The notes: generated by a model from the letters alone, not told the origin. A stretch of DNA of 64,000 bases from Yuukianura sp. NJ FZ-2021 (GCA_046563655.1 CM102284.1:3472001-3536000), one strand, 5' to 3'. Positions 1 to 64,000 are shown, numbered from the stretch's first letter. A program made the numbers and translations.

Positions 1-10
1 TTACTTCAAG

Positions 11-2888
11 ATTCTGGTTGACAATCGAGACATTGTGCTCAAAGAATTCTATGAGCCAGTTGCACTCATGATGTCAGATGATGCCATCATTCTTTCCGGA
101 ATTTTGCTTGGACTCAACGTCATTGACTGCAATTTCTGTTTGAAGGTAAGCCCGATTTCAATTTGGAGTTACGTAATCGAACTTCTTCGCAATATTTTCT
201 TCTTCTTCTTGTTACGCCATGTTTTTTTTCGAGTTTTCTACTTTTCTGGAATTTTTACAGGAAGAGGAGCTTGATAGCCAGCAGGGCGTCATTGATTTTT
301 CACTCTACTTGCGCTCTTCCCATTCCAATGACTCTATCGACGAAGAAAATGAGCAAAGTCAAATGGACACTGTTCTAGACCAGAAAAACTACATTGAAGA
401 GCTGAATCGACACTTGAAGTATTCATTCAACTTTATGCAATTTTACACAGCGTTTGCATGATATTTCACTAATACACTTTTTCCGGAATAATGCAGTGCC
501 ACTTGTACAAATTTGCAAACGCGGGTGGAGACTCTTGCTACAACGAATGCACTGATGAAGGAAGATCTGGCAATTTCCAAAAATTGCATCCTGTCTCTTC
601 AAGAGGAGAATCGAATCCTCAAACTTCGTTTGGACCAATACGTTGGAGCGGGTGAACCGGAGTCTGTAATTCAGAAGGAAGTCAAAGAAAGTGTCACAAA
701 GGAATCAGTCAACTCCCTCTCCAGTTCACCGCTACCACAAACAGAGCAGATTGGGGAATCAAAAGATGGTGGCTACTCTGATTCGTCGTCTGTCAGTCTT
801 TCTGTTACGGATTTGAGCAAGAAGTTACACGAAGAACGAACTTTAAGATCTGAGATGGAGAAAGAAATCAGCATACACGTAAGATTCCTTGTAGTTATTC
901 AGCACAATATTGGTCTTACTTGTTTCTTGTACATCAGATGTCACAAAAGGCAGAGATGGAGGCGGCAATGTCACTTTTGGAAAAAGACATTCATGAGAAG
1001 CAGGACACAATCGTCTCACTTCGACGGCAACTGGATGAAATCAAGGGCATCAATCTCGAAATGTATAAAAAGTTACAGGTACTGCTAAAAATCTTACTGA
1101 ATATTGTAAAATTCTGAGTTTTTGACCAAAATAATTTCTTCCTTGGATGCTATAATTATTGACACGTTAAGGAATGTGAGGAAGAACTCCATGATAAGAT
1201 GAAAGCGATTGAGCGACTCCAAAGGAAAACTGTGCAAATCGCTTCTCTTCTTCAGAATTTGGAAGCTGCGAAGGCTTTCGAACTAACGTCTCCTATTGGT
1301 GTGCTTTCTCCGAACTTTCCTTCGTCATCTTCCAATTCGTGTCTGAGACGTGACAACAGTTCTTAAACATAAGCTGAAACACCGCAATACAGCGAGAACT
1401 TATAATCTCTTGTTTAGCAAACTAGGCATCCATGTTGCTGATTCTACTAAAGCGCAATCACTGCTTAACATGTATAGTACCTCAATTGATTCTTGTGCTT
1501 TTACAAACAGGAATGTGAAAAGTCGCTGAAGTTCAAAGCAGACTTCATCGCGAAGTTAGAATCCAAATCTGCGGTCTTGACCGAGACAATTGAGAGACTT
1601 GATGAAAAGTAGGTTATTGTTTTTAATGCAAAACTAAAATTTAGCCTCTGGTAAACCAAAAATTGAACATTTAAACTGTTTCCATTGTTCTTACTCGCCT
1701 CAAACTGACTAATTCCGACAAAGCGTAAACCAACCTTTGTTAGACAAAACTTAATAAAATGTTGACTTAAAGCGAAAAACAATTCTGAAAAAGCATCTTG
1801 AAATTAATTATTCATCATTTTTGGTTCCTCATATTTAAACAAATTTTTCTTTTATCCTATTTTTGGTTTGCCACGATATTTTATATTTTTATTTTTTAGG
1901 CTTGAACTTTTTTTGTATTATTTTGAATTTGATTTTTTTTTCTGTAAAGAATTGCTGCTGGAGAGGCGGAACTCAAATCCTCGCACGAAATCATGAGGAA
2001 CCTTGGTCTGGAAATCGCTGCGAAGGAACTGAAGGTGTCAACAATGGAAGGAGATTTGCGGATTGAGAAGGAAATGCGACAATCATATCAAAATTCACAC
2101 GTGAAAGACAAGGAGAGAATTTCGGAACTGAATTTGGAGCTGCAAAGACTACAAATCGTGGGCCTGGTAAGAGGGGGTAACAATCTGTTGCGTCTCTTGT
2201 GATAGATTTTCCATTTAAAACTGAAATGACTACTTTTCTTTATGCGCAGGAGTTGGAAGGAATGCGAAAAGAGAATTCTAGGCTTCTACTGCTTTGTAAA
2301 GAACAAGAAAGCACTTTGGTGGATATGGGTGTTCGGTTGTCCAACGAAACGCTGAAAATGGAAGATTTGCGTGAATCGTCCAAAGGATTTGTGGAAGCGC
2401 AGTGGACTGATGACAAGGATGTCAAGGAATGCAAAAGTTGTAACAGAGAGTTCAACTTAACGAGGAGAAAGGTTAGAACTTACTATGTTCCTTGTGTTTT
2501 CTAAATATGCTGTTGCGTTTCTATAATTTCGTGTTTTGAATGTTTTCAGCATCATTGCCGAGCTGTAAGTCCATTTTTGTCACAAAAATTTCGTGGCTCA
2601 TTTACCGAATTTAAAAATTCTAATTTCGTAACACAAGTTTATCAACAGCATTTGATTTTACGTTTTCAGTGTGGGAAGATTTTCTGTCGCCCGTGTTCTG
2701 ACAACTTTATGCTTCTAGCATCTAGTAGCAAGCCCGTAAGGACATGCGATTCCTGCTATGCATCTCTTCTCCAGCGATTTTCAGCCTCATCAGCTGGAAG
2801 TTCCAGCCCCGCTGCTGCGTCAAATACGAGAAATGCCACTGACGATTCTGGAAGTGAGCGCAGCTTTACAATTGTGCAACGTAGGTGA
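11..2888 (+). CDS. RUFY: RUN and FYVE domain-containing protein (RUFY family), 5' part outside the window; multi-exon
   Basis: GT-AG exons 11-145, 261-418, 497-878, 938-1078, 1511-1608, 1950-2166, 2250-2471, 2550-2564, 2670-2888 splice in frame. End of RUN domain ([34 protein letters not shown]), [13 protein letters not shown], coiled coil ([31 protein letters not shown]) and FYVE domain ([35 protein letters not shown]). Cannot be assigned to a vertebrate paralog by eye. Confidence 0.93.
1172..1366 (+). CDS. Alternative terminal exon of the RUFY gene (short isoform lacking FYVE)
   Basis: AG at 1170-1171, then a phase-0 frame [31 protein letters not shown]...RRDNSS ending in TAA at 1364-1366. 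It starts GAATGTGA exactly like the downstream exon at 1511. Confidence 0.7.
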   Translation, partial: ECEEELHDKMKAIERLQRKTVQIASLLQNLEAAKAFELTSPIGVLSPNFPSSSSNSCLRRDNSS

Positions 2889-3507
2889 TGAAATCTTCCT
2901 CAATTGCATCCAATGAATCTCCAAACCCATTGCTTCCCTCCCAGTCGCATCAGAAACTTCGGTTTCTTCAAATAACTGATTTGAGGACGAAATATTTATA
3001 TAGAATTTGAAAATCTACTGGGGTACCTTGTAAAAAGAGAAAAATTCTTTGTATAATTTTAATTTTAATTAAGTTTTAACGCCCCCGAACCATTTTGCTT
3101 ACACTAGTCTTCTATCTTCCTCAAAATTTTAAATTTTCCTAAACTCCCTACTGCGAAGGAGGGTTTTTAACGTTCATACGTTCATAATTTAAACTTATTT
3201 TTTATAATGCAGAAATTACGAATCAATTTTGAATTTAAGATTAAATGGTCGCTAACCGTCAAAATTTCATGCACTCATACGCTCAAAATAAACGTAGAGT
3301 TTGTGTAATCCTTGCCTCGAGTCTCCACTTGACAGTTCACCTGTTCTGTAAAACAATTGAATTTGCTCTTATCGTTCATCTCGCTTAAAAACAACTCTAA
3401 ATCCACTTCAACTGTAATTTCCATTTAGTTACGCTTAAAATCGCTTTTTATTATAGCTCTAACGAAGGAACTTACTAAAAATTTGACTAACCTAATACTA
3501 GGTTAAC

Positions 3508-5276
3508 CTAACCTACTTTTTTTGCAATGGATACTGGAGTTTGTTTAGTTTTGGGTAACTGTATGTCCTCTCGATGTGCCAATGGATTTTCGCTTTCACG
3601 TTCTTCCAGTTCCTCTTCCAATTCACCCGAAGTGGCTTCGTCAATCGGTTTTCCACTGCCGTAGAAAATGTCTTCTCGGTAAATCCGATCTTTCCTTCGG
3701 TATGTTCCGTGGAGTCTGTCCCACAGTTCTATGTTAAATCCAAAGTTGACATGGAAGTACTGGTGGTGATTGTCATGGAAGATACAGTCAGGTTGCCAAG
3801 GTTGCCACCACATACGCTTGAAATTTATGCCAGAGTGATCAATGATCCCGTGGTAGTACGTGTACATCATGATTAGTGAAAAATTTGCTGGAAAAATTAA
3901 GATTAGATTAATCATTTAATGTTTAATTCGGAATTCGCGTGACGTCATGAATTTACAAACTTACCCCAGTGCACTGGAAAGATATATGCTGCAGTTATGA
4001 GCATAAATTGATTGTGGACAAACTGAAATCGAAATTAGCACAATTTTAGTTTTAATTGGTGAATTAATTCTGAACAATTAATTAACTTACTTCTACGGGA
4101 TGAATTGCGGTGACGCTGAAAGCAGTTGGCTGCTTGTACGTGTGATGAAGTTTGTGGAAATTTTTGTACAGCCATGGTGTATGGTACATTCTGTGCATCC
4201 AGTACGTCACGTAGTCCTAATTACACAACGAGGTCATTCAGTTGTTCAAAAAACTACTTTTTTTTTAAATTTCGAAATAGTTTTGAAAATGTAACTTGTT
4301 TCAAAAAAATTTCAAGTAACCTGGTAAATGAAGACTACAGGAATTTGGAGTAGAAGCCAAATGTAGCCGTATTCTGAAAATTCAAAGTAGACTTTGCTCC
4401 AAGTTCCTCCGTTGAGTACATAAGTAGCAAATGCTGCCGAAATGGCACTGGGAAGCAAGAAAAACAAATTTTGTATTTAATTTTAAATTAGAATTTGAAT
4501 TTTAAAAACGTTTTCAAAAAACGAAAATTCTTTCTCATCGCTTACCTTCCAAAAACTAAGCTAATCGATCCAACCATGATTTCGTGCCGTTCTAGCTCCG
4601 GACTCAACCATTTCTTAGGTTGGCATTTCCATGTTTCTGGAGTGTGGCGTTGGCGGACATAGTAGTACCACTGGAAGTTTTATGCATATGTTATTGTATT
4701 AAACAATGTTAAAAATGTTAGCTTAACAATCTCTTTAATTTAAAACATACGTGTAGAAATCCGCCAAGTCCGAAGTATATAACGTAGGAAATGATCGTAG
4801 AAGGAATTAGTACAGACACATAATTTTTAAACCGTAGGTCAATCCAATCTTGAAAAGAATCAATCAGTTCATGCGTTTCTTCCACGTAAGATTCACTCCC
4901 ACCAGTTTGAAGATATTTCCAAAAATACACAGCAAATAGAACCCACTCTCCTGTAAAATAATTTTGTAGAATTTTATTTCTTGTGTGTTTTTTTCATTTT
5001 TGGAAATTTCGCACCTCTGGCGGAAATCCCAAGGACGAACATGGCCAGTGTTGCTAAAATTGACGTTAATCGTGGCATCTTCGACTCCATTTTGCGCAAC
5101 TTGAGATCCAGCGCTGCATTTTCACCCCAGAAAAACAATTTGGAGAAAAGCTCCAAGGTCGTTGAACTTTGACCTCTTCCATCGGTTTTTGTATTCTTGT
5201 AGACATTTTTCTCAAGGCCGTTCCTTCCACCCCCAGGGGGTTCCTTCCGATCTTCTGTAACTGGATTTGGTGTCAT
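3508..5276 (-). CDS. Sterol desaturase / fatty-acid hydroxylase superfamily membrane di-iron enzyme (SC5D/ERG3-like); 7 exons
   Basis: Exons 5276-5015, 4950-4751, 4670-4546, 4448-4321, 4216-4091, 4022-3965, 3887-3508 splice in frame. His boxes YWMHRMYH, FHKLHH, HGIIDHSG, FHDNHH, plus NFG...WDRLHGT and hydrophobic segments. Confidence 0.9.
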
Positions 5277-6237
5277 TGGAAACGACCGCTTAAGTGCAAA
5301 TTTTCAACTGTAATTAATTCTTTATTAATTTAGTTTAGTTATTTTAAACCTAGGACGAAAACTGGAGATGCGACAGAAATAATTTCCCGTTGTCCAAGCG
5401 CTGGAAGTTCATTTGAACTGTTGTCCACTTCAATCGCTGCTGCTGTAGTTATATCCATTTGATCTTTTGTTAGGACTGATAAACGACCTAATCTCGTACA
5501 ATATTCGTTCTGTTTGCCATAACTGAGATTTCAGAGTTAAACGTTAACATCAAGTGCACATGTACTTAAAAATTTGATGTCGTAGCGAATGTTGCCCCTT
5601 GAACACAAGACTTTCGTGACGTCGCGTCGTGGTCACTCAGATGGCCATCCGTGACAACATTAAATAGATTGAGGCCCGGTTTTTTTTACGTTGAGTCATC
5701 GCAACTTGGACATATAATTTTATTTTGTAAAGTACCAGCAAAACTTTGTCTTTTTTTTTTGACAATTTTACACTGCTACGCTAATTTACTTAATGTAACG
5801 TTCATTTATTTATTAGTAAAATTTTAGGAATCTTTCCAATGTCAAATTTTGACAAAAGAGGTAATTTAGTTTTCGAATTCTTGACAGTTAACAAAATAAA
5901 GAAAACAAGGACAATTCCACGATTTTCTATTTTTCTTAGAAGTGTAAATTAATGTAGAAGCTGAAATTGATGTGGGAAACTTTCTAGAAAGACTTTCTCT
6001 AAGTTATTAAAGTACAATAGGAGCAACTGACTCCGGGACACACTCATGGTCAAGGTCAAGACATATGAAGGATGCATTGGATGAATTTTACTGAGAAACT
6101 GAAACCGATTTCTGCTGACGATGATTACCATACTTATGAGTAGTACGATATTCGGAGTTTTCAAAAAAAACTTCATTTCTAAAACTTCCTTTCATTTCTT
6201 CAGTTCGGAAAGAGACTTCGAGTGTTTTACTAAGAGA

Positions 6238-7780
6238 ATGAAAGTGTTAAGTTTAACTCCAAACATTTTCAGAGGAATTAACAACGGCCATTTGGAAATT
6301 CCAGTACACTTTGTTCAAAGTTCAGAAATATTTCAGAATTTAAGAACTTTTTTCACTTTGTCAAAATTTGTTAGCGGATTGCCCTACGTCACACTAAAAG
6401 AAAGCAATGTAATTTTATCTCCGGGAATTTGTAGTTTGACCTCTTTGTGGACACTTTTCCTGTGTCTCAATTCGATTGTGCCTTTGACTTTCTCGATTGT
6501 CAATGCAGAAGACTTTGTTCGCAGATCAGGGTCAACTATCATCCTCCGAGGTCATGTCACACTTGTCTACTTGGCCAGTTTTAAATTTTCGGCTAGACTG
6601 GTTAGAGCAATTCGTGAAAGCCCATTGGTTGAAAAACGGCTAAAAATCTACACAGAACCAAAAGATGTTGGGCAACTTCGACGCCATTCGCTAGTGGTCA
6701 TCGGTGCATACGTTTTTTTGGGAGTTGGTTTGACCTTGACCTCAGTCCTGCTTAGTGTACTAGTGAATGCACAGTCTGTGGAACAGAGTTGGGCCAACTA
6801 CTCCAAATTGACCTGTGACCTTGACCCTGACGCAATATTCCATATGACCTTGACCAACTCTTATTGCATTGTGTCCACTTTTATAACATACTTCGCCTGG
6901 CTCTTTGGTGACTTTCTCCTGATGCTACTTTCTCTCATCTTTACTTCCCTTTTTGGACGATTGGTACGAGGGGTCAAAGGGCTCGAACCGTCCAGATTTA
7001 CTGTATTTGAAATTGATCTAATGAGAGAACATTTTGGAATTCTGTCGAAATTGATTCATGTAAGGTTACGATTTCTTGACCTTTGACCTAGCGGTTTGGC
7101 AATAATGGAAAAATGCTTCGGTTTTTAGGATTTTGACAGCAGTTTGGGACTGCTAAATCTGATTTCCTGTTTCTTCAATATTTCGTTCATTCTGATCTGC
7201 GGATATTCAATTGTTTTGAATTCGCATCTTAAAAAGACAGTTGGAACCCAGTACTGGAACGCAGCTATCTACTGTGCAGTCGCCAGTACAAAGCTTTTCG
7301 CCGGGCTTTTCATGGCCTCTCAACTACACTTTACGGTAATTTCGACTCAACTTTGAGAAAAGTAGTAATTTTCTGGAGACATTTCATAAATGCTTTCCTT
7401 TTTCCTGTATTTTAGGCTGGACAGGGTGCGGTTAGCATCAAGTCTTGGCCAATGACCCGCGACTCTCATGAATACTCTATGAATCATCCAAGAATTTGGA
7501 TTGTAAGGAAGTTCAAAACATAACGTCAGCCTAACTTAACCTGAGTTAATTAAACTTTAGCCAAGCGCAAACCTAATGGTTTCACAGCAAAACCTAAATA
7601 TTTGTTGGTTTGCAGATTCAATCTTTTCTTGTCCAATTATCAATGGGTCCAAAAACTGGATTTTCAATCTGGAAGTTGATGAAGATCAAGTTCAAGGTCA
7701 TGCTGATGATTCTAATAGGAATTTGTTCCTTTTTGGCATTTGCACGAATCACAACCTCCACTTGCTCCAGAACGAAGTGA
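6238..7780 (+). CDS. Divergent gustatory-receptor-like 7TM chemoreceptor (start codon uncertain, may lie upstream to about 6121)
   Basis: Long multi-TM first exon ending 7059, then exons 7129-7335, 7416-7502 and 7616-7780 joined by three phase-0 introns near the C-terminus, a layout typical of the arthropod GR superfamily. C-terminus IQSFLVQLSMGPKTGFSIWKLMKIKFKVMLMILIGICSFL resembles the GR TM7 region. Confidence 0.7.
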
Positions 7781-8036
7781 CACGGCTGAAACCACACAAC
7801 TAAACGTGCAATTGGCAGTCCAAGTAATGTTACTGGTATTTATTATCTATAGCGATACTGAATTTTAGCCAATATGATTAGTGTTGTGGAACTTTGCCGG
7901 TACACTTTGATCTATAAGGTTAACAGCAGTTACATGTCATGAATCTTGAGTCACACCGACTGACTCGTGTAAATACCAATTACCCCTCAGCACATGCGCA
8001 GTTTCTCGTAAGTGACTGTTTTTGGCCACCCAATTA

Positions 8037-11000
8037 TCAGATGGGAGGTGGCTCATCGTAGCTGTAGGTCACGAGTGACTCAGCACTGTCACACGTAGGA
8101 ATGAAGGTTAATCGACAGATCAGAAAAACACCGAAGAGCATCAGAAGGAGGGCAAAAGTTTTCCGAACTCCTCCCCACGTTTGTTGTGTGTTCCAAGGCC
8201 AGTTAAATTCTCGCAGAACTGTGTCGTAACTTTCATACACAAACCTAAAAATACAAAATTCAAAAACAGTTTTTTGAAGAGTTTTCATTTCAACTTGCAG
8301 TATTTTAATTACTCGATTCATACCTGGGGAAGAATCGTCTATCTGCCTTGGGTTGACGAAGGCTCAGTTCAAAACATGTATCAACCGTGTTTTGTTTTGG
8401 TCCCAATAGGCGCTGCAAGATGTGTGTATCTGATCTACGTACGTTGTAAAAAAAACGTCCAAATCAGCACCAACATACATAATTTTGAACATAATTTTGA
8501 ATTTGTGTTTACATGAAATTTTCGAAAATTTACCTTTCTCCAGCGCCCTTGTAAGTTCTATCGGTTATTTTAAAAGGATGACGCACCTAGGATAAAAAAA
8601 GTAGAATTAGCATTTATGAATCTTTAAATGTTTAATTATTCATTTAAATGTTTATTTAAATATTTAGCATCACGTTGTTTTAATTGTGACGCTTCATTAG
8701 CAAGCAAGGGGGGTTACTGCAAAAGGAGGAAACCCAGAAACTTACCGTGCCGTTGCGTGTGAAATTTCTGTCAGTGCTGCATGTAGTAGTAATTAAATGT
8801 TAATCGAAAGATTGGGTTAGTTAAATAGACACTAAAATAATTACGGATTTTAACAGGTTTATCCCTCAAGGTGAGCCACACACTGTGGCCCACACTTATG
8901 CAACCCATAGCCATTAATTGAGTTTAAAAGCACGACTACTAACGATTCAGCTTATCATTAACTACATTTGCCGGATTTTGAAGATTTTTATGATTTAATT
9001 AAAATTAATTACTAATTAATTAATTTTACCTCATGATTGTTATTGTTGTGAATTTGATTCAGATTCGTTGTAGTCCTTTTCTTTGGAAATTCAATCCCAC
9101 GCTCTTCAAGAATTTCTCTAATGAAATCAAAATCGTTTCACTTTATAGCAAAGTTCAAAATCAGTTGAAGAGAAGAATGTGGAATGCAAATGCAACTTAA
9201 TTTGAAAATACCTGGCCAGTTGGCGTTCCTCTTCAAGATTTTCACAGACAGTGTTTAGAATTCGCACATACAGCACCATTACTTCAATCATTTTGAACAC
9301 TCTTCGCACAACATCCAGTTTTCCCGAACGCTGTTGCAAGGGAAATTAATAGCAATAATGTAATGATCCCAACATAAACATTTTCTTCTAACGGTGTACC
9401 TGAGCTGCGCAATCCAAAGAGGTAGTCCGAAGTTCAATTTCAGCTACCCAGTTTTCTAATGAGTTGCACAACTCGCGAATATCACCCGGTATTCGTTCAG
9501 AACGTGTTTTCTGTTAAAAAAAAATCGGTTGTGTTTACCCGTTAGTGATAAAGCAAAATAAAAAAGTAGCGAATGAATTTACCTGTATTGTTTCTTTCAA
9601 CGCGGATAAAACTTCGCCTATCCGCAGTTTGGCAGTTGAATGCTCCATTTTAGTAATTGCGGATCGCCCGTCCAATTTGTCGTGATCCGTTCGGAACGTC
9701 GTAGCCAACTCTTCGAAGCGTTTCTAAAAAAAACACACACGTATTGGTACCACATAAATGTAACCAACCAACGAAAAATCAATTATTGTTACTTACTTTT
9801 AGGTCTGGAAGTTCGTCAACATCCCTGGAGAAGGAAATTAAGAGTTACGATATTCACTTGAAATAATTTTTATCATTTCCAGGTTAACTTACTCTACTTT
9901 TTCTTGAGACGTTGAATCCAGGTACTGAAAAATAGTTTTAGCCAGAAATGGAAATTGTTCACAGTAGCCTTCTGCAACCTCGTCAAGATCAGTTTTCGGT
10001 GACGCCTTGCAGAATGCACCTTCTTCTGTGTCATCCTCTTGGCCGAAGCTTTTTTTGAACGTTTCCATATCAACTTGATCCAAGTCTGCCCTTAGAGTTC
10101 GCCACTCCTTTCTGGAGAGAATCGCTGCATCCGAATTACACGAGCGCATAGGAACATCGTATGAATACCTAAAAGTAATAGAAGTTCCCAATTTAATTTA
10201 GTTAGTTGAAAAACAAGATTCCATTCATGTTGTAAACTACAAACTTGAATAATGCAAACAAATCTAAAGTAATCAAACAAAACCTCACTGTCTCATGTGC
10301 TCCTGGTCCTCGTCTGGAATTACTCCAACCGACGCACTACCTTGACGATTGTCAATGGGCAACATTTGCCAACTTGGTTTTGGCTAAAAAAAATTCAACA
10401 CTGTAAGAATGAATGTCAACCACTTTTTGTACTAATCCACGCGTAAATCACACTAACCTTAATACTACGACCACTGGATTTGGAACTTCTACCACTTCGT
10501 AGCACCGAATCTGGTCGACCAACGGGGCTACTGTCGTCCAATAGCTCTTCGTAATTGATTGGAGTTTTGTCACCGTCTTGATTCGTGAGTGTCTCCTGAG
10601 GGAATAAAACAAAAGGATGAAAAACCACAACTATAATTGGAATTTTTTTTTGTCGAATACTAGTTAAAAGTAGTCAATTAGTAGGGATTCGGGGCAGGGT
10701 GTAAGTCGTGTAGCGTAGAAATGAAAAATGACGTCCAATTATAAACTTGACTCCAATAAACTGGATCTTGAAATCTTTTTAAAAAGCAAGATCTTCAGCA
10801 GAACATTATCTTCAATGAATCAAGTCAAACAACTGCTATCTATTTACAGAATAAGTTTATGCCAAAAAGGAGGAACGGGTTGGGGCGCTCAGTATATATT
10901 TAAAAAATGCACTTCCTATAAAAAGAGCAAACCGCTAAAGCATACGGGTCAAAGCAGCATTAGAAGTAGTTGGTTGTGCAAAGTTTAAGGAAAACCGCAG

Positions 11001-13659
11001 CAGGTTAATTATTGTAGGGTAAATGGACAAATAGTACAGGGAAAGTAGACTTTACGACTGCAGAACGAAATTAGTCGTCTGTCCTCCAGTCAAGTCAACT
11101 TACTTGTGACGAAGACCCTTGAGACGGAGTACGGTAAGTTGGCGACGACGGTGAGGAAATCGGTGACCCATACGTTGTATTCCCACCGCTAACTGTGGAG
11201 TAGGTATCAGACATGTCATCTCCATTTCCGCTGGGCTCTCGGCGAGAGGAGACGTGTAGTGGACGTTCCAAACTGTTATACAAACTAGGATTTTTACTTC
11301 CGGACAACGAACTTGTGGCACTTAAGTAGTCTAGGTCAGATTTGAGGTCATCTTCTGGTATAGGTGGTGGTGGTGCTGGTGGTGGGTGGTCATCAATCGT
11401 ATTTCTCATTCGAATTAGTTTTGGACGGGCTCCCTTATCGGCACTCATCTTTCTATGAAGGGCTCCTGGACTGTGGTCACTTTCATGCTCTGATTCTTCA
11501 ATTACCGAAAGGGCCTCTGAACCTCTGAGTAAACGGAACCTGAAATCACAAATAACCTTGACATTGACCAATTTTAAAACTGACCTAGTTACGTTCAAAA
11601 CACAAAATAAGCCTTGAATTTCAGTTTTTCAGTGTAACTAAATAAATTATAAATGTTCAGCTTACTTTTACTACCATAGCCTAATGCTACGAGTCCAACA
11701 TTTGGCTAATTACAGCACTTTAAATTTTAGATGAGCTCAGCTGACTTTGCCTATAAGATGTTAATTTCGCACTCACCCATCATCATCACACACAGTTTAA
11801 CACCGACAACCGTAAAAGATCACACAGGATTTCTACAGATTTATCACATTTCCAAAACCATTTACAACAAGAAGGAGGCTGTTTCTGGATGGGCGTGTAA
11901 ACTCACTCACACCACTAACACAAATCTCTAAAAGCTTGAAATTGAACAATAGACGGTAACAACTTAAGTACATTTAGACGATATCTAACGTGCAAAGTTG
12001 TACAACCTGAGCATTAGTAAACTGACCTGGTATCGTCAGTGCCCAAGTCATCGTCCATGTCATCATCTGGAAGGTCATGGAAAATGTCTTCAGTTCTGGT
12101 TATGAGATCTTCATCCATCATGGCGGCGGTGGTGGCAGTAGTTTGAGCAGTAGATTCCATTGTTCTGGGTTCCGTTTGAGTGGCAATCGTCACTCCAGTA
12201 GTTTTTTTGTACAAGCCACTCTGTTGTGTCTGTGTCTCCTTGAGCTCAAATAGTCCTGGACAGGATTTCGTTGTATCGAAGCTGGAAACTGAATTACTCT
12301 GGATAAAAACAGATTAGACAAAAAGATCAAAGCAATAAGTTCACATGAAAAAATACTTTGAGTTTCAGTTTCAGTTCGTTAATCCTTCAGAACATGGCAG
12401 CCAAGGTCCATACACCACACGCCACAATTCATCACTAATTGTGTCTAAAGTTCCAGAATCTAGAATTTTAACAATTCCTTCTGTTTTTCCTGTTGCTTCT
12501 AATTTATTTTGACAGTTCTATTTCGGACCAAGTCAAAGAGGAGGGTAGGTTCTGGATTTCTAAATTTGGACTAAAAAGAGACAAATAGGCAAGTATTCCT
12601 AAAAGGAGTCGTTGAAATTTTAACATTCCCAGCGTCAGTATTTAAGCAACTAAATGGTGGACTACGCCTCTTAAATTAGCTTAAATCACCATAAGCTTTT
12701 AGGCCAAAAAGATATGGATAAGGGATTTCAAAATTTTTGGCACGTTTATGGCACTGTTTTTAAGATTAGAAAAAAAACTTGTCAAATTGCAAATTTAATA
12801 GTTATTCTTCTGATTCTTCTTCGGATTTTTACCCCACAAACAAAACGCTTTTGAGCGTATTTTTTTTTAGTCAAGAAATGGTTTTCCACTTTTGTTTTAA
12901 AAAAAAGTTGTTAGTTTTTTCCAAAATTCAAAATTGGAAACTGACCATTGCCTGGATTTGCTCTTGTCCACGCCTCAGTTGTTCCCGAAACTCTGCAATT
13001 TCTTCTGAAATTCTTTGTACGAGCGGGTCGACCGACACAGTTGACCCCTTGACCTCCAAGGTCATTTGACTATTTCGATTGTCATTAGTTACGGAGCCAT
13101 CTTGGGATTGGTCAACCTCCACCGTGTAGGCGATTCCAGGAACTTCGTCACAACCGCCAGTCCTGTTGACATAAGAAAAGAGAAAGAACGCTTTCATTTA
13201 CTATGCTCCTGTCAACATTTCTTTTGCTCATAATATATTTACAGGCTTTTCCGGGCTAAGCTCTTGAATTTTAAAGTCAGTGTACTACAGTGTACGTGCT
13301 CTGTCACGAAAACAATTTGACGTGTAACAAGGATTGATTTCCGGAAGTTACAGACAGGGGATACGGTATCCGGTGCATAATGTTGTAAACTGCATAAGAT
13401 GTGTAAGTGGCACATGTGGGCACGGAGCTATTATTAGACAAGTTCCTTTGAATTTTCCGAACAGTTGAAGATCTTAAAGATGCCAGGAACTGATCCATGA
13501 GACATTGGAGCAAGAGTGGTGAAAGTCAGAAAGAAAAAGTACCAAGGCGTGGCGAGTGATGACAAATTGAATGGGTTGAACACTTTTTAAAATTTGACAT
13601 CTATAACTTAACCTGAAATCTTTACATTTTGCAAGATTCATGATGAATCCTGCATTCAT
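8037..13659 (-). CDS. Tail-anchored coiled-coil protein with C-terminal TM plus KASH-like PPPI; core resembles the LRMP/IRAG (Jaw1/MRVI1) domain; about 15 exons
   Basis: Approximate exons 13659-13613 (tentative first), 13162-12946, 12298-12027, 11539-11104, 10595-10458, 10384-10289, 10168-9893, 9824-9797, 9723-9583, 9510-9400, 9330-9212, 9117-9030, 8586-8534, 8434-8324, 8244-8037 have compatible phases. The last exon encodes FALLLMLFGVFLICRLTFIPTCDSAESLVTYSYDEPPPI*. Confidence 0.72.
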
Positions 13660-14610
13660 TCAAAATTATTGTAGTAAAGTGGACCGAATTCTCATACTTT
13701 TTGGAAAAGTGTAACATTTTTGTGAGTTTGACGGTGAAAAATTGTGACTTATGTAAATTTATTTTCTATGAAAATTTTATGTTTGATTTCAATCCTGCAC
13801 GCTATCGTGAAAATGTTAACCCGCGCTTACTTGAGGAATAAAGAAAGTGAAAGTTATCGATTTTGATGCTGCTTTTGTCTGCGTAAAAGAGCGGCTACTT
13901 TCTGTAGCGAATGCAGAAGATGTGAAAACTTTCTCTCGTATTTCTCATGCTCTGTTGCAGAAAAGTATTTGAAACTACTTGAATTACTTGAAATACATGA
14001 ATTACCTTTTAGAGGAAAAACAATTTCCCATTGTAAGCTGATGTAAGCTTCAAGGACGCGAGATGTTGTGAATTACAAATGGGAAAATGGCACTGACTTT
14101 TGTGAAGACATTCACCTTGACACCACCGGAACTTTGAGGGATCTTTCAAAGCGCAAGCGGCTGGAGAACTGAAACCGAAGGCTCCGAAAAGTCCGTTTTT
14201 TCTCGGTGTTGTTCTGGTGTAGAGTAGAATATTTGTGGATGCTGCTTAAATCTTCCTGGAATGCTCCCTGACACGCACAAGCGCAAACTTAGTAACCCAG
14301 CCGAATCATTGGGAAAACACCGCAGGACCACTTTCTCTTTCAAACTAAACAATTATTACACATAGTGGGGAAGGTCTTTGCGCACACTTTAACACAACAC
14401 TCAAGTTCGAGAGGCCAAACCTCACCACAAGATTTATTTGATTCATTACTTTTAATTTTGGCAAAAGAAAAATGGCTCTGGTACATTCGAAACATTTTAT
14501 TGCTAACTGCATGAAATACATGCAAATGACTTGTATAAATTTTAAAATAAATTACCACCTACACAATGCTCTATCTGGCAAAAGCTCAACATGAAATTGG
14601 TTAGCTTAGG

Positions 14611-17050
14611 TCAATCATCGTTTATGACATGGACGAAGTGCCCGTTGGGTGGAACCGGACTTGAACTTTCTACGTCATCAATATTGTCCGGCATATCCAT
14701 TGACCTTGTGTCAGGAAGTGTAAATCCTACTCCCGCTGCAGCAATTGCCACACACCCGAACAGTATGACTGGCAAATTGTCCATACCGGCGGTACTCTGC
14801 TCAAGGTCAAAGCAAAATGTTTGCATTAATTTTTAGACTATTCAACGAAAGTTTATGCAATGTTACCTTAATGTCAACAAAGTATGGAGCCACCATGGAT
14901 CCAAATCGACCAACGACAACTGCAGATCCAAGTCCGGTGGTTCGTATTGTCGTTGGATACAGTTCAGCTCCAAGGAGATAAATGATTGCAAATCCACAGG
15001 AAACAAAAAGCTTTCCGCACAAATTGAGCAGAATCCGCGTCGTTTGAAACTCTGTTGAAAATTTCACAGTCAAAATTTCCGAGCTTTATAGTTACAAATT
15101 TCGCAATTTCCATACCGAATGGCGTAAAGGCTAATCCAAACAGTGCTAATGCCGTTACGAAGAAAGATGTGATAATGACAAATTTTCTGCCGTATCTCGA
15201 TACAATCGGAACAGTAATTCCGCAATACGCTGGCACTTCCATCAGTCCGCTAAATTCACACCGAATTCGAATTATTCCAAGTTTAGAATTTATAAAACAC
15301 ATTTTGAAATTGGATTTTTTGAATGCAAACCTTAGAAAAAACAGAACATAGGGATTCCGAGGCATTCTGACGGACAGAAAAGACAAACCGTAGTAGATGA
15401 CAGTTACTGAGAAATATAGCGTCCAAAGTGCCAGACTGCGATTGCGCAACTTTGCGGTTTTGAGCAATGAGTAAACGTTTGTCAGCGGAGCTTGAATGGA
15501 TTTCCAAATGCTAAATTCCGTTTGTACAAAGTGTTTTTCACGACACCCTTCCAGAATTATGCGTAGTTGACCGACGTTTGGCTTCTCCCGACTATTCACC
15601 CGTGCAACATCTTCTAGCAGCTTAATGGCATCATCCGTTTTTCCACGGGAAGCTAACCACCGACATGATTCTGGTAAAATCCTGTGAAACAAAAGAAATG
15701 TGAAAGGTCAAAGGTCAAGGCATTGCACCAACATAGACTTACCAGACGTATGAGAGTAGACTTAGCGCTGAAAGTGTGAATGCTAGTTGTAGATGAGCCC
15801 AGTCACGAAAAAAGTACGCCAGTACTGGAATTAGCATCGATCCAATTGCAAATGGCAACTGCTCAACCACACCTAAAAGTGCTCGACAAGAAGGCCCCGT
15901 GTATTCTAGTACTAAAATGGAAAAAGTTGACAAAAAATGTTGAATGAGGAGAATTTTTACTTTGGATTCTTTTTAACATAAAAGTAACTTACGTAAAACG
16001 TAGCAACTTTGAAACGATCCTGCAACTCCGACGGCTAGTAGAAACCGAAACGTCACAAAAACTGAATACGTTGGAGCAAACGCCGCAGCAAGACCAGCCA
16101 GAACCACAATCGCAATAGCAGCCAACGTGATTCGTCGTCGACCAAACACCCTGCATCAAAAAGTAAACCAAATTTCAACATGTGTATTTGAAAAATTGCT
16201 TAGACTGTTTAAATTTTTAAACCTGTCAGATAAGCTGGAAAGAATCAGCGATCCAACCAAGACTCCACCCATATACGACGCTTGAATTGTAGCAACCAAA
16301 GGGCGTCGCTCACAAACCAAGTCAAACTACAATTAAATCAGTTTTAGGTGATTGACCTTCGCCTGACTTCTAATTAGTTTAGTCTGACTGACCTTGGATA
16401 CAACAGTGGACTGGTAAATGGAAGTGTCGTAAGTCCATTTGTCACATTTAGCAACGCCATCGATATGTTTTTGGTCTTCTGCGCTCTTCCAAGCGTCTTC
16501 AAAGTCTGGATGCAATTCTAAAAGTTTTGTGTAATTCAAGTCGTAGTAGTAACATTCGTTCCATTCTGATTCTCCAGCTTCATTGGAAATTCTGGAAACA
16601 AAAGTTCGAAATGTTTTTCCAGATGCACTGAGGACTTTAGATTTCGACTCACAAATTTACTGGAATCGAAATATTTCGAATTTGTTCTGCCGTCCAGCCG
16701 GAATTGCCCAACTCATCAATGGCACACCAGTGCTTAGGTACGGCTCCCAGGAAGACAAAACCGAGATGGTGAAAGGTCAAGACCATCATCTAGGAGTCAA
16801 AATTTGTTGTATTTTAGTTATTATTTTATTATTTTAGTATATTATTTTATGTATTAGAGTATAATTTTAAACTGTTTAATTCTAACTAGTGGACCTGAAT
16901 GCTAACGATGGCCAGTAATCGCCATTGGTACAAACCGCGACCTCCGACATGCTGAAACACTGCGTCAAATCCTCTGCAAGTCGGAGATGCCGGTGGAGTT
17001 GAACATGAACTCATCGCTGCTCGTTTGAATTCGAAGCTACTTGAAGACAT
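14611..17050 (-). CDS. SLC22-family organic cation transporter-like MFS protein (Orct-like); multi-exon
   Basis: ATG at 17050 (MSSSS...FDAVFQHVGGRGLYQW), extracellular loop CDKWTYDTSIYQSTVVS, SDRVFGRR, PESCRWL, SRYGRK, AELYPTTIRTTGLG and terminal LPDTR motifs across GT-AG exons. Confidence 0.92.
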
Positions 17051-20000
17051 TTCAAAACAAATCCTAAGAATAAATGTAACTAAAGATACACTTCTCAGAT
17101 AACGAACACTACACGAGTTAATTAGTAGCTATAATTGAACTCGACTACTGAGGTCACTTGACAATGACCTTCAGAAGATCTCTTGTTAGGAATGGACAAT
17201 ACCAGTGAATATTTGCGTATTTACTTGTACAATGGTTTTTGAATTGACGGGAGTTACAACTGTGAATTCCAAATGACAATTAAAGATCCCAATGAATGTT
17301 TGGTAAATGCAGAGTCTCGTTTTCCTTCATGACGAGAAGGAAATGCTTGCGTCCGCTGTTTTACTATCGTTAGAATCATCTTACAGCATTTCTCAATCCG
17401 ATGATGACACATTAGGGTAGGGTAGTATTTAGGACTTCTTAGAACTTAGGACTTTAGGCTCTCTTGATAGTTCAGCAAAATCATAAAGTTTGTTTTAAAC
17501 ACAAAGTTGTTCTAGTATTTCTAACAGTTGAAGTGTCATTGCCATTGTCATTGTCACTCGCCGGCGCTGGTTCCGATCTCAAAGAAAGTTTGAAAATGAA
17601 GTTGGGAAACATTATAAAACATTTTCATAACTACTTTCATTGTTTGAATTTATTTCTTTCAACCCGAAGTTCCCGGAATTAATTTAGTGTCGCTTGACCT
17701 TGACCTGACATCGACATTTAAGACATTTTATGTCCTTCCTAGAACAAAATTGAAGCGTCATTTCATGTAGTACCATCTCTCGATGGCAGGAATATGTTTC
17801 GACAAACTTTTATATGGTTTGGCATCATACCGGGCGATGGCGCGTAGAAGTCAAATTTTGACTAGAAATGACGCTGGAAAAGTCAAAGAGAGGAACATGA
17901 AAGACGAGAGATCTGGGAGCAATTTAAAACTTCAGCAGGCATTTATCATCCCGAAGTTTATTAAATTTTGATGATATTATGTTAGATATGTGCTTTTTTG
18001 AAATAAAAAAGTTACAATAAAGTGGTAAAATTAATACATGCATAGTACATTCAGTGAATATTGCGATGCGGGAAAAAGTAACCTAAGATGGCCAAAACTT
18101 TCCAAAAGATTTAGTTGAAAGTGAAAAGAATCGGTTGGAGCTGTTGATGTGGTTGAATTAATGGAGTGTCTTGTTCCTCTGGTTGGAATAAATTGAAGTT
18201 GGACTTAATTGGAAGAAACAGAGTTAAGAAGTCTCATTTATTCTGGCGCTGTCTCCTTTCGTTTCTTCTGAATGTGAAAACAGATTTATGGCACTTTCCC
18301 ACCCCATAGTTACTCCCTCAAATGCTCCCTCTAAACCATCCACAAAAATAAAATCCATCATCAATTCCCTCTGAAACTGCTGTCACCCACCTTTCTCCTT
18401 TTCACTTTCATGTCTCTAAAGTCTATCAATTTTCTACGATTTTCAAAAACAAAAATCCCGACACATTTCGAAAAACTAAAATTTTGTCGTTTTTTAGCAC
18501 AAAATGTACGCGGAAACTCTTTTCCGGTTGTTTAGAAATGGTGAGAGGTGGCAATTTTTCAAATGGGAGAATGGCTTTCTCTTAAAATTTGAAATTCGAA
18601 CAAAAGAAAGTTACGGGAGACGTATTTGATGTAAACGACACCAGAGAGAGTCATAAAGTAGGGAAATAATGTTTCACACGTAGGTTCCGGAGTAGTCAAT
18701 TAAAGGTTGTATCGAGGGGCTTTTGGAGCCCAGAAGTGGAATATAAAATGGATGTAGAGTACTTGGAAGTTTTTTGTCCCTGCCTTGATGCTGGGGTGGT
18801 TATGACTCCTTTTCCCCATGAAAATAGTCGTAACTTAGACTCAAGTAGACTTTCACCGGCGCAGAAAGTGGAGAAAATTGGCTCATTTTTTAGCAGGCTT
18901 TACGTCCTCTCTCCTCTGCGTCACAAGTGACAATTTATATGCGTGTAATTTGATCCCTGGCCAATTCAATGGCTGAGACAGAACACGCTTTCCTGGAACG
19001 TTATTCTCCATTCTTTCAACCACGGAGAGGCAGTTAGTGAATAACTCAACGTTAAGGTTTGGGCAGGTCTAAGAGACATGGAGGAAAGCCTTCCTTGTCT
19101 CCACAGATTCACTTACGACAGCACAGACGACATCTCCCCAAGATTTATGGAGCACCACGCAAAATCCAACGGAGTAAATGGCTCTTTATCTCTTCTTTAG
19201 CATAGACCAGAGCGCACCAACTTTCACCAAATGGACTAATGCCACTTTCTCCAAAAAGAATTATTTTTTACAGTTCCAAGTTTACCGAGCTCAAACTGAT
19301 GAAGATTTTCTACAGCGAAGATCTTAATTTTACTGTTCAAAATTTTCTATAACTTTTGAATTTTATAGTGAAAGTTTCAATTTTTGCCCAATTTTTTCCC
19401 CATGAAATGTCCAAGCTGCAGGCGCTTACAAGTGATTAGCAGAATTTGTGATTAGCAGAATAAAGTGACTAGCAACCTAATTTAAGCTAATACATTTGGC
19501 ATAGTTTTAGCCTAACGTGAATTAATGTTAGGTTTACTTTAAGTTAATCTAAAACGTTACAAAATTAATGTGTTTGACTTTGCAATGTCTTTTGTTATAA
19601 TTTGAATGTGAAAAACGTGATGGAGGATCGTTAAGGAATTGGAATGTGGAATTAATCTGTTTGAAGTGTAATTGTGATCTAAATTCATTAGGTTTTTTTT
19701 GTCCATTCTTCTTCTTTGGATTTTAATTAAAACTGTTCTTCTTCACACCTCCCTTAAGTCAATTGAGGGAGATCACTTAAGATGTATGGCTTGACGGTTC
19801 GAGCCCTTGAGATTCTTCTGCTTCGGAGGGAGTAACTATATACGAGAGCGGAGTGAGAAAGCGACGGGATGAAGGAGAAAGCTCAAGATCCACTTCAATT
19901 TGCTCATCCACTTCCACACTAATTCCCATTTCCCACGCCTTTGCCAACGACTGAGTCATAAATTAGACTGGGACAGCACTGTTTTTACAAGAGACCACTT

Positions 20001-20478
20001 CAAGGGCCCCTCCCCCTTCAAACTCAAATTATGCAAGGATGAGGTACTACTTAAAGCAAAAAGCATGAACGTGATGAAGGACACTGCGACGTTTGTAGGG
20101 GCCCTTAACTGTATGTAGTAAGTGACCTTGTGGAAGATCATGGTCAGTTTTTCGAAGGTTGTTGCTGAGAATAGAATACAAAGGAATGACCAAGGCTAAA
20201 AATGTTATCAGCTAGGACAACAACAAGGAGGCAATGATCGCCCTTGGTCCCTTGACAGTTCAACTTCAAAACGAGATTTGGTTTGAACAAACTTGAAAAT
20301 ACCGGCAGACCTTCAAGGGCCACCGTCAGTTTGTTCAGGTATTTAAGGAACTGGCCACTGGAAACCAAAATTTAGAAGCTGTTTGCCTTAAGCGTCGTTG
20401 GGAGTAAGGACTCAGCAATAACAAAGTTAAATATTTCCTATTTCCATTAAGAGTTAACAAAAACAGGATTTTGTCACG

Positions 20479-22368
20479 ATGAAGGTAAGTATTTAACAAA
20501 AAATTAAGCCCGCATTGTATTCTGAGTTAACTTAAAAGTATTGGAAGCAATCCGTAGCAATTTTGAAAACCAAGAGAAAAAAAACGAAAAATTTCAACAT
20601 TCTTACAAGAAAGTTTCAGAAATTAATTTTTTCTTGACAGAACATGCTTTGCTTCCACTCAAACTTTATCTATTAATGGATCCGAGTTCCAAAAAAGAAA
20701 AGAAAGTTAAATTACAAAAATAAGTGTTTTGAATTACGGTTTAATTGATTTGAATTCAGCAAAACTTAAATTTTGTTTATGTAATTTTAGAGCTTCTTCC
20801 TGTTTTCCATCATACTTGTGTTGGCTATACGAGCAGGAGGCTATCACTCATCGTACGCTGCATCTGACTACGGATTGTATCGCTCACGTTACGCTGAACA
20901 ACCAGCGCCAACTCAGAACAACTCTGTCGAAGCGCCGAAACCCACGGAAGCTCAAAAAGAATACAAACAAAACATTGTGTCAATTGGGGACAAACCGATT
21001 GGAGAAAATACCACGAGCTCTGAAACCGGAAGCAACTATACCAACAGTTCTGGAAACGAAACCGGTTCGGATGTCGGTAAGGACACCATCACCTCCACCA
21101 ATGAAAATCAAGCTAACACGAATACCGATTCTGGAAAAAACAGTACAACATCGACAACAGTTTCAAAGTCCAGCGTTGAAAAGACTGTCAAAGTTGGGAA
21201 CGAAACTACAACTAAAAACGAAACAATTATCAAAACCGGTTCAGAATCGAAGAATTCCACCTCGGTTGCAGATGAAACAAAAGACGATTTTCAGATTGTA
21301 GATTCCGAAAGAGAAAGTAGAAAGCTTGAAGCTCCGCTCAAAACAGAAGAATCGACGCACCACATTCAGTTGGACAAAATTGAATCCAAATTAACAAATT
21401 CTACAGTGGATTACGAAGTTATCCGAGAAATGCTAGGAACTTTGGTGGGTCCAAGCAAAGCTGCCGAAATTTTACCAAAAACGGACGATGATGAGAAAAC
21501 TATGCTCCAGAAAACCAAGCGATCAGTTGATCCTGACAAACTGGTCAAACGCAAATTGGATGACTACGAACTCAAATTCCTTTTCAAAAGTTTAAAACAA
21601 GCCAGTAAGAAGGATTTGAAAAAATGGAAAAACAGGAGCAGACGCTCTGCATCAAACTATTTCATGAATAACGATTCTCCAAGGAGCCAACTTCCAGAAC
21701 TGATTGTTCCGCCGGGCGCAAGCTTCACCCAAGTTCCAGCAACGTCATCCGGCGGATCTTACTACGTACCGGCTGGAACTGCTGCCCAAGACAGTCCGGT
21801 ACGGTCTGAAACATTCCGGTACGCAGTGAGGACAGCTCCTTGCGACACTCCCACTGCCACTAGGTTCAGATCCAGTGCCGGAAGTTATGCCGCTTCGACT
21901 CCACCCGTCCGATCTTCATCAAAATACTTGACCGACCTAAGCGATTTACCAGTTTCCCGTGAATTTCGAGGAATCGCGACGCCAGAAGTTCGGGTTAAGA
22001 AAACCACTCCAACAGCGTTTCGAAAAGTTACGGTAATTGAGACATTCTTGGAACCAATGTCAGACGAATCTGAAACGCGGGATTTCCGAACCGGATACAA
22101 CACTCCGTCCGATGAAGTTCAAACTTTTGGAAGGTCATTGGCCGATTCCTATGTTGCTGAGAATGTCGCTGCTGGTTCCAGCGTGCCCATTTTGATGCCA
22201 AATGAAACGCCAATTCGAATATCTTTTGATGAAGGTGTCATCGGTAACACTCGACGGTACAGACGGTCTCCAGCGTCAATGCCCAAGGACATTTCAAAGC
22301 GTCGAGTGCCCATGGTCCTGTCCACGGTCAGCAGAAGCACTCGTAGCGGTCAAAACGGCCCGCTCTAA
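20479..22368 (+). CDS. Orphan secreted protein, about 527 aa, Ser/Thr/Asn-rich with several furin-type cleavage sites
   Basis: Two-codon first exon ATGAAG followed by GTAAGT (20479-20484), spliced to 20791-22368, gives signal peptide MKSFFLFSIILVLAIRAG and a long uninterrupted ORF. No recognisable domain. Confidence 0.8.
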
Positions 22369-22546
22369 TTAAATAGCATCTTTTACAAGTATTTCAGTAT
22401 AATCGATGGCAGGCTCATCTCTTTCATAAATAATTTTCAATTCAAACGTTTTTTAGAATCTGAAATATGTTTGTATTTCAAAAGAATGCCAAAATAAATC
22501 AAAACTGTCAATTTTTTGAAAACTGTATTTCCAAATTACGATCACA

Positions 22547-23656
22547 TTAGACGTAGTCTTTGAGAATAAGAAAAAATCCAAACGCTGCCACGGACCCATC
22601 AACTATTGCAAGCAAAAGGCAAAATGCTGCTATGGTTGAAAGGATTTTAACAAATTTCCTTGTTAGAACGGTGAAGCAACCCTGAAATCAAAATTGACAC
22701 TTCAAAAAAGAGGTATTCTCGGATTTTTTTTTGAGTAACTTAACCTGGGTATGTATAAAACGATCGGCCTTTGGATGGTCCGGTAAAAAATTCTGACCAC
22801 AGAACTTGTTTTCCAGTTTTTCCGAAACATTTCTGTAATAGTTTTTCACAAATCGCGTTGTGTTTAGGCAGCATGAGGGTGGAACACGCAGACTCGTCAC
22901 ACCGAATCGTAGTGTCTGCCAATCCTTGTAACTAAGAATTCCGCAGCACTTTTTCTGGATTCAAAATTTCAAAAGTTTGAATTTTGGAGAAACACTTTTT
23001 CATAAAATCAAATAAGCTCAAAATTTACTTGTGACTGGAGGTCTCGGACAAACCGAGTTTCGTTTTTATCCAATCTGAGTCGTTCCATTTCGCTCTGTAT
23101 AAGATCACGGATCCACATGATGGAACCATACCTGGACAAAATCGTGCTTCCAACCACTAGCATCACAATTGAAACGACGAAGATCATTGCTGTCAACTTA
23201 AGAAATTAGCAACAAGTTAGGCTAGATTGTATTAAGACTCACTCGCAGAAGTATTCCGCTGCGCAGCTACTTACGAGCATAACAATTGCCGGAGAGTGAC
23301 GCCTTTTGACGCTGTAGAATCCTAGACATGCAGCCAATGCTCTCACTACGACTGCGCCGTAGATCCAACGTTCCACATCTTTCGCCCTCTCGGAGTCATG
23401 CCCGTGGAGTTCTTCCGCGAGCGATGCCTGGAGTTTGCTGGTGTATAGAGTCATTCCCAACACTACGGTTAAAATTACCTGTTTTAAAAAAATCAGGAAT
23501 TTCAAACTTTTTTTAAAACTTGAAAATTTTTGAGCATTTAAAAATTCCAGATAGTACCAGGGTCGTTATATGAAATAGAACTATAAAAACTTGTATTCTG
23601 TGACTTAGGCGTCGGAAGCAGCCTTTCCTCTTATTCTTGCGATATTTGCTTCTCAT
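22547..23656 (-). CDS. Divergent tetraspanin; 5 exons
   Basis: Exons 23656-23558, 23478-23275, 23196-23029, 22954-22745, 22681-22547, all phase 0. Four hydrophobic segments; large loop with KKCCG, VPPSCC, FCG and QGC (6 Cys). Confidence 0.85.
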
Positions 23657-26600
23657 TGCAACTGGAAGGCCTCAACCTGAGCGCTACATTTTATTAAAAA
23701 ATTTAAACTTATGAATTTCGAAAAAAAATTCAAGACTTTTCATTTTCGGAATAAGAAAAAAAAACATAATAAACGCATCTGTATGAAGTAGTTGCCTTAG
23801 AAAATTGAATTTTGTATTTCTAAAACAAATCAAGAAATGAATTTCAGTTTTCATTATGCTCAATTTTTGTGTCGCTTTTTTTTGCAGAATGCAGATGAAA
23901 TCGGTTTTTAAAATGGAAAGTTTTATAAAAAGGTTTCAAAATTGAAAAAAAATCTTCGAATTTAAAATTCCTCGAAAAAAGGCGGGGCATATCCCACCCC
24001 GTCATCAGGTCAGAAGAGGGTGACTATAAAAGCCCCATGTGTCAACAGTCTTCTTGGATGACAGCTCTAAAGAAGGAGTTGACAGCGACAGCTTCAAGTG
24101 TCAAATGGGCCACGACTAAAATTCTGTTCAAATAGAAAAGCCATCATGCTGGATTGAAAATTGAAATTCATTTCCAATCTTTTTTGAAATTTAAAAAAGT
24201 TGTTTTAAAAAAGGAACTTGATCCGTGTGCCTCCAAGTGTGAAATTAAAACATGACACATTCTACCTAAATCAACATTTGATTTAGTCCTGCGTCCTTGT
24301 TCAAACAGAACCTCATCAAATCCCAATTCTGCTTCCATTCTGTTCCCGTCAACCCTATGTCACCCTAGGCACTTGGAAACAATCGGCATCATTTTCAATT
24401 CCCCTTCTTCCAATTTCAACAAATGCAATTTTAAAAAAGTGAAATTCAATAACATTCAAATTCAATGACATTGTTTAAAACAGGAAAGGTCTGTTGATTT
24501 TACAAAAGTTCAAAAGTCCAACACCACGTTGTTCAAATAGATACCGAGTGAATTTCAACTTAGCACAGTAGTGCCATTTTTTTACCCCCGTATTTCGTCA
24601 AAAAATTAATTTATCACTTTGTAACAAAAACACAAAACTATCCTCCACCAATATGAATCATACCGCAAAAGGTCTACTTTAGGGCCAAGAATGCACTATG
24701 AGCTAGGATTTGAAGACGGAGTCACCTCTGTTCAATTTTGAAGAGGTTTGAAATATTCGAAAAGAATTGCAGAGAAAGTGAGTTTGAAGTTGGAGGATGT
24801 ACCATATAAAGAAGTTCAAAGCTGGAACAAAATAATTCTTGGAAAATTTCAATGGACATGGCGTGTTGTTAACCTGATGCACGCAACAAAAAATTTTTTG
24901 TCGAAATTGAAAATTATGATTTTTGAAAGTGAAAGTTTGAAATTTTGATAAACAGCGTCCAGAAGACTGAAAGTCTAGAGGTTGAAAAATCAGCAAACTA
25001 AGAATCGCAATAGTAGCCCCACGGTACAGCCACTTTGCGGCTAGAATGGCTGGCTACGCTGTGCGGCTGCATACGTTGCCACTTTAGATTTGGGTTTTTT
25101 TGTTTGAGAGGCTACAAATGTCGCCACTTGCCACTAGGTGTAGCCACACGAGATGGGCGGAGGGCTAGACTGCTCTCCGTTTCCCAAATCCTTAAAAGCC
25201 CATTCAAAACTCATTTGTGTTCACTAATCGTTGAGATCCCTGGTTCTTAACTGTAATTTTAAACTTTTACTCTTTTTTGTCCATAAATCGTTGATTCGAA
25301 ATGAATGTCAAAAATTTTCAAGTTTGGTTGTGGTACTGTTCGTATAGAATGGAGCTTCTGGTATTACCCCCAACTACTGCGGTGAAGTTGCAAATGGAAA
25401 ATGGCGTATTGAGAGTGCAGTTCTGTACCAGAGCCAATGAAAAATTTTAATTCATGTATCATCAATAAAATTTAATTAATTCATTTAACTTCTGATAAAA
25501 GAAATTGCAGCTTCAGGTTAGATCAGAAGATTAAGTTTGTTTTTGATGAGGGGAAGGATTGTTGAGGGAGTTGGTTTTAGTGAGATGACCTTTGTTTTTC
25601 TTGTGTAGGTTCTAGGTTCTGTTAGGTTATTGGTTCCTGTGTTGTGGTAAACGTTGTGAAGCCAATTTGGAGGATGACCATTTCCCTTGTCCGATTACAA
25701 TCACAATTTCCGCCAAAAGTGGCCAAGACCCCGGCATGAGGCAAGAAGTAATTCCCAAGGCAGCTGTTGAAAAGCAGTCGTCCTAAGTCGAACAAACGAC
25801 CTGTTTCAGAGGTTAGCAAGCTGCAGAAGCCCATTGGTTAGAGGTGTTAGGCTTCGCAGAGTGCACATTATGTCCAGCTCTGCCTGCTACTCAACTTTCT
25901 ACTTTCACCAGCACGACGGTTGGGTTATGCCTCTGGTGCATCAGGAGATAAGGGGATCCTCAGAGGTTACTTTGGGAGGGAACATAATTGACTTTCACTC
26001 TGGTCAGAGAAAGTCCTCTGATCCCCACAAAACCGTAGGAGCAAAGGCCAAACCGAGAAACCAAACCCCAGAAACCCTGTGGCGAATGGCTTCAAATTAC
26101 AAATCTAAAGTGCACAAGAAAGCCAATGGGAGTCATAAATGACAGTAGTTACAAAATGAAAAAAATAACACTACTTTCACTCCTTCTCAAAACTTGGTGA
26201 AAATTACAAAATGAACTTTCACTGGTTCTCGAATTATCGCACTTAGAAAGTTCTAAAAAAAACTGTTCTAAGAAAGTTACTGTAAAATTAAATTTCTCAA
26301 TTACTAGTAATCTGAAATTTGGAAAGTTGCAGGAAATTGCAGGCCGAAAAGAAATTGAATCATAAATGAATTTTGTTTTCTCTTTCATTTGTTTCTGGTT
26401 TTCGAAAAGAGCTGCTCCGCCTTGTGTTTTCTTTTCTCTTTCTCTTTTTTAAAGTATTTTTCAGGATCTTTAAAATTGGGTTTCACTTTAAAAAGTGTTG
26501 GATAGGCACTGAAGTGTGAGCTTGTCACCGGATTTCCACCCAGTTAGTGGACTGGCCACTGCGTTGACAACTTTGGGTCAGTTTGAAAGAATGGGTGGAG

Positions 26601-29600
26601 AAGGGAGAGGTCATGACAGAACTTCCTTCTTTTGAGCACTGTCGTCCTTAAAGCACTTGGCTTGGATTTCTCCACTTTCTTCCTCTCTCTGACGACAGAG
26701 AGAGATTTATGCTCCGAGAAGAAATATGCTTCAGCAACATCAGCACAACTTCCCTCCCCTGTCTGTCCCAACGGCGGTGAGGCCAGGCCAGTGCCAAAGG
26801 CCCACAAGATTTATGGGACAGAAGTGCCGTGACCATCCGGTACTTCTGTCCGTCCCTCTTGCGCTTTCTGAATCCCTGTTCCAAAACAGTGCCGCTGCCA
26901 GCGTTCTTTATGGCTACATTTTCAGTCGATCGCTTCCAAACCATCGAGCTCAGTTCCACCTCCAGCCAAAAACTACACTTCCCACCAAGGTCACTTCCAG
27001 AAGAGCTTGTAGGATCTGATCCACCTCCTCTGCCAATTTGTTCCTGCTACAAAAGCTTTTGTACTAAAACAACCCGCCTACGTGTAACTTTGTTACGGTT
27101 TTTAACATTAGTAAGTAACGTATGCTGTTAAAAATAAACCGGGTGTAGTCAACTAGCGAGAGACACGTTGACATTTGACATTAGTAGAGTTGTAATGCAG
27201 AAGACAAGGTTGATGCATAAAGTCGTTTACGTAATCAAGACAACCCAAAATTGAAATCAAGGTTTTGGTTAAAAATTGTGAAAAACTGCATGGCTTATGT
27301 ATAAGTTAATGATGTATAACTGTATAAGTCAAATTGTTAGTGTTGGTAAAGCTCAGTAAAAACTCAAACTAGTGGTGTGTCTGTCTATGAAAGGACTTAA
27401 ATTACAGTGACATGTTTCTGAGGTTATCAAACGACGAGTTGGTTTCAGAACCTCCCAAGTTGGTTTTAAATCAAGAATTGGATGTCGTAAGTCCCAAAGT
27501 TGTTCTGGACAGGAACTGAGAAATGGCGTCCAGAGAGTTAAGGTCTTCCAGGAAGTGGCTAGGTTCGGTTTACTCCTTTAAAAAAGAGAAAAGAGAAAAG
27601 CCATTTGATTTTATTGTGTCGTGAAGGAAGTGAAAGCGTAGGGCGTGAGCTGGGACTTGACAAAGTTGGATTGGAGATTGGAATTGAAGATTGGGTCCTG
27701 GAGAGGGTTGAGGTAAATGAGAGTGACACTGTGACAGTTGAGCGATCAGAGAGACAGTGTGGCTGGATGGACAGTCTGGAAGGGCTGGAAGGAACTGAAA
27801 TTTCCCCAAGGACTTCTTGGTCGGACTGAAAGTGGACAGGAACATGACGTGACACTCAACGACCGATGAGGTCAAGAGGGAAGGAGGTGAATAAGTGCAA
27901 GTAATACTTCTTCTTCTGCCCACAACTTTTTTCCAGGCTTTTCTACTGTAGGAACTCGTCGATTCCAATTCGCTGGACGCTGATTCCAACATTCCAAGTC
28001 TCGAACTGGCAGACATTTTACATTGCTGCTCCTGCTCCTTCTGGAACTGGAGCTGGAACGACGAGATTGGGAAGTTGATGGGATCTGAAAGTCTTCTTTC
28101 GAGCTGTCAGCTCATCTTAGGACAGACACCACTGTCGCAGTGTCTCAACGGTCCTTATCAATCACGGTGCGGACAAATCCCCTGTCAGACGCCCTTTGAC
28201 ACACGCCGATGACCGCAAACGGTCTCCCCCAATGGCCGAATCCCATCATCTCCCTACTCACTCAATCGCCAATTTCACTTTCATCTTCATCAACTTTCCC
28301 CTAACTATGCGATGCTAACCTAAACATTCATTTTATGTTAGCCCTAACCTAACTTTGGTGAAATATGCAAGCCATTGGTTGTATTAAACTTGTGTTTTCG
28401 CGTAGAGTGACGACAGATTTGTAATAGTTAGGTTAACTTGCTAATTTGATGCAGTGGTGTGTGGCGCAAGCGTCGTGGCGTAATGTTGTGTTTTGTACGA
28501 CGTGATTTTAGGTTTAGGTTATGTTAGGTCGTTAGGCGGATTAACTGGATCAAATTTTGAATAAATCTTGTGTAGTGCTCTTGTGAACAATGGCGTAGGA
28601 ACATGTCCCTGTCCTTTGTGAACTGGTGGAGAAAGGAAGCGTGTGAAATGCACACCCATTGTCACGTCTTCGTGAATAAACTAACCAGAGCAAACGGAGT
28701 ACTCACAAAGTGCATCACTAAAACGTCCAAATGGAAAGCCCTTTGAGTCACAAGGGCCCTTCAGACTCACCGGGATTAGCTCAGATCCCTTATCAAGTCC
28801 CCGTCTCTTCAATGGAACTGGAGAGATTTCAATCAAATTCAAAGTACCCACCACCCTTCCCAGATTTCAATCAAAAACTACTCCTCAAGTACCACTCTTC
28901 ATTTTTGTAGAGTTGCAACAAAGGGAAGGGGAGGGTACTTGTAACCATTAACCAGCAGTTCAAACTAGATTGACAATTTGAAATAATTTGTACTTTGGGG
29001 AATTAGCGATTAACCCAACCTAATTCTAGTCCATTTTATCACGACGGACGGACAGACAGACAAGCATAAATCAGCTTTGATTTTTGCATTTTACAAACAA
29101 CTTTGCAAACAACTTTTTGCGTTTTAGCACAGCTTGAACAGATTAAGAAATTGGGCCACCTTAGACGCCATTCCCAAAATCTTGGTTCGACGAAATAGGA
29201 TTTTTAGAAAACTTGGAGTTTACTTGGAGTTGGGGAGAAGAATAAGCCGCCACTGTTTGAATTTTGAAAATTCAAAATGGCTGGTGATGTTGTTGTGGTT
29301 TAGCAGAGCAGAAGATGAGATTGCCTTTGTAGATAATTACCACCACAAAGCATGGATTATTGTCACTCAACTGGAACCATCTGTCGAGGCCAGGGGGACT
29401 TCTTCCCTGCAGCGCTTTCTGGAATGAGTGTCAAGGGACCTGAATGGATTTCTAAAGCCGTCCATTCCCCTGGTGGGGCTGGAAGATGGACTCAGAGTAG
29501 AGATGACACTTTGCGACAATAGATGTTGAGCATTGACGATGGAACCCCATGTGGAATCTTTAAATCTCCATGGAGCCACTTTAGTCTTAAGGGGACAAAG

Positions 29601-30329
29601 GAGTCCTAAAAGGGAACGTAGTCAACCGTGTCCCATGATGCTCTCTATGAAATTTGACACTTTGCCGCACAAATACCCGCTTTTCAAAACTTGGACCAAA
29701 AAAATTTAAATCAGTTTGAGCTCTGTGTTTCTTCGCTGGAACAAAATGTATCTTGTAAAACCTTCATTTTCTTATGATCTCAAACTTTTTCCGTTTTTTC
29801 CTTGTCCTAAAAAAATTGTTGTCTTCGGAAGAATTTTTGCTTCTAAATTGGTAATTTGTCGAAGAAATTGAAAGAAGTCATTGGAGAAAATAGCTGCTAA
29901 TTTGGTGGTTGTGATTCGTGGTGGGGCTGGTGGGGCTTAATAGAGCCTTCAGTTGGAGTAAATGTCAAGTTGACCTGATGGTGGGTGACGGGTGTTTCTG
30001 GATCCGTAAAGCGTTCCGCCCCGTCAGATCCGATTTTGCTGTCTCTCCATCAGGATGAGCCTAATTAGCCTAACTCGCCTCTACGCCTGTCATCATCCAT
30101 TACGCCTTCTCTACTTCCAGCCCACTCGCCCCACCACAACAGCCACCGAATAACTTCTAGCCGCAATAAAGTGTCGACGGACCCACCACCATCGACGCCA
30201 AATCCATCTTCCTATATAGTTTCATACAGCATTTATTTAAACATACACAAACTACTCTGCCTGCCTCACGAACCGTTGCTATTGACCTGTCGCCATTTTT
30301 TTTATAGGGCGGAAAACTTTTCCAAAATT

Positions 30330-32394
30330 TTAATTTTCTAGGATTTTGACCTTGAGAGAATATGGTGGTGGGTTGAGCGTAATTGACGGCTTGATTGGTA
30401 CAAATGACGGTTCTTTACCGTCGATTTTGACGGTTTCAAATTCAAAATGTCTTAGAATACCCGCTGTCACCATAAACATTGTCGTCATGGCCAAATCTTC
30501 TCCTGGACATATTCTTGCTCCTACACAGTTGAAAGAAGTGACAAGGCTTAACTGATATGATAAATATTTTATAAATTACGTTACATTTAACGCCTGATTT
30601 CCACTTACCCACTCCAAATTGCACGACACGTTCCACCTTTGATGGATCTAGAGATCCATCGGGCATGAGCATGCGCTCCGGTCGAAACACTTCAGGGTCA
30701 CCCCAATACTTCTCATCGTGGAATATGGAGTAGTAGTTTGGAAATAAGCAACTACCCTTGGGTATTATGTAGTCACCATAGTGGATGTCCTCCTTCGCCA
30801 GGCGTGGTAGAGATGACGGTGCAAACGGCGCATGTCGCATTGTTTCCAAAATTGCTGCGTGTATGTAAGGCATGCTGAGTAGACAGAGAGCCAGGCAGAC
30901 AAAGGGAAAGCGTCACTTATATAATGTAGCTACAAAGGTAGCAATTTAAAAAAAGAACTTTCTGTGTAACCTGGACAAAGCAGTTGCTGGAATTGGACAG
31001 TCAGTGCTCCCAGTGTACTTTGTGATTTCTTCGCGTGCTCTGTTTTGAATTTCTGGAAAAACTGCCAAGTACAGTAGAAGCCAGTTGAGAACAACACTTG
31101 AAGTGTCGGCTCCACCGGCGAAGATATCCATCAAAATTAGAACCAATTGCTCTTCTAAAAATGTTTTCCAAAATTTTAAAACATTTTTTTTTTAATAAAA
31201 TTAAAATGAATGATTGCCTAGCCGTACCACTTAAGGTTGAATTTGGTTTCTCGATTTCATCAAGATAGGCTTCAATAAACGTTTCGGCTTCTTTCCGATC
31301 TCCACGTCTTTTCCTGGCTTCTTCAATTAGTGCCTGCAGATTGCATTCTTTTTAAAAAGAAGAATAGGAATTGACAAAGTATTTGAGTTCTTACAAAAGT
31401 AAATTCACGACATTTGCGCTGATTATCGCAAACCTCAGCGTACCCACTCCATTTTGGGAACACCGTGAGAAATGGGAATGCACTTGAAAGGTTTTTGGGG
31501 CCCATGGCCTCGAAAAACTCATAGTGCAAGTCTAGATGGCGCTTAATCCGATCGGAGTTAGGATCAAAGCGGACGCCACCGACAGAAGCCCATATGATGT
31601 TGATTTGACATGCGCCCAAACGGTTCAAACTAACTGCCCAAGTTCCGTTGGACTGTTCGACCTCCTTCCGAATATCTCTGACAAGGTCAGTGACCTCAGC
31701 TTGAAAAGTGTTGTCCATACTTTGCTTTTTGCCGAAACCTAGTTGGCGCAGGAGTTTAAAAGTGAACTTTCGTTGCTTCCTCCATTCCTCGCCACGGGCC
31801 CATATTATACCTTTAAACAAAGTTACATTTGCAGCAGTTATTGGCAAGCAGACGAGTCAATTACTCAATCGGTGAGTCAATTTACCAACGTTTTTGTAAT
31901 TCGCTCTGTCATCACTGAATTCGAAAGTATACCGCTCGAGATTCGTTTCGGTTCGGCGGAAGATGTCTCGAAGGGCTTCGAAGCTCGAAATAAGGACTGT
32001 TTATGGGAACAACAGACGTTTTAATGAGTTTTACAATTTCGAAATTTGTCTTAAAACTGTTTCGAAAAAATTTACCAGCGTAGTGGACACCGTAGCCGAA
32101 TGACACGACGTCGCCGTATTTTTTCGCTAAACCATGGAACTGCAGATGAGGGAACGAATCGATCATCATCAGTTGCGGAATGCTTCCGAGTAACGGGAAT
32201 CGAATTGGTCCTGGAATTATCAAACATGGATATAAGTTTACAAGCTAGTATTGCTATTAAATTTTTAAACATATTTTAATTTAACTCTTCATTAATGATT
32301 TTACAGTTTTACCAGTGGGTAAACGTGATTTTTCATATTTCCACATCCAATAGGCAACCAAAGTAATGACAACGAGCAGTATTACTTGAATCAT
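30330..32394 (-). CDS. Cytochrome P450, CYP2-clan-like, copy A; apparently intact, multi-exon
   Basis: N-terminal anchor MIQVILLVVITLVAYWMW, GPIRFPLLGS hinge, WRKQRKF C-helix, AGGADTS I-helix, ETMR K-helix, FRPERM meander and heme motif FGVGARICPGE (split by an intron). Splice phases are consistent. Confidence 0.95.
31684..31696. promoter_or_regulatory. Perfect IR1 palindrome AGGTCA-G-TGACCT (EcR/USP-type element) inside a P450 A coding exon
   Basis: Read directly from sequence; function not demonstrated. Confidence 0.4.
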
Positions 32395-33292
32395 GGCGTC
32401 GTATTGCTTCAGTTCCAGTTAATTCGGCAGTGATAGAAAACTAATTAATTTATTACTCCCAGCGAGATATTCACTTGCTCTTAAAATTTTAGAGCACTTT
32501 TATGGAAATGAATTCTAATAATAGTATGGATGCTTGAAAATTTTCTACTTCAAGAAAGTTTTTGTGCAAATGTAGCATGATTGATAAAATAGTATGATTG
32601 ATAGTGGAAATGATGCAGTTTGCGTTGAAGGTTGTTGTGATTGCGAAATGGCCACTTCATCATCATGATCTTTGTACCGGGAAACAAACGAATAGTAAAC
32701 CAAGCCTTTAGTTTTATAGAAACTTTACACAGTCCTCAGTTCGAAACTGCGTCGGGCCACAACTCTTTTTTAGTGTTTTATATACAACACGCCAGTGTAG
32801 AGTAATGCTAGTTAGATGAATCTTTGCTACGTTCATCGTTGAGGAATTAGTCTAAATCACTTTAATAGTAGTTATTGGCATGGCTTGGTTTGTAGCGGTA
32901 ACTGAAGTAGCTTTTTTTTTTACAAAAATTAATTCTAGGTCATTTGAATTTGTTTAGTTTGAATCTTGGCGTTGGGTATCATTTTCGCTTTTGGGCTTAA
33001 TTTTGTTTGGGATCAATTTGAGTAGTCTCCTGACTCATTGACTCAAGTGAGATCGACATCATTATAATTCTTACGATCTCCGACTTTTTCGGAATTTTCG
33101 TTGCCTTTAAAAATTTTTTGTCTTTTTAGGAATTTTTTTTTCTAAATTTGGTTTGGTAACTTGTTGAAGAAATTGGAAGGAATCATGTGAGAAAATAGCT
33201 GCTAATTTGGTGGTTGTGATTCGTAGTGGGACTTAATATATGCCTTAACTGTAAGCGGCATACACGGCATTGCAAACGGCACACAACATATT

Positions 33293-35376
33293 TTATTTTT
33301 CTAGAATTTTAATTTTCAGGGAATATAGTGCTGGGTTGAGCGTAATTGACGGTTTGATCGGAAGTAACGACGGTTCTTTGCCGTCAACTTTGACGGTTTC
33401 AAATTCAAACTGTCTAAGAATACCCGCTGTCATCATAAACATTGTCGTCATGGCCAAATCTTCTCCTGGACATATTCTTGCTCCTATACAATTAAAAGAA
33501 TTGTCAAGATACGTTAAATACTTTATAAACTTTAGTTTATATTTAAAGCCCGATTTCCACTTACCCACTCCAAATTGCACGACACGTTCCGCCTTGGATG
33601 GATCCAGAGATCCGTCGGGCATAAGCATGCGCTCCGGCCGAAACACTTCAGGGTCACCCCAGTACTTTTCATCATGGAATATAGAGTAGTAGTTTGGAAA
33701 TAAGGCACTTCCCTTGGGTATTATGTAGTCGCCATAGTGGATGTCCTCTTTTGCCAGACGTGGTAGAGATGATGGTAGAAACGGCGCATGTCTCATTGTT
33801 TCCAAAATGGATGCATGTATGTAAGGCATGCTGAGCAGACAAGCAGAAAGAAAGTGGCATTTGCATAGAGTAGCTACAAAACTTAAAAGAAAGAAAGATT
33901 TAAAAGAAAGTTTTTGTGTAACCTGGCCAAAGCAGTTGCTGGAATTTGACAATCGGTACCCCCAGTGTACTTTCTGATTTCTGCGCGTGCTCTGTTTTGA
34001 ATTTCTGGAAAAACTGCCAAGTACAGTAGAAGCCAGTTGATAATAACACTTGAAGTGTCGGCTCCACCGACGAAGATATCCATTAAAATTAGAACCAATT
34101 GCTCTTCTACAAAGATTTTCAAAATTTTAAAACACTTTTTTAAGAAAATTGGACTGAATTCATCACCCAGACGTACCACTTAAGCTTGAATTTGGATCCG
34201 ATTTTTGTTTCTCGATTTCATCAAGATACGCTTCAATAAACGTTTCAGCTTCTTTCCGATCTCCGCGTCTTTTCTTGGCTTCTTCAATTAGTCCCTGTGG
34301 ATTCGAATTTTTTTAAAAAGAAAATTCGGAATTGCCAAAGTATTCGAGTCCTTACATAAGTAAATTCGCGACACTTTCGCTGATTCTCGCAAACCTCCGC
34401 GTACCCACTCCATTTTGGAAACACCGCGAGAAATGGGAATGCACTTGAAAGGTTTTTGGGACCCATGGCCTCGAAGAACTCATAGTGCAACTCTAGATGG
34501 CGTTTAATCCGATCGGAGTTCGGATCAAATCGTTCGCCACCGACAGACGCCCAAATGATGTTGATTTGACATGCACCCAAACGGTTCAAACTAACTGCCC
34601 AAGTTCCGTTCGACTGCTCGACCTCAGTACGAATGTCTCTGACAAGGTCAGTGACCTCAGCTTGAACAGTGTTGTCCATACTTTGCTTTTTGCCGAAACC
34701 TAGTTGGCGCAAGAGTTTAAAAGTGAACTTGCGTTGCTTCTTCCACTCCTCTCCACGGGCCCATATTATACCTGGGAACAAAGTTAAATACGCAGTGGTT
34801 ATTGGCTAGTAGACATGTCAATTACTCAATTAATTGGTGAGCTAATTTACCAATGTTTTTGTAATTCGCTCTGTCCTCACTGAATTCGAAAGTATACCGC
34901 TCGAGATTCGTTTCGGTTCGGCGGAAGATGTCTCGGTAGGCTTCAAAGCTCGAAATAAGGACTATTTATAGGAACAATAGTTGTTTTAATGTGTTCTACA
35001 ATTTCGAAATTTAGCTTGAAACTTTTTCGAAAAATTTTACCAGCGTAGTGGACACCGTAGCCGAATGACACGACGTCGCCGTATTTTTTCGCTATGCCGT
35101 GAAACTGCAAATGTGGAAACGAGTCGATCATCATCAGTTGCGGAATACTTCCGAGTATCGGGAATCGAATTGGCCCTGGAATCATCAAATTTGCAATGCA
35201 ATGTGTCACACATAATTTTATTACCATTGCTGCTGTAACTTTTTATACACTTTTTAACTCTTTTAACTTTTGATTAATGATTTAACGGTTTTACCAGGGG
35301 GTAAACGTGATTTTTCATATTTCCACACCCAATAGGCAACCAAACTAATGACAACGAGCAGTATTGCTTGAATCAT
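33293..35376 (-). CDS. Cytochrome P450, CYP2-clan-like, copy B; apparently intact, multi-exon
   Basis: Same exon structure as copy A: MIQAILLVVISLVAYWVW, PPGP, WKKQRKF, VGGADTS, ETMR, FRPERM, FGVGARICPGE. Confidence 0.95.
34645..34657. promoter_or_regulatory. Perfect IR1 palindrome AGGTCA-G-TGACCT inside a P450 B coding exon
   Basis: Identical to the copy-A site; function not demonstrated. Confidence 0.4.
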
Positions 35377-37029
35377 GGCGTCGTATTCAGTTCCGATTAA
35401 TTGCGCAGTGATACAAAACTTAATTAATTAATTATTCCCAGGAGAGAGCAATTCACTTGTATTTAAAATTCCAGAACTCTTTCTATGGAAATGAATTCTA
35501 AAAATAATAAAGATGCCTGACCATTTTCAACTTCAAGTTTTTGTGCAAATGTTGCTACTAGCATGATAATGATGTAGTTTGCCTTGAAAGTTGTTGCGAA
35601 ACCCCTGGATCCAGTTGATCATGATCTTTGTCCTGGACATAAACGAATAAATCAAGCCCTATAGAAGTTGTTGACACGCACTTGATTTGAAGTGGTGAAG
35701 CATAATGTGAACGACAGAAAAGTCTTTTGCAAGTGCTTTGTTTTTGTTTTATAAAAGTGGTCTGTGTGTCGTTGTCTGTCCTAATGCTGGGCTGTTCAAT
35801 GAAATGAGATGTCTTTCATATTATGAAATATCAAGGGAAAGTATTTCACCAATTTCTGATTTTCACTGGTCAACCTAGTCTAGATAATTTGCAATTTTGT
35901 TCAGGTAAGAGAAAATGTGTAGTATAAAAATTTTGAAGAAAAAACTGAAATTTGAAACCCAAAAGCTGTGAAATGCAGATACTCTCCAGGATTTTGGAGA
36001 GGCGGCGCCAGCGAAATGGATCCGATTAACTAATGGATTAATAAGGTCATGTTTACAGTATTTACAGGTTAGGTGAATGACCTACTAAGAGTGTGTTTGG
36101 TATGATGACTGAGGTAGACCAGGACGTCGTAATTGAGAGGACATCATCGTGACTTGGCATGGAAGGGAGGTCAATTTGGAGTGACAGGAGGTAGACTTAT
36201 CCCAACTGGCTTCGTGGAAAGTGGTGCTAGATGGAAAGGAAATTATTTCCGTGGCAGTTTCTGATGGAAAAGGCTAATAAATTGAAAACTGATGCTTGGA
36301 GCCGTCAAGAAAGAGTTAATGGATGAGTTAAGTGTGAGTGTGGACGTGGAGAGACGTTGACGGTGATTGATGGTGTGGACCAAGGGGCATGACTTTCACT
36401 ACCCGCCCCTTCCGAACTAACCTAACTTCAAGCAAAGGAAAACAAGCCATTAGAAACAGAGAGGCTGGAAGGATCTGTCCAGGAGACTTCAGTTCTCCAG
36501 CAGGATCCGAACCCAACCGCCGGAAAGATGTGAGTGTGATGGACAGCGTTTTTTGGAGGGAACGTCTGTGAACGTTCAGCTTCAAGCATTATTGATGACT
36601 GGTCTCAAATGGACGAATTCATATCTGTCAGGCCCCCCTCCGCCCACCTCCAGATTCCGTCATATTTTATTCTCAACCTGTCACTTCCTCTCCCATTCAA
36701 TTTGGATCATTTCTTCGTTTCTACCGCTAACAACATTTCACAAAATATTCTTGACAGACCTAACAAGCTGTCTCTGACACAATTTTCGCAGTCACAATGA
36801 TTGCGTAAGATGGCGGAGGTGCACTTGTCTGTTTTCATCGCAACAACTGATGCAAATTTGCAAACGAAAATTTGTCTGCAACTTTCACTCAAAGTTTATC
36901 GCCCGACATCAACTCATTTTCATGTGCTAATTCAAGGTAAATAGAATACTTCTATTAAATAAGTTAATTATATAATAAATAAGTGCTAATTTCTAGTTCT
37001 AATGTTTCTAAATAAGACATTTCATACGA

Positions 37030-37150
37030 CTTTGTCCGTCTGTCTGTCCGCATTTTAAATTTTTTTGGACGTGAAATTTCCAAGTCTTCTCATGCTTTCG
37101 AAATGCTGAAGAAGAAGACTATTGATGCGTCTTTGTCCGTCTGTTTGTCA
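37030..37150. repeat. Short (GTCY)n tracts, possibly remnants of a non-autonomous Helitron/Helentron-like element
   Basis: CTTTGTCCGTCTGTCTGTCCG at about 37030, CTTTGTCCGTCTGTTTGTC at 37131, and the reverse-orientation GACGGACGGACAGACAGAC at about 29044. Confidence 0.35.
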
Positions 37151-40100
37151 GAACTTTCAGCATCTGTTCCGTCCAATGCGTTCAAAAACTCTTCAAATGC
37201 TGCTGAACTGTACTGCAAACGGAAATTCGTCGCAGTTTGTTTAATAGGCTTTTGAACCAAGTAATAGAAATTCTAAATCATTTGGAATTTGCAATTTTAA
37301 TTAATGTCGATGTTATTTGAAAAGTTCTTGAAAGAGTTACGACTCAACATTTCCTGACAATTACTGTTGTAAAAGTGTACTTTTGTATTCATACTTTTTG
37401 GTTTTCAGGAACTGTGGTGATGTCAAGGGAGGAGACGCATTATGGGAAATAAATTACGATCCTCTGGTAAAAGCAAGAGAAATTGCCATTAGAGTTTCAA
37501 CACTTGTGTTCATAATTTAACCCAGAACGACTCGTCTCTCGAAGAGGGAAATAAAAATGAGATTTTAAGTTCTTGGTGTTAATTGCCTTCACGTGAGGCC
37601 ATTACCATAAATCTCCGCTTATGTCTCTAGTGGCTCCTATAACTTCCCTTCGAGAGACTAATGGTTCTGTATCTGTCAACTGAGATGGAAGTAAATCTAA
37701 ATAAAAGTTCTCCCCTCATGTCGTTCACTGCCTTCGTCTTCTAATGAATTCCGCACAGTCCGTCCGCCTGCGCCGGAGTTACCAGCAAAGCAAAGTTTAT
37801 TTTGAGCTTCCAAAGCAGAGGCAAGAAGTAATTTTCAGGACATCTGACATGGAATTATTTGCAATAAAACATGAAAGCCCGGATGTCAGCCATAAATTCA
37901 GAGGCCAAGTTAATCTCTGCAGCTCCCAGAAACGCTTTCGCCTTGGCCCGTAAGTAAGTGAATCCCATCTGCCTACACGCGACTTTCTTTTCCTTAAAAC
38001 TTTGCTTGTTGTGAATTCTCGTTAAACTCAAGTAAACAACACTTTAAATTGCGAGGTGTCAATCTTCCCATTTATTCAACATCTTGCCAGGACGAGAGGA
38101 CGCAGACGACAAGACAACCAATGGGATTGGGATTTGACCCGGAAAGTAATCCTGTCTCCTCCAACTTTCTCCAGCTTCAAGACTAGGTTAGAGAAGTTGC
38201 TTGAAGATCCAAAAAGACATGAGTGACCAAAGTACTAAAAAAAATAGTAGCACTCTGGACACGGGAAGCGTGCTTTAAGATTAAACAACTCGACATAGAT
38301 CCCCGGAAAAGATAAATCCTTCCGAAGAAAAAAGAAAATCCGACTTTTCGGTTTTTCCTTTCTATCCGTTTCCTCTAGCTTGTTGGTAATTATTCAGAAG
38401 AAGTAGAGAAAAAAGTTACAAGTGAATATATTTCTCTCATTAATCCTTGCCAGGAAGTGCTCTCCTTCTCAATAAATTCCCATTTGTCGCTGGAGGGACA
38501 CAAGGAAACATTTTCTAAATAACCATTTCTCTTAAGACTTAGCGGCGCACTTCATTTCAAACGCCAACCAGAGACTAGCATTCTATAGTTTTGTTTTTTG
38601 CATTTTTTGGCTAAATGCCGACTTAACCCGCAACGCCTCCTCAAACGTTGCGAAATGAACAGCTTTTTCATCAAAAGTGGTGACAAAAGTGATTGGGTAG
38701 AAAAATAGTCAATTCACACCGTCCTTAAGACTACTGCACTGCTACTGGTTCTTATCAAAAAGTTTTAAAACAAATTTGAAATAATTTATTACTTAGAGAG
38801 GCTCTCCGCCCCCTCGTTTTTCTGAAAACGAATTTCAAATTTTGAAAATTATTTCCATGTTTTTTTCTTTTTAAAGTTACGCTTACACCTCCAGTCCTTG
38901 AGTGCAGTATTTTATGTTAGTAGAATGAGTTCGTGTTGTATTGCTCATAAATTGTACTTTATGACTCGGAGATAAAACAAAAAGGAATAAATTCCCGGGA
39001 TTCATTTTCAGTGTCATATATTCAATCTCTGTCATGGAGGGAGGATTCATAATGATTCCAAACATTGCCATAATCGCTTCTGTATAACCACCACCGCATC
39101 TTCATAAAACCAATAAAAATGAAATACTGGCAGTGTCCCACCGTCCTACAGCCCCACCCACACCCACCACTGCTGCGCTCCAAGTCATTAAAAAAGTATA
39201 TGTACCTAATATATAGTTTTTAGACAGTTTTGAATTCATTGGAGGAACAACTACTTCGCATGTCATCACGCTCGTCCATGGCTGTCACTTTTTAGAAAAT
39301 AAACTTCAACCGAAATTGGACAAGCAAGACACTTTAGCGATTTATGCCTCCAACCTCACTTATTGCGGAGGAGGAGGAGGAGGGTGACCTCCGCATCCTC
39401 CTCCTGTAAGTTTTGCATATTAAAATTTGAACTATGGAGTTGGTCATAAAAGCGTCTCTTATATAGGAGAAAGCATATGGGAAAGTAAAATTATGACCTC
39501 GAAGTTCCTTTCTCCATCTCCGTCTAATGTCGTGTGTCATAAACTGGAGAGTTTATGGAGAAAAGCGTTTTGGATTTGGAGCGCTGAGCGCTAAGAGGCT
39601 AAAGTGCTCCAGGTTTCCTTACTCCAATGCATCTCCTGTGGCCATCAAGTGTTGTTTTTGTAAGCGTCTGTGTGCTGGAAAAGTATCCTATGCCTCCCCT
39701 GGATCTCTCCTTTCATATTACAAGATATTACATTCCATTTACATAACTTCCCGAGTCTCTCCCAAAGTGTGAGTCACAGATCCGCTTTCTACCCGGGCGT
39801 TTTTCTCCTTTGCTGCCCGGGAATAAAGTAGGAGGGAAGGAATATGGGCTGACAGAATGAAGTTACAAGGCGGATCATATTCATAACTCAGAATAAATTC
39901 AAGGCCCAAAGATGACAAGTAGAATTAACTTTATGACTTAAAACTTACCACTACCAAACTTATTTTTTTCTGCAGCCTGATGCAATTTCCCAAGCGAATT
40001 CTATACGACAAGGACAGCATCGCTGGAAATTTTTTCTTGTAAAGAAAGAATAAGGCTTGGGATATCCAATTTCAACGTAATCAATGTGAAGAGGTTCACA

Positions 40101-43043
40101 CAATTCACGTTTTAAAGGATAAAAGATCCGCTTGGAAATTGTTCAAATCCCGTTGCTCCCCGATTCGGTTTTTTTAGGTTTCCGTGTCCGAATCGGGTTT
40201 AAGTTGTGTATCGGTTGGTGACGCGGTTTGGCGTTCCTGAGAACAGAACCGAACGTAACTGTTAATTAGACTAGTCTTTTGGTTGTTTTTGAATGGAGCA
40301 GGAAGATTTGAAAGATGCGATCTGATTTAGCACCTTCCGTTGTTCTGGAAGTGTTTGGAGCCTTTGTTAAAAAGGTCATCTTACATGGTAGAGTGTAAGG
40401 AGCCCTTTGGAAAGGCATGCAGAACCATTAGAGTAAATTTACGAGGGTCCCCTCCCATTCAACTCTGTCATGTCAACTCCATGTTCAACCTTCTTCCTTT
40501 GTGTCAACCGTAATAAATTTCCAAGACGGAGGCAGGTCAAAGGGCATCTTCTCCAACCGAGAGCTCAATTCTTAATTGTACACATCTCTCTGATCTTTTG
40601 TTCACATCTGACACTAGGAATTATTTGAAAACGCAACCTAACATTGGAAAAAGAAGTCAAGATCCTAGTTAACAAGGGCTCTTCTCTGGCTACTTCATTT
40701 CCAAACGTGTCAAGTCTGTTTTTTTCCACCACTTCCAACAGCCAAAATTTCTACACCAATTTTTATTTTCAACTTTTAAAAGATTGAGAAGCTCAAATCA
40801 AACTGCAAAATGCAGATTACGCCGCAGTTGATCTTACGATAAATTTTTTCCGGAATTGCAATTAGTAAAAAAATTCTCCTGAAATTTCAGCTTGAAAGTT
40901 CAGTTTGATGTCAATATTTGTCCTCTTTTGTAAGGTTTTCGCTTTTCCAATATTTTTTGTTGTTGATTTTCGTGAGACTGTGGTCCAAGGTCAGTAAACT
41001 GTTGAATAAGGAGGTCACTGCTTAATTTCCAAAACCACATACTCCGTACCCTAGAATTTAGAATTTAGAAAAGTCCAAGGAACAAGAGTTCGCATGTGTT
41101 AAATTCATTGGAAAAGTACAAGTGCGAGGCAATGATTCCAATTTCTGGAAATGATATGTTATTAAACCTTGGCTTTAAGTTCTCTCCTCCGGATTTGTTG
41201 CATGTCTCCTCCACTCCTTCGTGTAAAAGTCCGAAGTGACCCTGGCAGTCCTTGTGGACTTTTTGTTTTGTTGGGCCAAATAATACGGGTGAATAATAAA
41301 ACTCCTCCTTAGTTACGTTGGTTTGTACCCCCTCTTTAAGTCCCCCCTGTAATGAACCAACTATTTATTTATTATGATTATTACAGTTGGACTGTTGGAG
41401 TTACACAGCCCATCTAATTCCTCTCCCAAGGAATAACCACCTTCCTTCCTTCCTTTGTAATTTTACGGGTGGGGACTGTAATCAGAAGGCTCCGCTTCGC
41501 CGGTCCAATGGAACTTCAAGCGATTCTCTTTTCAAATAATGTCCTTGTTCCCACCACTGCCACCTCCAGCGCTTAAGGGCTCCAGTTCCAAACAGCAGCA
41601 TTTTAGGAAAGAAACAACCCTGCCATGACCAATGCTTCCGCAATGGGCGATGACCAAGTTTGCTTTATCGCACTCAAACACTCTATTTTCCTCCAATCCA
41701 ATAGTTACTCCCGCTAACATTTTCTTTTGTCTATAAAACTTTTCTCGAATGCTTGTTTGTGACTGGTGAAAGCAAAAATATAGTCAGGTTTTTGAGAATT
41801 TTAGATGAAAGTTTGGACAAAACAAAAACCAACCTGAGAAAAAAAACTTTACACGTTTGTCCGTTTTCGCTACTTGAGTGTGTGCGATTTAGTTGAAAAG
41901 TTGATACAACAAAATTTTGTTGAACATTTTTTTGTCAAAAATCTCCGTTTTTTATAAGTTGTGCGTCGTTTTAAATTTTGAGTTGCGATTGGGCATCCAG
42001 AGCAGTAAATTTTCCCAAATAAAAATTTGAGCGTCGTGAAAGTCAAATTTTGACGAAAAAAAAACTTCAAAGAAAAAAAGTTTAGTCACCACCACCGTCA
42101 CCGCAATTATAATTTGGAATGAATTTATTGCTCAACCTGTACCTGACCAGTTACCATGAATATTATAATAGCCCCAATTGTATGACCATTGTACCTAGTG
42201 ATGGTTACGATTCGAAGTATAACCTTAGGATGGTTACTAGTATCGAAAAAACTATTTTATAGTCCTGATCCTCTACCAGATATTTATTATGGATCATTCC
42301 ACTTTACAACTTTGAGAGGAGTTGATTCCTTCCCCTCCTCCATTAGGAGTCGTATCATCGCCTCTAATAAAATGTTTAATTGGAATAATATAATTTATGT
42401 CCTGGTTCTATAAAGTCAAATAATGGGAAAAGGCTGGAAATTTATTTCTCTTGGAGTCGTAAAGTTCCCCGGACTTATCGCCCACCAAATTTTGTTGCAG
42501 CTCCAATATACACTACACAACGACATGTCAAAAGGACTGTGACACACTGTGCAATAAACATCAAAATTCAACTTTATTTGTGCATATTTTGAAAATTAAG
42601 CGTCAGTCATGCTTGAAGGAAAAAAGAACGATGGAAGTGCGATCTTGAGACAGATAGACAGGCGAGAGAGGAAGAACGCTCAAGTCTTGATGGATGACTT
42701 GTAATTCTCCCCAGTTTTCTAAAACAGCAGCGCTAATCCTTCTAGCGGCGCTTGAGCTTAAGCTAAAGCCAGCGCTTGCAGCGCTGAGATGCAAAAGGAA
42801 AGGGGAGGGTCCTGACGTGACATGGTTGTGCAAATAACAACGTTCCTGACAATTGAAGTTGTTCGGCCTCTTCCTGACGCTTCTGCATTTTCATTTATTA
42901 CAAAGCACTTATGAGAAAAACCCAAGGAGCCAGGATGTTGTGGCGTTTGGGAACAGTCCCACTCCCAACCGCCAAGGATAGAGGTGTAGGAATTGGACAG
43001 TGCCTTTGATGGTAGCCTTCCTACTCTATCCTGTGCAAGTTGT

Positions 43044-43125
43044 GGCCTGGTAGCATAAGGGCAGTGCAGTCTCCCCGGATTGGAGAAAGACGTGGGTTCG
43101 AATCCCACTCGGTCACTTATTTTTT
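43044..43125 (+). other. tRNA-derived element (pseudo-tRNA or SINE head) followed by a T run
   Basis: A-box-like TAGCATAAGGG, D stem GCA/TGC, anticodon stem TCTCC/GGAGA with non-canonical loop CCGGATT, perfect T arm GTGGG-TTCGAAT-CCCAC, imperfect acceptor stem, then TTATTTTTT. Confidence 0.7.
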
Positions 43126-46100
43126 CTGCACTATCATCCTTTGTCTCTCAAGCTATGTGAGCCCTGAATCTCACAATGTTTCACTGGTTTTGTTAAGGAA
43201 CAGCTACACACCAAATTGATTAAAAATTCTGTACACGAAATAGTAGTCCAAAAGTCGGTTTTCTTATAGAAGTGATTAATTCATCTGAGCAACTAAACTG
43301 CTATGTACATTATACTTTAGCGGATTTTTAATTTTTGGGAATTTTTTTTAAATTGGACAGCAGAGGAATATAGACAATACAATAGCGTGTTTGTGAGAGA
43401 TGGAAAACATGACTCTGTTGTATTAATTTCTACTTTTCATTCTACCAATTTCTGTTTGGGCTGTCAAAGAGGCATCAGACGCTGGACGTAACTGTTTATT
43501 AACATGAAGTTTCAAAAGTCTTCAAATGTCATGCAATATCCAACTTTTTAGTACATAGCAGTGGTCACTGACTTTTAATAAGAAAGACTTGTTCTTTTGC
43601 TACTGTTTACAGTCATTAAATCCCTGTTGATCCGAATATTTTTACACAACCTGTCTATTAAAATTAGAATTCAGAAGTGAAAATTAATGGTAAAACTGCA
43701 TTGCAGGAAATCTTGATCCGAATTTTAAATAAGTTGGGTAGTTTCACGCTTAGCTCTACGTTTGTTAGAATTTAGTTTGGATGCTTTAGAGTGTAGTTAG
43801 ATTAGTTTTTTGTCAAGTTGTGTTTTGGAAATTTGAAGTTGATGAAGAAAGAAGTTTCCTCTTAATATTTGTTGATGAGTTAACAGTAATAGTGATAGGT
43901 TGTATTCGAAATAACATTTTCCATTGTACATTGTAGTGTTTAGTCTGCCTACCTGTCAGTCCGCTGTCTGCTTACTTAGGGGGATGTTAACCCCAGCGTC
44001 CATTGTGTTTGTACGTTAGGGAAGATGACAGGAACAAGTGTGTGGATATTTGTGAATAATGGATGGTGATGGGTTTTCCATTGTTGTCTTCCTTCAAGTG
44101 GATGAATGGATAATGCATTGTTGATTCTAATGATCATTGTTCCATTCCGCCACAAACCTAGCAATCAAAAGAACAAGCTTTCACTAAGGACGGTTTCCAT
44201 CTGGGTGGCAGAAGTGGCAGGAAGAGCCATAAGCTACTGACTTCACAGTGAATTATGTCATTTTCAATTATAATTTGCAAAAATTTGGAAAAAGAAAGCG
44301 AAAAAGTAAAGAATTATGTAAGATTTTTCAGTTAAACTTTCTCTTCTAGCGAGGGAAGGACGCTTTTCTTTTTCAATTTTTTTGCTTTGCTGCTTTAAGC
44401 AAAGAGTGATCGAACGTTGTTTTAATCGTGCCTAAACAAACCATTTTGAATTGGTTGGATGACGCATCTTTTGTTCTAAGCAGGAAGCAGTTTTCTCCGA
44501 GGTGGTCCACTGGTGGTGGTGGCTTTTGAAGATGAAGTGGACCCCAGGCCAAGGGAGCCCTCATATCTCCGACCTCCGCTAAATCCCAAAATTCATCACG
44601 TCCAGGAGGAAGGACTGCCCGGGTTTCCTTTGAGGTGGACCCCTGCAGAGCCCCCTTCAAGTACCCTGTCCACCCCCTGCTGCCTCCAAGATGAGATCTT
44701 GGCTCCACCCAAGGAGTCACTTCATCATCAGCAGGAATCAGCGTCTCCTTGACAAGCTGCCACACGGACTGTTCCTTCATCAACATCCAGCGTCTTTCCT
44801 CCTGCTCAAGAAACAAGGAGCAGCGATTCAGCGAAAAGTGGAGCCGAGGAAAGGAAAGTGAAAGGCTGGATGACGGATCCTTTCAGCACCGCCACCATGA
44901 GGCAGTTCGTAGTTGCCGGAGTCACCAAAGAAGACTGGAGTCACTTCAACAAAAGAAGATTTGCATGTCGTTTTCACCAGCTTGATCAAGTGACAGCTGT
45001 CTCCTGCACGCCTTTCTATACGCCCTGACATGACAGCCTTCAGCTCAGCCCAACAGCGCCCGGATCCCTTTCAGTCCTTGGAACCAATTCAAATCAGTCC
45101 AAAATAGCTTCAGCCAATGCAATTCCCGTCTCCTAGCAATTATCACACATCTCACACCATTTACTCTATTCAATCCAGAAAAATAATTGAACCGGGAATA
45201 AAAAAGAAAGGTTTTGCAGAAAATTTCGACGATTTGTCACGCAAATTTTTGCAATAAAAATAGCAACCCGCTACACAGGATTTTTTTCCCTGAAAATTCT
45301 AAGAAAAAATTTGTATAAAGATTTTTTTTTATTACAAAGAAAAATTACAACATTCTGGCAACTTTTTGATCGTAAAGCGTGCAAATTCAAAAATTTAGCA
45401 AGATGTAGCGGTGTAGTCATTGCATGCATATTACACATTTTTTTTTCACTGCAAGCACGTTCTCAGCAGCGTCGATTCTGTTTTTTGTGTTTGTACTTGT
45501 CATTTGTATGGCATTTGCAGCAATTTTTTTTAGAATACAACAAAAAATTTAAAGTCCTGAAAAAGTCCTGATTAACGATACAGCTAAAATTTAATTTTTT
45601 AAGGAAGAGTATTAGATTCCAAGTATGTACAATATTTCTGAACAGTCTGCTTGTCTGCTCCACAGTAAAAATGTCAAAGTATCTAGTTTCCTCATCTCTA
45701 AAAGTTGATCTCTCTCTGGTGATAAAAATCATTCTAAAGTCATTTCAGTCCTTATGTTTCACAGTACTAAAAAAAAAGTTTTGAAAAAGAATACGAGAGC
45801 AGGAGAGAGTGACAAGCAGATGGAGGTTGATTATGAGATGACACAATGGTCATGACCTCTGTTCTCGTCCATCCATCCTGGTCACTGTTCTTTGTCTTCA
45901 ACACTTGGGGTCACATGCTGAATCCCCAATGTCAGACTGAATTTCAACCTAACATTAATTTCCCTTGCAGAGATACTCTCATCTTCACACGTTTAATCTG
46001 ATCTCTTCTTATTTATATCTTACCCCTCTCCCATCATTTATCCCTCTCTGCTCCACTGACACATCTTCCGTCTCTGACACATCGCAGCATCTCACCAAAA

Positions 46101-49100
46101 TCTAAACGACTTCCCCCTGCCCCCCTCCAGACCTGCCAATCACCCGGGCTTCCAATTTATTCATGTCATGTCACTCGAGCAGTCTCTTGGACAATTCGAT
46201 AAGTCTGGATTCAATTGAGGCTTTAGGCAGAACAGAGGATGATGGAGGGGGAAGTCATCACTTTTTGAATAAGAAATCCCATTGTTTTCCAATATTCAAG
46301 AAACGTCGTTTTCCATTGACACACGGCGTCACTTTCGTTTCCACTCTCCGTAATCTCGTCATGTCACTCTTCAATTCAATACTCACGTCTTCCCCATTTC
46401 AGATTTGAAGTTGCTGCTTTGTGATCCGAAGTTTCTCAAACTCCGAAAAACTTACCAAACCTAAACGAAAAACTTGAGAGTCTGACTTTTGGGAGAAATT
46501 TTTCCTTTCTTTGGAGAAAGGTAAGGGAAGGACTTTGTTGAGCGTTTCGTGAATTCAGAAAATGTTTGAAAGTGTGGAGTTGGCATATGAAATTGTTGTT
46601 AATTGAAATGAAATATTGGTGGGTTCCCTCGGGTGGATTGTGGCTGTCACTCCGACATCAGATGGAGGGAGTAACTAAAAAGCTTCGGTTTTTTGGAAGG
46701 GGGAACTTTTTGGATTGACAGGAGGAAGGTGGAGGTGTATTCACGTCAATTACGAAGTTCCCATTATGTTCGGCTTTTCTCGTCTCAAGCCCCCCCTCCC
46801 CCCTGCTGCTTTCCCGCATTCCCATCAGCCTCATCAAGTAACCACTCCAATTCCCCATTGTTACCCTGATTACTATTATTTCCCCGTCATCTTTTGTCCA
46901 GCCTCAACTTCAAACACTATTTCAAAACAAATTCAGAGTTTCAACTTCCATTGTCTCCGTGCATACAACGTTCTGAGACTGTCTCCGTATTACGCAAACA
47001 CAAAACTACCCATCATGCACTGCATAATTTTAATATCGGCGGTTGCGTAAAATTGTTTATCACACTTTGCGAATTTTGATCTTTTACACCGACACTTTCA
47101 CTGCATCTCTAAACACACAAAATGATGTTTGGCGCCTATTTCAAACAGCAATAGAACATTTTGTTTTTTTTTTTTCTGGTAGAAGGCTTTTTCGAAACAT
47201 TTTTTTGAAAGTTAGAATTTGTTGAATTTAGTTTTAGTTTGGTTGGATTTGAGTGGACTAGTGGCGGTAGTAGTGTGACAGGACAGTTAGAATTTGATTG
47301 GATGCAGGCAGTGCTTAGGTTTGGACTGACAGGACAGCGACAAGTCGGATACTTAGGGGAACAATGCGTCGCTGTGTACTTTCTGCGTGTCGCTCTGCCT
47401 GTCTTGTCTCCACCTGTCCTTTGTCTGTCACCCTGTCAATTCCCCATTTTACTCATTCTGTCATGTTCATCTTTTATTTAGACGGAGACTTAAGGGCTCC
47501 CCTGTCCAAAGCAACGCTCAAAGAAAAGGCTTTTGAGGAAGAAAGCGAATAGGATCCGCACTTCACTTCCTTCCACCGAGTCCAATTCAATTCTCCAGCA
47601 GTCAGTCCCCATCACTTTCACAAAAGAAATCTTCTGGAACAACCAGCATGTCATTACGCCAACAAGTCTCTCCTTCACGCCTTGGCTCCAAAGTCTTTAC
47701 CCCAAACGTCCAAAAAACCCGCCGTCGTACTTAAATTTTCGCTTCGACGACTCCAACAACCTTCTTAATTGACCAACCTTCTTCCGAAGCAGTCAATTAC
47801 CAAATTGATGGTTCTCAATTTCAAATTGAAAGTCACGAGCTCAGAGGTCACATTTTCAAAAGGTCATTCGTGTCAAATCAATTCAGAAGATGCATCAGGG
47901 CAGCAGTGAGGCGGCATTGTGCAGCCATAATGGGCGGGCTTTATGATTTTAAAGTGAAATCTTAGGCATGGCGTCACTTTTTTAAATTGTGGCGCTGATT
48001 ATGGGGGATGTTTTTTATTTTAAAATTAAAAGAGATCAAAGTTGAGGTTTTTGAAGGGGCTGTTTTAAAATTCGGTTAATTTAAACGTATATACTTAATT
48101 GGTAAGTGCGTTCGGCTAGTGGCACTCATGCAACCTGAACAGACCTAACTGGAGCCAACGTTTTACGAAATCTGTTCCACTTCAACTGGATTAGTACAGT
48201 GTTCAACACAAGTTGTGAAATTACTATCGTTTTGGTATTGAAAAAGTATAGCCCCCTGCGCACAAGGTTCAATTACAGGGATTACAGGGTTTAGTTTTCG
48301 AATTTGAAAAAAATCGAAATCTGGAACATCCTGTGTATATAATTTCATTGTTACAATTTTTTCTCCTCTATCTTCAAAAATGGGGTAAAAACGGCCATTT
48401 CTCACTCCTTTTCATCAGAATCCTCCCAAATAAGTATAGTCATCATTTTTAAACAGAACTTTAACCTTTGATTTTGAATTTTTTTTCGGATTATGAAACG
48501 ATTTTGTAAAAACAGTCATTATCAAAATAATTGAAACTTTTAAGAAACTCTGTACTTTCCAAGAGGTTTTCAAAACTAAAAAAATCTGGCTGAATTTTTT
48601 TTTCTTTTTAGTCTTCCATGTCATTTCTCTTGTAAATTACTCGAACGCCTGGTGACAATGTCGTAAATCTTGGTGGAGACTGGCGACATATGAGTGGTGA
48701 TATTTCAAAGTGAAGATGATTGGTGTAAAAATGGCGCCGCCACACGCGATGACGCTTTTGAAATTTTAAATCTTATAAGAATGGACTTGGTGTTTTGGGT
48801 TACGAAAAGCATCTCTCCTTTCATCTGTAGATTGGACATATCCAGTTTCCCATTTTCAACAATGGATTTGACCTCTCATCTGCCTTTTGTCACTCTCGAG
48901 GTGTCAAGTTACCTTAGGGGGGTCGCCTGCTCTTAAATATGTCAGGGGTGAGGACTTGACAGGGTCCATGTCACTCATGCACTCTTTTCAACATTGCGTA
49001 TGCATGGTTAAAATTTTTCAAATTCATTTAAAATATTCACCTCTTTTGTCAACTCTGTCAGTCCTCGGACACATTTTAAGTTCGAATTAAAGTTGAGCGC

Positions 49101-52100
49101 TTGGCTGACTAATCGTTTAAACAGTTAGACTGAAGTTAGAAATTCCTAACAAATGTTGTACACATTTGTTTTGTTATTTTCATTAGAGAAGAAAAAAATT
49201 GAATAAGGTTTTGAATTGAAGATTTGTATAACTGTATGAAGATGAAAAGACACAGAAATTTTTTTGCTAACTGTCTGCGGATGAAAAAGCTAAGAATTTC
49301 TGTTTGAAAATTGAAGTGACATGAAAATTTAGTTTGTAGTTTGTGCAGTTCCAGTTCCGTGGGTCCTTAAAAGTTTGTGGATTGAGTGATGGTTGGTGAT
49401 GGGATGTTGAACTGTGCCGAGGATGTTAATGGTTGTGGGTTGTGTACGTTGTATGTGCTGTTCTGTCGTGGTGTTTCGTTTCATTTCCCCTTACAGTGGA
49501 TGAGGGGCTTTTTATTGTGACAGAAGGTAATAAAGTGTAGGATGTTGATGGGCCAAGTTGAACATGTTCTCGCATCTCGCTCTCTCGGGCTAAGAAGATG
49601 GAAGATCGTCCTGAAGATGAAGGGAAGAAGATGCCGACGGAAAAGTAGAAATAAAGTTTGTCGACCTCATCGATGACCTCATAAAGATAAGCATTTATTT
49701 CCCACTAAATAACCCATTGACTCCCACTCCGCTCCACCCCAATCATGTGTCACAACCACAACTTTTACTATAAGTACTTTCTCCCCATGAGATAAAGTTA
49801 TCCGCTCGATACTTTCACTGCTGTTATTCATTCATTTTTTTCAAAAATATCCTAGACCCCAGTTTTCAAATAAAAAAATTTCGAATTTTGTGCAGCTACT
49901 GCAAACCGTATTCAATTTTTCAAGTTAAACGCAAGCTTAATTTTCTGAGTCGAGTAGGTACTGTGGCAAGTTTGTTTGATTTGACATGTTGAATAAAAGT
50001 AAAACCGAATTTGGCTATCGCGTAACATGTCAACAGCAAAATGGACAAAATGCGAATAAAATCCATCGATAGGAGCACGTGACGTTAGTTTCGTAAGATT
50101 TTGAGTGTTGGTAGAAGAAATTGCAAATTTCCATTCACCCAAAACATAACCCCCTTCCTTGTGGCGTAATATGTGGGTTGTTTGTTGTAGAATTTCCAAT
50201 TTGAAAGAATACTTAACTTGGGTGGTTGATGACTCATGGGTCGCTGAGGTGTCCCGGGGGGAAGATTTGTTACGTGGAAGGGACATGTGCTGTCAGGAGT
50301 GACAGGGAGCCCTGGGCATCGGTTCCATTTGTTGCATTTTGATGGGATTGGGCATTAGGCAGTACTGGCTCTGCACTTCGGAAGGGATTGGGTAGTCTTA
50401 AGGCTGGCTGAGAGATAGGGTGCCAAGGGGCCCTTAATCCCCTTGATTTGAAAGAGAAGCCGAAATTTATGATACTTCAGATAGAAGAAGATGAATGGAT
50501 CTCAGGATGCTTTTATTTATTCATCAACTTCACCCAAATCAGAGATGCTCTTCAGCTTCCATTTCTAAGATTCAGCGCAGCTTCCAGTGCTGTCCGGGAA
50601 GTCCTTGCCACAATGTCCTCATTAGCATCAACTTGACATGCGTGACACCGCTGACCTCTCGTCCTGACCGCAGAGCTGTCAAGACAAGCCGCCAAATGAC
50701 CACAGCTGTCAACTTTGTCAAAATTTTCAAAAAAAAATCCGAAATTGAAAAATTCTTTTGGTGAAGTTAAATTCCGTTTGCACTATTACATTTGAGAGGT
50801 CTTGCGTTTTTTTTAAAGATTGTTATATTCTTCATTGGACTACATTTTATTAACTGCGTTATATGGATTGATTCACTTGAGAGTTGATTTGTGTGCTTAC
50901 GTGAGTACTTGAAGGGTCCCCTATAGATGCCTTGAAGTGTGGGACTGAAATAAAGTATCTCTTTGGGTACTTTGTCTTTGGTGTATTTTGAATGATGAAG
51001 TGGGTGGGTTGTGGTGGTGGTAGTGCTGACTTTGGTGGGTCTGTTCCTTTGTGGTGGTGGGGCCAAAGTGCGTCGAATCACGACATTGTGCCATGAATCA
51101 AAGGGCTAATTGCCATTATTCTGTCCAGCTAAAGCCCATTAATAACACCCTCCCTCCGCCAGTCTTAAATCTTTGCACGAACAAGGATCATCTCACACAA
51201 ATTCAATTCCGCATCTCCTCCCATGCGATGGTTCTCCCTCCATACGTCTTCCAATTTCCCCACAATATGACACCGCTCCAGAATTATGGCAAATTTACAT
51301 TTTTCCTATTTTAGAATTTTTTGTTTCCGAAGTATCCATCACTTTTGACAGTTTTAGTCGAAAAGTTTCTTTAAAAAAAGTTCGAAACAAAAAACCAAGG
51401 AGAAGCAGTATGTGGATCGAAAACGATGCATCACCTACGATAAAAATTATACCCATTATTTAAAAAAATGTGCGAAGCGCAAAGATCGTTAGTTCAAAAA
51501 AGATTCAAAAACCGATTGTTTTTAATCCCACATTTCTAAAATAAAAGCAGTTTCTACATGTAAAAGAAAAATAGATTTGCTCCGAGCAGAGAAATTCCTA
51601 AAATTCAGAATTTCGTATTTTTTTCAAAATTGTCAAATCTCGGATTTCGTTAAATCAGATTTGAGATTAAACAACTACAAAACAGAAATTGTGTCCAAAT
51701 TTAAAAATTTCAAAACCCAATCCGAAAAAAAATTGAAAAACGGGAGACATATTAGCAAGTTTCGGTTGAGTTGGTTTCCCGGCTGGTGTCGTATGATGTG
51801 ATCGTAGCGACGAGTTGTTCGGAACGAGTAGACCGGAACCAAGTGCCAGAGTGATAAGTAATAATTTCGGACATTCTTCTTCGTCAAGGGCCTTTCAGAC
51901 AACAGCAGAACCCCTCATAAATACATGTCAAAGGAAAGGGAAGACAGGCCTGACAGCTCCCATTCTTCCATCCATCACTCTCACCTTTTCTTATCCACGC
52001 TAATGGCCCCCTTTCTACGACAATTTCAATGACGCAGACGAACATGACACGAACACAACCACATCAATCCAAAGAACTCAATCATCATCACAAATTGTCC

Positions 52101-54645
52101 AAGGGAACTACGTATTTCACGACTGTAGCAGTTCCAAGGACTTTTGTCCACCTACTACTGCACAAACTCACAAAAACTCATTTTCGGGTGATTAATTATC
52201 TTTGGCACGATATCCAAAGTGTATGATTTCCTTTGCTCATTTTTCAATTCCAAGGTTCTCCTGTCAATTCATCTTAAATTAAATCCAGTTCAATAACATA
52301 ACACTAGCGATAGCGAAAAACTAATCCAAATTGAAACGCCTAAACCTAACAAAAAGCCTGACATTTCCAAAAAATGAAATTTTTTTTAGAAAGTTTGAAG
52401 TTGAGATGGATGTCCAGTCAAATAAGGTTGCATGAGGGGCTGTTCGTTGCAAAATGTGTCAAGTCGCTCCTGGATTTGTTAGATTGACGTAGAATTAATT
52501 TCCCTGGTTGCGTAATCCATCAATCCAATTCCTTTCGTTTTTGGGAAAAGATGTTGTTGGTAGCACATACTATACTATAGTATTTTTTGGGTTAGCGTAG
52601 TATTTTTTTGGTTTAGAGGGAAGATTGAAGTTGACCCAAGGAAGAAGGGCAGGGATGATGGATGACCAAATTGGTTGGAGTGACTGTGTGGCGCACACAA
52701 CTCTGAATCCTTGAAGTTTCGTTTCGTTCTGACGGAGAAGGATAATTATAATTAATCTCCGTTGAGATTAATTCCCTTGTCTGAACAATGGAATGGATTT
52801 GATTGATTGTTGGATGCTTCTCTTTGGATCATCATTACGCAGCACTCCCACATCCTCATTCTGTTCAGAAGACTAATCTTAAGAAGAAAGATAGAACGCC
52901 TCCTGCCTCCTCCTTTTTATACTTGGAAGCACTGCACATCGCAAACTAAAATCTGTAAGTATGATTATTCTTCAATTAATTTTCGCAACAATGTTTAATC
53001 AGATACACAACAGGAATTACAAATGATCAACTGCACACCCAACCCACAGGAGCAATTTTCAATTAATTTTGACATCTAGTATTGATTCCGTTCATGTCGT
53101 ATGTCATCACGAAAAACCCCCCATGGGAACAAACTCTTTTGTGCAGTATTTAGACAAATGCACTACACGGAAAGCTTTGTGGACACGATTTCCCTTGGGT
53201 TAGCTTTGTGTGATTAGGTTAGGTTAAGACAAAGTGAGTAGTGAGTTTCAGTTGTGCGTCGGCGCATAGAATTGAAAGCTTGGCTTTTGGACTTGTTTTA
53301 AAATTGAAGCGATTGTGAAGGGCTTTGACCTTTTGAGCGATGCTGTCTGAAAGGAAGCTGTGAATGAATAATAGTGCGCTTGGCTTTTGGGCGTGTTAGT
53401 CTGTCAGTGTAGGTCTGGCTTAAGGTTAGGCTAGGCTGGAAGAAAGTGATGAGAGTGTCAGTCCCTTTGACAGACACCATCAACATCATTTTGAAGTTCC
53501 CTCCCAAGTACCCACTCACTTCCAAGGACCACTTCGGCCCTTCTACCTGCCACACTCACTGACACTTCCCAAATACATCCGTTCTCAGTCATGGCAACTT
53601 GTGACGTAATATTTGAACTGTGCCTCAAAACAAAAATAAAAACTTGACCTTTGATATTAGGGCTAAGGTAAGGGCGCAGTAGTAAGGGCGCTATAAGGTA
53701 AGGTCGCACATTACAAGTGTTGCACTCAGTTCGCAAAACAACGTAAAAATATGTTCGATATTTTCACATTCGCACAATATGTAAAATGTAAATAAAAAAT
53801 ATTTAAATAAGTACTAAATAAATAATTAATTAAAATAAATTTGAATAACAATATGCGTGAATCCACTTCCACACTTCAATCATCACTTTTTTTTAATGTT
53901 GGTCTCTGAAATTGTCAATGTATATAATTTTTTTGTTCCGGCATACAATGCCAACTAGAATTGTAACGCGTTGCAATATTTAAAATATATGAGCCTAATA
54001 AATTAATGGAAAGCCAAAACGACTGTTTCCTGTTTGAGTTTCGTGCTAAATGGTTGGTTTGTGTTTGTTGTTCTTGTTCAAATAAACCATGACTGATAGC
54101 TTGATTTCCTGTGGTTTCCGCTTTAATGAAGTTATGTTCCAACCAGGAAACTTTCACCACCCCGTCACCCTCAAATTCTGGTTTATTTCCCTGTTTCCCG
54201 TGGTTTCAGGATTCCCGAAAGTCAGAGGAATCGTCGGGGACATACCTCCACGAATTGAGGGATTTGAGTCAGCTCGACTGTTCCGCAAAAGGCTTGAATT
54301 CATGTTAGGGAAGTTAGGCACTTACGTGAGTGAAGCTGTTCTGCTGCGATGGGAAGGATTGAGATAAATGGCTTAATCCACTTGCCTCAACCTGTCAGAC
54401 AATTTATTTTCCCCGGACCCATTCTCCCCCCATGGAAACTTCGGGTTTCCAAATCCACGGATCCAAGGAGAACCAATTCACTTCATTTCACTGTCTGACA
54501 GGCAGAGGAGGCGAGGCCAAAGGTCGATCCGATTTGTACGACTTTCATCCTTGTCTCCCATTACACACACGGCATTTCTCTTTATAGTTACTCCCTCCAC
54601 CGTCTGACTTCACACCAAAAATACACGCTCAATTGCCACTTCAAC

Positions 54646-54852
54646 ATGGCACAAACATCGACAACTTCTGTACCAAACACCACAGAAATTGGTACAAATC
54701 CCTCCAAATGGTTAATAAAATACGACGGAAACCGTCTACTAACCATAACCACACAACTGGAAACTCCTGATACTGCCAAGGTTTACTCCATAACGATTCT
54801 GTATGAGGGGGATTTCGTTGCAAATTGCTATTCGAACTATGGCGAGAAATAA
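54646..54852 (+). CDS. Candidate 68-aa single-exon small ORF of unknown function
   Basis: CAACATGG start context, protein-like composition, AATAAA overlapping the stop codon. No homology recognised. Confidence 0.25.
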   Translation: MAQTSTTSVPNTTEIGTNPSKWLIKYDGNRLLTITTQLETPDTAKVYSITILYEGDFVANCYSNYGEK

Positions 54853-56667
54853 ATGACAAAAAATACTGTAAATAGGTTTTAGTTTCCAAAAAATTGAGAA
54901 TCGGTGGAAGAAAAATTCAAAAATTCGGTCTCAGCTCTGTCGCAACGGATTTCGTTTGATTTTGTTTCAGTTTTAAAAAACGTCTTTTCTATCTTTTTTT
55001 TTTCAAGATTTGAATCCCACCGGTTTTGAACCCGCGTCGCTCTCGTTCGGTTTGAAGTGGAAGCTTATCTTATTGAAATGTCAGTCTTTGGCTCTCTCAT
55101 GTCAATGTCAAAGGCCCAATCTCTATTGACTTCGACTTTGAAGTCTTTTCTTTTATTAGAAGCAAAGGGCCCCCTTGTTCCCTCTCTCTCTGTTTCGGGA
55201 ACTGACAGAATCCCCGATTTTTTGTCTTTTCCCGCATGTTCTTGTCTATCTTTCAATTCAACTTCATTAACTCCATGCACACAATCATTCTCAATTTCGT
55301 TTCAATTCCTCTTAATTGCTTCGCATCTTCTCTCTCCAGCAATAAATAGAAATATTGCCGCTCATAAATTACGCCATCATGGTCATGGGTAGTGGTTTGC
55401 GGGGTACTTAGAACCAATAGCTATTGACTACTCAATATTTGGCTGTTCTACTGTACTTGCTTTCATGTTAGGTTTGGTTTAGAAGGGATAGACGTTAGGT
55501 TTTAGGAGCAGTTAGGCTAGTGAAAGTGGACGATTTATCATGTGGGTGCATTAGACGCAGAAACCTGTCAAACCAACGGCCTGAAAATGTTATCGTGACA
55601 CAAGCCTGTATTTGTTGACGTGAATTTATTCTCGCGTCGCTTTTTATTTCCACTTCCTCCGCCAACCTAAACTACTCTTATAGCTTTTTCTGTATAACGT
55701 TAGGTTTTGGAGGGAGTAACTTCCTTTTCTCCGTCCAACAAACTGTCACTTTCCTTGTTTTCTTCTCTTCCTCTGGCATCTTCAATTTCCATTTCAAGTC
55801 ATTTGTCACTTGTCAATGACCGCAGAACTTATGAGCATTTGTAAACACCCCGAAGTGAGAAAAAACTATGGAAAATTATGTTTAAAGATTCAAAAAGTCA
55901 TTTCTGAACTTTTTATTCTTAACTGAAAGACATAATTCATTCGTGAGCTGAATAAGTGCTGGATCCTGTGAGCATTAAGCAATCACTCCCCCTGAGCCCA
56001 TTCCTGAAACTGATTTGCTCTCCAGGCCCCCCGACGACAGAACCGTTGTAAATCATGTGGGAAACAACTCAGAAGTCATTAGTAATTGAAGGTACAGGAA
56101 AGAGAAATGGTAAAAGTGTCTGGAAGGGCGGATCCTCGTCCATAAATCAAAAGATGACGAGGCGGGAAAAAGAACGGAAAGAACGAGATCAACTCCAGAT
56201 TTCGAAGCATTGGGAAAGACGAAGGGCCCAGGAGGAAGATGATGAATTTTTATTAAGGCCGCCTGGGCCCTGTACACTCAAATAACAATGGGATAAAATG
56301 GACTTCCATTGGTCTGTCCAGGAGGGAGGGGGCCACCTTTGGACTAATCATTACTTTTCTAATGTAATAACCCAACAGAGAATGAGAAAGATGAGTTCAC
56401 AACTTGTGTCATCCTTCATTTATTTGGGTAAGTCCACCCTTTGAATGCTACTCTACAAGGCAAAGACAGAGAACAATTATGATTGTTCTTTCCTGGACGA
56501 TGGACATTGAGTGATTGAAGGAAAGCAGTAGGGAGGCTCAGCACGACTTCACTGGCGTCTTCTGGACTCATTCAAAAATTCTGGAAGCCCCCCGACAAAG
56601 CCCCCCTGCCAATCTCCAACAAATTTAAAAAGTCCACTAAAAGTAAAGTGGCCAATTTTGTCCTCAA

Positions 56668-56707
56668 TCCTGTCCTTGAGAAATGAAAAATTTTCTCAAG
56701 GACAGGA
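56668..56707. repeat. Perfect 16-bp inverted repeat with 8-nt spacer
   Basis: TCCTGTCCTTGAGAAA (56668-56683) and TTTCTCAAGGACAGGA (56692-56707) are exact reverse complements. Confidence 0.9.
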
Positions 56708-59700
56708 AAATTTTTTCATAAAATGTCAATTAATCAGAATCACAATGGAACGACAGAAATTTTAAAAAACTCAACAAAGTTGTCTTTTAGAATGTTAAGT
56801 TGAGCGGTTGAGTGCAAATTTTGTCGAGTATTTTTCCAACGACCTTGAAAATGTCAACTCTGCAATTATTGAATGTCAGTGCAGTTTTTGGGTGCCAAAG
56901 TGGGTTTGGCTGTGAAATTCAAAGTTGACACTCAAATGCCCGAACATAACTTTCACTTTTTTGGCAATCGGAACCTAAGCAGCCATCGGCATTATTTTTG
57001 AGCATCTCTACTGGTGTGAGTGAGTTATTGGGCACAAATGGAGGGCATAAGTCAAAAGGAGGAAAGTGATAATTTAGGAGACAAGAATTGGGTAGGTAGA
57101 GACATGATGATTGTCTCCAAGTCACTTTCCCTCCTCCCAAGGAAAGCGGAAATCACCCGGGTAGGCCACATCCTGGATTTCTGGAAGGAGCTACTACATG
57201 GTTACATAGGCTGGAAGGAAGACTCCGCCGTTCTGGGTGGATGGAGAGACACTTTTAGTGCGTGAAAATCTATGTGGCGGAAGGAGGTTCATGGGTTATT
57301 TATTGGCAATTTGAGGAGGATGCCGATGGCGTGTGAATGATTCCTTTTTCAAGATTCTTCTTCAAAAGAGAAAAAAAGAAAGTCAAAGTCAAAGCCAAAA
57401 GTGCTAAGATCCCTCTGGAATGTGTCTTTCCTTCAGAGGTTTACAAGGTACGGAACAACTTGGAGATTCAGCCACCCAAGAATGACTTATAGACCCCCTC
57501 ATGCTGATGACGTACTACGTGAAACAGTCCTTTGACAACGAATCAGCCAATCATATTTTTTTCAAATTCTAGAGATCCAAAAATTCTGAAATAATTCTGA
57601 ATTTTTTGAAGAAAAGTAGGAAAGAGAAAGTTGCTTTCGGTTACTTTCCTTTTTCTCCAAATTAAGTTACTGAAAACACTCGTTTCTTCCAATCCTTGTC
57701 AAACGGAAAAAGTTCTTTGAGGAAAAAAATTTTCACCTTGTGGAAATTTTTCCTTTTGCATGTAAATCTCATCTAATCCTCATCGTTTCCTGCCTTATGC
57801 TCCCTCCAGGGTGGTGAAGTGCTGTGTGAGTTTTAGATGGGAATATGATGAGAGCTTTTGAGCTGGGTGAAGAAAAGTGAAAGTGAAATCCATTAACTTT
57901 GAAGATTAGGAGGAACGAAAGAGATTTAGATTTTCACTAGATAAATATTTTATAGTAAAGATCCTACTTTCTTGGCTCCGGTTCTGCTTTCACTGCTTTT
58001 GCCGAAAAAGCTTCTCTAGTCCTTTGGCACTCTCTGTTTGAACACAAATTCAAAACGAATCTTGCCTCATCTTCTATGCATGAGAGAGTCAAGTACATGT
58101 TTGGGAAATTGAGCAGAAGATTAGCCAAGGTAATCAAATTCAAATCCAACGAGCAGAGAATAAATGCTAAAAGTGTCTTCAGTGTACTTTTCTCCTCCTT
58201 ACAGGCTCTGCAGTGTTAGAAGAGGTCAGGTCAACTTCCAAAGCTCAATTTTACAATCTCCAGAGGTCATGTATTCTACACTCTTACAAATCATGTTCAA
58301 ATGGCACTTTTATTTCCATTCTAGGTCGTAACCATGCCATGGTTCAGGTGAGAAGGGGATGAAACCAAATCAGAAATTCATTTTTACAATTTAAGATCAA
58401 GTGAGAAGATTTCCCTCCTTGTTATTTTTATGGTGATGACCGAAATAGTTACTCCCTCCAAAATGAAAAACTGAAAGTTGAAAAATATATAAAAGGAGAA
58501 TGGAATCTCGGTTGGAGATCTTGGGAAAAGCCTATTTGGATTTCGGAGATCTCTACCTCAAAGTTATCTTCGTGCCGTCCAGTCCGTGTGGTCTTGGTCG
58601 TTGATGGCTGATGGTTGATTCTTAAAAGGACAAGAGATCACTTTCTGGCTGCGTTCTTTTGATAATTTGAGAAGTTGAAAGACGCAGGCGCAGATGTGTG
58701 GGGCAGAGTTCATGATGGCTGCCGGTTACTAAGGCTGAATGTGAGTGTTGGGGAAATTGGAAACTGTTAAATTGCTAATTTATGAGTAGTAGTGGGCTGT
58801 CTACTGTTTTTAAAGTTACCTGTCACATAAATTACGGCAATTGGAAATGAGTTGCATCAATATTATTCATATGAAATTGGAAACTTCCCAACATGAACAT
58901 CCTCATTAGCACTTTCTTCTCACCACTTTAAGCTCCACTCTGACCCCCATACTTCTTCCGACCACCAAACAAAAAACTGGTTCAAATTCTTCTTCGATTC
59001 AAACAAAAAACAGCCATGCACAATAGAATTTCGCACACAAATTGTCAATTTCTTTTCCTACCATTTAGCAACTAGCATCAAAATTCAAAATCTTAAAACA
59101 AAGTCCATAAATTTTAAATAAATTGAAGAAAACAATTAGCTTCAACAAAAATTTTGAGAAATACATAAGCAAAAAATTTTGTGGTTTTAAAATTTTTTAG
59201 TAGCTTCCGCACATGTCAGCTCTAATAGCTCAAAGGAATTCCCAGGAGCATTAAAAAGCACATTTTGGTCAATTAAATAGGTTTTCCATGTTTTTGAAAA
59301 TTGCAAAGGTGGTGTGCTGAATTTGAATGAGCTGATGGAATCAATTGCTGTTTGGAGTGTCGATGTTAATGGATCCCACCCAACAAGAAGCTGTCCTTTG
59401 TCCGTGGATTGACAGGCGGATGAGGATGATTGGTGATGTTGTCACTGTGGGGACACAACAGTTGTGCTGCCAAGTTGACTTGAGCCTATTCGCTTCACAA
59501 TGGCCAAAACAAGTTGAGCAATAATTCTTCCTTCGTCTTCTATTGGACTGCCCACAGCGGGGGAACTCCATTCTTCATCCTTCTCAGCAGAAGCCTTCTG
59601 GTGGCTTCCAGAAATGACATTGGAGTCCCGAGGTGGTGGACAGCTTCCGAACAAAAGACTCACTCCGAGAACTCCGACAATTCGGATTTATAGGCCACAA

Positions 59701-62700
59701 GATACTTGGGACTCTCAGATCCTGCCAGCTTCACTTCGCCAGCCTCCCCCATACTTTCTCAAGGGCTCCCCCCTTTGAGCCATGGTCCAAAATGACTTTA
59801 GCATGGTCCATAATGTCCATCTGACTCCCTCTGCAGTTCTGTTTCATTTCACTGGGATCTTCATTTATCAACTGGCAACAACTGTGCAGGGGCCCTTAGC
59901 AAGGGGTCCTCTCTCGTCTTGTCGTAAATCAAACTCGGAGCACTTCGTTTCCACCAAATGGAAAATGACCAAACAACCATTAAGCCAAAACATGACACTA
60001 AATCATAGCAGCCATGTTAGGACAAACTAAATTACTTTGGCTAGAAACATCTTCCACTTTTTCATCTTCTGAGAACTTTTGAAATTGAATAAGGTCAAAG
60101 GTCAAAGCTTCATTTTCTTGAGTTAGGTGATGTGGTTAGAATCAATTGGAACTTGATGTAAAAATGTAATCATGGTCTGTCAACTGAAGAGATTGAACAT
60201 ACCGTCACCGCCGCAGAAATTGTTCTTTGAAGATGGCAGTATTCTGTCAGATTCAGAGCGTCTGATGTTGAAAGTCGATTAATCGGATGTTTGGAGTAAT
60301 TCATGGGTTGGGGGCCCTTGAGGTACTACACGCAGTCAATTACAAAAGAAATGGATCCTTTCATATTCTTCCGCCTAAACCTAAAGAAAGAATAAGAATC
60401 CTTTACGTTTTTTCTTAATAACTAACCACGACGTTCTTCCTGGAATACAATTTTTAGAGTCTATTCAGGTTTGGAATATGGCACAGACACGCTGTGATTA
60501 GGACTGCCATTGTCAATGCCGCCATCTTATTAAAATTTAAAAATCTACCGCCAAATCTTAGGTTCCTTTGACTTATTTACCTAAGCCGGTCTTTGGCGTG
60601 TCGTTTTAGTGTATTTTACTTTAGACTTCTCTCAAATGCTAAAATATTTTTTATAGTTGTTGCGGCTGATTTGCGTTTTTGACACTCTTGAACCCCTGTC
60701 AAAAAAAATCTCAGTGAAAACATTCAAATTACTAAATAAAAATTTAAGTTTAATTTTGAGATAATAATATCCGTTTTTGAAGAATTGTACGAAATTTTGT
60801 GCACAGTTTTGTTTTTTCTCGAAATTTTTGTTTGAATTGTTGAATTGTATCGTTATTATAATGAATGTTTATAAAAAAAAGTACGACAGTAAATGAGTAA
60901 ATCAAGTTGAATGTTATTTCCAGCGGCCTGAACCCGAACGTAATAATTACCCGAAAGTGTCAAGGGCCTCTTTGTACTCTGTGCTATTTATGACACAGCT
61001 ACAAATAGAAAAGGACTAAAAAAAAGCTGTCGGTTCAATTCAACCTCACTCCGCTTCCTTGCTTTTTTGACAAAGCCCATTGACATGGAACGAGAATTAA
61101 AACAAGCTGGAAATTTTATCTACCGCGTCGAAACGGAATTTCAAAATTTAAATTTGAGCGCCACCATTGTGCTTGACGTAAGTTGAAAGGGTACAATGAC
61201 CTACGACATAGAGTGAATAAGGGTAGGGGGCTCCCTTGATGTAAGGGTGTAGAGAGTAAATACTCTTCATGGTCATTGAGAAGACAATTGACAATTGAGA
61301 TCCGTAAATCTTGAGTTGCTGCCCGGGTTTCATTTTCACCCGGTCCACAAAGGAGCCCTTGGAAGGATGCTGGGACCCTTGGAGGGCGAAGGGGGCCCTT
61401 GTGCACAATAGGTGGATAATTTCTGGGACACAAAGGTAAACAGGGAAATGGACATGGGACTGAATTCATTTCCCAATCTGCACCAGAAGACGTCCATTCA
61501 TCAACCTATTGTTCTCCTAATTCTAAGGCATCAATGCACAACCATGAAACCCCATCCATCCATACAACACGATCCAAATAAATTGTTTTTCTTACAACAC
61601 AGAAATACGTTTTTGACACCTTCAGTTGCATCATCTCATAAAAACACAATTTACACAAATGTTACGCAAAATTACAAAAATGAAAGCAAAAATAAAAGTG
61701 AAAGTGAAAGTCGAAAATATTTAGAATTTTGTACAAGATCACAAAACTTTAAATATTTTCAGTTACACCGGCACCAGCACGGGTTTTGCTTCAAAATTTC
61801 AGAAATTTAACAGTACTAGACGAACGAAATTACTTAAAAACATTAAATCGGGTCTGCCTTGTACCTTTTCACCTAAATTTTTTAGTTTTTGCTACTGACC
61901 AAGATTGAATGGTGGAAAATTCAATCGGCGTAGAATTTGTTGTGCTATTTTGAGTAACATTAGATTTAAAGCTATGCTGGTTAGGTTTAAGTTAGGTTAG
62001 GGATTTGGAGTTAGCATAACCTTAAGGAGGTGTGACCTATTAATTTCCAAATCCAATTCCCTTCTCTGGGATTTGTATGTAAGTTTACTTTCTTGTAAAT
62101 TTATGGTTTCCTTCAATACCCTACACTTTTGTAGCCTTACATTTGGCGTAATTTATTTTATTTGTGAAAAGTCTTAGTATGGAACTGGGCGGTTTTAGTA
62201 GCTTGGAGGAACCTTAACAATGGAAGTAACATATTTGAAATATTGCCCATTTCCCGTCACTCCGTCATCATTTCTGCTCCTTTGAAAAGCAGCAGGGGGG
62301 AGGGGGGCTGTGGAGCAGAGGGTGCTTCGGAGTGCCCCTTTTCTATTTTCCCGTGGTTTTCCTTTTGAGCAGTTCCAAATAAAGTATGAAATATTGGATG
62401 TCGGAGGGCCACCACTGTTCCCCCCTCTTGTCAGATCTGTTATGTCATCTGTCATAGAATAAATATTAAGCCATAAAAACAGACTTCACCCGATTTTTCA
62501 CAAGTGACTCCACATTTATACACTGGAGCCACGCCATGGGCTTTTTTATTTCCATGGAGGACAGGGTGCACCGTTTGGCCCGTCACCACCACACCCTCCT
62601 TCCCAACAACAACGACGGTGACATTTGACATATTGCCACATTTTCAAAATGAACAGAAACCTATGGGCCAAAAGCTCCCAAATCTTTTCAAAATTTCAAA

Positions 62701-64000
62701 TTCCGAAGCGTTGATGTAATTGGGTTCCGGGGATTTACAGAAGAAACTCTCTGAATAGCATCAATTGAATTGTGAGATATTTGCAGGAGAACTTTTCAAA
62801 ATTGAAACATGGTTTGAATTTATTCTGAAAAAACAAATTCAAATTCCAAAGATGTTAATGTCGTTGTAAAAATTTGAGACAAGGAAATGGGCATAGAACA
62901 ACTACAGGCGCAGAATGAGAATTGGAGAGAAGAAAAGTTAATTATTATTGTCCAAGTTAATTTGGCAATTGCGAATTCTAGTCATCTCTTGCATGTAGAG
63001 GCTTAATGGTAGGTTTGGAAGTAGTAAGTTGGAGTAGTCATTCATCAGGCGGCTGTTGGACGTATGTAGGTAGCCATTGTTCTCTGTGCAAAAGTAACCC
63101 TCGTAACTCGCATGTATAAGTTGGAAATGTAGAAGAGATTTATGGAGGGAGGCTTTGAGGTAATTAAGTACCACAAGTCATCTCACACCTCAATTTATTA
63201 TCCCTACCTCCTAATCATCCTAATAAAGACAACGACTACGCAAGGTTACCTCCTGCCTTACTATATCTCGTCAAACAGGAAAACTACTCTTCAAAATATT
63301 GACAATCGCATCTCCAATCTTAATTATTTCCAATTGTACGATCATAAATCTTTGGACTTTTCTCAAGTTCAATTCATTCCATTTCGCAACAGTTCTCCCC
63401 CCATTAAACATTACGACTTAAACCACTTAAAGGCAGTGTCACTGAAACTACCAAATGACTTTTGTTAACTGTCAACTCCGGAGCTTCTTGTGCAGTATTA
63501 AGCAGGGGGTGTGAAGTGGGTTGAAGTTGACAAGGTTTGGTGGGTAGGTTGAAGTTTATGAAGGTTGAAGTAAGGCTGACTCAAGTTGACCCAAGAAGCC
63601 CACCGACGTCAGTTTGTAAGTTGAAACGTGGGTAAATTGGTTGAGAAGTGGTTGTTATGTTTTTGATTAAGCCATGTAAATGAGCCTACTTCTTAAGAGT
63701 ACTGGCAATTGAAGGGGCGGACGTGGTTGAGGCTAGGTTATAATTACAGCCCATTTCCCATTGTTCTGTGGGTGTTTGTGCCTGGGTAAGTACATGTCAT
63801 TAGACACACAATGGACCCAGTCCAATCCGCTTTGTCTTCCCTCTTCGTGATCAGCAGCCTTAAGTCTTTTCCCTATTATTTATGCAGGTGATGAATGGGC
63901 CTTCCTTAATCATCACCACCACATACTGCAGGAACACGCAGTACATGTCCACTGTGGCCCCCTCATACTTTTTGGAATACAGTGTATGTTACTGTGGGTC

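Follow-up and report, generated by a model that had tools for sequence, protein, structure and literature searches.

The window, a stretch of 64,000 nucleotides from Yuukianura sp. NJ FZ-2021, carries a gene model on its minus strand (8037–13659), which was rebuilt from its coordinates as 15 exons. All 14 introns have GT-AG borders with consistent phases, and the coding sequence of 2340 nt gives an open frame of 779 amino acids (aa); we infer the splicing of the model from sequence and homology. The nearest named relative of the product is a 1144-aa protein of the springtail Allacma fusca (P0008), against which the model scored 291 bits in phmmer (run with Z = 5.77e9), and the two are collinear over aa 60–656 of the model (265 bits) plus aa 715–758, about 640 residues. 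At the sequence level the window protein is orthologous to this Allacma protein. Two further relatives, P0006 and P0007, scored 108 and 106 bits; P0006 is of the Allacma type, 88% identical to P0008, and both were counted as one lineage. In each of P0006, P0007 and P0008 a single open reading frame (ORF) holds helical block, WPWN motif, transmembrane (TM) segment and tail together.

A closer relative lies on a metagenome contig (L001), where exons 11–15 are kept with the same splice phases. Given the collinear alignment of the model to an annotated springtail protein and the phases it has in common with L001, the locus is judged to be a real gene and not a chance chain of ORFs: a multi-exon, protein-coding arthropod gene with a predicted membrane-anchored coiled-coil product.

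Exon organisation

Exon 1 (13613–13659, 47 nt) is a candidate with an ATG, a GT donor and a phase fitting exon 2, its start having been chosen in the sequence-only reading. Homology support was found neither for this exon nor for the ~40 aa at the start of exon 2, and the in-frame ATG at 13197, within the exon-2 ORF, is an alternative start for the model. Exons 2 to 6 have AG/GT boundaries and follow the Allacma protein P0008. From model aa 60 onward, exon 2 (12946–13162) aligns to P0008 aa 464 onward; exon 3 (12027–12298), exon 4 (11104–11539) and exon 5 (10458–10595) were recovered by tblastn with P0008 aa 487–532, 596–670 (62 bits) and 710–724, respectively, and exon 6 (10289–10383) lies within the collinear alignment. 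The conserved C-terminal half starts in exon 7 (9893–10168), which aligns to P0008 from aa 783 and to P0006 from aa 1. Exon 8 (9797–9824) is 28 nt long and was placed by its AG/GT boundaries and phase, and the peptide across the exon 8/9 junction is found in one ORF of the fragment P0003.

The long N-terminal half rich in Ser, Pro and acidic residues that had been described earlier is borne out by composition (aa 1–400: S 13.5%, D 9.5%, T 8.8%, P 7.2%), and about 470 aa lie upstream of the helical block. Exon 4, which is disordered with short conserved motifs, contains HRKMS (11443–11457), aligned with HRRMS of P0008. This basic-X-Ser motif could be a PKA/PKG-type (cyclic-nucleotide kinase) site.

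Downstream of the helical block (exons 9–11), exon 12 (9030–9117) encodes a stem region with a terminal Asn run and aligns to P0007, P0008 and L001. Exon 13 (8534–8586, 53 nt) has AG/GT boundaries and is poorly conserved; L001 has a 56-nt exon in the same place with the same phases, and no similarity was seen between the two peptides. Between exons 12 and 13, a 31-nt candidate exon (8746–8776) would bring in a stop if it were included. Exon 14 (8324–8434, 111 nt) is frame-neutral. L001 conserves its peptide, in which the string HILQRLLGPKQ is unchanged. As the peptide is missing from P0006, P0007 and P0008, exon 14 may be lineage-specific or alternative.

The last exon of L001 has a frame problem (a 2-nt gap), and this, together with the stop in the 31-nt candidate, could be taken to mean that no intact gene is expressed here, the locus being a pseudogene or its TM exon and helical block belonging to different transcripts. 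Such a reading is most improbable in view of the 14 GT-AG introns, the open 779-aa frame, the single ORFs that hold block, WPWN, TM and tail in P0006, P0007 and P0008, and the collinearity with P0008.

Coiled coils and the LRMP/IRAG family

The helical-block strings quoted in the sequence-only reading were located in exons 7–11 (9212–10168). The first part of the block is encoded by exon 9 (9583–9723; KRFEELATTFRTDHDKL...), to which the fragments P0003, P0004 and P0005 are 55–65% identical, and which aligns to the segment of P0006 that matches Pfam MRVI1. The second part, exon 10 (9400–9510), aligns to P0006 and P0007. The third, exon 11 (9212–9330; ..KMIEVMVLYVRIL..), is 78% identical to the fragment P0002 and 85% identical to L001 over 20 aa, and its string IEVMVLYV is common to P0006, P0007 and P0008. 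An AF2 model of the orthologue P0006 has helices at residues 54–201 with a pLDDT of about 70–80 (whole-model mean 59.6), followed by a disordered stem and a TM helix; the predicted helicity of the block is that of P0006 only.

A relationship to LRMP/IRAG had been proposed from the pattern of the helical block, and the outcome was divided. Among the window's own pieces, none of ten exon translations matched MRVI1 (PF05781) at E<=10, a weak test on fragments only, and the in-frame read-through of exons 9–11 (P0001) matched no Pfam family. The relatives carried the claim further. Against a gathering score of 27 bits for MRVI1, P0006 scored 31 bits (aa 78–202 against profile 180–303), an assignment also present in its precomputed database annotation, and the C-terminal 362 aa of P0008 scored 27.4 bits (profile 184–301); these two passes are marginal and belong to a single lineage. 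P0007 stayed below the cutoff (13.2 bits, E = 0.036, profile 239–317), and a scan of the whole P0008 gave no MRVI1 match at E<=1. The profile range matched (~180–303) corresponds roughly to the Jaw1 coiled coil, placed at 194–333 in a study that lays the protein out as disordered region, coil, stem, TM and luminal tail (PMC7804115). The LRMP/IRAG relationship of the window protein is supported indirectly, through these orthologues.

The N-terminal coil of P0008 has a second affinity, matching Pfam KASH_CCD (PF14662) with 39.8 bits (E = 6e-10, profile 9–188 of 191), below the cutoff of 43.3. An EF-hand-like motif was not obvious by eye at the N-terminus of P0008 and did not appear in its Pfam scan. 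Zebrafish Fue/Lrmp combines a KASH5-type coil with an MRVI1-type coil, a TM and a tail (PMC3787381), and P0008 resembles it in holding an N-terminal coil, an MRVI1-type coil, TM and tail in one protein. For aa 1–470 of P0008, no counterpart was found in the window by tblastn, by Pfam scans of the exons or by a Pfam scan of read-through translations over 13660–22999, nor was any coiled-coil-like minus-strand ORF found upstream of the model. This would fit a window gene of LRMP-only form, or one with its 5' exons in another place. KASH5/CCDC155 itself ends in PPPV, but its EF-hand-like domain and dynein-adaptor coil were not found in the window.

The narrowness of the MRVI1 scores (31 and 27.4 bits against 27, in one lineage), along with the unmatched window pieces, the sub-threshold P0007 and the unmatched whole P0008, leaves room for a tail-anchored coiled-coil protein particular to this lineage and not related to LRMP/IRAG, its matches being coiled-coil noise. 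This is improbable: MRVI1 was the sole family with E<0.1 for P0006, with no generic coiled-coil families alongside; the same profile region was hit in P0006 and P0008 and again in P0007; the KASH5-type coil match of P0008 makes up the Fue/Lrmp combination (PMC3787381); and the protein agrees with LRMP in its overall architecture and in its C-terminal ending.

Through its orthologue the window protein also falls into the Pfam family of IRAG1 (MRVI1), with which it shares the layout of an ER tail anchor with a coiled coil and, in HR[KR]MS, a conserved basic-X-Ser motif as a candidate cyclic-nucleotide kinase site. It differs from IRAG1 in that no PKGI-beta docking region was identified in it and that its candidate phosphosite is not next to the coil, the position given for IRAG1. 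The portions of PMC10298018 drawn on here report that the IRAG1 coiled coil binds IP3R-I, and they describe no KASH role for IRAG1.

The membrane anchor and the C-terminal tail

The last exon (exon 15, 8037–8244) stands where the sequence-only reading had placed it, and in the sequence model it ends ...YSYDEPPPI followed by TGA (8039–8037). It contains the pre-TM motif NWPWNTQQTWGG (8169–8204), and P0006, P0007, P0008 and L001 all conserve the WPWN..QTW.G motif and the TM. The single hydrophobic segment claimed earlier was recovered as the sole stretch above 1.6 on the Kyte-Doolittle scale (19-residue window), spanning aa 735–763 with its peak at aa 741–759. The predicted TM helix (aa 741–759) corresponds to 8100–8156 and is followed by a tail of 20 aa (aa 760–779, 8040–8099) with the stop codon directly 3' of it, so that a TM plus short tail ending PPPI (8040–8051) stands at the extreme C-terminus, as had been read. 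One hydrophobic segment, a 20-aa tail and a helical block modelled in the orthologue give a type II layout in agreement with LRMP/IRAG.

With Jaw1/LRMP (IRAG2, 'KASH6') the window protein shares a type II, tail-anchored build of disordered N-terminus, coil, disordered stem, single TM and short luminal tail, and the coiled coil of its orthologue matches MRVI1. The two differ in the much longer N-terminal region of the window protein, in its lack of a direct Pfam match and in the luminal tail, which is 39 aa in IRAG2 according to PMC10298018. LRMP behaves as a genuine KASH protein that depends on SUN (PMC3787381). The human LRMP terminus is NGPPPV and that of KASH5 PPPPV, as decoded from cloning primers in the same paper, and the window PPPI matches this terminal PPPV type, with Y-D-E-P-P-P-I in the window set against H-N-G-P-P-P-V in LRMP. 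H549 of LRMP, seventh from the end of 555 residues, sits where the conserved KASH tyrosine does (PMC10827754); at this position the window protein has Tyr and P0006, P0007 and P0008 have His, with the spacing of LRMP. In KASH tails a luminal cysteine can form a disulphide with SUN. The window tail also contains a cysteine (Cys762, 18th from the end), whereas LRMP and KASH5 are without the conserved KASH cysteine (PMC3787381). Cysteine is present in all four tails, at varying distance from the end (18th, 26th, 27th).

At 20 aa the tail falls short of the ~30 aa given for KASH domains (PMC10827754). A C-terminal TM and a short luminal tail with PPPX at its end and a Tyr nearby are also found in nesprin-type KASH proteins (Klarsicht, MSP-300, ANC-1), but the window protein has no PF10541 match and no spectrin-repeat or other similarity to them. 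The nesprin tyrosine stands one residue further from the end than the LRMP and window position, and the spacing of the window cysteine also differs from that in nesprins. That the protein is distinct from Klarsicht and Msp300, as had been suggested, is consistent with the data.

Two expectations that went with the KASH reading failed. Conservation of PPPX, a check set beforehand on the termini of the relatives, was seen in none of three independent relatives: the Allacma type ends ...ERPTL, P0007 ends ...KVPHF, and L001 ends ...FMPRCGH as assembled, owing to the 2-nt gap, or ...YSHNQ in the other frame. No match to Pfam KASH (PF10541) was obtained with any of the ten exon translations, the last exon (68 aa) matching no family at E<=10, and no KASH peptide came up when PDB sequences were searched with the tail and the family profile. 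A weaker LRMP-like pattern is kept, with H or Y seventh from the end, Pro third and a hydrophobic residue last, the latter two in three of three intact tails.

These results bear on the possibility of a tail-anchored protein of the IRAG kind, resident in the ER and not binding SUN, in which PPPI would be a lineage-specific accident, the tail would serve membrane targeting or retention only, and the work would be cytoplasmic, for example as a scaffold on ER channels such as the IP3 receptor. Such a protein is conceivable here, if rather unlikely. The absence of PPPX from the relatives, a tail that varies in sequence and in length (20 to about 35 aa), the missing Pfam KASH match, and the statements in PMC10298018 that IRAG1 is an ER anchor protein and that the luminal region of Jaw1 is also required for ER targeting all fit it. 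It accounts poorly for the LRMP/KASH5 type of ending, a terminal PPP followed by a hydrophobic residue and with a Tyr at position 7, which is improbable by chance (by composition roughly 0.06^3 for the PPP alone, our own estimate). The H/Y at position 7, the P at position 3 and the hydrophobic end kept in all intact tails argue for constraint on the extreme C-terminus. A KASH (SUN-binding) identity of the window protein is plausible but unproven.

Proposed function and evolutionary reading

We consider the window protein to be, with somewhat better than even probability, an LRMP-type (KASH6-like) tail-anchored KASH protein with the layout of Jaw1/LRMP. Such a protein would be inserted post-translationally into the ER and the outer nuclear membrane and, like Jaw1, would oligomerise through its helical block. 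In this species the free C-terminal end, Y-D-E-P-P-P-I, would plug into the pocket of a SUN domain in the perinuclear space, which would make it a KASH protein of the LRMP type. In the LRMP/IRAG family the coiled coil binds IP3 receptors and the protein serves as a substrate of cGMP kinase. By analogy with the family, the coiled coil of the window protein may bind the IP3 receptor and the conserved HR[KR]MS site may provide regulation. The sequence-only reading also put forward a part in Ca2+ release, meiosis or pronuclear movement, which is speculation.

A wider and doubtful proposition is that springtail-type arthropods retain an ancestral nuclear-envelope adaptor of the Fue/Lrmp type, with a KASH5-like dynein-adaptor coil, an LRMP/IRAG IP3-receptor-binding coil and a SUN-binding tail in one gene family. 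If it were true, the KASH5/LRMP system would be older than the vertebrates, to which the cited literature assigns it, and Klarsicht and MSP-300 would be joined by the window protein with its PPPI end as a third KASH protein of arthropods, one that could couple nuclear-envelope mechanics, or meiotic or pronuclear movement, to ER Ca2+ release.

Gene structure and comparative support

Exon ends of the candidate gene at 8037-13659 were set by coordinates from the minus strand 7800-14000, after a stop-to-stop frame listing. The scripted coordinates give 15 exons on the minus strand: 13659-13613, 13162-12946, 12298-12027, 11539-11104 and 10595-10458 (exons 1-5), 10383-10289, 10168-9893, 9824-9797, 9723-9583 and 9510-9400 (exons 6-10), and 9330-9212, 9117-9030, 8586-8534, 8434-8324 and 8244-8037 (exons 11-15). 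Every intron is GT-AG with compatible phases, and the coding sequence of 2340 nt is translated into 779 aa. Residues 1-400 are high in S, D, T and P, the sole hydrophobic stretch is aa 741-759, and the 20 residues after it end in YSYDEPPPI, followed by TGA at 8039-8037. The sequence-only reading had described such an N-terminal region, a single hydrophobic stretch and this tail, all of which were present at these coordinates, and the helical-block strings it quoted were found in exons 7-11; its description of the protein is therefore borne out.

Exons 9, 10 and 11 and both introns between them (72 and 69 nt) share one frame, and their read-through translation (P0001, with X at stops) was searched against a representative library of 1.84 billion proteins. 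Five proteins were found at E<=1e-3, four of them exon-sized fragments (55-78% identical) and the fifth a protein of 338 aa (P0006). In the homologous-protein search P0006 as query returned only P0007, and exon 7 as query returned no proteins. Among the matches listed, the profile of the family alignment (A3) added only P0008, recorded as an 'unnamed protein product' of 1144 aa from the springtail Allacma fusca. The exon 7 fragment was left out of A3 because MAFFT misplaced it, and the exon-sized fragments P0004 and P0005 because of their intron-derived tails.

The spliced model was scored against these relatives with Z = 5.77e9, giving 291 bits against P0008 (265 bits for model aa 60-656 on P0008 464-1046, plus aa 715-758), 108 bits against P0006 and 106 bits against P0007. 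A metagenome contig from a closer relative (L001) is homologous to the window gene at the end of exon 11 (85% identity), in exon 12, in exon 14 (where HILQRLLGPKQ is unchanged) and in exon 15 (67%). Where the window gene has exon 13, L001 has an exon of 56 nt whose phases agree. Together, the protein alignments and the L001 exons support exons 2-15 of the predicted gene. Exon 1 and its start codon are without homology support and are given as a candidate only, the alternative start being an in-frame ATG at 13197.

A further candidate exon of 31 nt, flanked by AG and GT, is situated between exons 12 and 13 (8746-8776, minus strand). Spliced after exon 12, it leads to an in-frame TGA after one codon and a product lacking the transmembrane segment and tail; its inclusion would give a soluble isoform or act as a poison exon.

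Probable relationship to LRMP and IRAG

The sequence-only reading had proposed an LRMP/IRAG-like protein, and this part of the claim was supported through the orthologues and not through the window's own fragments. None of the 10 window exon translations matched Pfam MRVI1 (PF05781) or KASH at E<=10, nor did P0001, both being weak tests on fragments. P0006 passed the MRVI1 cutoff of 27 bits with a score of 31 (aa 78-202, profile positions 180-303), and its precomputed database annotation also gives PF05781. The C-terminal 362 aa of P0008 scored 27.4 bits on profile 184-301, but P0008 taken as a whole had no MRVI1 match at E<=1; the score of P0007 was 13.2 bits (E = 0.036). P0006 and P0008 are 88% identical, so that the MRVI1 passes, which are marginal, come from one lineage.

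The MRVI1-matching part of P0006 aligns with window exons 8-11. According to excerpts of PMC7804115, mouse Jaw1/LRMP consists of an intrinsically disordered region (44-183), a coiled coil (194-333) and a disordered stem (334-469), followed by the transmembrane segment and luminal tail. The profile range matched by the orthologues corresponds approximately to the Jaw1 coiled coil, and the parts follow in the same order in the window protein. An AF2 model of P0006 from A3 (mean pLDDT 59.6) has helices at 54-201 (pLDDT about 70-80), a disordered region at 202-249 and a transmembrane helix at 274-301. A relationship of the window protein to LRMP/IRAG is probable on these comparisons, as transitive homology via the orthologues with no direct match. 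PDB sequence searches with the last exon, P0001, profile A3 and P0008 returned no KASH, LRMP or KASH5 chain, and nothing informative came from the ESM Atlas with P0006 or the last exon as query.

C-terminal tail and possible SUN binding

LRMP was shown to be an authentic SUN-dependent KASH protein by Horn et al. 2013 (PMC3787381, in part), and LRMP 531-555 was used as the KASH6 core by Gurusaran et al. 2024 (PMC10827754, in part), where H549 occupies the place of the tyrosine of other KASH proteins. The LRMP terminus was worked out from cloning primers and from the residue numbering given in these papers; the decoded primers (PMC3787381) give N-G-P-P-P-V as the end of human LRMP and P-P-P-P-V as that of KASH5. 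With positions counted back from the C-terminus, residues 7 to 1 are H-N-G-P-P-P-V in human LRMP and Y-D-E-P-P-P-I in the window protein, which closely reproduces the LRMP/KASH5 ending. The corresponding residues are H-E-E-R-P-T-L in P0006 and P0008 and H-I-K-V-P-H-F in P0007.

Of this ending, the relatives retain only H or Y seventh from the end, P third from the end and a hydrophobic residue in last place. Conservation of PPPX in orthologues, a check proposed by the sequence-only reading, failed in all three independent relatives, and the Pfam KASH match it had also proposed as a check was absent from the window exon translations, the last exon included. PDB sequence searches with the last exon and profile A3 likewise gave no KASH peptide. 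A luminal Cys is present in 4/4 tails at a varying distance from the end.

The last exon of L001 differs from the window by a 2-nt gap shortly after the transmembrane segment, just after the conserved Cys, and, further along, by a 6-nt insertion. The protein read from the assembled contig ends ...FMPRCGH, and the other frame gives ...YSHNQ; this may reflect a pseudogene, a true truncation or a fault in the assembly. L001 950-1000 (plus strand) aligns to window 8040-8100 with the stop 6 residues after the transmembrane segment, and the DNA 3' of this stop is still similar to the window. Just N-terminal to the membrane anchor, the motif RE[LF].WPWN..QTW.G[VI][KR] (window 8169-8204, minus strand) is strongly conserved in P0006, P0007, P0008 and L001, with W-P-W-N, Q-T-W and G invariant across all relatives.

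The gene structure, orthology, single transmembrane segment and PPPI end of the window protein were established here; every functional claim is one that we infer. The protein would be inserted as a tail-anchored protein into the ER and outer nuclear membrane and would oligomerise via its helical block, as for Jaw1, and its free C-terminus would dock into the SUN pocket in the source species. The coil may bind the IP3R, and regulation may occur at a conserved HR[KR]MS motif. The main rival explanation is an ER-resident IRAG-like anchor without SUN binding, favoured by the PPPX-less tails of the relatives and opposed by the LRMP-like ending of the window protein; we consider it rather unlikely.

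The KASH5-like coil, neighbouring genes and family ancestry

Whole P0008 scored 39.8 bits (E = 6e-10; cutoff 43.3) on Pfam KASH_CCD, the KASH5 coiled coil, with aa 121-297 on profile 9-188 of 191, and the scan found no other coiled-coil family at E<=1. Horn et al. (PMC3787381, in part) described zebrafish Fue/Lrmp as LRMP with a KASH5-like N-terminal extension and suggested an ancestral gene that was later split. The same combined layout is found in P0008.

No counterpart of P0008 aa 1-470 was found in the window by tblastn, Pfam gave no KASH5-like 5' part in three read-through frames of 13660-22999, and a composition scan gave no coiled-coil-like minus-strand ORF upstream of the gene. Immediately upstream, also on the minus strand, is a sugar-transporter-like gene, whose Sugar_tr/MFS exon at 14967-15707 (22.4 bits, cutoff 22.3) leaves limited room for a 5' extension. 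The missing counterpart and the upstream transporter point either to an LRMP-only gene in the window or to one whose 5' end is incomplete.

Coiled-coil-like ORFs at 492-2501 were ruled out as its 5' part, being on the plus strand and belonging to another gene; they are convergent with the window gene and have a weak DUF2046 match (15.6 bits, below cutoff). Elsewhere in the window, an exon at 3511-3915 (minus strand) matched FA_hydroxylase (35.4 bits, cutoff 31), and a 327-aa open frame at 6103-7083 (plus strand) matched Trehalose_recp, a gustatory receptor family (32 bits, cutoff 21), consistent with an arthropod genome. At 20791-22365 (plus strand), an open frame of 525 aa, rich in Ser and Thr and without interruption, had no Pfam match at E<=0.01. 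Two tandem cytochrome P450 copies at 30442-34805 (minus strand) have near-identical exon peptides, e.g. ...IHYGDYIIPKGS.LFPNYYSIFHDEKYWGDPEVFRPERMLMPDGSLDPSK..., and the ORF 33296-34126 in this region scored 108 bits on Pfam p450.

LRMP/Jaw1 and KASH5 are treated as vertebrate KASH proteins in excerpts of PMC3787381, PMC10071310 and PMC10827754. No invertebrate homologue of LRMP, IRAG or KASH5 was described in the literature that our searches brought up; supplements and database family listings may already include such members, and Pfam already picks up the family in an orthologue. With its KASH5-like N-terminal coil, the Allacma orthologue lends support to an ancestral origin of the fusion architecture seen in zebrafish Fue/Lrmp. 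PPPI, RPTL and VPHF form a natural series of tail variants for asking what the SUN pocket needs, and an arthropod family built like LRMP that includes a member with a canonical PPPX end makes it practicable to test whether KASH function of the LRMP type is ancient.
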